A DNA stretch of 64,000 nt, from NCBI GenBank assembly GCA_964016885.1, contig OZ024742.1, positions 345,092,001-345,156,000 on the forward strand, written 5' to 3'. Shown here one piece after another: positions 1-64,000 of the stretch (positions are counted from its first letter, which is position 1; each line of letters opens with the position of its first letter). The position numbers and the translations under genes were made by a program. Origin of the DNA: Eledone cirrhosa. Taxonomy: Eukaryota. The notes below the pieces were generated by a model, which saw nothing but the letters and a program-made list of their open reading frames with translations, did no database searches and had not been told where the DNA came from.

Positions 1-70
1 GAGATGCACGTACATCTCTCTCTCTCCTTCCGTGTGTACATATGTGACGAGTATGTGGATATTCCTAACC

Positions 71-152
<82 letters not shown>

Positions 153-170
153 GTATATATATATAGATGA

Positions 171-219
171 GATTCTACATGACTAGAACTGTTTCATTTT
201 TTAGAAATCATCAGGAATC
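171..219 (-). ncRNA. Type I hammerhead ribozyme motif (weak stem II)
   Basis: Minus strand reads GATTC CTGATGA TTTCTAAAAAAT GAAA CAGTTCTAGTCATG TA GAATC, with stem I GATTC/GAATC. A partial relative at 39565-39602 (+) has a paired stem II, TTC-TCAC-GAA. Confidence 0.6.
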
Positions 220-221
220 AG

Positions 222-695
222 TGTGACAATTATTGACACATAGTGCTGGACACATGGTACCATGTGACAACAAGTGCAGAGAGATCACTAGATATAAAGC
301 AATGCCTGTGCCGTGAAGCTTTTATCGCGAGCAAAGGCACTGCACAAAGCCAGTCCCACTCTCTTAACCAAGATGATATTTACCAAAAAGAAGAACAAGT
401 CAACATCATTGGATACCATCAGGGTTGCAGGTGTTATATCAGAGTTTTCCTTCTCCTAGAATTCTGCCTTGACAAAAGCTAAGGGGTCATCTCTCCCGGT
501 GATTTTGGATGGCCATTGAGTCTTAAGAGCTCCTTTGCCCTTTGACAGGTTTTGTTTTTAGTCCTGCAGGATGTCCAAAGTCACCCTCCTCACCAAGAAA
601 CCTTAGTGGGGTTGCCAGTTTAGTCGCCAACGACCCGAACATGGGACGGGTTGTACTGGGATACACGTTACCAGTAGCACCAACTGGTGACCTGA
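222..695 (-). mobile_element. RTE-related non-autonomous retroelement (~610-bp family), copy lacking 3' end
   Basis: Reverse complement of the 5' part of the copy at 30768-31376. Confidence 0.8.
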
Positions 696-737
<42 letters not shown>

Positions 738-746
738 CACATACAT

Positions 747-822
<76 letters not shown>

Positions 823-891
823 CAATATATATATATATACATACCTACATATACATACATACATACATACATACATACATACATACATACA

Positions 892-970
<79 letters not shown>

Positions 971-971
<1 letters not shown>

Positions 972-1618
972 AAAACAAATAACGAAACGAAATTAAATTT
1001 CGTTTCGTTTGTAACTCACTTTTGTATGACTGACGCTTAAACAATTAAGTTAAAAATGTACATCCACATATGTATACTGAAATACTAGTATGCATATGAA
1101 TACACACACGTGTACATATGTAGATGTACCGAGTTTTTCACTGGACACTTTACTGTGAGTGTTCAGCTATTCTGTATGTAAACACACAGACAAACCGGTT
1201 TTTAGAGTCATACTGGTTTTCGAGGAAACACCTTTCCTCTATTCTCCAGAAAGCCAGACAGGAATATTGGACTAGTTTCGATGTTGTTACATCTCATCAG
1301 CAATATTTACCTATCCTCCGGCCTTTCTAGAGAATCGTAAAAGCACATATCGTTATATGCTTTTTCTATGAAAATTAGTAGTGGGCAGACTAATTTGCAT
1401 AGAGCGTGAGTACGTACCGGTTCAGCGGAGACGATAAAAACAAATAACGAAACGAAATTAAATTTCGTTTCGTTTGTAACTCACTTTTGTATGACTGACG
1501 CTTAAACAATTAGGTTAAAAATGTACATCCACATATGTATACTGAAATACTAGTATGCATACGATTCTCTAGAAAGGCCGGAGGATAGGTAAATATTGCT
1601 GATGAGATGTAACAACAT
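971..1618 (-). mobile_element. Non-coding HHR-containing tandem unit (~465-bp period) with terminal inversion, retrozyme-like
   Basis: 971-1095 recurs at 1436-1560; 1561-1618 is the reverse complement of 1281-1338; HHR at 1263-1307. Confidence 0.7.
1263..1307 (-). ncRNA. Type I hammerhead ribozyme
   Basis: Minus strand reads AATATTG CTGATGA GATGT-AACA-ACATC GAAA CTAG TC CAATATT: canonical core, 7-bp stem I, 5-bp stem II, palindromic ACTAGT stem III, GUC triplet. Confidence 0.9.
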
Positions 1619-1637
1619 TTTAATACTACAACAATTT

Positions 1638-2170
1638 TAATACTACTACACCAAATGACCAGCCCTGTCCACTGTCCAATTGGTCAAGTAGAGACTAAAA
1701 TTGGCACTCCCAAAAATTCTTATTTAGACAAAATGAACCATTTACTCATGGTATTCTCATTAGAAACCCATTATATACTTGTTTAGCAGTAAATTGATTT
1801 ACCATCTGTCATATACTATCCCCTCTTTTTCTTCCTCTATTACTAATATAAATACTTCAATTTTTCTGATTTTATCCAATTTATCCAAAATCTCTGAAGA
1901 AGTGACAACTGATTATACATTTGCTATCGAATACTTGCTAACATTATATGATTACGCAAGCAGCGATACATAGGTATTCCGTCTGTTACAGAAACATATG
2001 TCAATACCTAATAAGTTCCTTTTTAAAAAAAGCACTTTCATTTTATATTCATCCTTTCTACATTTTCTCCGGAATATAATTTATACTCGTTGAGCAAACC
2101 TGCACGTACGCTGTTCATCTCTAACGTAACGATATATTATCACTACATTATTGATAACCTGAAATTTTAT
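1638..2170 (+). repeat. PLE pseudo-LTR, upstream copy
   Basis: Near-identical to 4779-5311 (offset 3141). Confidence 0.92.
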
Positions 2171-2216
2171 TAATCTCCTATACAGTTGAACAACTAATTC
2201 AGCATACGCCTCTAAA

Positions 2217-4548
2217 ATGGAAAGGCACAAATTGGATATGTCGTTAAAAAACATACCTATTCAGGCAAAAAGGGAATATATTCTAGGTATGATACGAAGG
2301 ACCAATGATTTTATTCGACGAATCAGATGGAAGACATTCCATTTTGATAAAAGCCGTATAAACCAAACATCGGATCTTAACAAGGATAAATTTGGATTTA
2401 AATCTTACAAGAACCCACCCTCAAACCCACTTTTGGATGCTTTTGAACAAGACCTAATGGATATGATCATGGAGATCAAATTTACAAAACGGAAGAACAA
2501 TAAACTACAGAATGACATCACGGCACTGCTCAATAATCTAAAAAACGCCAATGGAATTATTGTTAGAGCAGACAAAACATCAAACGTATATACCATGGAT
2601 GTGGACACTTACAATAACTTCATCCTTAAGGAATTGCATAAAAAATACAGGAAAACTAATGAAGCTACACTTAAAAACATCAACAACTCGGCATGTGAAA
2701 TTGTTAAAAAACTTTGTATTGACGATAGAACGCAACCCTTAACACCAGCTATACCATCCTTCAACCTGAAGGACCACAAGGTAAACTTCGATACTAACCC
2801 TAATATTAGACTTATATGCCCCTCTAAATCTGATATAGGCAAAATTAGCAAATATATACTAGACAGAATTATCCCCCAAGTTAAGGTTAAAGTAGAAATT
2901 AAACTATGGGGTAACACTCATGAAGCAATAAGATGGTTTAATAACATTACTGATAAGAAAAAAATCAAAATTTATTCAGTTTGATATTGATGAATATTAT
3001 TCCTCAATTTCACCTGATACTCTACATGAAGCTCTTTCGTTCGCTAAGGATAATTCCGACCTTACGGATGCTGAAATTAAAATTATTATGGAAGCGAGGA
3101 AAACTATAGTTAAATTCGATGATAGCTACTGGGTTCGCAAAGATAGACCTTCTAATTTTGATATCACTATGGGTTCTAATGATTCGGCGGAAGTAACAGA
3201 TCTTGTGGGAATTTATATCACCCACAGATTACAAGGAAAATTCAAGGATCTCCACGGTGGAATCTACCGTGACGATGCGCTCCTATTAGTTAAGCATATG
3301 AATAACCAGAATTTAGAAAGGATGCGTAAAAATATCAGAAAGCTTTTTAAGGAACTAGGATTAAATATTACATTTGAATATAACCTCAAAGAGGTCAATT
3401 TCCTTGATGTTACTTTGAATCTCAATACAGATACGATTAAACCGTTCCATAAACTAAATGAGAACCTTAAATATGTAAATATGAGTTCTAACCATCCACT
3501 CTCTATAATTAAATCCATCCCTAGAAATATTTCTCTTAGAATCTCCCGCCTGTCGTCCAACCAACAAACCTTCAAAGAACATGCCGAATATTATGATGAT
3601 GCACTTAGGAAAGCCGGTCACCTAGATAATATAGAGTATATAGTCGAAGATCACCAAAACACCCAAAATAAATCCCATAGGAGTAGAAACAGCACAGAAT
3701 CACCACCATACATACACTACCGCAATAGACACAATAATAGTCGCACACCACCAAACAGAAGGCGATGTAAGGAGTATATTTGGTACAACCCGGTCTATAA
3801 CAACTCTATTAAAACCAATCTACCCTCAAAATTCTTTCGATTAGTTAAAAAACACTTTCCAACATCACATAAATATAATAAAATCTTAAACCCTAACACT
3901 ATTCGACTTTCATATTCAAACGCCCCTAATATTGAACAACATATAAAAAAGCTTAACGCAAAACGGTTGTATAAACGCCTTCCAACACATAACAATACAC
4001 GTAAAACATTAGCTATAACATCACAAAACAACAAACAACATCCTGTCCTACATAAGCAACCTCATCAACCCATCCATGACAATACAACAACGCAAAACTA
4101 TAATTGCAACTGTGTCCAACCAGGAATGTGTCCGTTGAACAATCAGTGTCTTGAACGCAACATCGTGTACCAATGTACTATCGAATCGGATAGACAGAAG
4201 TGGTACTATGTGGGATCTACAGCCACCTCCTTCAAATCACGCCTTTATAGACATCGTTACTCGATAAAACATGAAAACCAGCGTTATGTAACAACACTCG
4301 CAGACAAGGCTTGGCAGCTGCGTGAAAATAACCAACAATTTCACCTAAAATGGGATATAATAGCGGCTGCCCCCCCCCCCCCCCCCCCATATTCCCATGG
4401 ACAGGAATTTTGTAAATTATGTAATGTAGAATTATTTTGTATTATGAAATCCAAAAACATTTTATTAAATAACAGAATAGAGCGATCGTTATACTGTAAC
4501 CATCGCTTAAAATCTACATTTTCATATTATAAATACTACCAGGATTGA
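2217..4548 (+). pseudogene. PLE reverse transcriptase/GIY-YIG endonuclease, one frameshift near 2960
   Basis: Motifs ADKTSN, FIQFDIDEYYSSI (shifted frame), ITMGS, GIYRDD, NFLDV, IWYNP, CNC-x5-CPLNNQC, NIVY...YYVGST..FKSR and CKLC. The frameshift lies in an A-run. Confidence 0.92.
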
Positions 4549-4778
4549 ACGCCTGTCTCTATCTCCGTTTGATTGTCAAAATAGATATTAACATTCTTTA
4601 TTAGTCTTAATTCTATCAACTCTTCTATTATTTACCTTTTAATATAAACTGCTATAGATAAAATGAGATTTCTGATTTCTTGATTCAATTCCCTAATGCA
4701 TATACCAGCTGGCTACTAGCATTGATGTTATTCAGTAGCAATGGAAATCTCCCCCTTCCCCAATTGACACTTTATAAT

Positions 4779-5303
4779 TAATACTACTACACCAAATGAC
4801 CAGCCCTGTCCACTGTCCAATTGGTCAAGTAGAGATTAAAATTGGCATTCCCAAAAATTCTTATTTAGACAAAATGAACCATTTACTCATGGTATTCTCA
4901 TTAGAAACCCATTATATACTTGTTTAGCAGTAAATTGATTTACCATCTGTCATATACTATCCCCTCTTTTTCTTCCTCTATTACTAATATAAATACTTCA
5001 ATTTTTCTGATTTTATCCAATTTATCCAAAATCTCTGAAGAAGTGACAACTGATTATACATTTGCTATCGAATACTTGCTAACATTATATGATTACGCAA
5101 GCAGCGATACATAGATATTCCGTCTGTTACAGAAACATATGTCAATACCTAATAAGTTCCTTTTTAAAAAAAGCACTTTCATTTTATATTCATCCTTTCT
5201 ACATTTTCTCCGGAATATAATTTATACTCGTTGAGCAAACCTGCACGTACGCTGTTCATCTCTAACGTAACGATATATTATCACTACATTATTGATAACC
5301 TGA

Positions 5304-5311
<8 letters not shown>
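4779..5311 (+). repeat. PLE pseudo-LTR, downstream copy
   Basis: Near-identical to 1638-2170. Confidence 0.92.
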
Positions 5312-5369
<58 letters not shown>

Positions 5370-5371
<2 letters not shown>

Positions 5372-5606
5372 CGTTTCTGAATTTGTTTAGCAAGATTCTT
5401 TATCTGAAAACGTGTGTTGAAACCGATATTGTTATACTTTGGGAGGGTCATATTGCCAATAAGAAACACACGCACCAGTTGCATTCACTTCAATTTATTA
5501 TAATAAATTTATAAATTTAGGAATTTATATATTTATTATAATAAATTGAAGTGAAAGCATTTGTTGCGTGTGTTTCTTATTGGCAACATGACCCCCACCA
5601 AAGTAT

Positions 5607-5612
<6 letters not shown>
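5370..5612. repeat. Short dispersed element with fold-back arms in (TA)n
   Basis: About 5428-5508 is inverted at about 5531-5612; a second copy without the inversion lies at about 42303-42445. Confidence 0.7.
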
Positions 5613-5689
<77 letters not shown>

Positions 5690-5742
5690 CAATATATATA
5701 TATATACATACAATATATATATATATATATACATACATACAT

Positions 5743-5802
<60 letters not shown>

Positions 5803-6026
5803 CACATACATACAATATATATATATATACATACATACAATAAATATATATATACATACATACAATATATATAAATACATACATATATATACATACATAC
5901 AATATATATTTATATATACATATATATGTATATATATATATACATACATACAATATATATATATATATACATACAATATATATATATTTATACATACATA
6001 TATATACATACATACATACATATATT

Positions 6027-6600
6027 CCAGTACAACATGTCTCATGATCGGGTCGTTGGCGACTAAACTGGCAACCCCACCAAGGTTTCTTGGTGAGGAG
6101 GATGACTTTGGACAGCCTGCAGGACTAAAAACAAAAACCTGTCAAAGGGCAAAGGCGCTCTTAAGAGTCAATGGCCATCCAGAATCACCGGGAAAGATGA
6201 CCCCTTAGAGTTTTTCAAGGCAGAATTCTAGGAGAAGGAAAACTCTGATATAACACCTGCAACCCTGATGGTATCCAATGATGTTGACTTGTTCTTCTTT
6301 TTGGTAAATATCATCTTGGTTAAGAGAGTGGGACTGGCTTTGTGCAGTGCCTTTGCTCACTATAAAAGCTTCACGGCACAGGCATTGCTTTATATCTGGA
6401 GATCTCTCTGCACTTGTCATCACATGGTACCATGGGCCCAGCACTATGTGTCAATAATTGTCACAAGTGTAGTGTTTGTACCAGAGTTTTCAAGTCGCTG
6501 GCTGGACTAAAAAGTCACACTCGTTCAACGCATGGGTAGGGGTTCTCTTACATGGGTATAGAGTAGTGGCCGTACTCGAAAACGAGTTCGCAGCCACCAT
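6027..6600 (+). mobile_element. RTE-related non-autonomous retroelement, slightly 5'-truncated
   Basis: Matches 30768-31376 and ends in the stem-loop GTGGCCGTACTCGAAAACGAG..GCAGCCACCAT. Confidence 0.85.
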
Positions 6601-6699
6601 ATTGTATGTATGTATATATATATATATATATTGTATGTATGTATATATATATTGTATGTATGTATATATATATATTGTATGAATGTATATATATATATA

Positions 6700-7405
6700 T
6701 ATTGTATGTATGTATATATATATATATATATGTTGAATGTATGTGTGTATATATATGTTGTATATATGTATGTATATATATGGTGTATGTATATATGTAT
6801 ATGTCTATATATATATATAGTTAAAAGAATAGAGGTGTAACACACAAGTTATTATATATTGGTAAACAGAATAGAAAATGCTGACAAATTGTTCACAGTT
6901 GAAAAATGGTTTAATTAGGAATAAAAGAGTATTAGTGATTGTATGGGTTAGTATTCGGTTGTGGTTTTAAGTTTTTAAGTTTTTACCGGTTGCGCATTTC
7001 TAAATGCTTTTCAAAAATAATTTTGAGATAGAGTGTCCGTGCTGTTTGCTCTGATCTGAGCAAACAGCACGGACACTCTATCTCAAAATTATTTTTGAAA
7101 AGCATTTAGAAATGCGCAACCGGTAAAAACTTAAAAACTTAAAACCACAACTGAATACTAACCCATACAATCACTAATACTCTTTTATTCCTAATTAAAC
7201 CATTTTTCAACTGTGAACAATTTGTCAGCATTTTCTATTCCGTTTACCAATATATAATAACTTGTGTGTTACACCTCTATTCTTTTAACTATATATATAT
7301 AGACATATACATATATACATACACCATATATATACATACATATATACAACATATATATACACACATACATTCAACATATATATATATATATATACATACA
7401 TACAA
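6700..7405. repeat. Long near-perfect palindrome (centre about 7054)
   Basis: GTGTCCGTGCTGTTTGCTC-TGATCT-GAGCAAACAGCACGGACAC at the centre; arms of about 350 bp include flanking imperfect microsatellite. Confidence 0.9.
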
Positions 7406-7701
7406 TATATATATATATATATTGTATGTATGTATATATATATATATATTGTATGTGTGTATATATATGTATGTATATGTATATATATATTGTATGTATG
7501 TATATATATATATGTATATATATATATATTGTATGTATGTATATATATATATGTATATATGTATATATATATATATTATGTATATATATATATATATTGT
7601 ATGTAAGTATATATATATATGTATAAATATATATTGTATGTATGTATATGTATATATATATGTATATATATATATATTGTATGTATGTATATATGTATAT
7701 A

Positions 7702-7732
<31 letters not shown>

Positions 7733-7751
7733 TAGGTATATATATATAAAT

Positions 7752-7826
<75 letters not shown>

Positions 7827-7896
7827 ATATGTATGTATGTATATGTATATGTGTATATATATTGTATGTATGTATATACATACATATATATATATA

Positions 7897-8093
7897 ACGA
7901 AGGAGATGTGGTAAGGAACCAGATGGACCATAACGCACCAAAGTACTCAATACTTAGGGTAGTAGAGTGGGTAATAGGAATGAGTAGGATCCCGACGGCT
8001 GAGCTCAAGCCGTTTCGACGGCTAATTCTAATTCGTCCAGAATTAGCCGTTGAAACGGCTTGAGCTCAGCCATCGTGTCCCACTCATTCCTAT
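7897..8093. mobile_element. Short fold-back element carrying the 3' half of an HHR
   Basis: Inverted arms about 7975-8030 and 8040-8093; GAAA CGGC..GCCG TC stem III; relatives at 30100-30285 and 39452-39500. Confidence 0.65.
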
Positions 8094-8117
8094 ATATATA
8101 TATATATATATATAATG

Positions 8118-8188
<71 letters not shown>

Positions 8189-8327
8189 TGTATGTATATA
8201 TATATATATATATTGTATGTATGTATGTATATATATATATATATTGTATGTATATATATATATTGTATATATGTATATATATATATATATTGTATGTATA
8301 TATATATATTGTATGTATGTATGTATC

Positions 8328-8359
<32 letters not shown>

Positions 8360-8628
8360 TGTATGTATGTATGTATGTATGTATATGTATGTATACATGT
8401 ATGTATGTATATATGTATGTATGTATATATATATGCATGTATGTAAATATGTGTGAATGTATATATGTATGCATGTATGTATGTATATATGTATATATGT
8501 ATATATATATATGTATGTAAGTATGTATATATGTATGTATGTATCTATATATATATGTATGTATGTATATATATATGTATGTATCTATGTATATGTATAT
8601 GTATGTATGTACATATATATATATGTAT

Positions 8629-8827
8629 GTTTTCTCTTTCTCTTAATTTCGAGTATATTTTTTTGACCGGCCACCTTCCTGGTGGCAAGGTTGTAAAAGA
8701 AAAGAAATTGTCATCCCTTGAATCGCAAGAATGTTTTGCAAATTTTGAAGGTGCCAGCTATCGCAGCCATTTGTAGACTATGAATTAGGGAGCTGCGCTT
8801 TTTGTCCGCAAATTCAAGTTCAGTCAT
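8629..8827 (-). mobile_element. 3' fragment of R4-like LINE family B
   Basis: Reverse complement of about 24848-25045; embedded in (TATG)n. Confidence 0.85.
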
Positions 8828-9243
8828 TATGTATGTATATATATATGTATGTATGTATATATGCATGTATGTATATATAGATATATATGTATATCTGTAT
8901 GTATGTATATATATATATATTGTTTATATGTATATATTTATATATGCATATATGTATATATGTATATATATATATTGTATGTATGTATATATATATATAT
9001 TGTATTGATGTATATATATATATTGTATGTATGTATATATATATATATTGTATGTATGTATATATATATATTGAATGTATGTATATATATATATATATAT
9101 ATATATTGTATGTATGTATGTATATATATATATTGTATGTATGTATATATATATATATTGTATGTATATATATATATGGTATATATGTATATATATATAT
9201 AATGTGTATATATATATATATATATATACATACTGTATGTATG

Positions 9244-9274
<31 letters not shown>

Positions 9275-9311
9275 TATGTATATATATATATGTATATATA
9301 AATATAAATTG

Positions 9312-9363
<52 letters not shown>

Positions 9364-9453
9364 ATGTATGTATATATATATATATATATATATTGTATGT
9401 GTATATATATATATATATACTGTATGTATATATATATATATAAATTGTATGTA

Positions 9454-9497
<44 letters not shown>

Positions 9498-9555
9498 CAT
9501 ACAATTTATATATATCTATATAAATATATATACATACATATAATATATATATATA

Positions 9556-10830
9556 CAGGGTGTGGCTTTATTCCTGTTACAAAGTTTTAAAGTAATTTAA
9601 AAATACATTATGTTGCTAATATAACTAATATATTTGTATCAAATCCATGCACTATAACCATATTAACTATTTTTCAGAACATTACTCCATTAACAATTTG
9701 CAAAGTCCATAGAATTGAAAAGAAAGTTCATAATAGAGAAGCATGAAAAAGGCCTGACTCCACCCAAGATATTTAAACTGGGGGAAATTCTTAAGATCAA
9801 TAGAATGTTGATCAAAAGGACAATCTATCGATTTAAGGAAACTTCCTCGATCAAAGGCAGACCTCGATCCGGATGTCTTCGCACCTCAAGAACACCAAAA
9901 CTCATTAAAAGTGTGAGGGAAAAAATAAGGCGTAATCCAAGAATGTCCATGAGAAAAATGGCAGAAGAAGCAGAAACATCGCCGAGAACTATGCGGAGGA
10001 TATGTTGAGATGATCTGGGGATGTCACCCTATAAGTTCCAAAAGAGGGAGCTTCTTTCTGCAGCCAAAATTGAAAAGAGGCTCTCCAGAAGTAAACTGTT
10101 ATTGAACTGTATCAAGGATGGCACGCTGCAAAACATCTTATTTACAGATGAGAAGTTATTCACTGTGCAGCAGTCTCACAATCATCAAAGTGATCGAGTA
10201 CTTGCAAAAAGTCTCAAATCAATTCCTTCAAGTGTAGGAAAAGTGTTCAGAACACAGAAACCAGCATCAGTGATGATTTGGGCAGCCATTTCTGAAAGAG
10301 CTAAGTCTCCTCTGATGTTTGTGCCTCAAGGAGTTAAAATTAACAAAGCACTTTGCATAAAGGATATTTTGGAAGGAGCACTGATGCCATGGTGCATATC
10401 TGTTTATGGCGATGACATTTGGACTCTCCAACAAGATGGAGCGACGAGCCACACTGCTTGCATAACACAACAGTGGTGTAGAGACCATTGTTCTGCATGG
10501 ATCAGTAAGGAAGAGTGGCCTCCCACATCACCAGATCCCAACCCTCTCGATTTTTCGTTATGGCCAATTCTTGAGAGTGAAACCTGCTCTACTCCTAGCC
10601 AAAATATTGAAACTCTAAAATCAAAACTGAATAAAGTATGGGAGAAAATACCCATGGAAACTGTTCGTGCAGTCAGCGAAGACTTTCCTAGAAGACTTCC
10701 AGCGGTGGTGAGAGTTAGAGGAAAGCATTTCGAATAAATTGTTGTGCAGTTGTTTAATAGTATATTACTTACTATTTGTTGAAGTCAGATCTTGAAATAA
10801 ATGTTTTTTTCAAGAACTATTTGCATTTTA
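9556..10830 (+). mobile_element. Tc1/mariner DD37D (maT) DNA transposon, right TIR missing
   Basis: TA|CAGGGTGTGG left end followed by the transposase; no matching right TIR was seen. Confidence 0.85.
9715..10737 (+). pseudogene. DD37D transposase with one in-frame stop (10006-10008)
   Basis: HTH/GRPR-like N-terminus, FTDEK, QQDGA and WPPTSPDPNPLD; 37 residues between the second and third Asp; both ORFs are in the same frame. Confidence 0.92.
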
Positions 10831-10859
10831 TTTTTTAACAGTTTTTATTATTTCTATGT

Positions 10860-11756
10860 AATCGAGTTATAGGTATTAATATATGTCAGATATTTGAGGT
10901 ACTGTTTTGTAATATTTTGTAATATTTCGTAATATTTTATGAATGTAAACTGCATATACCTCTATATATATTTATTGTCAATACTTTATGTATTTATATA
11001 TATGTTTTTTCAACATAACTTTAGTTTTATATGATATTTTTTCTTACCCTTGAAAAACTTTATGTACAATTTGTTGACATCAAATGATATGTATGATGTA
11101 GTTTTGTATGTTTTTTGATGTCAGTATATTATTCTATTGGTTTTTTTTGTATAGTTTATGCACACCGTCAGGGTGATTTTTATATTATAAAGAGTATATT
11201 TATATTTAAATACTTAATAAGTGTTAGTATGTGTTTGTGTAAATGTGTATATATATGGATATATATATATATATACATGTATTAAGCTTTTTATTTATTA
11301 TTATCCATTATATTGTATTCTATATCATATTGTAATTCTCACATTATATTACCATGTTGTATTTAATGTATTTGTCTTATACTGTACTTTCAACGTAGGT
11401 TTGACATATTACTCGCTGTCTTGCCCTATAGTCTATATTTGCAACTGCACACTTTTAGCTTTAGCATGCTTTTCCTTGATATTTTTCCTAAGCTTTAATG
11501 GATATGAATTCCCTATTCTTCTGAGTTTTGGATGTTCTGGCCGTTAATGCTTCTTGTCTATTTACTTGCCCTGATGAGTCCTTATTAACGGGACGAAACA
11601 TTGTAGGCTAATAAAGACTTTTGATGTATTGAAGGCTTCTTTGTTTATCTTTTATAATTTTTCGGCTCTGTTGTATTACATTGAGCTATATCCTATACTG
11701 TCATTTCTATAATACGACGAGTGAGTTTTACTCCAACGCACTCTAGTATTTTAATT

Positions 11757-11758
<2 letters not shown>
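10860..11758 (+). mobile_element. Probable PLE 3' UTR/pseudo-LTR fragment
   Basis: T-rich non-coding sequence with an HHR at 11568, then AATAAA, ending at (TA)n; it replaces the mariner right end. Confidence 0.55.
11568..11608 (+). ncRNA. Minimal type I hammerhead ribozyme
   Basis: GCC CTGATGA GTCC-TTATTAACG-GGAC GAAA CATTG TA GGC: canonical core with GUA triplet. Confidence 0.88.
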
Positions 11759-11828
<70 letters not shown>

Positions 11829-11947
11829 ATGTATGTATATATATGTATGTATGTATATATGTATATTGTATGTATGTATATATATGTATGTATGTGTATG
11901 TATGTATGTATGTATGTATGTATGTATGTATGTATGTATGTATGTAT

Positions 11948-12525
11948 GTATCCCAGTACAACCTGTCCCATGGTCGGGTCGTTGGCGACTAAACTGGCAA
12001 CCCCACCAAGGTTTCTTGGTGAGGAGGGTGACTTTGGACATCCTGCAGGACTAAAAACAAAACCTGTCAAAGGGCAAAGGAGCTCTTAAGAGTCAATGGC
12101 CATCCAAAATCACCGGGAGAGATGACCCCTTAGCCTTTGTCAAGGCAGAATTCTAGGAGAAGGAAAACTCTGATATAACACCTGCAACCCTGATGGTATC
12201 CAATGATGTTGACTTGTTCTTCTTTTTGGTAAATATCATCTTGGTTAAGAGAGTGGGACTGGCTTTGTGCAGTGCCTTTGCTCACTATAAAAGCTTCACG
12301 GCACAGGCATTGCTTTATATCTGGAGATCTCTCTGCACTTGTCGTCACATGGTACCATGGGCCCAGCACTATGTGTCAGTAATTGTCACAAGTGTAGTGT
12401 TTGTACCAGAGTTTTCAAGTCGCTGGCTGGACTAAAAAGTCACACTCGTTCAGCGCATCGGTAGGGGTTCTCCTACATGGATATAAAGTAGTGGCCGTAC
12501 TCGAAAACGAGTTGGCAGCCACCAT
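11948..12525 (+). mobile_element. RTE-related non-autonomous retroelement
   Basis: Matches 30768-31376; (TATG)n on both sides. Confidence 0.85.
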
Positions 12526-13032
12526 GTATGTATGTATGTATGTATGTATATATGTATGTATGTATGTATATGTATGTATGTATATGTACATACATACATA
12601 CATACGTACATACATACATACATATATACATATAATATATATAAACTTTAAAGGTATATACATATAAACTAGACAAAGCCATAGATACATATATATATAT
12701 ATTTTTTTTGGCAACCTTTTACGGTGAGGCTCAATGACGAATTAATTAAATAATTAATAATCAGAGTAATATATAAAAATAAGTCCATTTTTACCTAATT
12801 ATATACGGTTAACTATATGCCTAGTCAATTTCTACAGGCTATCTGAAATACTAGGTAAATTATCTGTAGCTATGAGTCGCGGATAAAAATCTATATCATG
12901 TATCTATTGTTTCTTCATAAGGATATTTTAAACTTATAGCCTCGTTTAAATGATTTTCTGTGTGGTTGATTTATGCTGATTGAGAGAAGAAATACTGTAT
13001 ATATTTTATCTAATGATTCTATGGACTTACTT

Positions 13033-13070
<38 letters not shown>

Positions 13071-13339
13071 TATATAATAATTTCTACAATGTCAGTATTC
13101 CGTGTGTCATAAATCTCGATTATCATTGATTCATAGGTTTCAAACGACTCCGCCCACCTCAACGACGCCAAATTTAAATAAATATGCATAATGCCAATGA
13201 GGGAGTGAGGGGGGGGGGAGTAAGAAACAGAGAGGCAAAGTGAACGCTGTAACTATTACCATGTGTGCGTGCGTATGTACGTGCGCCTATGTTTATGTGT
13301 ATGTGCGTGCAGCGTTCCACAGAAAGTAAAAGCAATTCG

Positions 13340-13760
13340 ACTTAATCTAACAGTGAACTACAGCGGCGACGGCGTGCAGCCAGGGATGAAGATAAACGGG
13401 CCGAACAGCGCCATCGGAACGCCGAAATTCAGAGGCGAAGACGTGCCGCAATGAATGAAGAGGAGCTGGCTGAACAACGCCAGCGAAATACTGGAGCCAA
13501 GCAGCGACGTCGTGCATCGATGGTTGAAGACGAACCGGCTGAGCATAATCTTTTATATTAATTATCTATATCTACATATAATATAAAATATTGGAACTTC
13601 CATCATCCTTTTGAGAAACGTGGAACAACAACGTCTATGCAATGATACACGTTTTACCATCTCCTAGAGGTCACTATTCTAGGTGGGAGCACCTAGAATT
13701 GCTCATATACTATGCACAGACGGTACAACGAAGAATCTGATATATCTAGAAGATTTTTTT
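13340..13760 (+). mobile_element. Internally deleted Helitron remnant
   Basis: Hand translation gives R/E-rich repeats (QRRRRAARDEDKRAEQRHRNAEIQRRRRAAMNEEELAEQRQRN), the Pif1 motif IGTSIILLRNVEQQRLCNDTRF from 13590, and a C-terminal DGTTKNLIY. Confidence 0.7.
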
Positions 13761-13857
13761 ACTGTTATTTGTATCACACAGACACCACGGACTCGCCTCA
13801 TACTGTAACCAGAAAAACATCCAATACAGTCATTTTCTCTTTTACCTGTCGAATATA

Positions 13858-13937
<80 letters not shown>

Positions 13938-13998
13938 TATATATATATATATAAATATATATATATAAATACATAATATTAAAGATACTATTTATAGT

Positions 13999-14046
<48 letters not shown>

Positions 14047-14232
14047 ACTATAAATATACTATATATATATAGTATATAATATACTATAATCAACTATAAA
14101 CAGGGAAGGTCAGTAATTTATTACTACCTTATTACCAGTAACAGAAATAGCTCAATGTAAGAACATCAGTTGTTTTACAGAGCAGTAATATAGATTACAC
14201 AAGTATCAAAGTTATGTTTAAAACATTTAATC

Positions 14233-14277
14233 GCTGAAAATTGTTTCTTCCAAACTTAAGCTTGGACTCCTCGGAGC
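14233..14277 (-). ncRNA. Degenerate hammerhead motif at PLE end
   Basis: Minus strand reads GCT CCGAGGA GTCCAAGC-TTAA-GTTTGGAA GAAA CAATTT TC AGC. The sister copy at about 37104 reads TTTGGAA GAAA TGATTG TC AGC AATAAA. Confidence 0.6.
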
Positions 14278-14917
14278 ATTATCAATGTTTGTACATATAA
14301 TTAACCTCCTATTCAACTGAAGAATCATACAGATACAGATATATTGATGTTGTGGACAACAGTTTCATGTTTACAGGGTCGAATGGATGCGACATATATT
14401 ATACGAGAATTGTACAATAATTCAAATTAAGATTAAAATTAAAATTAAAAACTAAAAATTAAAATTAAAAGCACAGGGTGGAATACATGCGACAGATAAT
14501 ACAAGATAATAGTCCAATAATTAAAGAGATAGTACATGCGTTAGTCATATATAAAGGAATGGAACAAGCAAATGTATTATGCATATATGAGTACTGTATG
14601 GCAAGGTATTACATAAAGTATAAGCACTTTAAGCGAATATGTTAGTGTATTATGGTGGGTGTAATGCGAGGATATTTTCTGTATAGTTCAAATTTGTATG
14701 TGTGTAGAAAGTTACAGATTTCACATCCATTACATATGTTAAGTTATATTTGTATTGAATGTTTGTTATAGTAATGGATTGTAACTTGGTGTTATTGTAT
14801 TCATATTCATGGATTAGGGTTGTTCTACTGCGAGAATTTTCAACGGTTTAATATCCGGAAGTGGATATGGAATTAAGGGGAGCTAATGCGTAAGGGGAGG
14901 TAACTAGCTCATTATAA

Positions 14918-15028
14918 TTGTTTCTACTTTTGGCACAAGGCCAGCAATTATCCAGTGTATTACTGGTACTTTATTGTATCGACCCCGTAAGGATGAAAGG
15001 CAAAGTTAACCTCGGCGGGATTTGAACT
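14918..15028 (-). mobile_element. tRNA-derived SINE family 1, 5'-truncated
   Basis: Matches the 3' part of 21347-21536. Confidence 0.85.
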
Positions 15029-15674
15029 ATTATAATAATTAAATTCCTTGCTCTAATAGACAATTATATAGTGCAACAATTGAATCCCTTATATAAAAAG
15101 TGATATATTTATATTTAATTTTAAATACAGTCTATTCTCTCATAATATAATAAAGGTTTCATTAGATTGTTGTCTACCCAATATTTGGCAATATATGGAA
15201 TAATGTATAGCTGTTTGCATGATAAATTAGATACATCCCTAAGTAAATAAATTAATCCTTTATATACAATGTTATTAATTTATACATTTAATTATAAATT
15301 ATAAATGTATATATAATTCATTGTTCGATATTACATTTGAGTTAGATAAATCCTTTATGTTAATAAATTAATCCTTTATATGCAATGTTATTAATTTATA
15401 CATTTACTTATAAATGTATATATAATTCATTGTTACATTTAACATTTAAAGTTTATATATATTATATTATATTTCAATCACTATATAATTATAAGTAATC
15501 TAAAGTAATTATATTAAAAGGTGGTGACTATAAGAATATTTCTAGAGTATAATGTTAGAGATAAAAATGATTTGTGTAGAGGAAAGGGTGGATCAAAGAG
15601 TGTGATGCAGCGGTGGAAGGCAAGTCTTAGAGGTGAAGTGCTAATGGTGGTGATGAGTTTCAAATCTGACATTG

Positions 15675-16967
15675 TTATATACTAGGTTTAAAGCTATGGA
15701 ATGAGTGTCGGAAGCGATGCTGGCACGATGCAAACACCTCCGATTTTTTATTTAGGAGGTTAACATTCGAAAAGATTATAGTATGGGTCTCTATGAGACA
15801 GAGGTTACAAAATTTATTAGGTGGTTTATACGATGAAGTCCTACCTACTACTTCCCATTGAAGTGTATATGTTCTATTCCTAGTTTTCAGATAGTGTATG
15901 TAGCTAGATAGTGAAGTGGAGTTGGTTAGATTGTGTTTTTTAAAAGAGTGGAGGTGCGAGTTGTATCTCGTCTTGAAGCAGTTCGAAGTAGAGCCTATGT
16001 ATGTTTTCGAAGAGTTGTTAGTGTTGACCCTGCAGGAGTAAATGATGTCTTTGATTAAGCAGTTATTACCGAAAGGGCAAATTCTATTTGATCTACAGTT
16101 ACATTTATTTTGGATGTTATCTTGCCGGTTATTATGTGATGTAGAAATCTTGTTGTTATGATTAGTATTAGGGCTATAATGGTTGTCGTTCCTAATGTTA
16201 TTGATGTCATTAGTGTTATTACTATTATTACTATTGCTGTTAGGGTTTGTAGTTATTATGTTGTTCTGAAAGTTTACCTCCTGCTGTGTTTTAATTTGTT
16301 GAAAATAAGTATTAATCTTTCTTTTATTACTACTAGCTATATGGTATGCTATATTAGGTGTGATACAGTAAGAGATTTTAATGGTGTTTTTATTCATAAG
16401 ATTATGGTATTTGTGGCCAGATGGGAAGTTTTTTTCTAGGATTGAGTACGGGTGGCTATTATTCTTCTTATTATTTTTCCTCATGGCCATATTGTGAGAA
16501 ATAATGCTGTAACTATGTGATTTTATAGGTAAGAATTCAATCCCATTATTATGGCCTGATTTAGCTACTGGCTGATTATAGTATTGTGAATTATTGTTAA
16601 ATATGATTTCGTTATAAGATAGATTAGAGATTCTATTAGATATTCCTTTAGTGATTGAGTTTAATATGGATTTAGGGTGGTTAGACTTGGTATGTACATA
16701 AATTAGTTTTTCGTTAGGTTTATGAAAGGGTGTATATATTTTAGAGTCTAGGTAAAGGATAGCATCAAGGAAGTTAACATTTTTAGTGTTTTTGTCTAAG
16801 GTGATACTTAAGTTAACATTTTTGAAAATTTTATGTAATAGTTTCCTAGTTCTTTCTATATTAAATTGTTTATAGTCTATAAGGAGTAGTGCATCATCGC
16901 GGTATAAATCACCATTGAGGTATGGTAGGTCCTTATGAATTTCATTTAGTAGATATAGGCCCACCAA
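15675..16967 (-). pseudogene. PLE RT C-terminal half plus GIY-YIG endonuclease
   Basis: Motifs LYRDD, NFLD, SNHP, CNC..CP..C, IIY...TYIGSTSNCFKTR and CNLC. Confidence 0.9.
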
Positions 16968-17103
16968 ATACTATAATCAGGCATTAGCTAAATCAGGCCA
17001 TATTAATGGGATTGAATTCCTACCTATAAAATCACATAGTTACAGCATTATTTCTCACAATATGGCCATGAGGAAAAATAATAAGAAGAATAATAGCCAC
17101 CCT

Positions 17104-17312
17104 TACTGATTTTAGGCAATCACTATTGCGTAATCTCTTTAGAATATTTACCCGTTCATCAATACACAGTCCACAAGACGGATTGCCCCTTGCGTATGGC
17201 TTGGACTTAGTTATGGGTTTCCATTGGATGGAGTAGTCTATACTTGAGTCCTTGAGGGACCATACGTGGCTCGCGATTTTCGTGGATGATCGTTTGTCTG
17301 GGTACCTAAAGG
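17104..17312 (-). pseudogene. GIY-YIG C-terminal fragment of another PLE
   Basis: STKIASHVWSLKD..YSIQWK..SKPY..CGLCIDE, homologous to the other PLE C-termini in this window. Confidence 0.75.
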
Positions 17313-17324
17313 TCACCAGTCGAC

Positions 17325-17930
17325 AAAAAAGAAAATTTCGCTCTACATGGTTGAATACAATAAATGTAATCTGAATTTTTCGAATATTAATAATAACATT
17401 CGATTCGTTTGCAATTTTGCAAACAAGCCTCAATTTTATAGCCATGTCAGTAGAATGAACATTTCATTCTTGCTCTTGTGTTGGCATGCGAACAGAACTG
17501 CAGACACTAATGTTTCTGGGTATCACCCTTCATCAGTACAGCTCACTGTTCACCTGCCAAACTGTCAGAGCTAGTGAAAATATATGCTATTTTCAAAAAT
17601 ACACAGTGACTGATCAGCCTGATTTGCATATTAGCACACTGGCTGATCAGTCAGATCAGCATATTAGCAGATCCACTGATCAGCCAGATTTGCATATCAG
17701 CAGACTGGCCAGTCAGTTTCCTGTATACGAGCGATAAATGGCCGGCTTTGCCAAATTCAAATAAAAAAGAAAATTTCGCTCTACATGGCTGAATACAATA
17801 AATGTAATCTGAGTTTTTCGAATATTAATAATAACATTCGATTCGTTTGCAATTTTGCAAACAAGCCTCAATTTTATAGCCATGTCAGTATTGAATGTTA
17901 TTATTAATATTCGAAAAACTCAGATTACAT
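17325..17930. repeat. Non-coding unit with ~125-bp direct terminal repeats (period about 438) and terminal inversion
   Basis: 17325-17451 recurs at 17763-17890; about 17892-17930 is inverted; internal CTGATCAG/ATTTGCAT subrepeats. Confidence 0.75.
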
Positions 17931-17951
17931 ACATATATATATGTGTGCGTG

Positions 17952-18047
<96 letters not shown>

Positions 18048-18554
18048 TGTGTGTGTGTGTGTTTACATATCCGCGTGTGTGTGAGCGCATACGTACGTAT
18101 ACTCGTCTTTTGGTAAACTGAGAAAGAAATGTCGAAAACAATTTTCCACAGGTAATAGGTACTTCCCACGTTACCAGCCCCAGTACTTGTTTATCCTATC
18201 AATAACCATTATTTTCAGAGTCTCATTTCTCTGGCAAGTGATTTGACCTGCGTCCGAGTTGAGACTAATGTAATTATTCCGTGGAAGAATCACATTAGAT
18301 ATTTACAAGCACACAAAAAATTACACTAAATGTACATTTATTGTCTGGAAATAAATGTCAAATATAATTTGAAGTTAGATTAGAAGTTTTTGTGAGTTTG
18401 CGAATAGCCAAGATGACTCTTCAGCAATTGCTACACAATGGGAAGTGGGAATTATCTTAATACTCTGCATGTTTGTGATTTAATTATGTGAACAGTTTTA
18501 CTATTAAGTAATCTTTTTTATTTCTCAATACCTGATAACATACCTGTGATCTGC

Positions 18555-18599
<45 letters not shown>

Positions 18600-18618
18600 A
18601 ATATTGAGAAATTATTTG

Positions 18619-19342
18619 GAAATTAGCGAAAAACAAATTCCGAGATGTGTGGCAAGCGCCACACATCTCGGAAGTTGTTTTTCGCTAATTTCCAAAGCCG
18701 AAATACGATTCTCGCTAATTTATATTTGTATTAATCTCCAGAGTCTAGCTATTGACCAGTTAATTTTCTTGATTTTTTTAGTTGATTCTATTAACTGATG
18801 AATAGATCTTGTCAACTTTAAAACCATTCTGTTGAGAACTTAATTCGTTTTGTGATATTTTGCAATCTTGCAATAATATACACATACTGAATTCATCCGC
18901 CAAAAATAAGGGTTGCCTCCCTTGTCGAGCCCCACGTGGGTATTGGTAACGGTCAATCCTTGGCCTGGCACTTGAACTAAAAGCCTGTTGAGAAAGTGAC
19001 TTTCTTGTTCAATCATCTCACCAGAAGCCTAACATTATTTGTCTAAGCGGACAGTACTTGATTTAGGAGTCACAGAAACCCAAATGCTGGATTTTTACCA
19101 ACCATCCAGGGGTCCGGGTAAATGTTTCAATCATATTTTTTTATTTGTTTGACCTGAATTACTTGGTCGTTTCTATGGCTGTGCGGAAAATGGTTTAACC
19201 ATCGTCTCAGTGTGTTTGGCCTTTCAACGTATGTTGTAGCTCTGGTTCGTTAGAATTATTGTGCGCTTGCCACACATCTCGGAAGTTGTTTTTCGCTAAT
19301 TTCCAAAGCCAAAATACGATTCTCGCTAATTTATATTTGTAT
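18619..19342. repeat. Unit with hairpin start and ~75-bp direct terminal repeat (period about 610)
   Basis: Hairpin at 18619-18693; GCCACACATCTCGGAAG...ATTTGTAT occurs at about 18658 and 19268. Confidence 0.7.
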
Positions 19343-19431
19343 ATATATATAGTTGTGTATAGTGATAGCTATGGTGCTTCCATAGGCAGTATGCAAAATT
19401 AGCACTCGATATTCATCAGAGTAGAGCATAG

Positions 19432-19750
19432 ATATTATAAAGAAAACGAAAAATCAGTGATGCATCTGGACTTAGTTTATTTCGTGTTACAAATGTTTCG
19501 CCGGCATGTACCTCGAATCATGGTCCTTGTATGGATCTTGCTGATTCTACTTCTGTGGGTTCATTCAGACACGGGTGTTTCGTCCGGAGCAAATTTTATT
19601 AAAACACCCGTGTCTGAATGAACCCACAGAAGTAGAATCAGCAAGATCCATACAAGGATCATGACTCGAGGTACATGCCGGCGAAACATTTGTAACACGA
19701 AATAAACTAAGTCCAGATGCATCACTGATTTTTCGTTTTCTTTATAATAT
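19432..19750. repeat. Fold-back palindrome, arms about 148 bp
   Basis: 19432-19580 is inverted at about 19601-19750; contains GGAC GAAA CAC-CC-GTG TC (3' half of an HHR) on the minus strand. Confidence 0.88.
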
Positions 19751-19764
19751 ATATATATACTGTG

Positions 19765-19835
<71 letters not shown>

Positions 19836-19930
19836 GTGTGTGTGTAAAAGGTAAACAGAAATAACACCACAATCGGTACAGTATATGGAAGGAATATATT
19901 AGGTTAACGCTTGAAATATAAGGAAGAGGG

Positions 19931-19966
19931 TCTTAACGTTTCGGACGCCAGTCCTCCATCAGAAGA
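19931..19966 (-). ncRNA. Variant minimal hammerhead motif
   Basis: Minus strand reads TCTT CTGATGGA GGAC-TGGC-GTCC GAAA CG TT AAGA; palindromic AACGTT; one extra core nucleotide. Confidence 0.6.
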
Positions 19967-19976
19967 AAGAATGAGA

Positions 19977-20027
<51 letters not shown>

Positions 20028-20699
20028 TGTGTATGTATGTAGATCCCGAGTTAAATCGGGCATAAACTCAGTTAAAAAGCAACTCAATATATTAGTAGAG
20101 GGTAAACATCATTATTTAATATAGAAATCCCCGCTGGGTTAAACCCCCACCTATTGCTGGTACTCGCATTCAACTGAATATACGGGAGCCAGGTCAAATG
20201 AAGTGTTTTGCTCAAGAACACAAACAATGCAGGCCATGAATCAAACCAAAGACATTATGATCGTAAGTCCAACAACCTAACCACAAAGCCATGACCTGTC
20301 ACATATTGCTATTTATAAATTAAAAGGATAAGGATAAATATCCCTTATCGCCTTGTGGAGTCGTAGATGTACCGTTATACGGCGTGTCTAGGGTGCTTTT
20401 TAAACCTGGTGGAGCCAAACACTTTTCAGCTCTGAACACAGCTGATTTTTTCTAGAGAGGAAGAATCAACGCCAGTACTGGACTGGTACTTTTTTTATTG
20501 ACCCCGAAAAGATGAAAGGCAATGTTGACCCCGTCAGTATTTGAATTCATAGCACGTAAAGCATTCTAAACGACGTCTTAACGACTCTGCCAATTCGCCG
20601 CTTATATATATAAATTGTGTGTGACAGCTCACAACTATGCAGGTTTAGCTGGCCTCCTCCAAAAAATATCTCAGTGGAGGTGTCTTGGGTAATTTAATG

Positions 20700-20860
20700 A
20701 TAGTGACCCCAGTCCTATCATCTCATTTCTACAGCTGAGTAAACTGGAGCAACGTGAAATAAATGTCTTGCTCAAGGAGCAACACATCACCCGGTCCGAT
20801 AATTGAACTCACACCTCTCGATTGCAAGCCCAATGATCTAATCACTAAGCCGTGCACCTT
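20700..20860 (-). mobile_element. tRNA-derived SINE family 2 (diverged relatives about 20150-20295 and 48045-48175)
   Basis: Minus-strand GGCTTAGTGATTAGA A-box-like and GAGTTCAATT B-box-like motifs; shared CTTGAGCAAGACA body. Confidence 0.6.
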
Positions 20861-21346
20861 TAATTCGGTTTTTAAATTACCCACCTTTAATTTCCTTTTT
20901 TACCGTTTCCGTCACCACACCCCACACGCATCCTCTAATATAATGCAAGTAACATTTTTAATATTCTTCTTGGTTCAATGCTATTTATTTACAAATTATT
21001 AAATATGTTATATGCCTAACATTATCTGTATGAGTACCCTTACGGTGCAGCAAGTCGATATTTTGTATATCGATATAAATTCATTTGTATAATTTCACTC
21101 CGAATTATTCAATATGTCGGTAGAGATGTTTTGCGTCTTGTGAATGAGCTAATTATTGCAGCCACTTCCCATCCACTTTCTAGCCTAACAGAGTCCAGTA
21201 GTGTCATAATTATTGTCACAGCCGCCATAACAAATAGTGACCTTTCGTCTAGACTCATGCGTAATTATAGACATATCTTGTTTAATTAATAAGATCACTT
21301 AATGATAAAGATAGGCTCCTTAACATTAATAATTATCTTTTAACAA

Positions 21347-21536
21347 TTGTTTCTACTTTTGGCACAAGGCCAGCAATTACTCCAGTGTATTACTGGTACT
21401 TTATTTTATCGACCCCGTAAGGATAAAAGGCAAAGTTAACCTCGGCGGGATTTGAACTCAGACTGTAAAGAACCGTAACTCTATGCTGCAAAGCATGGCG
21501 TCCGACGCTCTACCTATACTGCCAATCCACCGCCCT
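21347..21536 (-). mobile_element. tRNA-derived SINE family 1, full length
   Basis: A box TGGCAGTATAGG, B box GAGTTCAAATCC, central GCCTTT.ATCCTTACGGGGTCGATAAAATAAAGTACCAG; multiple copies in the window. Confidence 0.88.
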
Positions 21537-21627
21537 CAACTGGTACTTTAATAATGGCAATTGTTCTGTTTCCTCAATACCAGAAACAACGAATCGGTAT
21601 ATTGTATATCGAAATGACTAACATTTG

Positions 21628-21670
<43 letters not shown>

Positions 21671-22174
21671 ATCTATGTGTGTGCGTGCGCGCGCGCGTGT
21701 GTGCGTGTGTTTGTGTGTAGTATAAAGGGCTACATTTATATATGTATTTATACATGCATATACACATACATACAGTCATACAGGCATGATGGCTGAAAGT
21801 CGATTTCAAGTAATGACTACGCTTGATACTTAAGCGTGAGTATCACGGTCGTGGCTTTATAGTCCTTCTAGGGACTTGCCTCTGGCCAGCAATACCATGC
21901 ATCACAAAAAAATGTCACATATCAAGCGATGCCTGTGCTTGAAGCGTTTTAAATGAGGAAAATATGTGCACGGAACCAATCCCACACTCTGAACATCGAA
22001 CGCATTTCTCCCCAAAAGAACTGTTCTACATCATTGGATGCAAACGAAGTCGCAGGTTTTATATCAGAGTGATCTTCTCCTTAATGAAGACTAGGATCTT
22101 TTGCCCCACAAAAAAAACATACATACATACACACATACATACATACATACATACATACATACATACATACATAC

Positions 22175-22205
<31 letters not shown>

Positions 22206-22230
22206 CATACATACATACATACATACATAC

Positions 22231-23409
22231 CTCAAAGCGTAGGAGCCTGTCTCTCGAGCAAGTTTATCTGCATGAAACAGATAAGATCATGAGAGTTGGG
22301 AAGGAACTCCTCGAGAGGTATTCCCTGTATGATAATAAAAAGCTCACATCCAGGGATGTCGCTCAGCAGTATTGCAGTGAATCCAGGGATGAAAAACTGC
22401 ATGCTTATCAGCAAAAAATCATGCATGGATACGTTGCCAGGAAGCTCCAGAGGGAGAGCAATCTAGATAAAAAAAGTAATCTATCTTGGACCAACAACCG
22501 CTATATTGGCTCCCACTTTAAAGGATACGCTTTTGCAATCCAAGAACAGGAAATCAACACGAAATACCTGATTCACAAAAGAGATAGGGATGCAGAAAAA
22601 ACACCTAGATGTGATAACAAGTGCAGGCTCTGCAAAATTAACATCGAAGATGTCACCCATGTCATAAACAGCTGTCCAGAGACGTCATCGCGGTACTATC
22701 TACCTATGAGGCATGATGTAGTGGCCAAAACACTGTACAATGCAGTTCGTAAAAAGGATAGACCCGATAATAAACACATTAAAAGCTACAGCAATGTGGA
22801 AGACATACATATACATAATATGAAAAAGTACTGTTGGAATGTTCCAATAAAAACCCCAATAAAATGCAGGCATAACAGACCAGATATTATGATATGGGAC
22901 AGGGAAAAGAAGGCATGTACAGTAGTGGAAGTTAGCTGTCCAGCAGATGCCAATATAATATCAAAGATTAGCGAAAAGGAGAATATTTATGCAGAACTGA
23001 TGAGAAATCTGCAGATACTCCACCCTGACTATACCTTCAGATTTATGCCTGTGATTATTGGAGAACTGGGGTATGTTAGCAACTGCTTCACAGGAACAGA
23101 AAGAACACAACTAGTTAAAAAATTGTAAGTACAATCCATTAATGGAACAGTCAAAATATGTAAAACATTCCAAAGATTTTGCCTCTAATAACTGCATATA
23201 CACATGTACAGATAATAAGCATATACACATGCATACATACAATTCAAAACATACAGATCCACCCATACAATAACATCCAAATCTACACATGCATGCATAC
23301 ATATCTACCGAGTTGATGTGTAAATTCCAATGAGAGAGTCTTGTGTCTATGTTAGAAACCGACTCTCTCTCTATTGGCAAAAATTTGTAAAATTATAAAA
23401 CCAGAAGAA
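22231..23409 (+). mobile_element. R4/Dong-like RLE non-LTR retrotransposon family A, 5'-truncated
   Basis: AIQEQE, CCHC knuckle CRLC..EDVTHVINSC, RHD, and RPDIMIWD...VVEVSCP restriction-like endonuclease; (CATA)n on both sides. Confidence 0.88.
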
Positions 23410-23423
23410 CATACATACATACA

Positions 23424-23556
23424 TGGTGGCTGCCAACTTGTTTTCGAGTACGGCCACTACTTTATATCCATGTAGGAGAACTCCTACCGATGCGCTGAAC
23501 GAGTGTGACTTTTTAGTCCCGCTAGGGACTTGAAATCTCTGGTACAAACACTACAC
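23424..23556 (-). mobile_element. 3' fragment of RTE-related non-autonomous element
   Basis: Reverse complement of the last ~130 bp of 30768-31376. Confidence 0.8.
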
Positions 23557-23799
23557 ACATGATGTCTGCAATCGCTTCTCAGATTATAGAATTTAGTGCA
23601 TTTTTATGTTATGGACAGCCACACGAACCTGTAACTTATCCTGAACAAGTAATGCCTGTGCTTTGAGGGTTTTTTAAGTGGGGAAAAGCCTTGCACTCGA
23701 ATATACATACTTACATCCATCCATCCATCCATCCATCCATACATACATACATACATACATACATACATACATACATACATACATACATACATACATACA

Positions 23800-25045
23800 T
23801 AAAATATGGTCATCAGAACTGTCAGCGTACAACAAATACATTGCCTACAATACTGTGCCAATTCTAACGCCAACATTTGGCCTGCTGAACTGATCATTGC
23901 AAGAACTAAGTGAGATAAATGGTGATGTGGATAGGCTATACTTCTCACGCAAGGAAGATGTCCGGGGTCTAAAATCCATATTAACATCATATGAGACCCG
24001 GATAGTAACACTGAAGCAACATCTTCAACAGAGGAAAAAGGTTGGCAACCATCTTGCCCAGGTTTATGAGCATGAAAAAAAAAATCATTAGGATCTGGAG
24101 GAGAGATATGGAATAAAACCTGATATAAATCTCTCACCCAGAGAAATCGGAAGATCCTATTCAATGTTCAAACAAGATAAAAAATTGACCAATTTACAGA
24201 AAAAGTTGTGCATGGATAATTGAGACGTAAAACACAAACAATAGAGAGGATAAACAACTCAAAAAGCCTGGCATGGAGTTCCGACAAGTTTATGACATCA
24301 CACATTGAGGCATATCTCTATGCAATACAGGAACAAGAACTCCCTACCAAATATCTGCACAAAAGAGGAGGGCCATCAACTGACAATAAATGTAGGCTAT
24401 GTAAAACAAAGATCGAAGATGTAAGGCACATTGTTGCCAGCTGCGAAAGAATGTCATCTCGCTACTACCTCCCCATGAGACACGATGGGATAGCTAGAAC
24501 CATCTGGAACGCACTTCGGAAAACAAAATTAACAACAAACGAGGAATAATATATTGAGAGAGATGGCACTAAGGAATACTAGTGGAACCTGAAAATATAA
24601 ACTACCACCAAATTAAAGCACAACCAGCCTGATATTGTTGTTTGGGACCACACATTGAAAACGTGTTCTGTTGTGGAGATCAGCTGCCCACTTGATGTAA
24701 ACGTTGTCAGAAAAATACAGGAGAAGGAGGACATCTACGGACCATTGATGAGGAGTTTAGAAATCCAGTATCCAAGATACACCTTTAGCTTCATACCCAT
24801 CATTATTGGAGCTAGGTGTTATATACCAACCCGCTTGGACCAAAGTATGACTGAACTTGGATTTGCGGACAAAGAGCGCAGCTCCGTAAATCATAGTCTA
24901 CAAATGGCTGCGATAGCTGGCACCTTCAAAATTTACAAAACATTCTTGCGTTTCAAGGGGATGTCAATTTCTTTTCTTTTACAACCTTGCCACCAGGAAG
25001 GTGGCCGGTCAAAAAATATAGTCGTAATTAAGAGAAAGAGATAAC
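23800..25045 (+). mobile_element. R4/Dong-like RLE LINE family B, 5'-truncated and decayed
   Basis: DRLYFSRKE..RGL, AIQEQE, CRLC..HIVASC, RHD, VVEISCP; (CATA)n flanks. Confidence 0.85.
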
Positions 25046-25086
25046 ATACATGCATGCATACATAGATACATACATACATACATACA

Positions 25087-28000
25087 TGATGGCTGCCCCC
25101 TCGTTATCGAGTATGGCCATTGCACGAGGAGAGAAAAAAAATATTAATAAATAAATAAAAAAATAAAAAAAATAAAAAAAATATATATATATATATATAC
25201 ACACATACATATATATATATACACTCATATATATATACATACACACATATACATTAATAACAATAATAATAATAATAATAATAACAACAATAATAATGTA
25301 CAAATACATATATATATATATACACACACGTACACACATAAACACATCTATACACACACACACGATAGCAACCAACAGCGCTACGATCGAATGTGGCTTT
25401 TTAGCCCAGCCAATGATCTAAAATGTCTTGCACAGAGTCGGCAACCAAAACATTTACTGGGAATAGTCGGCTGTGGTTTGAGTTCGTGTACTTTTGCAGG
25501 TCGCTTGAGCCCTCCTGCTGATTTACATTCTCTACCACATGTTTGGCAAGCATGATGAGTAGCATCTCCAACAGCAGCCTGGTAGTCAACCACTGGTCTT
25601 ACTTTATGACTGCGAAGATGACTTTCGAGTCCAGCTTTGCTTAGGCAGAGTCTCGCACAGACGCTGCATGTCAGCACCATAGGAGGACCCTCGCCGTCTG
25701 GAAGTGCAACAGTAATGCCCTTCCTCACATCCCGCTTTACTTTCTCGTATGCGATTCGAGATGCCTCAAAGGAAACTTTTCCCTCATATACAGTATTTCT
25801 CCATTTATTACGATCAGCAGCAATATTTTCCCATGTATCAGCAGAGATGTTAGCGTCTTTGAAAGAGGCTTTCAAGGAATCCTTATACTTCTTTTTTGGT
25901 TTATGTGGCGGTCGTTTTTCTTTAACCAACTCTCCATAAAAGAGTTGTTTTGGTATTCTAGAATCCTTCATCCTGGCAAGGTGACCACTCCAACGGAGTC
26001 GTTGCTTAAGCACAAGAGCTTCTATACTGTCACACATAGAATAGAGCTTTCCAAAATCTCGACATCACTGATGAGGTCCCTCCAGTGAACGCCATGGATC
26101 CGTCTGAGACACATCTGAAGGAAACGCTCCAATTGCTTAAGGTGGTGTCGATATGTGACCCAGGTCTCTCAGGCATAAAGAAGACAAGAGAGCACACATG
26201 GCTTGTACACCTTTACCTTTGTCCTCCTGCATATGCCTCGCCGACTCCAGAGTCGCCTTTCTAGCTTTCCGAAAGCATCACTTGCTTTCCTAATCCTAAG
26301 TGAGATTTCACTGTCAAGGTTGCTGTATCAATTGACAGTGCTTCCCAGGTAGACAAACTGATCAACCACTCCAAGTCGTTTACCATACACATAGATATTT
26401 GGTTCAGTGTACTGCTTACCTGGGGCAGGTTGGTACATGACAACGGTTTTTTGGAGACTGACAGTCAATCCTAGGGCAGTGCAAGCGTCAGAAAATGCAT
26501 TCAAAATGTGCTGCATATCACTCTCTGTGTGCGCTACAAGATCGCAATCATCTGCATACAAGAGGTCTCTTATGATTGATGTACATACTTTTGTCTTTGC
26601 AGCAAAGCGGCTGATGTTAAATATGCTGCCTGAGGTTCGATATCGGATGTAAACACCATGCTCGCAATTCCTGAATGCAATACAGAAAACCATTGCAAAG
26701 TATATGGCAAACAGCGTCGGTGCTGGAATATCCCCCTTTTTCACTCCATTTTTTACTGAGATAGGCTCCGACATGTTACCTCCGACATTAACCCAAGCCT
26801 TCATGTCGTCATGGAAAGACTTAACTAAAGCAAGGCACTTATCAGGGCAACCAAGTTTCTGGAGAACCTTCCATAATGCATCTCTGTTAACAGTATCAAA
26901 GCTTTTGTCAGATCGACTAAAACCTAATACAGATCCAAGCCTTGTTCCATGCACTTCTCCTGGAGTGTCTAGCTAAGAAGGTCATATCAGTAGTGCCGCG
27001 TCCAGCACGAAAACCAGATTGACTTTCAGGAAGAACACAATCTGCAATGTGTGTCAGCAGACGGTCCAGAAGCACCCTACATAAAACTTTCCCTACGACA
27101 GAAAGCAATGATATACCTCTGTAGTTCCCACAATCATTCCTGTTACCCTTTCCCTTGTACAAACCACCATTACTGCACCTCTCCAGTCAGGTACGGATTC
27201 ATTAGCCCATATCCTGCCAAACAAAGAGTGAAGATGTTGCAAGAGTCTCTCACCACCATATTGTAGGAGCTCAGCATGTATGCCATCCATACCTGGAGAT
27301 CTTCTGCTGTTTAGCTTCGAGATAGCCACTGCAACCTCCACAAGCGTCGGAGGTTCTGTGAGAGCTACTTTCACAGGACTTTCTGGAATGAGATTGAGGA
27401 AATCTTCACTGACAACAGACGGCTGATTCAAATATCATCTAAGTGCTCTCGCCACCTTCGTAGAATTCCTTGTGAGTCACGAAGAAGTTCTTTGCCATCC
27501 TTGCTGCGAAGCGGTGTCACCAGAGAAGAAGACGGTCCATAAACCTCACGCAAGAGACTGTACAACTGCTTTGTGTTATTGGAATCTGACGCAGTTTGTA
27601 TCTCACCAGCCTTCTCACTCCACCACTGATCCTTCATCTGAGAAAGACTCCGCCTAACACGTGATTTTACATCCTTGAGTTCCTCATGCAACGTATTCCT
27701 CTCCTGTGGTTTTGCCGTCAAGTAGCGTGACAGAGCACGCCTCTTATCAGCCAACAAGTCTTCTATATGTACATCATTCTCATTAAACCAGTCCTGATGT
27801 TTTCTCTGCACCAATCCCAGAACACGCATGCCTACATCATAAACCGACATTTTAAGGGTCGGCCAATCCTCACCAAGATCTGCATCCTGCATCTCTTCTT
27901 CCAGTGTCCTCTTCACATTTTTATCCTTAAGACGAGCAGCATTCAATCTTTTGGGCAGGGCAACACCAGGAGCCCGGATTTTACGTTTAGTGATTAGTTT

Positions 28001-28552
28001 CACTTTTGCGCGTGCCAGGCGGTGGTCCGTCCAGCACTCAGCTCCACGAAGAGCACGAACACACTGCACATCCTGTCTGTCACGCATCCTGACTAGGACG
28101 TAGTACAAAAGATGCCATTCCTTAGATGCAGGATACATTCATGTGGTCTTGAATTTGTTCTTTTGTTGGAACATGGGTGTTGGTAACACACAGATCCAGC
28201 TCCTCACACATCTGCAGCAGGATCATACCATTGTTGTTACACTTTCCCACCCCATGCCTTCCGATTACATTCCATGTGTTAAAATCCCTACCCACTCTAG
28301 CAATAAAGTCACCAAGCACGATAACTTTGTCTGCCTGGGGGATATTTTTTAAACACCTTTCAAGGCATGGTAAAAGGACACTTTTCCTTCTTCGACAGAA
28401 TTCATAGTTGGAGCATACACACTCACCAGGGTCGCATATCTTCATTTGTCCAGCGGAATTTTCATGGACATAAGACGCTCACTAATCCCTACTGTGAATT
28501 CTTCTAATTTATTCACAAGTACAGTCTTAACAGCAAATCGTACTCCAGCCTC
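25087..28552 (-). mobile_element. RTE-clade LINE, 5'-truncated and frameshifted
   Basis: APE remnants (VLGDF.ARVG, WTDH), RT (NYRGISLL, QSGFR, LLYADD), RLRWSGH, C-terminal C2H2 motifs, 3' stem-loop then (ATGT)n. Confidence 0.92.
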
Positions 28553-28782
28553 TCACACATACATACATATATACATACATACTGACCCAGTTTCTCATAG
28601 TCTTTTGAGGAAGGATTTTTAGACACGAAATATTAGGACAGGAAAATAAAATAACAGGTGGGACACCAACATCTTTCTTGCTTTCCATTTATTTCGGCAT
28701 CTATTTTGCATTGTCGTAGCCTTCAAATAACTTTATACACTTTATACACTAATACAATGCTTCAAACAAGGTAAATTGCCCT

Positions 28783-28819
<37 letters not shown>

Positions 28820-29403
28820 GGAAAAAATGAAACGAAATTTCATTTCCCACTCTTAGTACGGCTGTTACTTAAATATAAGTATGTACACGTACATACATAT
28901 ATGTATACAGACGTACAGTAGTATGTATATATGTATACATACATGCACACATATATATATGTACGTATGGATTCACCGAACATTTATTATAATGCTCGGT
29001 GTGTTTGTAAACAAACATCCCGTATTAAGCCGTAGTGTCTAGCAACCATCGTTGCTCGTTTGTTCAATACTGACAAAGGAACGCTGTACTAGTTTCAAGC
29101 TTATTAGCTATTTATTATAATAAATGTTCGGTGAATCCATACGTCCATACATATATGTGTGCATGTATATATATATATATACATACTACTGTACGTCTGT
29201 ATACATATATGTATGTACGTGTACATACTTATATTTAAGTAACAGCCGTACTAAGAGTGAGAAATGAAATTTCGTTTCATTTTTTCCGTTTATCGTTTTC
29301 GGTGCACCCGGCTGATTAACCCACTCGATATGCAAATTGGGCTACTCAGCCGTTAATATGCATAAGGTAAGTATATAAGTTCAACAATCTGGCAGGAAGG
29401 TAT

Positions 29404-29446
29404 ACGTTGCTGACGATAGCTAATAAGCTTGAAACTAGTACAGCGT
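29404..29446 (+). ncRNA. Type I hammerhead ribozyme
   Basis: ACGTTG CTGACGA TAGCT-AATA-AGCTT GAAA CTAG TA CAGCGT. Confidence 0.88.
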
Positions 29447-29830
29447 TCCTTTGACAGTGTTGAACAAACGAGCAACAATGGTTGCTAGACACTACGGCTT
29501 AATACGGGATGTTTGTTTACAAACACACCGAGCATTATAATACATGTTCGGTGAATCCATACGTACATATATATATATATATGTGCATGTATGTATATAT
29601 ATATATACATACTACTGTACGTCTGTATACATATATGTATGTACGTGTACATACTTATATTTAAGTAACAGCCGTACTAAGAGTGGGAAATGAAATTTCG
29701 TTTCATTTGTTCCGTTTATCGTTTTCGGTGCACCCGGCCGATTAACCCGCTCGATTTGCAAATTGGGCTACTCAGCCGTTAATATGCATAAGGTAAGTAT
29801 ATACGTTCAACAATCTGGCAGGAAAGGTAT

Positions 29831-29873
29831 ACGTTGCTGACGATAGCTAATAAGCTTGAAACTAGTACAGCGT
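29831..29873 (+). ncRNA. Type I hammerhead ribozyme, tandem copy
   Basis: Identical to 29404-29446, 427 nt downstream. Confidence 0.88.
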
Positions 29874-30099
29874 TCCTTTGTCAGTGTTGAACAAACGAGC
29901 AACGATGGTTGCTAGACACTACGGCTTAATACGGGATGTTTGTTTACAAACACACCGAGCATTATAATAAATGTTCGGTGAATCAATACGTACATATATA
30001 TATATGTGTGCATATATGTATATATATATACATAGTACTGTACGTCTGTATACATATATGTATGTACGTGTACATACTTATATATATATATATATATAT

Positions 30100-30285
30100 A
30101 GGAAATTGTATGACCCCGACGGCAGAGCTCAAGCCGTTTCGACGGCTATTTCTGTACAGTAATAGCCATCGAAACTGCTTGAGCTCTGCCGTCGGAGTCA
30201 TATATTTTCCTATTACCCACTCTCCTACCCTAAGTACTGTGTACTCTGGTGCGTTATGGTCCATCTGGTTCCTTACCACAACTAT
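30100..30285. mobile_element. Fold-back element, same family as 7897-8093
   Basis: Inverted arms around 30150-30160; GAAA CGGC..GCCG TC. Confidence 0.7.
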
Positions 30286-30288
30286 TCG

Positions 30289-30388
<100 letters not shown>

Positions 30389-30389
30389 A

Positions 30390-30700
30390 TGTTCTTCTTT
30401 TTGGTAAATATCATCTTGGTTAATAGAGTGGGACTGGCTTTGTGCAGTGCCTTTGCTCACTATAAAAGCTTCACGGCGCAGGCATTGCTTTATATCTGGA
30501 GATCTCTCTGCACTTGTCGTCACATGGTACCATGGGCCCAGCACTATGTGTCAATAATTGTCACAAGCGTAGTGTTTGTACCAGAGTTTTCAAGTCGCTG
30601 GCTGGACTAAAAAGTCACACTCGTTCAGCGCATTAGTAAGGGTTCTCCTACATGGATATAAAGTAGTGGCCGTACTCGAAAACGAGTTGGCAGTCCCCAT
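30390..30700 (+). mobile_element. RTE-related non-autonomous element, 3' half
   Basis: Matches 31066-31376. Confidence 0.85.
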
Positions 30701-30701
30701 G

Positions 30702-30752
<51 letters not shown>

Positions 30753-30767
30753 ATGTATGTATGTATG

Positions 30768-31376
30768 TCAGGTCACCAGTTGGTGCTACTGGTAACACGT
30801 ATCCCAGTACAACCTGTCTCATGGTCGGGTCGTTGGCGACTAAACTGGCAACCCCACCAAGGTTTCTTGGTGAGGAGGGTGACTTTGGACATCCTGCAGG
30901 ACTAAAAACAAAACCTCTCAAAGGGCAAAGGAGCTCTTAAGAGTCAATGGCCACCCAAAATCACCTGGAGAGATGACCCCTTAGCCTTTGTCAAGGCAGA
31001 ATTCTAGGAGAAGGAAAACTCTGATATAACACCTGCAACCCTGATGGTATCCAATGATGTTGACTTGTTCTTCTTTTTGGTAAATATCATCTTGGTTAAG
31101 AGAGTGGGACTGGCTTTGTGCAGTGCCTTTGCTCACTATAAAAGCTTCACGGCACAGGCATTGCTTTATATCTGGAGATCTCTCTGCACTTGTCATCACA
31201 GGGTACAATGGGCCCAGCACTATGTGTCAATAATTGTCACAGGTGTAGTGTTTGTACCAGAGTTTTCAAGTCCCTGGCTGGACTAAAAAGTCACACTCGT
31301 TCAGCGCATTAGTAGGGGTTCTCCTACATGGATATAAAGTAGTGGCCATACTCGAAAACGAGTTGGCAGCCACCAT
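30768..31376 (+). mobile_element. RTE-related non-autonomous retroelement, longest copy (~610 bp)
   Basis: No Pol III boxes seen; 3' stem-loop plus (ATGT)n tail closely resembles the RTE 3' end at 25087-25121; other copies are mostly truncated at the 5' side. Confidence 0.82.
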
Positions 31377-31854
31377 GTATGTATGTATGTATGTATGTAT
31401 GTATGTATGTATGTATGTATGTATGTTTGTATGTATGTATGTATGTATGTTTGTATGTATATAAATAATCAACCTCTGGAAATAACTACAGTTTTGGTGA
31501 TTTATGTTGATACTGTTCATCCCTGTGCACACTGGGGTGTAATAAAACAGGTAGCGACAATGACAGGACAAATTATGTCTTTCGGTGTATTACACAAATA
31601 TAGACGTATCCCAAGTACACTGCCTGCTAGAGAAGAGGGAGAACGTGGTGTGATGGTTTACACATTCTGGAGAAGAAGTAACTTATATTATCAATATTTA
31701 ATTATGATATAGAATCTATAATATTTATATCTAACTGGGTGATGTCTAAAAACATCTGACTGATAAAATGACAAGTCAGTCAATCATATTGGGGGCCTTC
31801 CCACAGCCCCGGCAGACAGAATGGAGAAGGTTTTTTTCCTGGAGGATAGAAGGT

Positions 31855-32165
31855 GATTCCCCACCGGCTCGAGCTGGGAAGGGAAGCCTGCAGCGTCCAA
31901 GCCATGCTTTATGACCTCGTTGACGGCAGCATGGCGTGGAAGGCGGCCGGCACTGTGGTGACAGGAAAGCGGGTGTAGGCCGAAAGGGTCCACGGTGGAT
32001 CCACAGCAATATTGGTGTGGCTCGCAGATCCGGAGGCCAAGCCTCAAGGTAACGCCGATGCGCAGCCGATTGTTATCTAGCTGCGTGCCAGTAGAAAAGG
32101 AGAGCAAGGCATGGAGCCAGGCACCACTGTGGGGTTTGGAGGCCGCATGAAAACAGGCAAGGCAT
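31855..32165 (-). pseudogene. Fragment of RLE-type (CRE-like) non-LTR retrotransposon, CCHC region
   Basis: SGAWLHAL..LRIGVTLRLG..CCG..DPFGLHPLSC..SAGRLPRH..N..LEP. Confidence 0.7.
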
Positions 32166-33292
32166 TCTTTTGTCTGTGCTAAGGCTTCACCGTTATGTAT
32201 TTAAGTAGTGTATATACTATTTCTGTTTAAAATATTTATATTGTTGATATTATGATGGGATAAAGAAGCGTAATGAAGAATTATGTAAGCTCTTGTGAGA
32301 TACTTACTTGGGCCAAGCTCCAAATTGACATTTTGTATGGATGATAATTCATAGAGAGGTAGGGATTAAGATAGATTTTGAAGAAAGAGCTAGTGTTTAG
32401 AATGTCACATCAACGTGAAAAACCGACTGGTGTTAACCCATCATGACATGAAAAACAATTGCATTTCTTATAATTTTGACAGTAATTAGTAAATGTTATT
32501 TAATACAAAATGTAACTTCAATATAAATATAGTTGCTTCTTAGCTAGAATATATACATATATACATATATACATATATATACATGTATACATATTGTAAT
32601 GTTATTAGACTTTGCTCTTACACAATTAATTCTATATTTTCATTGTCTATAATGAAATATTATCCTTTGTTTATTCAATATATTTTAATGACACAATAGT
32701 AACGATATTCTAAATGTATAAGATTATTGTAGAATAAGGCAAATATAGCTGTGTAACCATCAACAATATTCGAAATAGATAACTATCCATTTCAGGAAAT
32801 TTAACAAAGACATTTGACTAAAAATCTAAGTATTGTCTAAAAACAGAAATAATCCACTGCCTGGCTGAATTAATGAGTAGCGAAATATAAAACTCATTGT
32901 GTTAAGATAAATATAGTGCTGTAAATTTGGATCATATTTTTAACTTAATTTGATATAATTTTAAATGCAAACGCATATAGTCATCTTCAAAATATCGCTT
33001 GAAATTGAATATATTCAAATATATTAATTTTGTTTATCATACCGAATTCAGTTAACATAAATGTATTCATATACGCCTTCAAGTAGTGTGCAAATTCTAT
33101 TACATACATAGATGCATAAATACATACACCTATATACATATTTACATATATACATACATAACAAACATTCATGCATTACATATATATATATATGTGTGTG
33201 TGTGTGTGGATATATATGTTTATATGTATGTATATACATACATACATGCATACATACATAAATACACACATACGTATGTACATATATAAATT

Positions 33293-33397
<105 letters not shown>

Positions 33398-33974
33398 GCA
33401 CACATGCATGCATACATATATACATACATGCACGCATACATATATATACATACATACATGCATGTACACATACATACGTATACACATAATACATAAATGC
33501 ATACACATATATATTCATATATGCATACATATACATTACCACATACATAAATATATTCACAAATACAATCACATCTACATATTGCTTCTAATCACATTGA
33601 ACACAACAATATTGTACCCACTCAAAAATATTGTCCAGACCCCTTTTGTGGTTCCCATCCAGGGCCCTATAAATTAACAACCAGAAGAACATAACATTAC
33701 AGATCTATTCAGCGTTACCGGACAACCCGACATTAGGGAGTATTGGCCAGATTATACTTACCACGGAAATATGGCCGCCGTGGTCAAAATCTTTCTTTAA
33801 CATTATACAGTTCCTGAATTGTAACACATATATGCATTCTCAAATACCTACCTATCTACCTACCTAGCAATCTACCTACCTACCTATCTACCTACCTATC
33901 TACCTACCTTCTTACCTACCTTCTTACTTACCTAACCTATCTAACTACCTACCTATCTACCTGTCCATCTATCT

Positions 33975-35317
33975 GTGCGCTCACCCAGAAGTGGGCCGAG
34001 TGCAAACTATCCTTGAAAGGTCGAGCGGAGGTAGCGAACACTTTTATAGCGTCCGTCATCTACTACCGCTTGACCGTCGTGCCTTGTCCAGCCAAAACGC
34101 TCACCAAAATTGAGCGAGCGCTCTTCCAATTCGTTTGGAAGAAATGGGCTCCTTTGGTGAGCAGATCCATCGGCTGCCAACACCCTTCAAACGGAGGGCT
34201 GGGGATGCCGTGGTTGACGATGCGCAAACAAGCGCTCAGGCTGCGGCACCTCCACCTATTCCTCACCGGACAACCGGTGTGGGTCCCGTTCGTGAGGCGA
34301 GCCATCTCACGACTCATCTTGCTGACCGAGCTGCAGTCCTGGGTCAAGCAAAGACCGAGGAAAATGGGCAACTGGCACATCGAATGTGCTCAGGCGCTCA
34401 TAGTCCTCTGGCAAACGGACCCGGCGATCATTGGAGACTCCACTTCGAAATTATCTAGAGTGTTGGTCCGCAGCAAGTGCGACGACACGCTCGGGGAAAC
34501 TCTGGGCGTAGAGGAGGACGAACTGGCCAGTCTGTTCGGTAGGACCTTCCACTCGGGACCAATGGACAACTTCCAAAAGTCCCTAGCCTGGCAGTGCTGC
34601 CGAGGAGCTCTACTATCGAGACAAGCTCTACAGACATGGGTGCCCGGGTAGGGACCCTTCGAAAAAGATCTGTCCGAGATGCGTGCGCGACGAGGAAACC
34701 GTCGCGCACGCATTTGTACACTGCCCGGGCGTTACCGACCTGTGGGGCTATGTAGGACGACTATTGTCGCGGGTTGGACCAATCGAGTTGACCACCGAGT
34801 CCATTGTCATGATCAAACCGCTACCCTCCTTCATAAACGAGGGAGAGGTGGTTTTCCTATGTGTTATGGCTATGGTGAAAGAGGTTATATGGTGGACGAG
34901 GTTAAAAGGGCTGAGGTCAGACACCTTTCTCTCCGGCAAGCAACTGATTTCGTTTTTTCAAATATCATTTTAGAAGAAAAATCAGGATGGAGAGAGAGGA
35001 CTGTACCCCAGCAAATTTTATAAAAGGTGGGTGAATGTGGCAAAGATGGCCCGAGTGGTTGGGCGTTCTCTCTATATAAGCCTGTAGGTTGTGGAAAAAG
35101 AGGAAGAGAGGAAGGAAGTACTCACTCTTGGTGCTCCTGGAGATGAGGGTTGTACATTTTTTGGGGTGTGTACAACCCCTGTGTAACGCCTCCCCCTTAT
35201 TGGGGATTTCAATTGTTATTTGTTATTTTATTAATAGTTTTATTTTCATATACCTGTATGTAAACTCCCCATTTGTATTTGTCCCCTTCTTTTGTGCCCT
35301 TGTGGCTAATAAAGAAA
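33975..35317 (+). mobile_element. Tx1/L1-like LINE, 5'-truncated
   Basis: LSLKGRA..GGLGMP, CxxC..ETVAHAFVHC; 3' AATAAA; CTAT/CTAC microsatellite on both sides. Confidence 0.9.
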
Positions 35318-35351
35318 TGTATCTATCTACCTACCTACATACATACATACA

Positions 35352-35810
35352 TGATTGCTGCCCCCTCATTATCGAGTATGGACATTGTGCGATATACCAT
35401 TATTAAAAATTGTTAATTAATTATATCGTGCAATGACTGTGCATGAAGAAATCTTTTAAAGTGAGGAAAGACTGTGCACTGAGCCAATCCCACTCTCTGA
35501 GCGACAGTAGCTATAGCCCGAAAATTATTAATAATTATTAATTAATTCTATCGTGCAATGCTTGTGCATGAAGATATCTTTTAAAGTGAGGAAAGACTGT
35601 GCACTGAGCCAATCCCACTCTCTTAGCAATAGTAGCTATAACCCGAAAAGAAGAAAAGATCAACATTATCGGTAACTACTGAACCGCAGGTTTTATATTG
35701 GAGTTATCCCAGTTTCCTGCGTTGCCTTCTCCTAGAAGAATGCCCTGACATAGGCTAGGGGTCCTTCACTCCCACTGGTTTAACCGCGCGATTGGTTATC
35801 CAGCCCGATT
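35352..35810 (-). mobile_element. Second RTE-related non-autonomous family with internal tandem duplication
   Basis: CTAGGAGAAGG motif; 3' ATACTCGATAATGAGGGGGCAGCAATC(ATGT)n; about 120-bp internal duplication. Confidence 0.7.
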
Positions 35811-35866
35811 ATACATACATACATACATACATACATACATACATACATACATACATACATACATAC

Positions 35867-37043
35867 ACTTCCACATCAACAGTGACATAGACCGCCTTTA
35901 CTTGAAACGTAAGCAGGGAGGCAGAAGCCTAACATCAGTCCAGGCAGCATTTGAATGTGGCATCATATCCCTACGAATACATCTACGAACCTCGAAGCGT
36001 AGGAGCCCATCTCTCGAGCAAGTCTATCTGCATGAAACAGATAAGATCACGACAGTTGGGAAGGAACTCCTCGAAAGGTATTCCCTGTGTGATAATTAAA
36101 AACTCACACCCAGGGAAGCTGCTCAGCAGTATCGCAGTGAATCCATGGATGAAAAACTGCATTCTTATCAGCAAAAAATCATGCTTGGAAATGTTGCCAG
36201 GAAGCTCCAGAGGGAGAGTAATATAGATAAGGAAAGTAGTTTATCTTGGACCAACAACCGCTATATTGGCTCCCACTTTGAAGGATACGCTTTTGCAATC
36301 CAAGAACAGGAAATTAACACGCAACACCTAGATGTGATAACAAGTGCGGACTCTGCAGAATTAACATCGAAAATGTCAGCCATGTCATAAGCAGCTGTCG
36401 ATAAATGTCATCGGGGTACTATCTACCTATGAGGCATGATGTAGTGGCCAAAACACTGTACAATGCAATCCGTAGAAAAGATAAACCCGGTAATAAACAA
36501 ATTAAAACTACAGCCATGTGGAAGACATATACATAATATGAAAGAGTACTGGTGGAATGTTCCCGTAAAAACCCCAATAAATAACAGACCAGATATTATG
36601 ATATGGGACAAGGAAAAGATGGCATGCATAGCAGTGGAAGTTAACTGTCCAGCAGATGCCAATATAATATCAAAAATTAGGAGAATATTTATGCAGAACT
36701 GATGAGAAATCTGCAGATACTCCACACTGATTACACCTTCAGATTTATGCCTGTGATTATTGGGGCACTGGGATATGTTAGTAACTGCCTCAATACAAAT
36801 CTTGAGAAGCTAGGCTTCACAGGAACAGATAATAAGCATATACACATGCACACATACAACTCAAAACAACCACATCCACACATACAATAACATCCATATC
36901 TACACATGTATGAATACAGACATGCATACACATCTACCTAGTTGATGATGTGTAAATTCCAATGAGAGAGTCTTCTGTCTATGTTAGAAACCGTCTCTCT
37001 CTCTATTGGTAAAAATTTGTGAAATTATAAAACCAGAAGAAAA
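35867..37043 (+). mobile_element. R4/Dong-like LINE family A, second 5'-truncated copy
   Basis: Similar to 22231-23409; (CATA)n on both sides. Confidence 0.88.
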
Positions 37044-37079
37044 CATACATACATATATACATACATGTTCAAATTAAGG

Positions 37080-37260
37080 AATAATGAAAACTATGTTCTA
37101 ACGTTTGGAAGAAATGATTGTCAGCAATAAAGTGTTTTGAACATAGTTTTCATTATTCTGTAATTTATATTCCGGCTCTGTAAAACTTCTGATGTATTTA
37201 CATTGAGCTATTTTTCTTACTGGTAATAAGGTGGTAATGAATTACTGCCCTTCCTGTATA
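37080..37260 (+). mobile_element. Short PLE terminal fragment with fold-back
   Basis: Diverged reverse complement of about 14100-14255; inverted arm ATAATGAAAACTATGTTC. Confidence 0.65.
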
Positions 37261-37748
37261 TAATTATATATAGTGTATATATAAGTATAAATAATATTAT
37301 TATTATTACATACATATACATACATATATACATCTAAACTATAATAAAGTAAGGAGGGCGGGACTGCGTCCAGAATATATTTTTTTATCCCGTTTGTAAA
37401 ATAAGTTGGATTACTTTGAATAAATAATTGTTTCTATTTTTGGCACCAGATTTCAACACTTCCGGTTAGCGATCGTTTAAATAAACATACATATATTTCC
37501 GTCTCTAATTTTCTCCTAATGTAGTTTATATATAATATCGTCTTCTTTAATGTATCATGGATTACTTTACTGATTACATAAGACAGTGTAACGCAGTTTT
37601 CGTTCAATTTCTGTGTATATTGTCAATTACGATTTTATTTGATGTATTATATCGACATTCATATATATTTGCGTATAATATCAATATGCGCACTACACAT
37701 GCTAGGAGAAAACCACCCGAAGGGTGGTGTTTCTGCTAGTATATATAG

Positions 37749-37926
37749 TTGTTTCTACTTTTGGCACAAGGCCAGCAATTACCCAGTATATCACTGGTAC
37801 TTTATTTTATCGACCCCGTAAGGATGAAAGGCAAAGTTAACCTCGGCGGGATTTGAACTCAGAATGTCAAGGGCCGTAACTCTATGCGTCAAAGCATGGT
37901 GTCCGACCCTCTACCGATACTGCCAA
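37749..37926 (-). mobile_element. tRNA-derived SINE family 1
   Basis: Matches 21347-21536. Confidence 0.88.
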
Positions 37927-38361
37927 ATACAATGGAACATCTTTAGAAAAAAAAACTCCCAACAACAAGATTGAGAGAATGAATTTTAAAACAAACATTA
38001 TTACAGTAGCAAATGGACTTGAATGTGGAATGGAATACCAGCTGACACAAATCTTGCTCAAGAGACATGGAATAGGACTTATACATGGGTAGCTCGAAAA
38101 AACAACAACATACACTGTTAGGTATAATACACACTAAAAGAAAACCTGATAGGGAGTATTAACATGTTTATAAGAAATATACCTTGAAAGTAATCTTAGA
38201 AGATGACATGTCGCAATGCACCTTGTCCACAGAATACATAAGGGAACTGTAGAGAGCAAGTGTAGGTGATTCCATGTGTACTTGAGACAGTAACTGCAGT
38301 AAACAGTTGAAGCAATGGAAATAGCGTGGTGTAGACAATTATTAATATCATTGATACTCAT

Positions 38362-38549
38362 AGGGCGGTGATTGGCAGTATCGGTAGCGGGTCGGACGCC
38401 ATACTTTCCAGCATAGTTACGTCCCTTTACGGTCTAAGTTCAAATCATGTCGAATGTTAACTTTGCCTTTCATCCTTACGGGGTCGATAAAATAAAGTAC
38501 CAGTAATGTACTGGGTAATTGCTGGCCTTGTGCCATAAGTAGAAACAAT
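38362..38549 (+). mobile_element. tRNA-derived SINE family 1
   Basis: Reverse complement of 21347-21536. Confidence 0.88.
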
Positions 38550-39320
38550 ATTATTGATTTTTACATTAATTATAACTATCCAGACAATGAGATTTCCTCA
38601 AGAATCACAGTTAAGCACTCAATGAATTTACAAAATCCTTATGTTGTAAATACGAATTTGCACAATACTTTATGTACCAGATAAACGGATTTTTGTAGGA
38701 ACACAAAGAATACTCTGAACTGTACAATTTCATTGCTGCGTCCTGTTGCAAAATATCTCGCAGAGAAACCAGGCATTATTTCCGAAAACAACATTCAAGA
38801 AAGCCTACGTAGTCAGGACCGTCGGAGCGAATTATCGACGGAGTTCATTTCTACATTCTAGCGAAGGAACCTGTCCAAGATACCGGCAGAGACTAAACTT
38901 AAACCCACAATAGCCGCGGTAGTAGTTTTACACTGTGGTAATATTATGTGACCTTTTAAAGGGGAAGGTTGACACATTCCTTCACTGGAAGAAAGTACAC
39001 TGGAAGAAAGTGGTTAAATTCAAATGGTTTGAAAAACAACAAACGAGAGGTGCATAATACGTAGAAATAGAATTAATCTAAAAAATAATGTTCAACTTAG
39101 GATCAATTGAATATCCGTTACCTGGGAAAACGAAACTAATTATAACGAGCCAGACAATTAGGTTTCGTCTAGGATCGCCGTTAACCACTCACTCAATGAT
39201 TTTTGTTCATTTATCTGAAGAATATATTATTTCTATCCTGTGATTAGGTAGTAGCTGTGATTAAATCGATTTGGGTGGCCCTGTGGCAGAAGAACTACCA
39301 TTAATTACGAACATTCTATA

Positions 39321-39398
<78 letters not shown>

Positions 39399-39510
39399 TC
39401 AAGTTCATAATAAACAAAGGATGTATACATAAAACCGCCTCTCTTCTTTATAATAGGAAAAAGTATGACCCCGACGGCAGAGCACAAGCCGTTTCGACGG
39501 CATATTTATA

Positions 39511-39548
<38 letters not shown>

Positions 39549-39619
39549 AGAGAGAGAGATAAGTTGATTTCTCACGAATGAAACAGTTCTAGTCATGTAG
39601 AAGCTTTTCTATATTAACA

Positions 39620-39684
<65 letters not shown>

Positions 39685-39735
39685 TTAATATATAAGGAAA
39701 CAAAGAATCAGTGTTGTATCATATACATATTTAAT

Positions 39736-39829
39736 AACATATTACATATGTTTCACTGTCGATCAGCTCGAGTAACGATCTATTAATGATCAAACCTGAC
39801 TCGGGAATCGGAAGCTCCTCAGATATGTT
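39736..39829 (-). ncRNA. Type I hammerhead ribozyme with extended stem II
   Basis: Minus strand reads AACATAT CTGAGGA GCT..(61 nt in total)..AGT GAAA CATATG TA ATATGTT; palindromic ACATATGT. Confidence 0.82.
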
Positions 39830-40834
39830 TTAGCACGTAGACTCGCGTATGAGATAGGCTATTGTCCCGATTCCCTCTTATATGCTACCACAAATTTTGT
39901 CATAGGGGTGTGTTATTGTATTCCCTTGTTGGTCTGTTTCCGGTCAGATCCCAGCTGGGAGCTTTCTATAATTTAGCGGCTATTATCTCCATATCGGTCA
40001 AGTTGTCGCACGTATCCATGCGTTTCGAGCCGTCTGCCTGACACTCGCTGGTACATTGTTTCAGGTAAGCATCAAGGAGGTAACACAATACAAGAATGCA
40101 GGGGTGATGATATGTAAAGGGGTAAAGGAATTAAAATACAAACTAAAAAATAAAAACCACATTCATACACACACATACACACACATGTATATAAGTATGT
40201 ATATATGTATATATGTATATATGTATATAAGTATATATGTATATAAGTATATATAAGTATATATGTATATAAGAAGACAGCAAATGAGAGTAGTACTCCA
40301 AACACGGTGTGGTTCTGATCAGGAACAATAGTAAAGTAGTGGATGAAACTAGCTGAAACCGCACGGTCTCGTTGTCTTGTCGTCTCTTTCAAGCTTTAAC
40401 ACTCCGGCGATCAGGCGCTGCAAATAACATCCGGAAACTAACCCGGCTTCAAATGACCAAGGCGGACAGGTGTAGCAAACAAACGTCTCAAAACAAACGT
40501 TGCATACCTGACCTTGTGCGTGTCGACAATGGTAAGGTTGTAACCACATCTTGTAACGGATAAAAAATTTGTCCGGGAAAGACTGCCCTAACACCAGCCA
40601 GAGTTACCTCTCTTGACCTACTGCAAAATCAAAACACGCTTTTCTGCGAAAAATGAACTCTGACGTGAACTTATCTCCAAAAACACTTTCCGGGCCATGG
40701 TCATGTAAGGAACATTTTTTAGTTATTTATGCCCTTGAGAATCCCAACCGGGCGAAACTTACGGTACGTAGGTGCTGTTTGAAATAAACATGTTGTAACG
40801 GTCTGTTCTAATAATTCTTATTTTTCCACGTGCT

Positions 40835-40866
<32 letters not shown>

Positions 40867-40968
40867 GAGAGAAAGAGAGGAGCGAAGAAATAGATTGATA
40901 GCTAAACAATATCTGTAGCTCTGCAGCACAAGCATGTAGACGTATATTTTTTATAAATGTATCCTATA

Positions 40969-41050
40969 TGCCTTCATCCTTACGGAATCGATAAAATAAA
41001 GTACCAGTAATGCACTGGGTATTTGCTGGCCTTGTGCCAAAAATAGAAAC

Positions 41051-41052
<2 letters not shown>
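40969..41052 (+). mobile_element. tRNA-derived SINE family 1, 3' fragment
   Basis: Central motif plus GGCCTTGTGCCAAAA.TAGAAACAA tail. Confidence 0.8.
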
Positions 41053-41087
<35 letters not shown>

Positions 41088-41091
<4 letters not shown>

Positions 41092-41614
41092 ATATTAATA
41101 AATGGAAACTATATTTATAAAACCATAATTATTTTATATATATTTCAAGGGTGACCAAGCCAATCTTGGTGCGCTTTCATCAGATAAAATACAAAATACA
41201 AAATTTGTAACATAAACATAGGACCTATTTACCTTATATGGGCTCATCCTTGGATACGCTTCTTTCTTCGCTCTTTCTTCACTCCATTTCTTCACTCTAT
41301 TTCTACATATACTAATATTTTACTTTTCTCTCTCTTCTTCCCACAGGGTAATTTAAATAAACGATTGTTTATTCAATTTTTCCGGCATTCATTTGCATAT
41401 TCACACATAAGTTTGAATTACCCTTAATAAATTTTCATTATCCAGCGAATTTTAAACGGTGAAGGTTGTTTTCCATGGTTATGTCACTATTTATGAAACA
41501 AATTTTGTATTTTATCTGATGAGAGCGCACCAAGGTGGGGTTGGTCGCCCTTCAAATATATGTAATAAAATAATTATGGTTTTATAAATATAGTTTCCAT
41601 TTATTAATATATTG
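41088..41614. mobile_element. Element with ~120-bp inverted arms, each containing an HHR motif
   Basis: Minus 41131-41190 reads ATTTTAT CTGATGA..GAAA TATATA; plus 41509-41571 reads ATTTTAT CTGATGA..CAAA TATATG TA ATAAAAT. Confidence 0.72.
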
Positions 41615-41708
41615 AATATTTACTCCAGTAATATGTTGAGTGCTCTATATCAGTTATAAACATTTAAGTTTGTTGGAATCCCAACAAATTAAATATAACT
41701 TCTACATA

Positions 41709-41824
<116 letters not shown>

Positions 41825-41887
41825 TAGATAGATAGATAGATAGATAGATAAATATACACGGGTGTGTATGATTGTGTATAGAAGATT

Positions 41888-42263
41888 ATATTAATAAAAG
41901 GAATTCCAACTTTGTCTGATTTACTCATTTTATTTACAATCCTTTAAAATTTATAATGGTATTAGAATGAAATAGTATGGTAGAATGTTAAATGTTAAGT
42001 GTTAATTGAACAAGTACTTTCATACTTTCGCAATCTTCAAGGTTCATAATGTGTGGTGACAGTCAAGTTTGCAATTTTTAACTGTTGAAAATTGCAAACT
42101 TGACTGTCACCACAGATTATGAACCTGAAGATTGCGAAAGTATGAAAGTACTTGTTCAATTAACACTTAACATTTAATATTCTACCATACTATTTTATTA
42201 TAATAGCATTTTAAAGGATTGTAAATAAAACGAGTAAATCAGACAAAGTTGGAATTCCTTTTA

Positions 42264-42268
<5 letters not shown>
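41888..42268. repeat. Fold-back palindrome, arms about 190 bp, HHR in each arm
   Basis: Centre about 42083; HHR at 42120 (+) and a one-base-insertion copy at 42008-42045 (-). Confidence 0.9.
42120..42158 (+). ncRNA. Minimal type I hammerhead motif
   Basis: TGAAC CTGAAGA TTGC-GAAA-GTAT GAAA GTAC TT GTTCA; palindromic AAGTACTT. Confidence 0.78.
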
Positions 42269-42306
<38 letters not shown>

Positions 42307-42594
42307 CATTTCTGAATTTGTTTAGCAAGATTCTTTATTTGAAAACTTGTGTTGAAACCGATATTGTTATACTTTAGGAGGGTCATGTTGCCAATAAGAA
42401 ACACACGCACCAGTTGCTTTCACTCCAATTTATTATAATTTAAATTATATATATATATATAAATATATATATATATGTATATGCTTGTTATGTGGAATCG
42501 CATAAACGCACCAAGCTTGCACTGAATAAAGGACTCATATACTATATTGAGAGTAATATAATATTTATCTTATATTTGTATACACACACACACA

Positions 42595-42714
<120 letters not shown>

Positions 42715-44339
42715 CACACACACAAACATAAATGTATTCATACATAAACATCCACATATATGTGTGTGTATGTTTGCGCACGTCCCGTTGTTTGTATGTA
42801 TATTATTTTTTTTTTGTGGTGGTGGTGGTGGTGGTGGGACTTGTGTGTAATTGTGGTAAGTAAAAAGAATTATTGAGTCTTAAACTTTATTCAAACTCTA
42901 CGTTTTCCTGGGTTACATTATATGAATATACACTATGTTTCATATATTGTTTGAATAAATAATGAAGGCTATAGTCATTTCACAGTCAGAAATGTCATGT
43001 TTAAATAATCAATAAGAATAATGGCCTTAATGTTGAATTGTAAATCATGTTTATGTCTTCATATTGTTACGGATACTTACACAAGAGCTGTATAGAACAA
43101 TTCTAAAATCTAGGCACGACATTACAGGATTTAAAGTGGTACCAGTCTGATAACATGAATGATTTATTTTGTAGTTCATTTCAAAGAAGACCTCTCACAG
43201 ACACCATAAAAAAAAACGGGTTGATAAAAAAAAAGAAACTTTATGAATAACTCTTTTTATATCAAAATCATTTGCCTGAAATGATATGACAATATGATGC
43301 ATGGGGGCCTATGTGGCAAATAAGTACGCTTGGCAATCAGATAGTTTTGGGTTCGATTCGGCGAGGTACATTAGGTAACGTTTTTAGGCAATAATCTTGA
43401 CTTAATTAATGTCTTACAAGGAAGATTTTGCGGTAGGGTACTGTACAGATAGGCATGAATTCGCAGAGCCGTCGGATAGAATGTTTTGCGGTTTTTATTT
43501 CGACTGTCAGCTCTCTGAGTTCAAGTCTTGCCGAGGTCATCTTTGATTTTCATCAGTCAAGTACTGGGGTCGATTCTTCCTGTATATCTCTTTCTCACTT
43601 CCATTCTCTCATTCACTCTATCCTTTTCTGGAATATAACTACTGTATTCAAACCTGGAGAGGATTTGACTCCGCCAAGTTTAAACAATGCCCTAGAAACG
43701 CTGTATATCAATACGGCGTTTCTACAACTCTCCCGGGAGTTACGGGATACCCCTGTACAGATACCCATTCTATAAATTCATAACTTAGCAGTTTGATAAA
43801 TAAAGATTGATAGAAACAACAAATTTAAATAATAATTATGATCGATTAAATATATTGAGGAATGTGCCACAGCATGTTGGCAATCTAATAAAAGAATATA
43901 TATAAAAGAGACTAGTAAAAGAATAAATATAAGGTGGTGCCCCAGCCTGGCCTCATCCTGTCGCCTGGAACATGTAATAGAGTAATTGAATATCATCGGT
44001 GTATATAATACAGGGACGTGATTGATTTTGGAAATAAAGGTATTTTCTATTTTAGATAAATGGAACGACGCGAATAACTCGGGCCTCGACTAATCCCCCC
44101 CTCCCCCAACCCCTCCAACGCCTATTAATATGTCAGGTTTTGTATAACCCTCTCGCTCTTATTCTATTACACTTATTAACTTTTGCTAATCTATCTCCGT
44201 CGAAGCTTTATTTCAAGTGGTAGCATTCCTGCGACGATTAGTTTTCTTTAAAAAAACATTAACATGACAAAAAAAAGTACATTGCTAGAAATCCCATACA
44301 TTATACAATAAATAGGATGGGTTGGGTTTGATTATGTAA

Positions 44340-44720
44340 ACTAAACGACAAATTCTGTTTTTTTTTAAATATCAACGGAGACAACCTAGAAATATTACCG
44401 TTTTTACAACCTGCTCCGCTTATTCCAGCCACTCCTATTATTTGAGATCCGAGATTGGGCCTGAGAAGGGACTTCATAGCTTCAACGTATTTCTGAGTGT
44501 AGATGTTACTTTGAGGACAGCGTAAGAGGAACTGGGACCCTTTTCCGTCATTTCTACGTACAAAAATGTGGGCTTTATTGCTGGGTATGTATATATGTTG
44601 TCCAAGACAATATTTATTGTTTCCATTAAGGGGATTTTGGTGGAAATGCTACCAACTTTATTTGTTTCATGGGGGATGTTTAGACAACCGTCTGATGCTT
44701 TTATGCTCATGCAAACCTGT
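44340..44720 (-). pseudogene. Highly decayed Penelope-type RT fragment
   Basis: TKIPLMETINIVLDNIY resembles the PLE RT motif FTNIP..ETI. Confidence 0.5.
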
Positions 44721-45124
44721 CAATTCCCCGTCGGACGGGGAAATTTGCAATAGCATTTGTGGTGGGTGAGTGGTAACTTCTCTTGTGTAAAATCTCCCCA
44801 TTTTGCCTCATATATCCCCGTTTTAGGGCACATTTTTTCATTGTACTCACCGTTTGGGTTTTCAGAGGTTGGCAGGTCTGCTCTTCATATGCAGTTGCCC
44901 TGAAATGTATGACTTGATATAGTTGGCGATTATGTGTGGATATATTCCTTTAGGAGATTATTAGTTGGAGAAAGTGGTTCTATTGTTAAACTCTACTTCA
45001 ATGTCTTACAAGAAGATGGATTCTGTTTGATCGTTAACTGCAGTAGTTAGATTGTCAGGATAAAGTTTGATTTCATAATTCTCCTACATCCTTATGTTAT
45101 CCTGAAGGAATCCATTGTAACAAG

Positions 45125-45195
<71 letters not shown>

Positions 45196-45199
45196 TAAT

Positions 45200-45830
45200 A
45201 AAATCAATGAAATAAAAACAAAGAACAGGTTGCTTGTATTGAAAAAATTCATCATTTTACGATCGTTTCTGGGATATATATGTGTGTGTTGGTATGTATA
45301 TCATATTAAAGATCTATGTAAAAAAATATTACAAATTATCATAGGTAATATACATACCTTCACCTATATATGCCATCTTCAGAAATGATGAAGTATGTTT
45401 ATTGAAAGAAACAAAGTCTTAATACAAAAAGTCTGTTTGGGAACAGGTTTTGTATTGACCAATAGAAAAGAGTTAGAGGTCAAGTTGATAGAATAACAGT
45501 AGTAAAACTTTATGCTAGGAGTGGAGGAATGTAAATTTATGCTTTGAATGAAAATAATACAATGGGGAAGAGATAGATAGGGGTTAAAATGAGGTCAAGT
45601 CAATGAGATAGTGAAGGATTACCCCCAAAAATTGAAGTTATTAAAGAGTGCTGTTAGAATTGAAGAGAAAAGAATTTTTTGTGGGATGAGAGTGTTAGTG
45701 AGAAATACTACTTGTGTTTAAATTTCAAGGAACCTAGATACTTAAAAGGAAATTAAATTAATTGATAGGTATACTTACAGAGTTAAAATTATATTAATTC
45801 TTATGAATGTGATAAATAAAGAAGTAAAAA

Positions 45831-45862
<32 letters not shown>

Positions 45863-47750
45863 GAAAGACTGAAATAGATAAAATGTTATCAAAAATAGTG
45901 TATCTATCTAAACATCCATAATATTAAAGATATTAATTATATTTACTAATCCTAGGTATTAAATAATTCTAGGAATTAAATGTGATAGATAGCGGATGCG
46001 GTTAAAAGAAGTAGTGAGGTTAAAGATAACTTTAGGTAAAGTGAGCTGCAAGAGGGAAATAAAATTATGAAATTCTTTGTAGTAAATATCTAATTATAGG
46101 TTAACTAAATAAAATTTTTTTTTTTTTAATTAATTATAATAATTTGTAAAATATAAGAGTGAGGTATATATTAATTAAGTTTATAATATTTGAAGCTTTT
46201 TCTAATTCTATGATTGCATGATATAATTAACTCCTGTCGCTTATTTAATAGGATATCATTAGATTTCATGATTTCAAATAGTTCTTGGGAGCATAACCTA
46301 CACTCATATCTGCTATTTTGATAAGCTATTTTGATAAGCATGCTCCAGGTGAGGTTGTAATCAATATCCTTTTTCTATAATTATTAATTGCTTCAGCCAA
46401 GGAGGTTGTATTAGCTAATGCGGCATTTTTTAAATTATGTTTGTGGGTATTAAATCTTACTTTAAATTGGTTAGACGTAGCTCCTATATAGGATTGAGCG
46501 GAGTCCTTAGTACTAATTACACATTTATAGACTATGTTATTAATAAGACAATTTCCCTTTAATGGGCAATTTCTTTTGATTCTACAGTTACAGCCATTCG
46601 TAAATATTGTGTCAGGAGAGTTAATTGTGTTATCTATAGTGGTATTAGTGTTACTATTTTCATTAATGTATGGTTTAGAATGGGTTGTAATTAGATTAGT
46701 ATGGTTAGACAGGTTGTTGGTGGGTGATAGTTTAGGGGATGTGGAGCTAGTAGAGTTCTGTTTGTTTTGGAGATTATAAGTAAAAACGTGTGTGTAGTTT
46801 ACGGGACCTATTATAGGTGAAGAAGAAGGTGGTTTGTTTTGGTTTACTCTAGTATTATTCTGGTTGGTTTGATGTGTTGGTGGTATATTTATGTTTTTTT
46901 TACACTTATATTCTGTTGTATATTCTTGGTAGTGGAGTAGGAAAATTTGACAGCAGATCTATTTAAAATTTGTTATTATTTATGGTTTGGTGGGAGGTTT
47001 TTCTCTAGGATAGCAAAGAATTTTTTCGGGATATGGTCTTTAATCTGTACATTAAATGGAGCATTATACCAAGTAACCCGTCTATTAAGGTTTCGATATT
47101 GTTTCTTATATTTATATAATGTATCGGGAGGTTTACTGAGAGAGTTACTATTAGTGATTTTATTATATATAGGTTTAGTTAGATTAATTGATGTTTTAGT
47201 CTGATTACTAGGAATTTTGTTAGTTATGTTGTAACCATATGTAAGAGTATTAGGGTGAATGGTTTTTTGAAAGTCATTATCTTTTATGTGAGAAATTAAG
47301 TTTTGGGTTGGTGTTTTTAGGTGTAGTATGAGTGGCATTTAGGTGTGGGTTTTTCATTTGGTGTTTGTTTGTAATATTAGGTTGTATGTTTGAAATATTA
47401 TTGGTGCAAGGTATATAGACTAATTTGTTCTTATGGCCGCTTCTAGCTAAAGCTTCATTTTAAAATGGCGCGTTTTTATCGAATACATCATGATTTGATG
47501 AAAGGTTAGAGATTCTGAGTGAGATATTATATGTTAGGTTTTTAAGGATAGATCTAGGCTGATTAGATTGTGAGTGTATATAATGTAAGTTTTGGTTAGG
47601 TTTATGGTAAGGTTGGTAGATACCTGTAGATAGGTCCATAGTTATATCTAGGAAATTGACTATTTTACTGGTGTTTTCAAATGTAATAGTTAGATTATAA
47701 TAGTCTTTGAGGAAAGTTATAATAAGTTTTTTTTATATCTTTCAATTTCT
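45200..47750 (-). mobile_element. Penelope-like element, 5'-truncated and decayed
   Basis: Hand translation gives VNFLDITMDL, VTWYNAPFN and CNCRIKRNCPLKGNC..IVY..SYIGATSNQFKVR; terminal HHR; ends at (TA)n. Confidence 0.88.
45248..45392 (-). ncRNA. Type I hammerhead ribozyme with 106-nt stem II insertion
   Basis: Minus strand reads TTCATCATTT CTGAAGA TGGCATATATA...TATATATCCCA GAAA CGATCG TA AAATGATGAA; 10-bp stem I; palindromic ACGATCGT. Confidence 0.82.
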
Positions 47751-47945
47751 GAATATATTTCTTTGAGGAGATTATTAGTTGGAGAAAGTGGTTCTTTTGT
47801 GCAAAGTTAAACTCTACTTCAATGTCTTACATGAAGATGGATTCTGTTTGATCGTTAACTGCAGTAGTTAGATTGTCAGGATCAGGTTTGATTTCATAAT
47901 TCTCCTACATCCCCATGTTATCCTGAAGGAATCCATTGTAATGAG

Positions 47946-48005
<60 letters not shown>

Positions 48006-48310
48006 CTCCTTACAATGGATTGCTAATACTATCTATCGGTCGCAACTCCAGGTAGAAGGAGCAGCATGAATTAAAGTGTCTTGCCGAGGGATACAACTTA
48101 TCACTCGGTCCGGGAATCTAAATCACAACCTCACGATTGCGAATCCAATTCTCTAAACACTCTGCCACGGGCTTTCACTTTTAAAATAATAGTCCAAGAA
48201 TGGGGCATATAACTCCACTGTTCTGGAAAAGATGGATATAGGGAGAGAAAGACAGAGATGAAATTTTAGACGCGTAGCTAGGTTGGTAGATAAATAGATA
48301 GATAGATAGA

Positions 48311-49369
48311 CATCTTTCTTTATTTGCCACAGGGGCGTACAAAAATGGGACATTACAATACGTGACGGCGGGGGTTTTACATAAAAATAACATTAATAAA
48401 TAACAATAAACTATATATAATAAAATAACAATTGAAATCCCCAATAGGGGGGAACGTTACTGCAGAGTTGTTTTACACCCCGTGGATAGAACAACCCTCA
48501 ACACCAGGAACACGTTTTGTAGGTGTTCCTGTCTTCCCTCTGTTTATCCTCCTCAACCTACAGGTTTATATACAGAGAAGGCCCATTCACTCGGCCCATT
48601 TTCGCCACATTCACCCACATTTCAGCGAATTTACTGGGGTGTAGCACCTCTCTCTCCACTCTCACCTTCCTTCTGAAGTGATATTTAAAGAAGGGGATAA
48701 ATTGTTGTCCGGAGAGAAAGGTGCTTACCCTCAGTCCTTTTAACCTCGTCCACCATATACCCTCTTTCGCCATAGCCACCAGACAGAGGAAAACCACCTC
48801 TCCTTCGTTCTTAAATGAAGGCGGCGGGGTGATCCTCACGATGGACTCGGCTGACAACTGGATGCTTCCCACACATGACAGCTGTTCGACACAATTCCAC
48901 AGGTCGGTCACCCCTGGGCACTGAACAATTGCGTGCAGAACGGTTTCGATGTCCTGCTCGCATCTTGGACAGGTCCTTTTGGCAGGATCTCTGTAGATTT
49001 TGTCTCGAATTGGTAGAGCTCCTCGGTAGCATTGCCTGGCCAGAGAAATCTGGATGTTATCCATAGGCCCTGGACGGAAAGTCCTCCAGAACAGACTGGT
49101 CAGTTCGTCCTCATTGATGCCTAGAGTTTTCCCGAGAACGTCGCCGCACTTACCCTTCACTAATCCCCTATAGAATGTCGAAGTGGAGTCTCCGCTGATT
49201 GCCGCTTCCGCTTGGTAGAGGGCTGTGAGCGCCTGTAGGCACTCAAGGTGCCAGGCACACATTTTCGGTCTTCGCTTCACCCAGGACTGCAGCTCTGTTA
49301 GTGAGACGAGTTGTGGAAGAGCTTGTCTCACAAACGACAGCCACACCGGTTCATTGGTCAGGAATACCT
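48311..49369 (-). mobile_element. Tx1/L1-like LINE, 5'-truncated copy
   Basis: C-terminal CPRC..ETVLHAIVQC; (GATA)n on both sides. Confidence 0.9.
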
Positions 49370-49371
49370 GG

Positions 49372-49404
<33 letters not shown>

Positions 49405-52400
49405 TGTTTCTTTATTAGCCACAGGGGCACAAAAGAAGGGGACAAATACAAAGGGGGAAGTTTACATACAATAAAAACGTGTAAAATGTTATCACAAATG
49501 CAATTTAAAAAGTTAGTCGATTTTCCCCCAATAGGGAGAGACAGTTCATATGGGTAACACATACCCACGAAAAAATGTGCAACCATCAACTCCAGGAGTA
49601 CGAAGAGTTTGTACTCCTTTCCTCTCCTCTCCTTTTCCTCAACCTACAGGCTGATATAGAGAGAAGGCCCATTCACTCGGGCCATTCTCGCCACTTTCAC
49701 CCACCTTTCATAAAACTTGCTGGGGTGCAGCACCTCTCTCTCCATCCTGATTCTTCTTCCAAAGTGGAATTTGAAAAAAAGAACCAGTTGTTGGCCGGAG
49801 AGAAAGGTGTCTGACCTCAGCCCTTTCAACCTTGTCCACCATGCAACCTCTTTCGCCATAGCTATCACACAAAGGAAAATCGCCTCTCCTTCGTTTTTGA
49901 AGTAGGGTGGCGGTTTGATCATGACAATGGACTCAGTGGTCAACCGGATTGGTCCCACCCGCGACAATAGTAGTTCTACATAGCCCCACAGGTCAGTGAC
50001 GCCCGGGCGGTGTATGAATGCGTGCGCGACGGTTTCTTCGTTATGCACGCACCTTGGAAAGATCTTTTTTGCAGGGTCCCTGCACGGGCTCCCATGTCTG
50101 TAGAGCTTGTCTCGAACTGGTAGAGCTCCTTGGAAGCACTGCCAGGCCAGGGACTTTTGGAAGTTGTCCATCGGTCCCGGGCGGAAGGTCCTACCAAACA
50201 GACTGGCCAGTTCATCTTCCTCTACGCCTAGAGTTTCACCGAGCGCGTGGTCGCACTTGCTGCGGATCAACCCTCTATAGAATGACGAAGTGGAGTCTCC
50301 ACTGATCGTCGGGTCCGCCTGCCAGAGGGCTGTGAGCGCCTGAGCACATTCGATGTGCCAGTCGCCCATTTTCCTCGATCTTTGCTTGACCCAAGACTGC
50401 AGCTCGGTGAGCGAGACGAGTCGTGGGAAGGCTCGCCTCACGAACGGGGGCCTCACCGGTTGTCCGGTGAGGAATACGTAGAGATCCCGCAGCCTGAGCG
50501 CGTGCTTGCGCATCGTCAACCACGGCATCCCCAGCCCTCCGTTACAAGGGTGTTGGCAGCAGATGGATTTCTCACCAAAGGAGCCCGCCTCTTCCAAAGG
50601 AATTGGAAGAGCGCGCGTTCCATTTTGCCGAGCCTTTTGGCTGGACAAGGCCCGACGGTCAAGCGGTAGTAGATGGCGGACGCTATAAAAGTGTTCGCCA
50701 CCTCCGCTCGACCTATCAAGGATAGTTTGCACTCGGCCCACTTCTGGGTGAGTGCAAACACCTTGGCCGTCACTTCGTTCCAGTTCTTCTCCACCTGGAG
50801 GTCCGGACCAAACCAGACCCCGAACATCTTTACCGGTCCTCCCATCCAGCGTCCGACGACGCCATCGGAAGGCATCGGTTTGCCTCTTCACAATCCGAGT
50901 TGCAAACCGATGGATTTGTCCCGGTTCAGCTTCGCTCCTGTGAAACTTTCGTATTCCTTCAGTAAGGTGCCGACTTCCTCGATTTGCGAGGCGCTCGACA
51001 GCATTACTTTAAACGTCGTCGGCGTAGGCCGACGCCGCTTTCCGCTGTACCGGTTCCAGAGCGATGCCCTGCAATAGCTTCAACTTCCGCAGTAGTGGCT
51101 CGAGAGTCAGTACGTACAGAAGGGAGAAGAGAGGGCATCCCTGTCGAATGGATCGCGTAATATGGAACGGCTCCGAGAGGTAGCCGTTCACCTTCACCCT
51201 TGAGCAGATGTTGGTGTTGTGCATTGCAGCAATCCAGCCCCTGAACACGAGTCGAACCCTGCCGCCTCGAGTACCGCATCCAGGTAACGATGGTCAACCC
51301 TATCGTAAGCCTTAGACTGATCCAAGTTGATCAGGGCCCCACCGAAGCCGGGTTTACACCCTACCCTCACTATGATGTATCGCATGAGGTGGAGGTTGTC
51401 GTGTATGGACCTGGTCGGGATTGCGCATGTCTGCGCTTCTCCCACCAGGTTCTCGACGACAAGCGCCAACCTCTTTGCCAACACCTTGGCCAAAATCTGT
51501 AACTCTGTGTTTAGCAGAATGATGGGCCGGAAGTTGCCTATGTCATCCCCCTTATTCTCGTCCTTCCTGATTAGTGTGACTACGCCCCCGGTTACAGAAC
51601 TGGGAATTCTCCCGTTCTGTTGCCAGTTGCAGTAGACCGCTTCCAGGAGACCGGAGAATAAGTCCGGCATTGCTACGTAAAATTCGTAGGGTAGACCGTC
51701 GAGACAGGAGATTTGCGTTTGCCGCATTGGCCCAGCGCGTCCCCTATCTCAGCGACTGAAATCGGCTTTTCGCAGAACTTTGCCTCGCTGTCCGAGAGTC
51801 GAGGTAGGCCGTCGAGGTATGGACCGAAATCCAGAGCCCCTCCCGGCGCGCCTCCCCGCCCGAACAGTTGAAAAGTGCCGCTGAAAGGCCGCACACATCT
51901 GCTTCGGCTCACGTATCACGCGTCCGTTTTGGTCCTTCAAAGACCGAATCGTGGACTTGTTGCCACTTTTTGCCTCCGTCAGTCGGGCCCAGCTAACAGC
52001 TTTGGCTCCCTCGTTTCCGAGAGCACGTATTTTGCTTCTGACAACGCAGCCCTCGTGCTTTGCGTCGAAGAACTGGTCCAAGGCCGTTCTCGTTGCTAGC
52101 ACGCTGGCTACGTTGCCACTTCTAATTGCCTCTTCTACTTTATCTACCAGTTCCTTCTCGGTTCTATTTCTATCTAACGCTAATTCTTTACTAAAAACTA
52201 ACGAGTCTAATCTAACTGCCTTCTTGAGAGAGTACCACCATCTTTGTTGACAATGGCCCTGTCAAGTGCTGTTTAACAAAAGTGCTAATCCGTCTACTGT
52301 AGGCTTTGCTTGTCGTTAACGACAAGTTTAGCTTCCAGTAGCCGGGTCCTTGTCTATGGGTTCTATCAAGGTTGGTCATGCAGGTCACTAGTTTGTGATC

Positions 52401-52668
52401 TGAATAGGCAACCATGAACATTTGTGGACAGCTTAACATGCCCCTATCCTTATTTCTAACTAGAACCCTATCTAGGTACGATCTAGATGTTCCGCTGCGA
52501 TTAGTCCACGTACACAGTGGCACAGTCGGAAAATCTAGTCGAGATCTATCGGCCAGGTCAAATCGGTCGATTAACTGTTTGAGGCTGTTACACCCCCCTT
52601 TATCGGGACATGCTCCCACATAGTCCCAACATGCATCTAGGATTCCATTCCAGTCCCCCACTAAAAGC
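49405..52668 (-). mobile_element. Tx1/L1-like LINE, ORF2 from mid-APE to 3' end, frameshifted
   Basis: GDWN, SYLDR, SDH, GYWKLN, NFRPI.LLN, RQGCPL, AYADD and C-terminal region. Confidence 0.92.
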
Positions 52669-55235
52669 ACATCAACCACGGCATCCCCAGCCCTCTTTTC
52701 GAAGGTTGTTGGAAGCAGATGGATCTTCTCACTATAGGAGGGTGCTTCTTCCAAAGAAATTGAAAGAGCATGCGTTCCATGGTGGTGAGTGTTTCCTTAG
52801 GGCAAGGCACGACAGTCAGGCGGTAGTAAGTGACGGACGCTATGTAAATGTTCGCCACCTCCGCCCGACCTTTTAGGGACAACTTACACTTGGCCCATTT
52901 CTGGGTTAGTGCAAACACCTTGTTCGTAACCTCTCCCCAGTTCTTTTCCACCTGGAGGTCCGGTCCAAACCAGACCCCAAGCAACTTCACCGGGCCCTCC
53001 GTCCGGTGTCCGACGACACCGTCGGGAGGCATCGGTCTGCCTCTCCACGTTCCGAGTTACAGCCCGATGGATTTTTCCCGGTTCAGTTTCGCTCCTGACA
53101 ACCTTTCGTATTCCGCCAGTAAGGTACCCATCGCCTCGATCTCCGAGTCGGTCGATACCATTACTGTTACGTCATCGGCGTAGGCCGACACCGCTTTGCT
53201 CAATCCTGGTTCCAGGGGGATACCCTGCAACAACTCCAAATTCCTCAGTAAAGGCTCGAGAGTCAATACGTACAGAAGGGAGGAGAGAGGGCACCCCTGT
53301 CGAATGGATCGTGTGATTTCGAACGGCTTCGAAAGGTAGCCGTTCACCTTGATCCTAGAACAGATGTGGTTGCTATGTAAGGCAGTGATCCAGCCTCTGA
53401 AAACAGGACCGAACCCAGCCGCCGCTAGCACCGCATCCAGGTAACCATGGTCGACCCTATCGAAGGCCTTAAACTGATCCAAGTTGATCAGGGCCCCACC
53501 GAAGCCGGGTTTGTTGCCAACCCTCTCTATGATGTATCGCATGAGGTGGAGGTTATCGTGAATGGACCTGGATGGGATAGCACATGTCTGCGCATCTCCC
53601 ACCAGGCCACCCACGACAAGCGCCAACCTCTTTGCTAACACCTTGGCCAAAATCTTTAACTCTGTGTTTAGCAGGGTTATGGGCCGAAAATTATTTATAC
53701 TATCCCCCTTGTTCTCGTCCTTCCTCACCAGCGAGACTACGCCCTTGGCTACAGAACAAGGAATTCTCCCGTTCTGCTGCCAATTGCAGTACACTGCTTC
53801 GAGGAGTTCGGAGAAGAAGACCGGCATTGCTAAATAAAGTTCGTAAGGTATACCATCGAGACCTAGAGATTTGCGTCTGCTGCATTGGCTCAGCGCATCC
53901 CCGATCTCATCAGCCGAGATTGGTCCCTCGCAGGACTCTGCCTCTTCGCTCGAGAGACGCGGCAGGCCGTCGAGGTATGGACCGAAATCTACGTCCCCGC
54001 CCGGACCCTCGCCTCCCCCGAACAATCGGGCAAAGTGCCTTTGAAAGGCCTCGCACATCTGCTTAGGCTCCCGGATCACCCGTCCATCCTCGTCTTGCAA
54101 AGAACGGATGGTGGATCGATTTCCACTCTTAGCTTCTGTCACGCGGGCCCAGCCAACGGCTTTGACCCCCTCATTACCTAGAGCACGTATTTTACTTCGA
54201 ATGACGCAGCCTTCGTGCTTTGCATCGAAAAACTGGCCCAAGGCCGTCCTCGATGCCAGCACTCGCCACATCTTCGCTCTTGATTGCCTCTTCTAATTTA
54301 CCTGTTAATTCTTTCTCGTTCCTATTCCTATCGGCAGCTAACATCTTGCTATAACTTATTGATTCTGTTCTAATCTCTCTTTTGAGAGATACCCACCATC
54401 GGTTGTTGACGATTGCAGCCGTCAACCTCTCCTTAACTAATCTGCTAATCCGGTTTCTGTAAGCCTCTTTTGCCGGTAAAGACAAATTAAGTTTCCAGTA
54501 ACCGGGACCCTGTCTATGTGTTTTCTCGAGATTGACTACGCAGGTCACTAATTTGTGATCTGTATAGCCAACCGTGAGCATTTCAGGACAGCTTAATATG
54601 TCCCTACCTTACTTCTAACTAAGAATCTATCTAAGTACGATCGAGATTTGACCACTGTAGTTCGTCGAAGTCCAGGTTGGCACAGTTGGAAAATCTAGTC
54701 GATATCTATTGACCAAGTTAAAACGGTCGAGTAACCCCTTGAGGCTGTTACACCCCCCTCTATTAGGACATACTCCTGCATAGTCCTAACATGCATCTAG
54801 GATGTCATTCCAATCCCCCGCTAGAAGCAGGGAACGCGACGTTCCCAGAAAAGTCTCCAGAGGCTGGAAGAAGTCGGGTCGTTCAGCTCCGAAAGGGGAG
54901 TTGACGGCGACCTGGCTCAAGGCCGCACCTCCACTACTGCCAACGTCTAGCACCAACAAACGACCTTCCGGGTCCGAGTGAACAACCTGTACGGCGAGAC
55001 CCAGGTGGTTTTGCAGCAGTACAACAACCCCACCCCCACCTCCAGGTTGACAGAGAGATGCATGCACCTCAAAGTCATCGAAGGTAGGGGCCAGCTGCCG
55101 CATGACGCTGATCCGAGTCTCACAGATAACCATTACATTTATACCACGTGACCTGAGGTCATTTAGAAGCTTTGCTTGCTTCCAAGTTGAGCCCAGGCCA
55201 CGTGCATTCAAACATCCTACTCTTAACACATCCAT
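52661..55235 (-). pseudogene. ORF2: APE endonuclease plus reverse transcriptase, several frameshifts
   Basis: CLNARGL, ICETR, AGDWN, TDH, KAFDRV, RQGCPLS, AYADD. Confidence 0.92.
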
Positions 55236-57372
55236 GTGGGCGGAAAAGCCAAAGGAGAGTGTAGGAACCTACCTTTCTGCTTCCCGGGGTTCGGGTCGCA
55301 CGACTTCCATGGGGTCGGGGTGTTGGTTGAAGGGGTTTCTTGTGGTGGTGTGGGGTCGTCAGTGTGTGGTGGGGTTGGGGTCTTTGGAGTTGTGTTGGGG
55401 AGGGGAAGGGGAGGGGGAAAGCTTTTTAGGAGGACGCGGTTTAAGGGTTTGACAGAGGGTGGTCCTACGTCCTCCTTAAAATCCCTTTTCAGTTTTTGGT
55501 AGAGGTTCATTGGGATCTTTATTAATTTTTAATGTGGGTAGTTTTCTGAAGAAACAAAGTTTACCCTTTCGGTTTGTACCGAAGGGTTATTGTTTATGAG
55601 TTCATTTAATTTATTATTGTTTCTGTTGATGTAAGTATAGTGTAATGTCTTTTTTTCGGATGGTGTGAGTGTTTCGAAGAAGGGAGGGGCAGGTTTGGTT
55701 TTGTTTGTTGCTGGAGAGGTGTTTTGTGTTTTGTTGGTTTGTGTTGACATTTGGGTAGGGGCTGTTTGGCCTTGTGTGTTTTGCACATGTTTTCTTTTTT
55801 TCCTTTTAATCTGTCTGAAGGACTCCGTTTCTTCCTCCGAATTCGTTGGGTGATCTTCAGTGTTGGAGGGAAGAGGTATGTTTGCTCGTAATGTTTCCGT
55901 GTTGGTTTTCTTTGTGGGGGAGATGGATGTCACTATGTTAGACTGTGTTGTGTGTTGTGGCTGCGGTGGTTGTGTTGTTTTATTGAGTGAGGGGTTGGGT
56001 GCGACTGTGTTTTGTTTTTGGGTAATGTGTTGTGTCTGTTTGTGTTGTGGTGGTGGTGTAGTTTTACTGAGGGACGAGTTGGGTGGAACTGAGTTTTGTT
56101 GTTTGTTTATCTGTTGTGGTGGTGGTGGAGCTGGTGTTGGTAGCAGGGTTTTCTTCTTGTTGAGTTGGGGACAAGCCGCCTCCAGGTGCCCTCTGCCTGC
56201 ACAGATATGAAAGGACGGCCTTCTCCCCTCCACGCTAATGTTTATATACCCGTGGCCCTCTAATAGGATTTTGTCGGGTATTTGGGCAATGCGTTCAGGC
56301 TTCATTTGCACTACAAGTTCTATACCTGTTCCACTAAACGCATTCCCTGTGGTTTTCCCAATGGAAATCACGTTGTCATTCGCTTGATCGATGAAGCCAG
56401 CTATGAGCCAGCAGTAGTCCATATCTGGCATCATCGCATCCATATAAGATGGATGAAAGGTAAAATTTGTCGAACGAATCGGCGACAAAGCATATTTTTT
56501 TGCCGCTGATTCGTTCTTCATAATAATGGCTAGGCTTCCATACAGCCTGTCTCTTCTTATGAAAGTGGCTTCATTAAGTACTTCTCTAAGTACTGCTTTA
56601 ATTTCTGCTTGTGTTGGTTGTTGAAGTTTTTTTGAGATGTTGTTGATGGTGCGAAAAACGACCGTCCGACTTTCAATATCTTTGGTGAGTTCTTGGGGCA
56701 TTTTTACTGACAAGGTTCCATTTTCCCCTTGAGTTATGAATTGTTTGGCATTTTTAATTCTTTGTGCCACATCTGAAATATTTTCAGGTATATATGTTAA
56801 AGATTTTTTTGTTGTTTGTGCAAATGAGATATTATTGGTGTTGACTTTGTTGTCTGTTTTGCTTTCTGTTATGATGTTGTTTTCAAATGTTATTTTTGTG
56901 TTTGTTGTTTCTTTGTTTGTGGTATTAATATTGTCATGCAATTCTTTCAAATTTTTTTGTTGTTGGAATCAATCTCCAGATTTGTGTTTTCGTCATTTTT
57001 CTCCGCACATTCGTCTGTTTTTATTTTATTTTTTCTTTCCTTCTCTATGACGTTAGTTGGGAAGGAAGGGGGGGACTAAAGCGTGCGAGCTTACAACGCT
57101 TACCGCTGTCCCCCCACCACTATTTTCGTTAGCTTCATTTAACATTTCTGCCAGACGATTGAAATTTTATGCACAAAATTTTTAAAAACAGGTTTTTCAC
57201 CCCTGGGAGAGGCGAAGATGAGCTGACCTACCGCCTGACAGTTCAGACGGGGGGTCAAGCTACACAATAGTATCAAAATTAAAATTAAACTTGCAAAATT
57301 TCCGCAATAAATTGGAACAAAACTTCTGCGCGCAGTGAATTACGTCTACGCTGTCGAACAGACGACAGCTAG
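52669..57372 (-). mobile_element. Tx1/L1-like LINE with 5' end, ORF1 and ORF2 (3' end lost)
   Basis: 5' UTR adjacent to (GATA)n, ORF1, APE and RT; breaks off at GLGMPWL. Confidence 0.92.
55529..56950 (-). CDS. Tx1-like ORF1 (gag-like, degenerate zinc knuckle)
   Basis: 473-aa ORF upstream of ORF2; F-H-I-C-x3-GH-x4-CP knuckle; P/Q/T-rich tail; probable frameshifted continuation 55510-55223. Confidence 0.8.
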   Translation of the reverse strand: MKELHDNINTTNKETTNTKITFENNIITESKTDNKVNTNNISFAQTTKKSLTYIPENISDVAQRIKNAKQFITQGENGTLSVKMPQELTKDIESRTVVFRTINNISKKLQQPTQAEIKAVLREVLNEATFIRRDRLYGSLAIIMKNESAAKKYALSPIRSTNFTFHPSYMDAMMPDMDYCWLIAGFIDQANDNVISIGKTTGNAFSGTGIELVVQMKPERIAQIPDKILLEGHGYINISVEGRRPSFHICAGRGHLEAACPQLNKKKTLLPTPAPPPPQQINKQQNSVPPNSSLSKTTPPPQHKQTQHITQKQNTVAPNPSLNKTTQPPQPQHTTQSNIVTSISPTKKTNTETLRANIPLPSNTEDHPTNSEEETESFRQIKRKKRKHVQNTQGQTAPTQMSTQTNKTQNTSPATNKTKPAPPFFETLTPSEKKTLHYTYINRNNNKLNELINNNPSVQTERVNFVSSENYPH

Positions 57373-57379
57373 ATTAAGA

Positions 57380-57380
57380 G

Positions 57381-57444
<64 letters not shown>

Positions 57445-57445
57445 T

Positions 57446-57492
<47 letters not shown>
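57380..57492. repeat. (GATA)n microsatellite between LINE copies
   Basis: Directly visible. Confidence 0.97.
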
Positions 57493-57493
<1 letters not shown>

Positions 57494-57509
57494 TGTAAAG
57501 AAATAGATA

Positions 57510-58406
57510 TGTTTCTTTTATTTGCCACCAGGGCATCAAAAGTGGGACAAGTACAATGGGGGGAGTTTACAAAACAAGGCGTCCTCAATAAGGAGGAGGC
57601 AATAACAATATATAAAAATAAAATAAAATATAACAAAAAATAAAATTTATAACAAAGTCCTCAATAGAGAGGAGGCGCCTTGGGGGGTCGCACACACCCC
57701 CGAAAAAAATGTCCAACCCTTCTCCTCAGGAGCACAGAGAAGGGGTGCTCCCTTGGTCTTTCATCTTCCTCACCTATAGTCTGATGTAGAGTGAAGGCCC
57801 ATTCACACGGGCCATTCTCGCCACTTTCACCCATCTTTCATAGAAACGGCTGGGGTGCAGCACCTCTCTCTCCATCCTGATCCTTCTTCCGAAATGATAT
57901 CGGAAGAAACGGACCAGTTGTTGGCCAGAGAGAAAGGTGTCTGACCTCAGTCCTTTCAGACGCGTCCACCATACAACCTCTTTCGCCATGGCTATTACGC
58001 ACAGAAACACCGCCTCTCCTTCGTTTTTGAAGAGGGGAGGCGGCTTGATCGTTACAATAGACTCGGTGGTCAACCGGATCGGTCCCACCCTTGACAGCAG
58101 TTGTTCGACATAGCCCCACAGATCGGCAATGCCCGAGCAGTGTACCAATGCGTGTGCAACGGTTTCCTCGTCGCACACGCATCTGGGACAGACCTTTTTC
58201 GATGGGTCCCTACCCGGGCGCCCGTGTCTGTAGAGCCTTTCTCGAACGGGCAGAGCCCTTCTGTAGCATTGCCAGGCCAGGGACCTCTGGAAGTTATCCA
58301 TGGGTCCCGGGCTGAATGTCCTACCGAACAGGTTGGCCAGTTCGTCTTCCTCCATGCCTAGGGCTTCTCCGAGGGCGTCGTCGCACCTGCTAACCACCAG
58401 CCCTCT
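57510..58406 (-). mobile_element. Tx1/L1-like LINE, 5'-truncated, with 19-bp TSD
   Basis: ATATGTAAAGAAATAGATA at 57491-57509 and 58407-58425. Confidence 0.9.
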
Positions 58407-58435
58407 ATATGTAAAGAAATAGATAGATAGATAAA

Positions 58436-60703
58436 TGTCTTTATTAGCCACAAGGGCACAAAAGAAGGGGACAAATACAAATGGGGAGTTTACATACAGG
58501 TATATGAAAATTAATTGAAACTATTAATAAAATAACAAATAACAATTGAAATCCCCAAAAGGGGGAAGGCGTTACACAGGGGTTGTACACACCCCGAACA
58601 ATGTACAACCCTCATCTCCAGGAGCACCAAGAGTGAGTACTCCAATCCTCCTTTTCCTCAACCTACAAGCTTATATAGAGAGAAGGCCCAACCACTCGGG
58701 TCATCTTTGCCACATTCACCCATCTTTTATAAAATTTGCTGGGGTTCAGCACCTCGCTCTCCATCCTGATTCTTCTTCCAAAATGATATTTGGAAAAACG
58801 AATAAGTTGTTCGCCGGAGAGAAAGGTGTCTGACCTCAGCCCTTTTAACCTCGTCCACCATATAACCTCTTTCACCATAGCCATAACACATAGGAAAACC
58901 GCCTCTCCTTCGTTTTTGAAGGAGGGTGGCGGTTTGATCATGACAATGGACTCGGTGGTCAACTGGAGTGGTCCCACATGCGACAAAAGTCGTTCTACAG
59001 AACCCCACAGGTCGGTAACGCCCGGGCAGTGTACAAATGCGCGCGCGACGGTTCCATTGTCGCGCACACATCTCGGACTGACCATTTTCGAAGGGTCCCT
59101 TCCTGCGCGCCCGTGTCTGTAGAGCTTGTTTCGAACTGGAAGAGCTCCTCTGTAGCACTGCAAGGCCAGAGACTTTTGGAAGTTGTCCATTGGTCCCGGG
59201 CGAGAAGTCCTACCGAACAGCCTGGCCAGTTGGTCCTTCTCTACGCATAGAGTTTCTCCGAGCGTGTCGTCGCACTTGCTGCGGACCAACCCTCTATAGA
59301 ATGTCGAAGTGGAGTCTCCACTGATCGCCGGGTCCGTTTGCCAGAGGACTGTGAGCGCCTGAGCACATTCGATGTGCCAGTCGCCCTTATCCTCGGTCTT
59401 TGCTTGACCCAGGACTGCAGCTCGGTCAGCGAGACGAGTCGTGGGAAGGCTCGCCACACGAATGGGGGCCCACACCGGTTGTCCGGTGAGGAATACGTGG
59501 AGGTGCCACACCCTGAGCGCGGGTTTGCGCATCGTCAGCCACGGCATCCCTATCCCTCCGTTTGAAGGGTGTTGTCAGCAGATGGATCTTTTCTCACCAA
59601 AGGAGCCCGTTTTTTCCAAAGGAATTGGAAGAGCGCGCGCTCAGTTTTGGTGATTGTTTTGGCTGGACAAGGCACGACGGTCAAGCGGTAGTAGATGACG
59701 GACGCTATAAAAGTGTTCGCCTCCTCCGCTCGACCTTTCAAGGATAGTTTGCACTCGGCCCACTTCTGGGTGAGCGCAAACACCTTGGCGGTCACCTCGT
59801 TCCAGTTCTTCTCCACACGGAGGTCCGGACCAAACCAGACCCCTAGCAGCTTTACCGGTCCTTCCGTCCAGCGTCTGACAACTCCATCGGAAGGCATCGG
59901 TTTGCCTCTCCACGTTCCGAGTTGCAAACCGACGGATTTGTCCGGGTTCAGCTTCCCTTCTGTGAATCTATCGTATTCCTTCAGTAAGGTGCCGACCTCC
60001 CCGATTTGCGAGGTGCTCGACACCATTACTGTCACGTCGCCGGCGTAGGCCGACGCCCCTTTTCGCAGTCCCTTGGTCACAGAACTGGGAATTCTCCCCT
60101 TCTGCTGCCAATTGCAGTAGACCGCTTCCAGGAGACCGGAGAACAAGTCCGGCATTGCTACGTAAAATTCCTAGGGTAGACCGTCGAGACCTGGAGATTT
60201 GCATTTGCTGCATTGACTCAGCGCGCCCCCTATCTCAGCGGCTGAAATCGGCCTTTCGCAGAACTTCGCCTCGCTGTCCGAGAGTCGCGGTAGGCCGTCG
60301 AGGTATGGACCGAAATCCATAACCCCTCCCGGAGCCGCCCTGCCCAAACATTTGAGCAAAGTGCCGCTGAAAGGCCGCGCACATCTGCTTCGGCTCACGT
60401 ATCACGCGTCCGTCTTGGTCCTTCAAAGACTGAATCGTGCCCAGCTAACAGCTTTGGCTCCCTCGGTTCCCAGAGCACGTATGTTGCTCCTGACAACGCA
60501 GCCTTCATGCTTTGCGTCGAAGAACTGGCCCAAGGCCGTTCTAGACGCTAGCACGCTGGCTACGTTGCCACTCCTAAGTGCCTCTTCTACTTTATCTACC
60601 AGTTCCTTTTCGGTCTTATTCTTTACTAAAACCTATCGACTCTAATCTAACTGCCCTCTTGAGAGAGTACCACCATCTGTTGTTGACAATGGCCCCCGTC
60701 AAG
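58436..60703 (-). mobile_element. Tx1/L1-like LINE, 5'-truncated with internal RT deletion
   Basis: SSVTK is joined directly to ..ASAYAGD at about 60070; GATAGATAG at both junctions. Confidence 0.9.
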
Positions 60704-61583
60704 ATAGATAGTTATACAGAGACGGGGAGGAAATGGAACTTGACTCAGTGTAAAACAGAAATAGATAACCAACAAAACAATTACCCCACAAATGATATAG
60801 TTACTTACTCTGATATGCATATGCCATAGTCCTTCCCACAGATGAGTCCTCTCCAAACACCATATATATATATGGTTCGATATATACATGGTTCGATCAG
60901 TATCGATCTGGCCCGACTCTGGAATCAAAAGCTCGTCGGATCTCTGCTGTTGAAATGACAGAATGAACATATAAATCATAGAACTGTCTGTAACGTTTCG
61001 CGTTCATATGTTGGTCAGTTTATGTTGTTTTCATTGTTGGTTTAGGTATGAGGAATGGTTTGATGTGTCAGAGGTGGGCGGATGAACATAGTCACGAGGT
61101 GGTGGGGAGGGATGGTTGGTGTGAGTTGCGGGGGTGTGGAGTTTTGACTTATATACATTTTGGCGTGTACGTGGTGAGGTGGGGTGCTGTGTGTCGTGTG
61201 GATGAGACATGGCTGTGCGTGATGGGAGATGAAAGGGTGCGGTGTTGTACTTGGTGTAGGTTATACTAGGTTGGGATGGGGCTCAATTGTAAGCTGTTTA
61301 GACATCATTAAAGGGGATATGTGCTATAAAGAATTAATGAAGTAATAAGTTGTGGTGTGAGGAAAGTGTTTGAAAAGGTTGCTAAAAAACTGTGGGTAGA
61401 GGCAAGATACGGGTGCAGAGCATATTGTGTGAAAAGAATATAAAAAGGAATATAAATATACATGTGTACACACGCACCCAGAGACATATGTGCATGCAGG
61501 CACATCCACACATACATCACCCCACATACTCATACACAGAAGATACACATTAATTCTTTATAACACATATTAGCAAACCATCT

Positions 61584-61622
61584 TCGATGACGCGCGTTTC
61601 ACCCAACGGATTATCAATTCGA
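61584..61622 (-). ncRNA. Degenerate hammerhead-like motif
   Basis: Minus strand reads TCGAA TTGATAA TCC-GTTG-GGT GAAA CGCGCG TC ATCGA. Confidence 0.45.
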
Positions 61623-62079
61623 GGGAGGGATCTACGATCCCCAAGCGTAGAAAGTAACTGTAACTCGATTCAGCTGTTTTAACATAGGTAATAATAAACA
61701 TCATGTAAAAACGCTTAGGGAGGGATAAAGATGTTTATAGAGGCTGCTCGAAGAACTTCGTATCACTATTGATCTAGGGGACCTCTGACAACAACTTGCC
61801 GTCTAAATTAAGGAGCTGAATCAAACAGCTTTTGAAAAATGTAAATACATTCGTGTGTAAAGCTCAACTTTCGAACACACCAAGTGCTGAGGGAATTCAT
61901 TTATAGAAGTAAGAAGCTCAAAATATATACAATTAACAGCGAGGTATCACAAGATAGATTATAAAAATCAGGTAAAGACCCTTAAAGTCGAAAAAGATGT
62001 TGGTGTAATTGCTAAGGGTCTTTAATAGATTGTTACAAGCTATTTATTAGCCACTGATTAAGTGCAGTTATTTCCGGCA

Positions 62080-63170
<1,091 letters not shown>

Positions 63171-63475
63171 AACTATATTAATTGAGGAATCAATGAACCG
63201 TATTAATCTTTGGTCTTATATATATACATATATATATATATATTCTGTGTATATATGTATATGTGTGTGCGTGTGTGTGTGCGTTCGTGTGTGTGTATGC
63301 TTTAAATCCTTTATTTCTTCAGCACTACTTCACTCCCACACCCATTAACACCGCACCCCACCCCAGACACATCCAAATCTCTCATATGTAGAGTCACACA
63401 TCACAACACAACCCGATCTCAGTTTGACAATCGCCACCGACGAATGCGAGAAAGTTATCCAGGAAAGTTAACCAT

Positions 63476-64000
63476 GTAAGTATGTATGTATACGTACATA
63501 CATATATGTATACAGACGTACAGTAGTATGTATATATATACATACATGCACATATATATATATGTACGTATGGGTTTACCGAACATTTATTATAATGTTC
63601 GGTTTGTATGTAAGCAAACAAACAGCCCGAATTACGCCGTACAATGTTCAGGCAACCATCGTCGTCTTTTTTTCCCTTCATCTGGCAGGAAGGTATACGA
63701 TGCTGACGATAGCTAATAAGCTTGAAACTAGTACATCGTTCCTGTGTCAGTGTTGAACAAAAAGGTGACGATGGTTGCCTGAACGCTGTACGGCGTAATT
63801 CGGGCTGTTTGTTTGTTTACAAACAAACCGAACATTATAATAAATGTTCGGTAAACCCATATGTAGATATATGTATATATATATATATATATATGTGTGC
63901 ATGTATGTATATATATACATACATCTGTACGTCTGTATACATATATGTATGTACGTATACATACATACTTATATTTAAGTATCAGCCGTACTAAGAGTGA
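63476..64000 (+). mobile_element. Diverged copy of the 427-bp retrozyme-like family with 5' inversion
   Basis: Homologous to 29385-29685; 63476-63665 is inverted. Confidence 0.82.
63697..63739 (+). ncRNA. Type I hammerhead ribozyme
   Basis: ACGATG CTGACGA TAGCT-AATA-AGCTT GAAA CTAG TA CATCGT. Confidence 0.9.

What the first reader, a model, noticed from the sequence alone, without database searches (positions are those of the whole stretch)
971..1618. Second, distantly related ~465-bp HHR unit with the same architecture
A minus-strand canonical HHR (GAAA CTAG TC) lies in a 1.3-mer tandem plus inversion. It shares ordered landmarks with the 427-bp family: GAAA..AATTTCGTTTC hairpin, TTTATCGT..CG.TG...CCGG, ATGCAAATT, then an HHR with ACTAGT. 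Two diverged families keeping this layout suggest an old lineage of non-coding ribozyme retroelements. A near-intact PLE begins about 20 bp after the inverted arm.
Basis: partly seen in the sequence, partly recalled or inferred. Interest (0 to 1): 0.75.

Follow-up and report, generated by a model that had tools for sequence, protein, structure and literature searches.

The report
Hammerhead retrozyme with Penelope insertion footprint
This is one young copy of a 465-base non-coding repeat that occurs thousands of times in this animal genome, carries a predicted self-cutting RNA motif and is related along its whole length to a 426-base sister repeat; both belong to a known kind (retrozymes), and their back-to-back insertions with two fixed ends suggest that a Penelope-type jumping-gene enzyme likely copies them, probably from small RNA circles.

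Summary
Observation confirmed. Window 969-1561 (minus) is 1.28 copies of a 465-bp unit with a type I hammerhead; 1560-1618 is a 59-bp inverted arm. The unit is collinear with the 426-bp unit (z=15, 0 of 1000 shuffles; z=10.7 without hammerhead and TA-rich part), and 7 of 18 hammerhead pairs change on both sides. The genome holds 9,266 matches to this family's hammerhead. It is a non-LTR retrozyme, a known kind. Stem III is the short palindromic type, so it likely cleaves as a dimer. Of 42 arms from 26 position-sampled insertions, 41 end at one of two fixed sites about 70 nt apart, and 15 of 16 two-armed insertions use one of each. The sister family has homologous ends, and the neighbouring Hydra-clade Penelope element follows the same rule (35 of 37). 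The ATGCAAAT landmark matches the host's U6/MRP upstream box, but its spacing to TATA is 5 nt short. The neighbouring element shows no homology to the unit, and the junction recurs in 0 of 60 loci, so it is not shown to be the partner. 'Old lineage', cleavage, transcription and circles are untested. This scan noted the same system earlier on other DNA of this genome.

The parts
969..1561 (-). Main arm of the insertion: 1.28 copies of the 465-bp retrozyme unit A, truncated at its 5' end; its 3' end (E1, ...TTTGTTTTTAT) runs into a (TA)n/(TACA)n repeat
969..1433 (-). One complete 465-bp unit (unit position p = 1434 minus window coordinate)
1247..1339 (-). Type I hammerhead: bulged stem I, core CUGAUGA 1300-1294, 5-bp stem II, GAAA 1279-1276, palindromic ACUAGU stem III 1276-1271, predicted cleavage after GUC at 1270
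1393..1400 (-). ATGCAAAT box; matches the box at -76 to -78 of host U6 and RNase MRP genes; likely promoter element; also pairs in an RNA hairpin
1353..1359 (-). TATA-like CATATAA, 41 nt from the start of the box (host Pol III genes: 46-48)
1037..1047 (-). Second fixed family end E2 (unit 387-397), in a small CUUA-loop-UAAG hairpin; not used as an end in this copy; repeated at 1502-1512
981..1009 (-). Tail hairpin between E2 and E1, ending 12 nt before E1; repeated at 1446-1474
1560..1618 (+). Inverted second arm, unit positions 95-153; stops just before GAAA, so its hammerhead is incomplete and it does not reach E2
1612..1650 (.). Junction with a 17-bp microduplication joining the short arm to the 5' end of the PLE
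1637..5311 (+). Neighbouring Hydra-clade Penelope-like element: pLTRs 1637-2170 and 4778-5311 (3 differences in 534 nt), ORF 2217-4548 with a frameshift near 2958, 3' end in (TA)n; probably a separate insertion
28814..30086 (.). Sister family B (426 bp): two-armed insertion with ends E1 (426) and E2 (about 366-370); hammerheads at 29410 and 29837 (+)
63481..64000 (.). Diverged B-family copy, hammerhead at 63703 (+), cut by the window end

Best explanation
The unit is a non-coding retrozyme that is likely transcribed from a built-in promoter, is predicted to cut itself (probably as a dimer) into monomers that likely circularise, and is likely pasted into TA repeats by a borrowed Penelope-type (probably Hydra-clade) enzyme that starts copying at two fixed internal sites, one for each end of the DNA break. 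Shown by sequence: hammerhead fold with covariation; thousands of copies; tandem arrays; TA targets; two fixed 3' ends, homologous between families A and B; scattered 5' ends; back-to-back arms that pair one E1 with one E2; the same layout in an autonomous Hydra element. Inferred: transcription from the ATGCAAAT/TATA block (about 55%), self-cleavage (about 80%), circles as template (about 60%), PLE-type reverse transcription (about 90%), both arms made from one RNA molecule (about 65%), Hydra rather than another PLE clade (about 60%). This copy has only one whole hammerhead, so it probably cannot release a full monomer and is a dead-end product.
For: Homology of A and B: global z=15.3, 0 of 1000 shuffles; z=10.7 without hammerhead and TA-rich part. 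Hammerhead: 7 of 18 pairs change on both sides across 14 hand-picked variants; 91% of cells paired against 33-48% for slid controls; core invariant except N7. Abundance: 19,515 matches to the shared pattern and 9,266 to the A pattern, 0 for both reversed controls. Ends: in all 26 A insertions holding the first 100 listed matches, 23 of 42 arms end at E1 (464-465, one read as 1), 18 at E2 (391-397), 1 elsewhere; 40 of 42 run into TA repeats; 15 of 16 two-armed insertions pair E1 with E2 and none pairs like with like (about 3e-5 if each arm chose its end freely, by hand). Family B: 6 of 8 two-armed among 24 loci; its ends align with A's. Hydra PLE: 35 of 37 resolved two-armed insertions among 60 loci pair end 2170 with about 2063. 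Two internal RT start sites bounding the 'tail' were shown in vitro for a Poseidon PLE (PMC11167929). Tandem/inverted arms, tails and (TA)n preference are PLE and Hydra traits (PMC8557442). One 20-unit insertion has no variable column across both arms and shares three clustered A>G changes in a hairpin. The circular monomer folds at z=-9.5 (40 shuffles). A profile from 4 host Pol III genes scores the box in A, B, B2 and C above 399-400 of 400 shuffles, but not the pLTR.
Against: No RNA evidence was obtained; cleavage, circles and start sites are untested. In the preprint read, 8 of 9 predicted Xenopus retrozyme dimers did not cleave in vitro. No autonomous partner was identified: A and B do not align to the adjacent pLTR or its tail better than shuffles, and the other Hydra ends seen by eye were not similar. 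Tails are 58-75 nt against the 30-40 nt usual for PLEs. This copy itself breaks the rule (second arm ends at 153), as do two arms in the selected young set (409 and 45). Other arrays are heterogeneous or show higher-order patterns, which fits linear multimer templates or later DNA-level change. A>G excess is weak and inconsistent: 20 v 8 (p=0.036) in the position-sampled A set, 3 v 7 in young A, 16 v 19 in B. Promoter: box-to-TATA spacing is 41-43 against 46-48 in host genes; T-runs are not depleted; the U1/U2 profile was only marginal and peaked elsewhere in A and B; the box was chosen after seeing it in the units. In the Poseidon assay start sites did not differ between strands and hammerhead cleavage was dispensable.
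Confidence: 0.8

Rival explanations
1. The same PLE-type enzyme copies linear multimeric read-through transcripts of tandem arrays; neither hammerhead cleavage nor circles are needed, and the hammerhead is carried along or only trims transcripts.
For: Cleavage was dispensable for insertion in vitro in a Poseidon PLE. Several arrays have unit-to-unit variation and period-2 patterns. Two-armed layout and fixed ends do not need a circle: the autonomous Hydra element shows them too. Stem III is weak as a monomer (+5.9 kcal/mol to close).
Against: Compensatory changes show selection on the hammerhead. A 20-unit, two-armed insertion without variation and with shared clustered A>G changes is most simply one template read repeatedly. 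Circles are shown for coral, mussel and axolotl retrozymes (PMC7229834).
Confidence: 0.25
2. Window 969-5311 is one chimeric insertion: the enzyme of the neighbouring Hydra element copied its own RNA and jumped onto retrozyme RNA, which would make this family the mobilising partner.
For: The short arm joins the PLE 5' end directly through a microduplication without TA repeat; the rest of the arm is missing; both outer ends are 3' ends in TA; both parts look similarly young (1 difference in 128 nt, 3 in 534 nt).
Against: 0 of 60 loci of this PLE family have a retrozyme arm joined to their 5' end. The PLE family was not found beside A or B in 70 retrozyme loci other than this one. The composite has two long-tail ends, against the pairing rule. 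No tail homology. Two insertions in one TA repeat followed by a deletion explain the junction.
Confidence: 0.15
3. The unit is the detached terminal repeat (pLTR) of an autonomous PLE not sampled here, or a satellite spread at DNA level.
For: Xenopus retrozymes are related to pLTRs; truncated PLE copies leave similar two-armed footprints.
Against: Arrays of up to 32 head-to-tail units without ORF. Hydra ORF fragments near A or B copies are other, separate insertions. Fixed strand-specific 3' ends with scattered 5' ends are not expected from DNA-level amplification. An ancestral pLTR origin remains possible.
Confidence: 0.1

Closest known systems
Metazoan non-LTR retrozymes (Cervera and de la Pena 2020, PMC7229834: parts 2-3 of 6, Discussion and passages read; Li, Clavereau and Pollet 2026, bioRxiv 10.64898/2026.07.22.740005: parts 1-3 of 5 read, through the Discussion)
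   Same: Non-coding tandem units of a few hundred bp, one type I hammerhead each, low GC, thousands of copies, several families per genome, stable predicted circle, PLEs in the same genome.
   Different: The unit is slightly above the 150-450 bp of the first paper (within 51-972 of the second). The parts read do not describe fixed paired ends, two-armed inversions, TA targeting or a promoter. Expression and cleavage are shown there, not here.
Newt/axolotl satellite 2 (axolotl data in PMC7229834; snRNA-type promoter of newt satellite 2 seen only as a citation in PMC2220036, the original paper not held)
   Same: Minimal stem III with palindromic loop, dimer-type cleavage expected; two families in one genome, one with a U-U at the base of stem II as in family B; an internal small-RNA-type promoter.
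   Different: The newt promoter is cited as Pol II snRNA type; here the box matches host U6/MRP (Pol III) genes while the spacing does not. No sequence comparison was possible.
Hydra-clade Penelope-like elements (Craig et al. 2021, PMC8557442: section 11, passages and supplement passages read) and Poseidon PAc (Frangieh et al. 2024, PMC11167929: parts 1-2 of 4 read)
   Same: Partial tandems, inverted 5'-truncated arm, optional tail between two RT start sites, (TA)n insertion, hammerhead upstream of the ends.
   Different: No ORF; tail 58-75 nt; strict one-of-each pairing of ends across the two arms, whereas PAc showed no strand difference in vitro; no sequence homology to the adjacent Hydra pLTR.

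Membership tests
Non-LTR retrozyme | Short non-coding unit in tandem repeats, many copies | tested here: met
   465-bp unit, arrays of 16-32 units, 9,266 hammerhead matches; no Pfam-type ORF (one search lists only repeat-derived frames ending at 1044)
Non-LTR retrozyme | Type I hammerhead in each unit with intact core | tested here: met
   Rfam gave no match at gathering score
Non-LTR retrozyme | No LTR, PBS or PPT; low GC | tested here: inconclusive
   Insertions are tandem/inverted arms without terminal direct repeats, GC about 36%; PBS and PPT were not searched for
Non-LTR retrozyme | At least two consecutive complete hammerheads (active copy by Li et al.) | tested here: not met
   This copy has one complete hammerhead; the criterion is met by other copies of the family
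Non-LTR retrozyme | Self-cleavage and circular RNA in vivo | not testable with these tools
   Needs bench work or raw RNA reads
Type I hammerhead, dimer-type | Minimal stem III with palindromic loop | tested here: met
   ACUAGU invariant in 14 of 14 aligned variants, which were selected by a pattern that contains it; monomer closure +5.9, duplex -4.8 kcal/mol
Penelope-like element (autonomous) | RT plus GIY-YIG ORF | tested here: not met
   The unit has none; the neighbour at 1637-5311 has one with a frameshift
PLE-mobilised element | Inverted truncated arm, optional tail, two internal 3' ends, AT-rich target | tested here: met
PLE-mobilised element | Homology to the pLTR of a partner PLE | tested here: inconclusive
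   Not met for the adjacent family; other PLE families only partly sampled
Hydra clade (neighbouring PLE) | RWK, DKT, CxCx5C, CxxC and CxH motifs, C-terminal endonuclease, (TA)n target | tested here: met
   Motifs read against the definition; close by eye to Hydra-1_Obim; no tree built; Pfam gave no hit
U6-type (Pol III type 3) promoter of this host | ATGC(A/T)AAT box 46-48 nt upstream of TATA | tested here: inconclusive
   Box matches (0-1 of 400 shuffles), spacing 41-43 does not

The most novel reading that the evidence does not exclude
A self-contained RNA-circle parasite. Each unit carries a host U6-like promoter box inside the circle. A dimeric Hydra-type Penelope enzyme starts on one circle at two hairpin-marked sites about 70 nt apart, one per end of a break in a TA repeat, and copies it round and round in both directions, which restores the promoter upstream of the ribozyme. 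Families A and B have kept this whole plan (box, ribozyme, both start sites) through about 25% divergence.
Probability: 0.35. Interest if true: 0.7.

Novelty: new member of a known kind. Interest (0 to 1): 0.42.

Why it matters
How animal retrozymes are transcribed and written into genomes is proposed in the papers read (PLE enzymes, circular templates) but not shown. Here two diverged families keep the same two start sites, and an autonomous Hydra element obeys the same one-of-each rule. That gives exact nucleotides for an in vitro test of PLE mobilisation and of whether one RNA feeds both arms. The class itself is known, and this scan has already noted the same features on other DNA of this genome, so this locus adds confirmation and a family-to-family comparison rather than a new system.

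Tried and rejected
Rfam scan of the window: no match. Sequencing runs: no RNA holder listed. The six different or overlapping runs laid (X1-X6 minus none; X1, X4, X5, X6; X2, X3, X6) were contigs of unknown kind, so they say nothing on expression. Two low-depth unit-length contigs in runs of organisms B and C (96-98% alike) may be relatives or carry-over and were not used. Metagenome pattern scan: 35 of 35 hits were chance, with no BLAST match and stem I of 0-3 pairs. U1/U2 promoter profile: marginal (4-9 of 150 shuffles) and best sites elsewhere in A and B. Pol III terminator avoidance: no T-run depletion. General A-to-I signature: not consistent across sets. Adjacent PLE as parent or partner: no homology, junction not recurrent. 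L1-type twin priming: rejected because both arms end at fixed sites and their 5' ends are not contiguous. A genome-wide survey of Hydra families was not achieved, so the partner is open. Literature searches returned no paper describing paired fixed ends or a U6-like box in retrozymes, or retrozymes in cephalopods; most subscription papers, three named primary papers and the preprint's supplements were not available, so this is not proof of absence.

Full report
Observation. Window 969-1561 holds 1.28 copies of a 465-bp unit on the minus strand, with its 3' end in a TA repeat, followed by a 59-bp inverted arm at 1560-1618. The unit contains a type I hammerhead: core CUGAUGA at 1300, a 5-bp stem II, GAAA, then CUAG UC, with a long bulged stem I that folds at z=-4.2 (0 of 200 shuffles). 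Stem III is only the palindrome ACUAGU. Closing it within one molecule costs 5.9 kcal/mol, while two copies pair at -4.8. A review passage links such stems to dimer cleavage (PMC6765202), and the axolotl retrozymes behave so (PMC7229834). Rfam gave no hit.

Relation to the 426-bp family. Placed in register at their 3' ends, the two units align end to end: 298 identities in 398 aligned columns, z=15.3, 0 of 1000 dinucleotide shuffles. Without the hammerhead and the TA-rich hairpin z is still 10.7, and all five segments pass in global mode. Across 14 variants that I picked to span both families, 7 of 18 hammerhead pairs change on both sides and the core is invariant except N7. These rows are related, so the shuffle control overstates significance; the slid controls (33-48% paired against 91%) agree. 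The age of the split could not be tested.

Abundance. The shared hammerhead pattern has 19,515 matches in the 3.0-Gb genome and the A pattern 9,266, with 0 for the reversed controls. Six other loci are identical to this copy over 341 nt. Arrays reach 32 units. Earlier notes call the host a cephalopod; I did not test that.

Insertion footprint. I took all 26 A insertions that hold the first 100 listed matches. Of 42 arms found by BLAST, 23 end at unit position 464-465 (E1), 18 at 391-397 (E2) and one elsewhere; 40 run into TA repeats; 5' ends are scattered. Sixteen insertions have two back-to-back arms: 15 pair E1 with E2 and none pairs like with like. Four more have second arms under 45 nt, seen by eye; three fit the rule and one has an atypical end. 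In 24 B loci, 6 of 8 two-armed insertions pair 426 with about 370, and two have one irregular end. The A and B ends fall on aligned columns. E2 lies in a small hairpin kept in A, B and B2, and a larger hairpin ends 11-12 nt before E1. For the neighbouring PLE family I fetched 60 loci from the first part of the list of 596 exact ends. Twenty-one are single-armed, 35 pair that end with a second end about 107 nt upstream, one has two equal ends, one is irregular and two ran off the fetched stretch. This is the PLE 'tail', which in a Poseidon element corresponds to two internal RT start sites (PMC11167929); Hydra elements prefer (TA)n (PMC8557442). The 3' ends lie 227-301 nt downstream of the predicted cut, so copying is inferred to start internally, not at the ribozyme end.

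Template. One insertion of 20 units has no variable column in either arm and shares three A>G changes clustered in the ATGCAAAT hairpin. This fits one edited RNA, probably a circle, read many times. Against this, other arrays vary between units, and A>G excess appears only in one of three sets (20 v 8, 3 v 7, 16 v 19). Circular monomers fold far better than shuffles (z -9.5, -6.1; 40 shuffles). Circles remain inferred.

Promoter. Three other U6-like copies lack it, as do the U1 and U2 upstream regions examined. A profile from those four genes finds the box in A, B, B2 and a third family C above 399-400 of 400 shuffles, but not in the pLTR. A TATA-like element follows at 41-43 nt rather than 46-48, T-runs are not avoided, and both motifs also form RNA hairpins, so the promoter is plausible but unproven. 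A small-RNA-type promoter is cited for newt satellite 2 (PMC2220036; primary paper not seen).

The neighbouring PLE. It is a Hydra-clade element by its motifs, with one frameshift. It is joined to the short arm through a 17-bp microduplication. It does not align to A or B better than shuffles, was not found beside A or B in other loci, and none of its 60 sampled loci repeats the junction. Two insertions into one TA repeat plus a deletion is more likely than a chimera, which I put at about 15%.

Verdict. A real, young, abundant non-LTR retrozyme, homologous to the 426-bp family: a new member of a known kind. What the papers read do not describe is the one-of-each pairing of two fixed ends, shared with an autonomous Hydra element, and the U6-like box. 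Earlier notes of this scan report both on other DNA of this genome; I had the ends and the box before reading them and tested them further here. Interest 0.42.

Noticed in passing
window 17326-17930: Third retrozyme family C (439-bp unit, hammerhead at 17536 minus, 33-bp triple repeat with ATGCAAAT boxes, two ends about 30-40 nt apart; 3,643 candidates in the genome). Only weakly similar to A and B (z 2-4).
   Followed up: partly
window 1894-2010 and 5035-5150: Hammerhead-like motif in the Hydra pLTR: CUGAAGA, a possible stem II with a large insertion, GAAA, palindromic ACAUAUGU, UC. The stem after the cut pairs with a segment inside the insertion. Conserved in 20 loci, but the fold is not better than shuffles (z=-1.1).
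   Followed up: partly
L006:1-1210: A 468-bp relative (B2) of family B, tandem and inverted, next to an A insertion.
   Followed up: partly
L185+L186 (G000:C1:30831600-30840870): 20-unit two-armed A insertion with no variation and three shared A>G changes that destroy the ATGCAAAT box.
   Followed up: partly
L091-L153: Host small-RNA promoters: U1/U2 have TCAGT at about -57 plus a TATA-like element; U6 and RNase MRP have ATGC(A/T)AAT at about -77 plus TATA. A TATA in Pol II snRNA genes is unusual by recalled knowledge.
   Followed up: partly
window 11571, 41183 (minus), 42125: Further hammerhead motifs, each in AT-rich sequence; the one at 11571 lies about 170 nt before a TA junction and looks like a PLE end.
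   Followed up: no
window 15675-16970 and 46180-47693 (both minus): Fragments of two other Hydra-type PLE families (31-49% amino-acid identity to the neighbour).
   Followed up: partly
window 10009-10737, 26328-28138, 48558-60170: A transposase-like frame (recalled resemblance to Tc1/mariner, no Pfam hit) and LINE-type RT and zf-RVT fragments.
   Followed up: no
window 222-696 and 6018-6465: Two inverted copies of another repeat flank the whole retrozyme-PLE block; the left copy ends in the TA repeat.
   Followed up: no
L193:7768-8273: An A insertion in a (CAT)n repeat instead of (TA)n.
   Followed up: no

What the first reader, a model, noticed from the sequence alone, without database searches (positions are those of the whole stretch)
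63476..64000. Dispersed copy shows compensatory change in HHR stem I
Stem I is ACGTTG/CAGCGT (U-G pair) at 29404 but ACGATG/CATCGT (A-U pair) at 63697. Both partners changed while the core and stems II and III stayed identical and the flanks diverged. This suggests selection on the ribozyme fold. The copy again has a 5' inversion, consistent with a mobile family.
Basis: partly seen in the sequence, partly recalled or inferred. Interest (0 to 1): 0.7.

Follow-up and report, generated by a model that had tools for sequence, protein, structure and literature searches.

The report
Subfamily base-pair swap in a retrozyme
The two-sided base-pair difference is real, but it separates two large subfamilies of a known kind of ribozyme-carrying genome parasite (a retrozyme with thousands of copies) and likely arose in steps through a G·U pair, while the family as a whole shows changes that keep its predicted RNA fold.

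Summary
In detail: stem I pair 3 is A-U at 63700/63736 and U·G at 29407/29443, with an identical 31-nt core. It is not special to this copy. The element is a 420-460-nt tandem, non-coding repeat with a type I hammerhead, a non-LTR retrozyme, with 11,463 genomic matches. About 95% carry U·G (~6,460), A-U (~2,520) or G·U (~1,860) at that pair, by subfamily. On a tree of 171 copies the 3' base changes once, so the covariation is one event, with no statistical power alone. G·U is the likely ancestral state: G·U to A-U is one-sided, and G·U to U·G is the double change. Flanks did not diverge; they are 84-85% identical. Better support for selection on the fold comes from elsewhere: substitutions between subfamilies favour unpaired sites and keep pairs over the 335 columns tested (p about 0.004-0.005), and a sister family (about 10,800 copies) swaps several stem I and II pairs. 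Inserted copies decay, so selection likely acts on the source RNAs. Insertions carry Penelope marks: (TA)n targets, back-to-back arms, a 60-nt tail, and two retrozyme-Penelope joined insertions. Cleavage and expression are untested. Known kind, modest interest.

The parts
63474..63671 (-). Inverted, 5'-truncated arm of the retrozyme; its outer end falls at the family's 'site 2' end (no tail)
   Evidence: end classes
63679..64000 (+). Main arm of the retrozyme (A-U subfamily); continues about 455 nt beyond the window with a second hammerhead 456 nt after the first, ending at 'site 1' in (TC)n(TA)n
63682..63750 (+). Type I hammerhead motif: distal stem I, UAU bulge, proximal stem I, core, stems II and III
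63697..63702 (+). Stem I 5' strand; variable base of pair 3 at 63700 (A)
63703..63733 (+). CUGACGA core, stem II with a U·U base and UAAUAA loop, GAAA, palindromic 2-bp stem III, GUA triplet; predicted cut after 63733
   Evidence: cut site inferred from hammerhead rules
63734..63739 (+). Stem I 3' strand; variable base of pair 3 at 63736 (U)
28817..29109 (-). Inverted arm of the U·G-subfamily insertion; outer end at 'site 1' in (TA)n
29114..30083 (+). Tandem arm, 2.3 units of 426 nt, hammerhead cores at 29410 and 29837, pair 3 U·G; ends at 'site 2' in (TA)n
980..1618 (-). Copy of the sister retrozyme family (461-470-nt unit; hammerhead core 1300-1270) that supplies the deeper pair swaps
1637..5308 (+). 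Penelope-like element (RT and GIY-YIG motifs read by eye, two reading frames, 531-nt terminal repeats 99.4% identical) joined to the sister retrozyme without a TA run; candidate helper

Best explanation
This is one insertion of a non-coding tandem retrozyme with over 11,000 hammerhead matches in the genome, and its A-U pair marks a subfamily that likely descends from a G·U ancestor, from which the U·G subfamily likely arose by a separate two-step wobble flip. Inferred cycle: a tandem locus is transcribed; neighbouring hammerheads cut it (likely as dimers through the palindromic stem III) into a highly folded unit-length RNA that is likely circularised; a Penelope-like reverse transcriptase/endonuclease primes on nicked (TA)n DNA at two fixed points of that RNA, 60 nt apart, and copies through the ribozyme junction, giving back-to-back, 5'-truncated tandem arms. 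Only RNAs that fold and cut would found new subfamilies, so pair-keeping changes build up in source elements while inserted copies decay.
For: Shown: 11,463 matches with pair 3 left free; 2,062 non-A with U, of which 205 U·U and none C·U among the first 100 listed; 173 non-U with G; 245 with A or C on the 3' side; the other 8,983 split about 23:59 A-U:U·G by my count of the first 100 listed. Eight subfamily clusters form a chain; the G·U cluster is the most diverged from its own majority sequence (median 0.046 against 0.019-0.035). Three older copies that share core letters with the sister family carry G·U (2) or A-U (1). One change of the 3' base, six of the 5' base, on 171 copies. Of 52 substitutions between subfamily majorities, 31 fall at unpaired sites (40% of 335 columns; p=0.004) and 13 of 21 at paired sites keep or restore a pair (null 0.32; p=0.005), using a structure folded from the oldest cluster alone. 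A second two-sided change (A-U to G-C) lies outside the ribozyme. Seven real monomers fold as circles at z -5.1 to -10.6. Across families 9 of 21 pairs change on both sides against 2-5 in slid controls. 156 of 205 terminal motifs run into (TA)n. 66 of 78 two-armed loci have one end at each of two sites 60 nt apart. Only 3 of 456 arms begin within 6 nt of the cut site.
Against: No Rfam hammerhead model matches, at gathering score in the window or at E<=10 in 63400-64000. The stem II closing pair is U·U, not the usual purine-pyrimidine pair. The pair in question gives one independent contrast, which cannot reach significance. In one search the number of double-changed pairs was reached by 49 of 500 shuffles, most of them come from one family split, and I drew the structure from these sequences. 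The substitution test uses seven hand-chosen edges, counts a few sites more than once and has a rough null. Antisense strands also fold well (z -2.8 to -8.5). Copies were found by their core, so core invariance is partly built in. The intermediate is not settled: U·U is enriched in the old background (8 of 34 against 9 of 111; p=0.005, but 0.13 if old copies decay twice as fast), and G·G is too (3 of 8). In the preprint only 1 of 9 Xenopus retrozyme dimers cleaved in vitro.
Confidence: 0.8

Rival explanations
1. The pair-3 difference is neutral hitch-hiking: two unrelated substitutions were fixed in source elements and amplified together, and pairing was kept by chance.
For: One event only. 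From a G·U pair, one in three single changes on either side keeps a pair. The flip must have passed through a mismatch, and U·U and G·G copies are enriched in the old background.
Against: Every large class at this pair is paired (94.6% of 11,463) although it changed at least four times along the chain; the sister family has U-A there (44 of 48 with the modal stem); the same bias holds elsewhere in the RNA.
Confidence: 0.25
2. One reading: this copy acquired a direct U·G to A-U double change because the host keeps its ribozyme functional.
For: The two window copies do differ at both bases with an identical core.
Against: A-U is shared by about 2,500 copies; G·U sits between the two states; other stem I pairs are altered in 4 to 12 of 114 unselected copies each, most at CpG; the second hammerhead of this insertion has a broken stem III pair.
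Confidence: 0.03
3. The units are solo terminal repeats (pLTRs) of a Penelope-like element, copied from long read-through transcripts, with no circular RNA stage.
For: Inversions, tails and (TA)n targets are Penelope marks (PMC8557442 passages). Read-through of the cut site fits an uncut multimer as well as a circle. The preprint reports retrozyme-pLTR homology in Xenopus.
Against: The terminal repeat of the window's Penelope-like element has no match to this family in the window or the loci. The hammerhead has the canonical 6-bp stem I and loop-bulge layout, not the minimal pLTR form (PMC4209133). Penelope-like coding hits were found in only 14 of 335 loci, mostly across a TA run.
Confidence: 0.15

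Closest known systems
Metazoan non-LTR retrozymes (Cervera and de la Pena 2020, PMC7229834: parts 2 and 3 of 6 and search passages read, supplements not seen; Li, Clavereau and Pollet 2026, 10.64898/2026.07.22.740005: parts 1 and 3 of 5 and search passages read)
   Same: Tandem non-coding units with a type I hammerhead in each, GC under 50%, thousands of copies, highly self-paired predicted RNA, Penelope-like elements in the same genome. The U·U at the base of stem II with a 2-bp stem III resembles axolotl HHR_Amex2.
   Different: Units of mostly 416-463 nt are at or above the top of the reported range (150-450 bp). Expression, cleavage and circles are shown there and untested here. The parts I read report no subfamily-level covariation, two-ended insertion sites or retrozyme-Penelope joined insertions.
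Canonical metazoan type I hammerhead (Cervera and de la Pena 2014, PMC4209133: part 1 of 4 read)
   Same: Helix I of 6 bp, helix II of 4 positions, helix III of 1-2 bp with a small palindromic loop, said there to need a dimer for efficient cleavage.
   Different: First pair of helix II is U·U here (C-G, C·A or G-C in older copies and the sister family); no Rfam model detects it.
Penelope-like retroelements, EN+ clades (Craig et al. 2021, PMC8557442: search passages only)
   Same: 5' truncation, partial tandems, inverted 5'-truncated arm, a tail at one end only, (TA)n targets.
   Different: No ORF; tail of 60 nt rather than 30-40; no detected similarity to the terminal repeat of the one full Penelope-like element compared.

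Membership tests
Type I hammerhead ribozyme | Core CUGANGA, GAAA and NUH triplet in type I order | tested here: met
   CUGACGA, GAAA, GUA at 63703-63733; invariant core columns across two families
Type I hammerhead ribozyme | Three helices supported by pairing and covariation | tested here: met
   Fold; 93.5% of cells paired, 9 of 21 pairs changed on both sides, slid controls 30-44% and 2-5. Caveat: helix II closes with U·U.
Type I hammerhead ribozyme | Match to an Rfam hammerhead model (a proxy, not part of the definition) | tested here: not met
   0 matches at gathering score; none among 87 matches at E<=10
Type I hammerhead ribozyme | Self-cleavage at the NUH site | not testable with these tools
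   Needs in vitro transcription
Non-LTR retrozyme | Tandem units of a few hundred bases, one type I hammerhead per unit | tested here: met
   426-nt period; 456 nt for this insertion; spacing table
Non-LTR retrozyme | No coding capacity, GC below 50% | tested here: met
   No ORF of 150 aa over 63476-64000; GC 0.28 and 0.38 in the 2-kb bins holding the two loci
Non-LTR retrozyme | Highly self-paired predicted circular monomer | tested here: met
   7 of 7 monomers, 65-68% paired, z -5.1 to -10.6 on 25 shuffles each; antisense also below shuffles
Non-LTR retrozyme | Expressed as linear and circular unit-length RNA | not testable with these tools
   No RNA run was available to test it
Non-LTR retrozyme | Target-site duplication longer than 4 bp where present | tested here: inconclusive
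   Hidden by (TA)n targets; one 9-nt duplication read by eye in L057
Penelope-mobilised element | Inverted 5'-truncated arm, one-sided tail, (TA)n target | tested here: met
   5'-to-5' arms in 35 of 90 loci, 8 of 30 unselected; 66 of 78 two-armed loci with one tailed and one untailed end; 156 of 205 ends in TA
Penelope-mobilised element | An identified autonomous partner with shared terminal sequence | tested here: inconclusive
   No shared sequence with the one terminal repeat compared; two joined insertions suggest partners

The most novel reading that the evidence does not exclude
These retrozymes are evolving RNA replicators under selection on their whole fold, with stem I pair 3 held near one stability (A-U, U·G and G·U amplified at -5.0 to -5.6 kcal/mol for the 6-bp duplex; C-G and G-C at -7.6 only at decay level, about 40 and 5 copies), and single insertions that join a retrozyme to a Penelope-like element between two (TA)n runs (L187/L336 for this family, window 980-5308 for the sister family) are template switches that name the helper enzymes.
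Probability: 0.4. Interest if true: 0.62.

Novelty: new member of a known kind. Interest (0 to 1): 0.36.

Why it matters
The flagged pair by itself is a minor point: one inherited change in a known class of element. What is useful is that a family with over 11,000 datable copies records the order in which a ribozyme helix changed (G·U to A-U and back; G·U to U·G through a mismatch), giving natural variants for a cleavage test, and that joined insertions point to specific Penelope-like enzymes as helpers. The papers read propose that helper role from co-occurrence and phylogeny only.

Tried and rejected
Rfam scans found no hammerhead; the miRNA-family hits are below threshold and fall on the TA-rich hairpin. 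Search for RNA runs: no RNA holder listed; this is no evidence on expression. Laying four unlabelled contig runs showed the same variable sites in the run of organism A; runs of two other organisms held only 7 and 2 contigs and were not used for rooting. Pfam did not name the two Penelope-like proteins; a homolog search gave 83 almost wholly unnamed relatives, so 'Penelope-like' rests on RT (YRDD) and GIY-YIG-type motifs read by eye, the terminal repeats and the TA end, and the clade was not determined. Repair of an imperfect palindrome by one template switch was rejected: it would give C-G or U-A, not A-U. A U·U founder subfamily was tested and left open. Run-off of reverse transcription at the cut site was looked for and not found. 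A helper sharing terminal sequence was not found. Paper searches gave no paper on cephalopod retrozymes or on this covariation; only the held library was searched and supplements were not seen. Look-ups of earlier notes near the window and by sequence returned nothing. R-scape is not available here.

Full report
Observation. At 63697-63739 the window has a type I hammerhead layout: stem I ACGAUG/CAUCGU, CUGACGA, a four-position stem II that opens with U·U, loop UAAUAA, GAAA, a 2-bp palindromic stem III and GUA. The copies at 29404 and 29831 have ACGUUG/CAGCGU. Over 71 nt the 63697 and 29404 copies differ at four places, two of them the partners of stem I pair 3. The flanks are homologous, 84-85% over 181 nt. 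The inverted arm is real. Beyond the window the insertion has a second hammerhead 456 nt on, with a broken stem III pair, and ends in (TC)n(TA)n. Rfam did not detect the motif.

What it is. The exact 31-nt core occurs 10,046 times in the 3.0-Gb genome and the reversed pattern 0 times. Units are mostly 416-463 nt in tandem, without ORFs at this locus. This fits the non-LTR retrozymes of PMC7229834 (parts 2-3 of 6 and passages read) and the canonical metazoan hammerhead of PMC4209133 (part 1 of 4). Earlier notes of this scan call the animal a cephalopod; I did not test that.

Pair 3 across the genome. With both bases free there are 11,463 matches. Of these 2,062 are C/G/U with U, 205 of them U·U and none C·U among the first 100 listed; 173 are A/C/G with G (41 A, 23 C, 36 G in the first 100, counted by eye); 245 have A or C on the 3' side (56 U-A, 21 U·C, 13 A·C, 4 A·A, 4 G·A, 2 G-C in the first 100). 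The remaining 8,983 are A-U or U·G, about 2,520 and 6,460 by the 23:59 split in the first 100. So three paired states make up 94.6%, and independence would give about 2,700 U·U.

How many events. That covariation is inherited. On a tree of 171 copies with the three main states, built without the two columns, the 3' base changes once and the 5' base six times; there is one independent contrast. Clustering 233 copies with intact flanks (of 452 collected; rare states were over-sampled on purpose) gave eight subfamilies. The G·U cluster is the most diverged (median 0.046), a small mixed cluster follows (0.035; 3 U·U, 3 U·G, 2 G·U, 2 other of 10), and the rest lie at 0.019-0.030. Three further old copies that share CUGAUGA and GUU with the sister family have G·U (2) or A-U (1). 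The likely order is G·U to U·G on the branch to the 29404 copies and G·U to A-U, later back to G·U, on the branch to the 63697 copy. The flip needs a mismatch step. U·U is enriched in the old background (8 of 34 against 9 of 111; p=0.005, 0.13 with doubled decay), as is G·G (3 of 8), so the intermediate is open. Some mismatched copies look like recombinants of two subfamilies.

Selection on the fold. Along seven edges joining the eight subfamily majorities (194 copies, 335 columns, TA-rich hairpin left out) there are 52 substitutions. With a structure folded from the oldest cluster alone, 31 fall at unpaired sites (40% of columns; p=0.004) and 13 of 21 paired-site changes keep or restore a pair (null 0.32; p=0.005); with the alignment fold the figures are 29 of 52 (p=0.014) and 19 of 23, but that fold is fitted to the data. 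Edges were chosen by hand and a few sites count more than once. A pattern excluding this family's stem II found 10,857 further hammerheads, 97 of the first 100 a sister family with 461-470-nt units, stem I AUAUUG/CAAUAU and stem II GAUG/CAUC or GUUG/CAAC; one copy lies at window 980-1618. On 18 aligned representatives (17 distinct), 93.5% of cells pair and 9 of 21 pairs change on both sides, against 30-44% and 2-5 for slid controls; 49 of 500 shuffles reach 9, and most swaps come from the one split between families. Seven real monomers fold as circles at z -5.1 to -10.6, their antisense strands at -2.8 to -8.5. Inserted copies decay: the other five stem I pairs are altered in 4, 4, 12, 12 and 4 of 114 unselected copies. 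I infer that selection acts on which RNAs found new subfamilies. Computed 6-bp duplex energies are -5.6 (A-U), -5.2 (U·G), -5.0 (G·U), -7.6 (C-G, G-C) and -0.9 to -3.5 kcal/mol for mismatches; the absence of amplified strong pairs may mean tuned stability or just A+T-biased mutation.

How it moves. Of 205 terminal motifs that do not continue into another unit, 156 run into (TA)n, 6 into (TC)n and 43 into other sequence, some of them sister-family matches. Back-to-back arms occur in 35 of 90 loci, 8 of 30 unselected. These are the Penelope features listed in PMC8557442 (passages only). Only 3 of 456 arms begin within 6 nt of the cut site, about 9 expected from the 89 arms starting between -30 and +99, so the template is a circle or an uncut multimer, not a cut linear monomer. 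Penelope-like coding hits lie in 14 of 335 loci, mostly across a TA run. In L187/L336 a retrozyme of this family runs without TA into Penelope-like RT and endonuclease sequence that ends in (TA)n, and at window 980-5308 the sister family is joined to a full Penelope-like element. A template switch explains both; insertion followed by deletion is not excluded. The preprint 10.64898/2026.07.22.740005 (parts 1 and 3 of 5) argues for Penelope helpers from co-occurrence and trees and saw cleavage in 1 of 9 dimers.

Shown and inferred. Shown: sequence difference, copy numbers, subfamily structure, insertion ends. Inferred: ancestral state, selection on source RNAs, dimer cleavage, circles, the helper. 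Untested: expression and cleavage.

Verdict. A real difference, one inherited event, in a new member of a known class that other notes of this scan have already met many times in this genome (1,111 notes fit the look-up). Interest 0.36.

Noticed in passing
window 980-5308: Sister retrozyme arm joined 5'-to-5', with no TA run between, to a full Penelope-like element; the whole lies between two (TA)n runs. Possible single insertion primed on two different RNAs.
   Followed up: partly
L187 and L336 (G000:C1, about 247,524,400-247,527,700): Retrozyme of this family runs directly into fragments of two Penelope-like families and ends in (TA)n; candidate helper family.
   Followed up: partly
window 29322-29329 region; 80-88 nt (this family) and 100 nt (sister) upstream of the core; also near 17628 on the minus strand: The octamer ATGCAAAT is kept at a fixed place in all eight subfamilies (71-100% of members) and the sister family (41 of 48). 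An snRNA-type promoter with an octamer in newt satellite 2 is recalled; searches did not retrieve it.
   Followed up: partly
window 17331-17920 (-): Third hammerhead-like repeat, unit about 441 nt, with its own small inversion.
   Followed up: no
window 11568-11608 (+): Minimal hammerhead of the Penelope terminal-repeat kind, 150 nt before a (TA)n end.
   Followed up: no
window 15675-16970 (-): 3' part of a second Penelope-like ORF (431 aa, RT end and GIY-YIG-type motif); no Pfam hit.
   Followed up: partly
L057 1230-2120: Retrozyme array inserted into a Penelope-like ORF with a 9-nt duplication, then partly duplicated in the host element's inverted arm.
   Followed up: no
window 4778-5308 and 1637-2167: Terminal repeats of the window's Penelope-like element show no CUGANGA-GAAA hammerhead in the motif scan.
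   Followed up: no
G000:C1 5,738,326-5,752,444 (L296-L315): Array of about 31 sister-family units of 466 nt with a short inverted arm.
   Followed up: no
window 48543-60170 (-) and 25384-26972 (-): Rearranged LINE-like fragments with RVT_1 and zf-RVT hits, and a C2H2 zinc-finger frame next to an RVT_1 frame.
   Followed up: no
loci: A fourth small hammerhead type (stem II UUUC/GAAU, stem I GUAAUC/GAUUAC) turned up three times.
   Followed up: no
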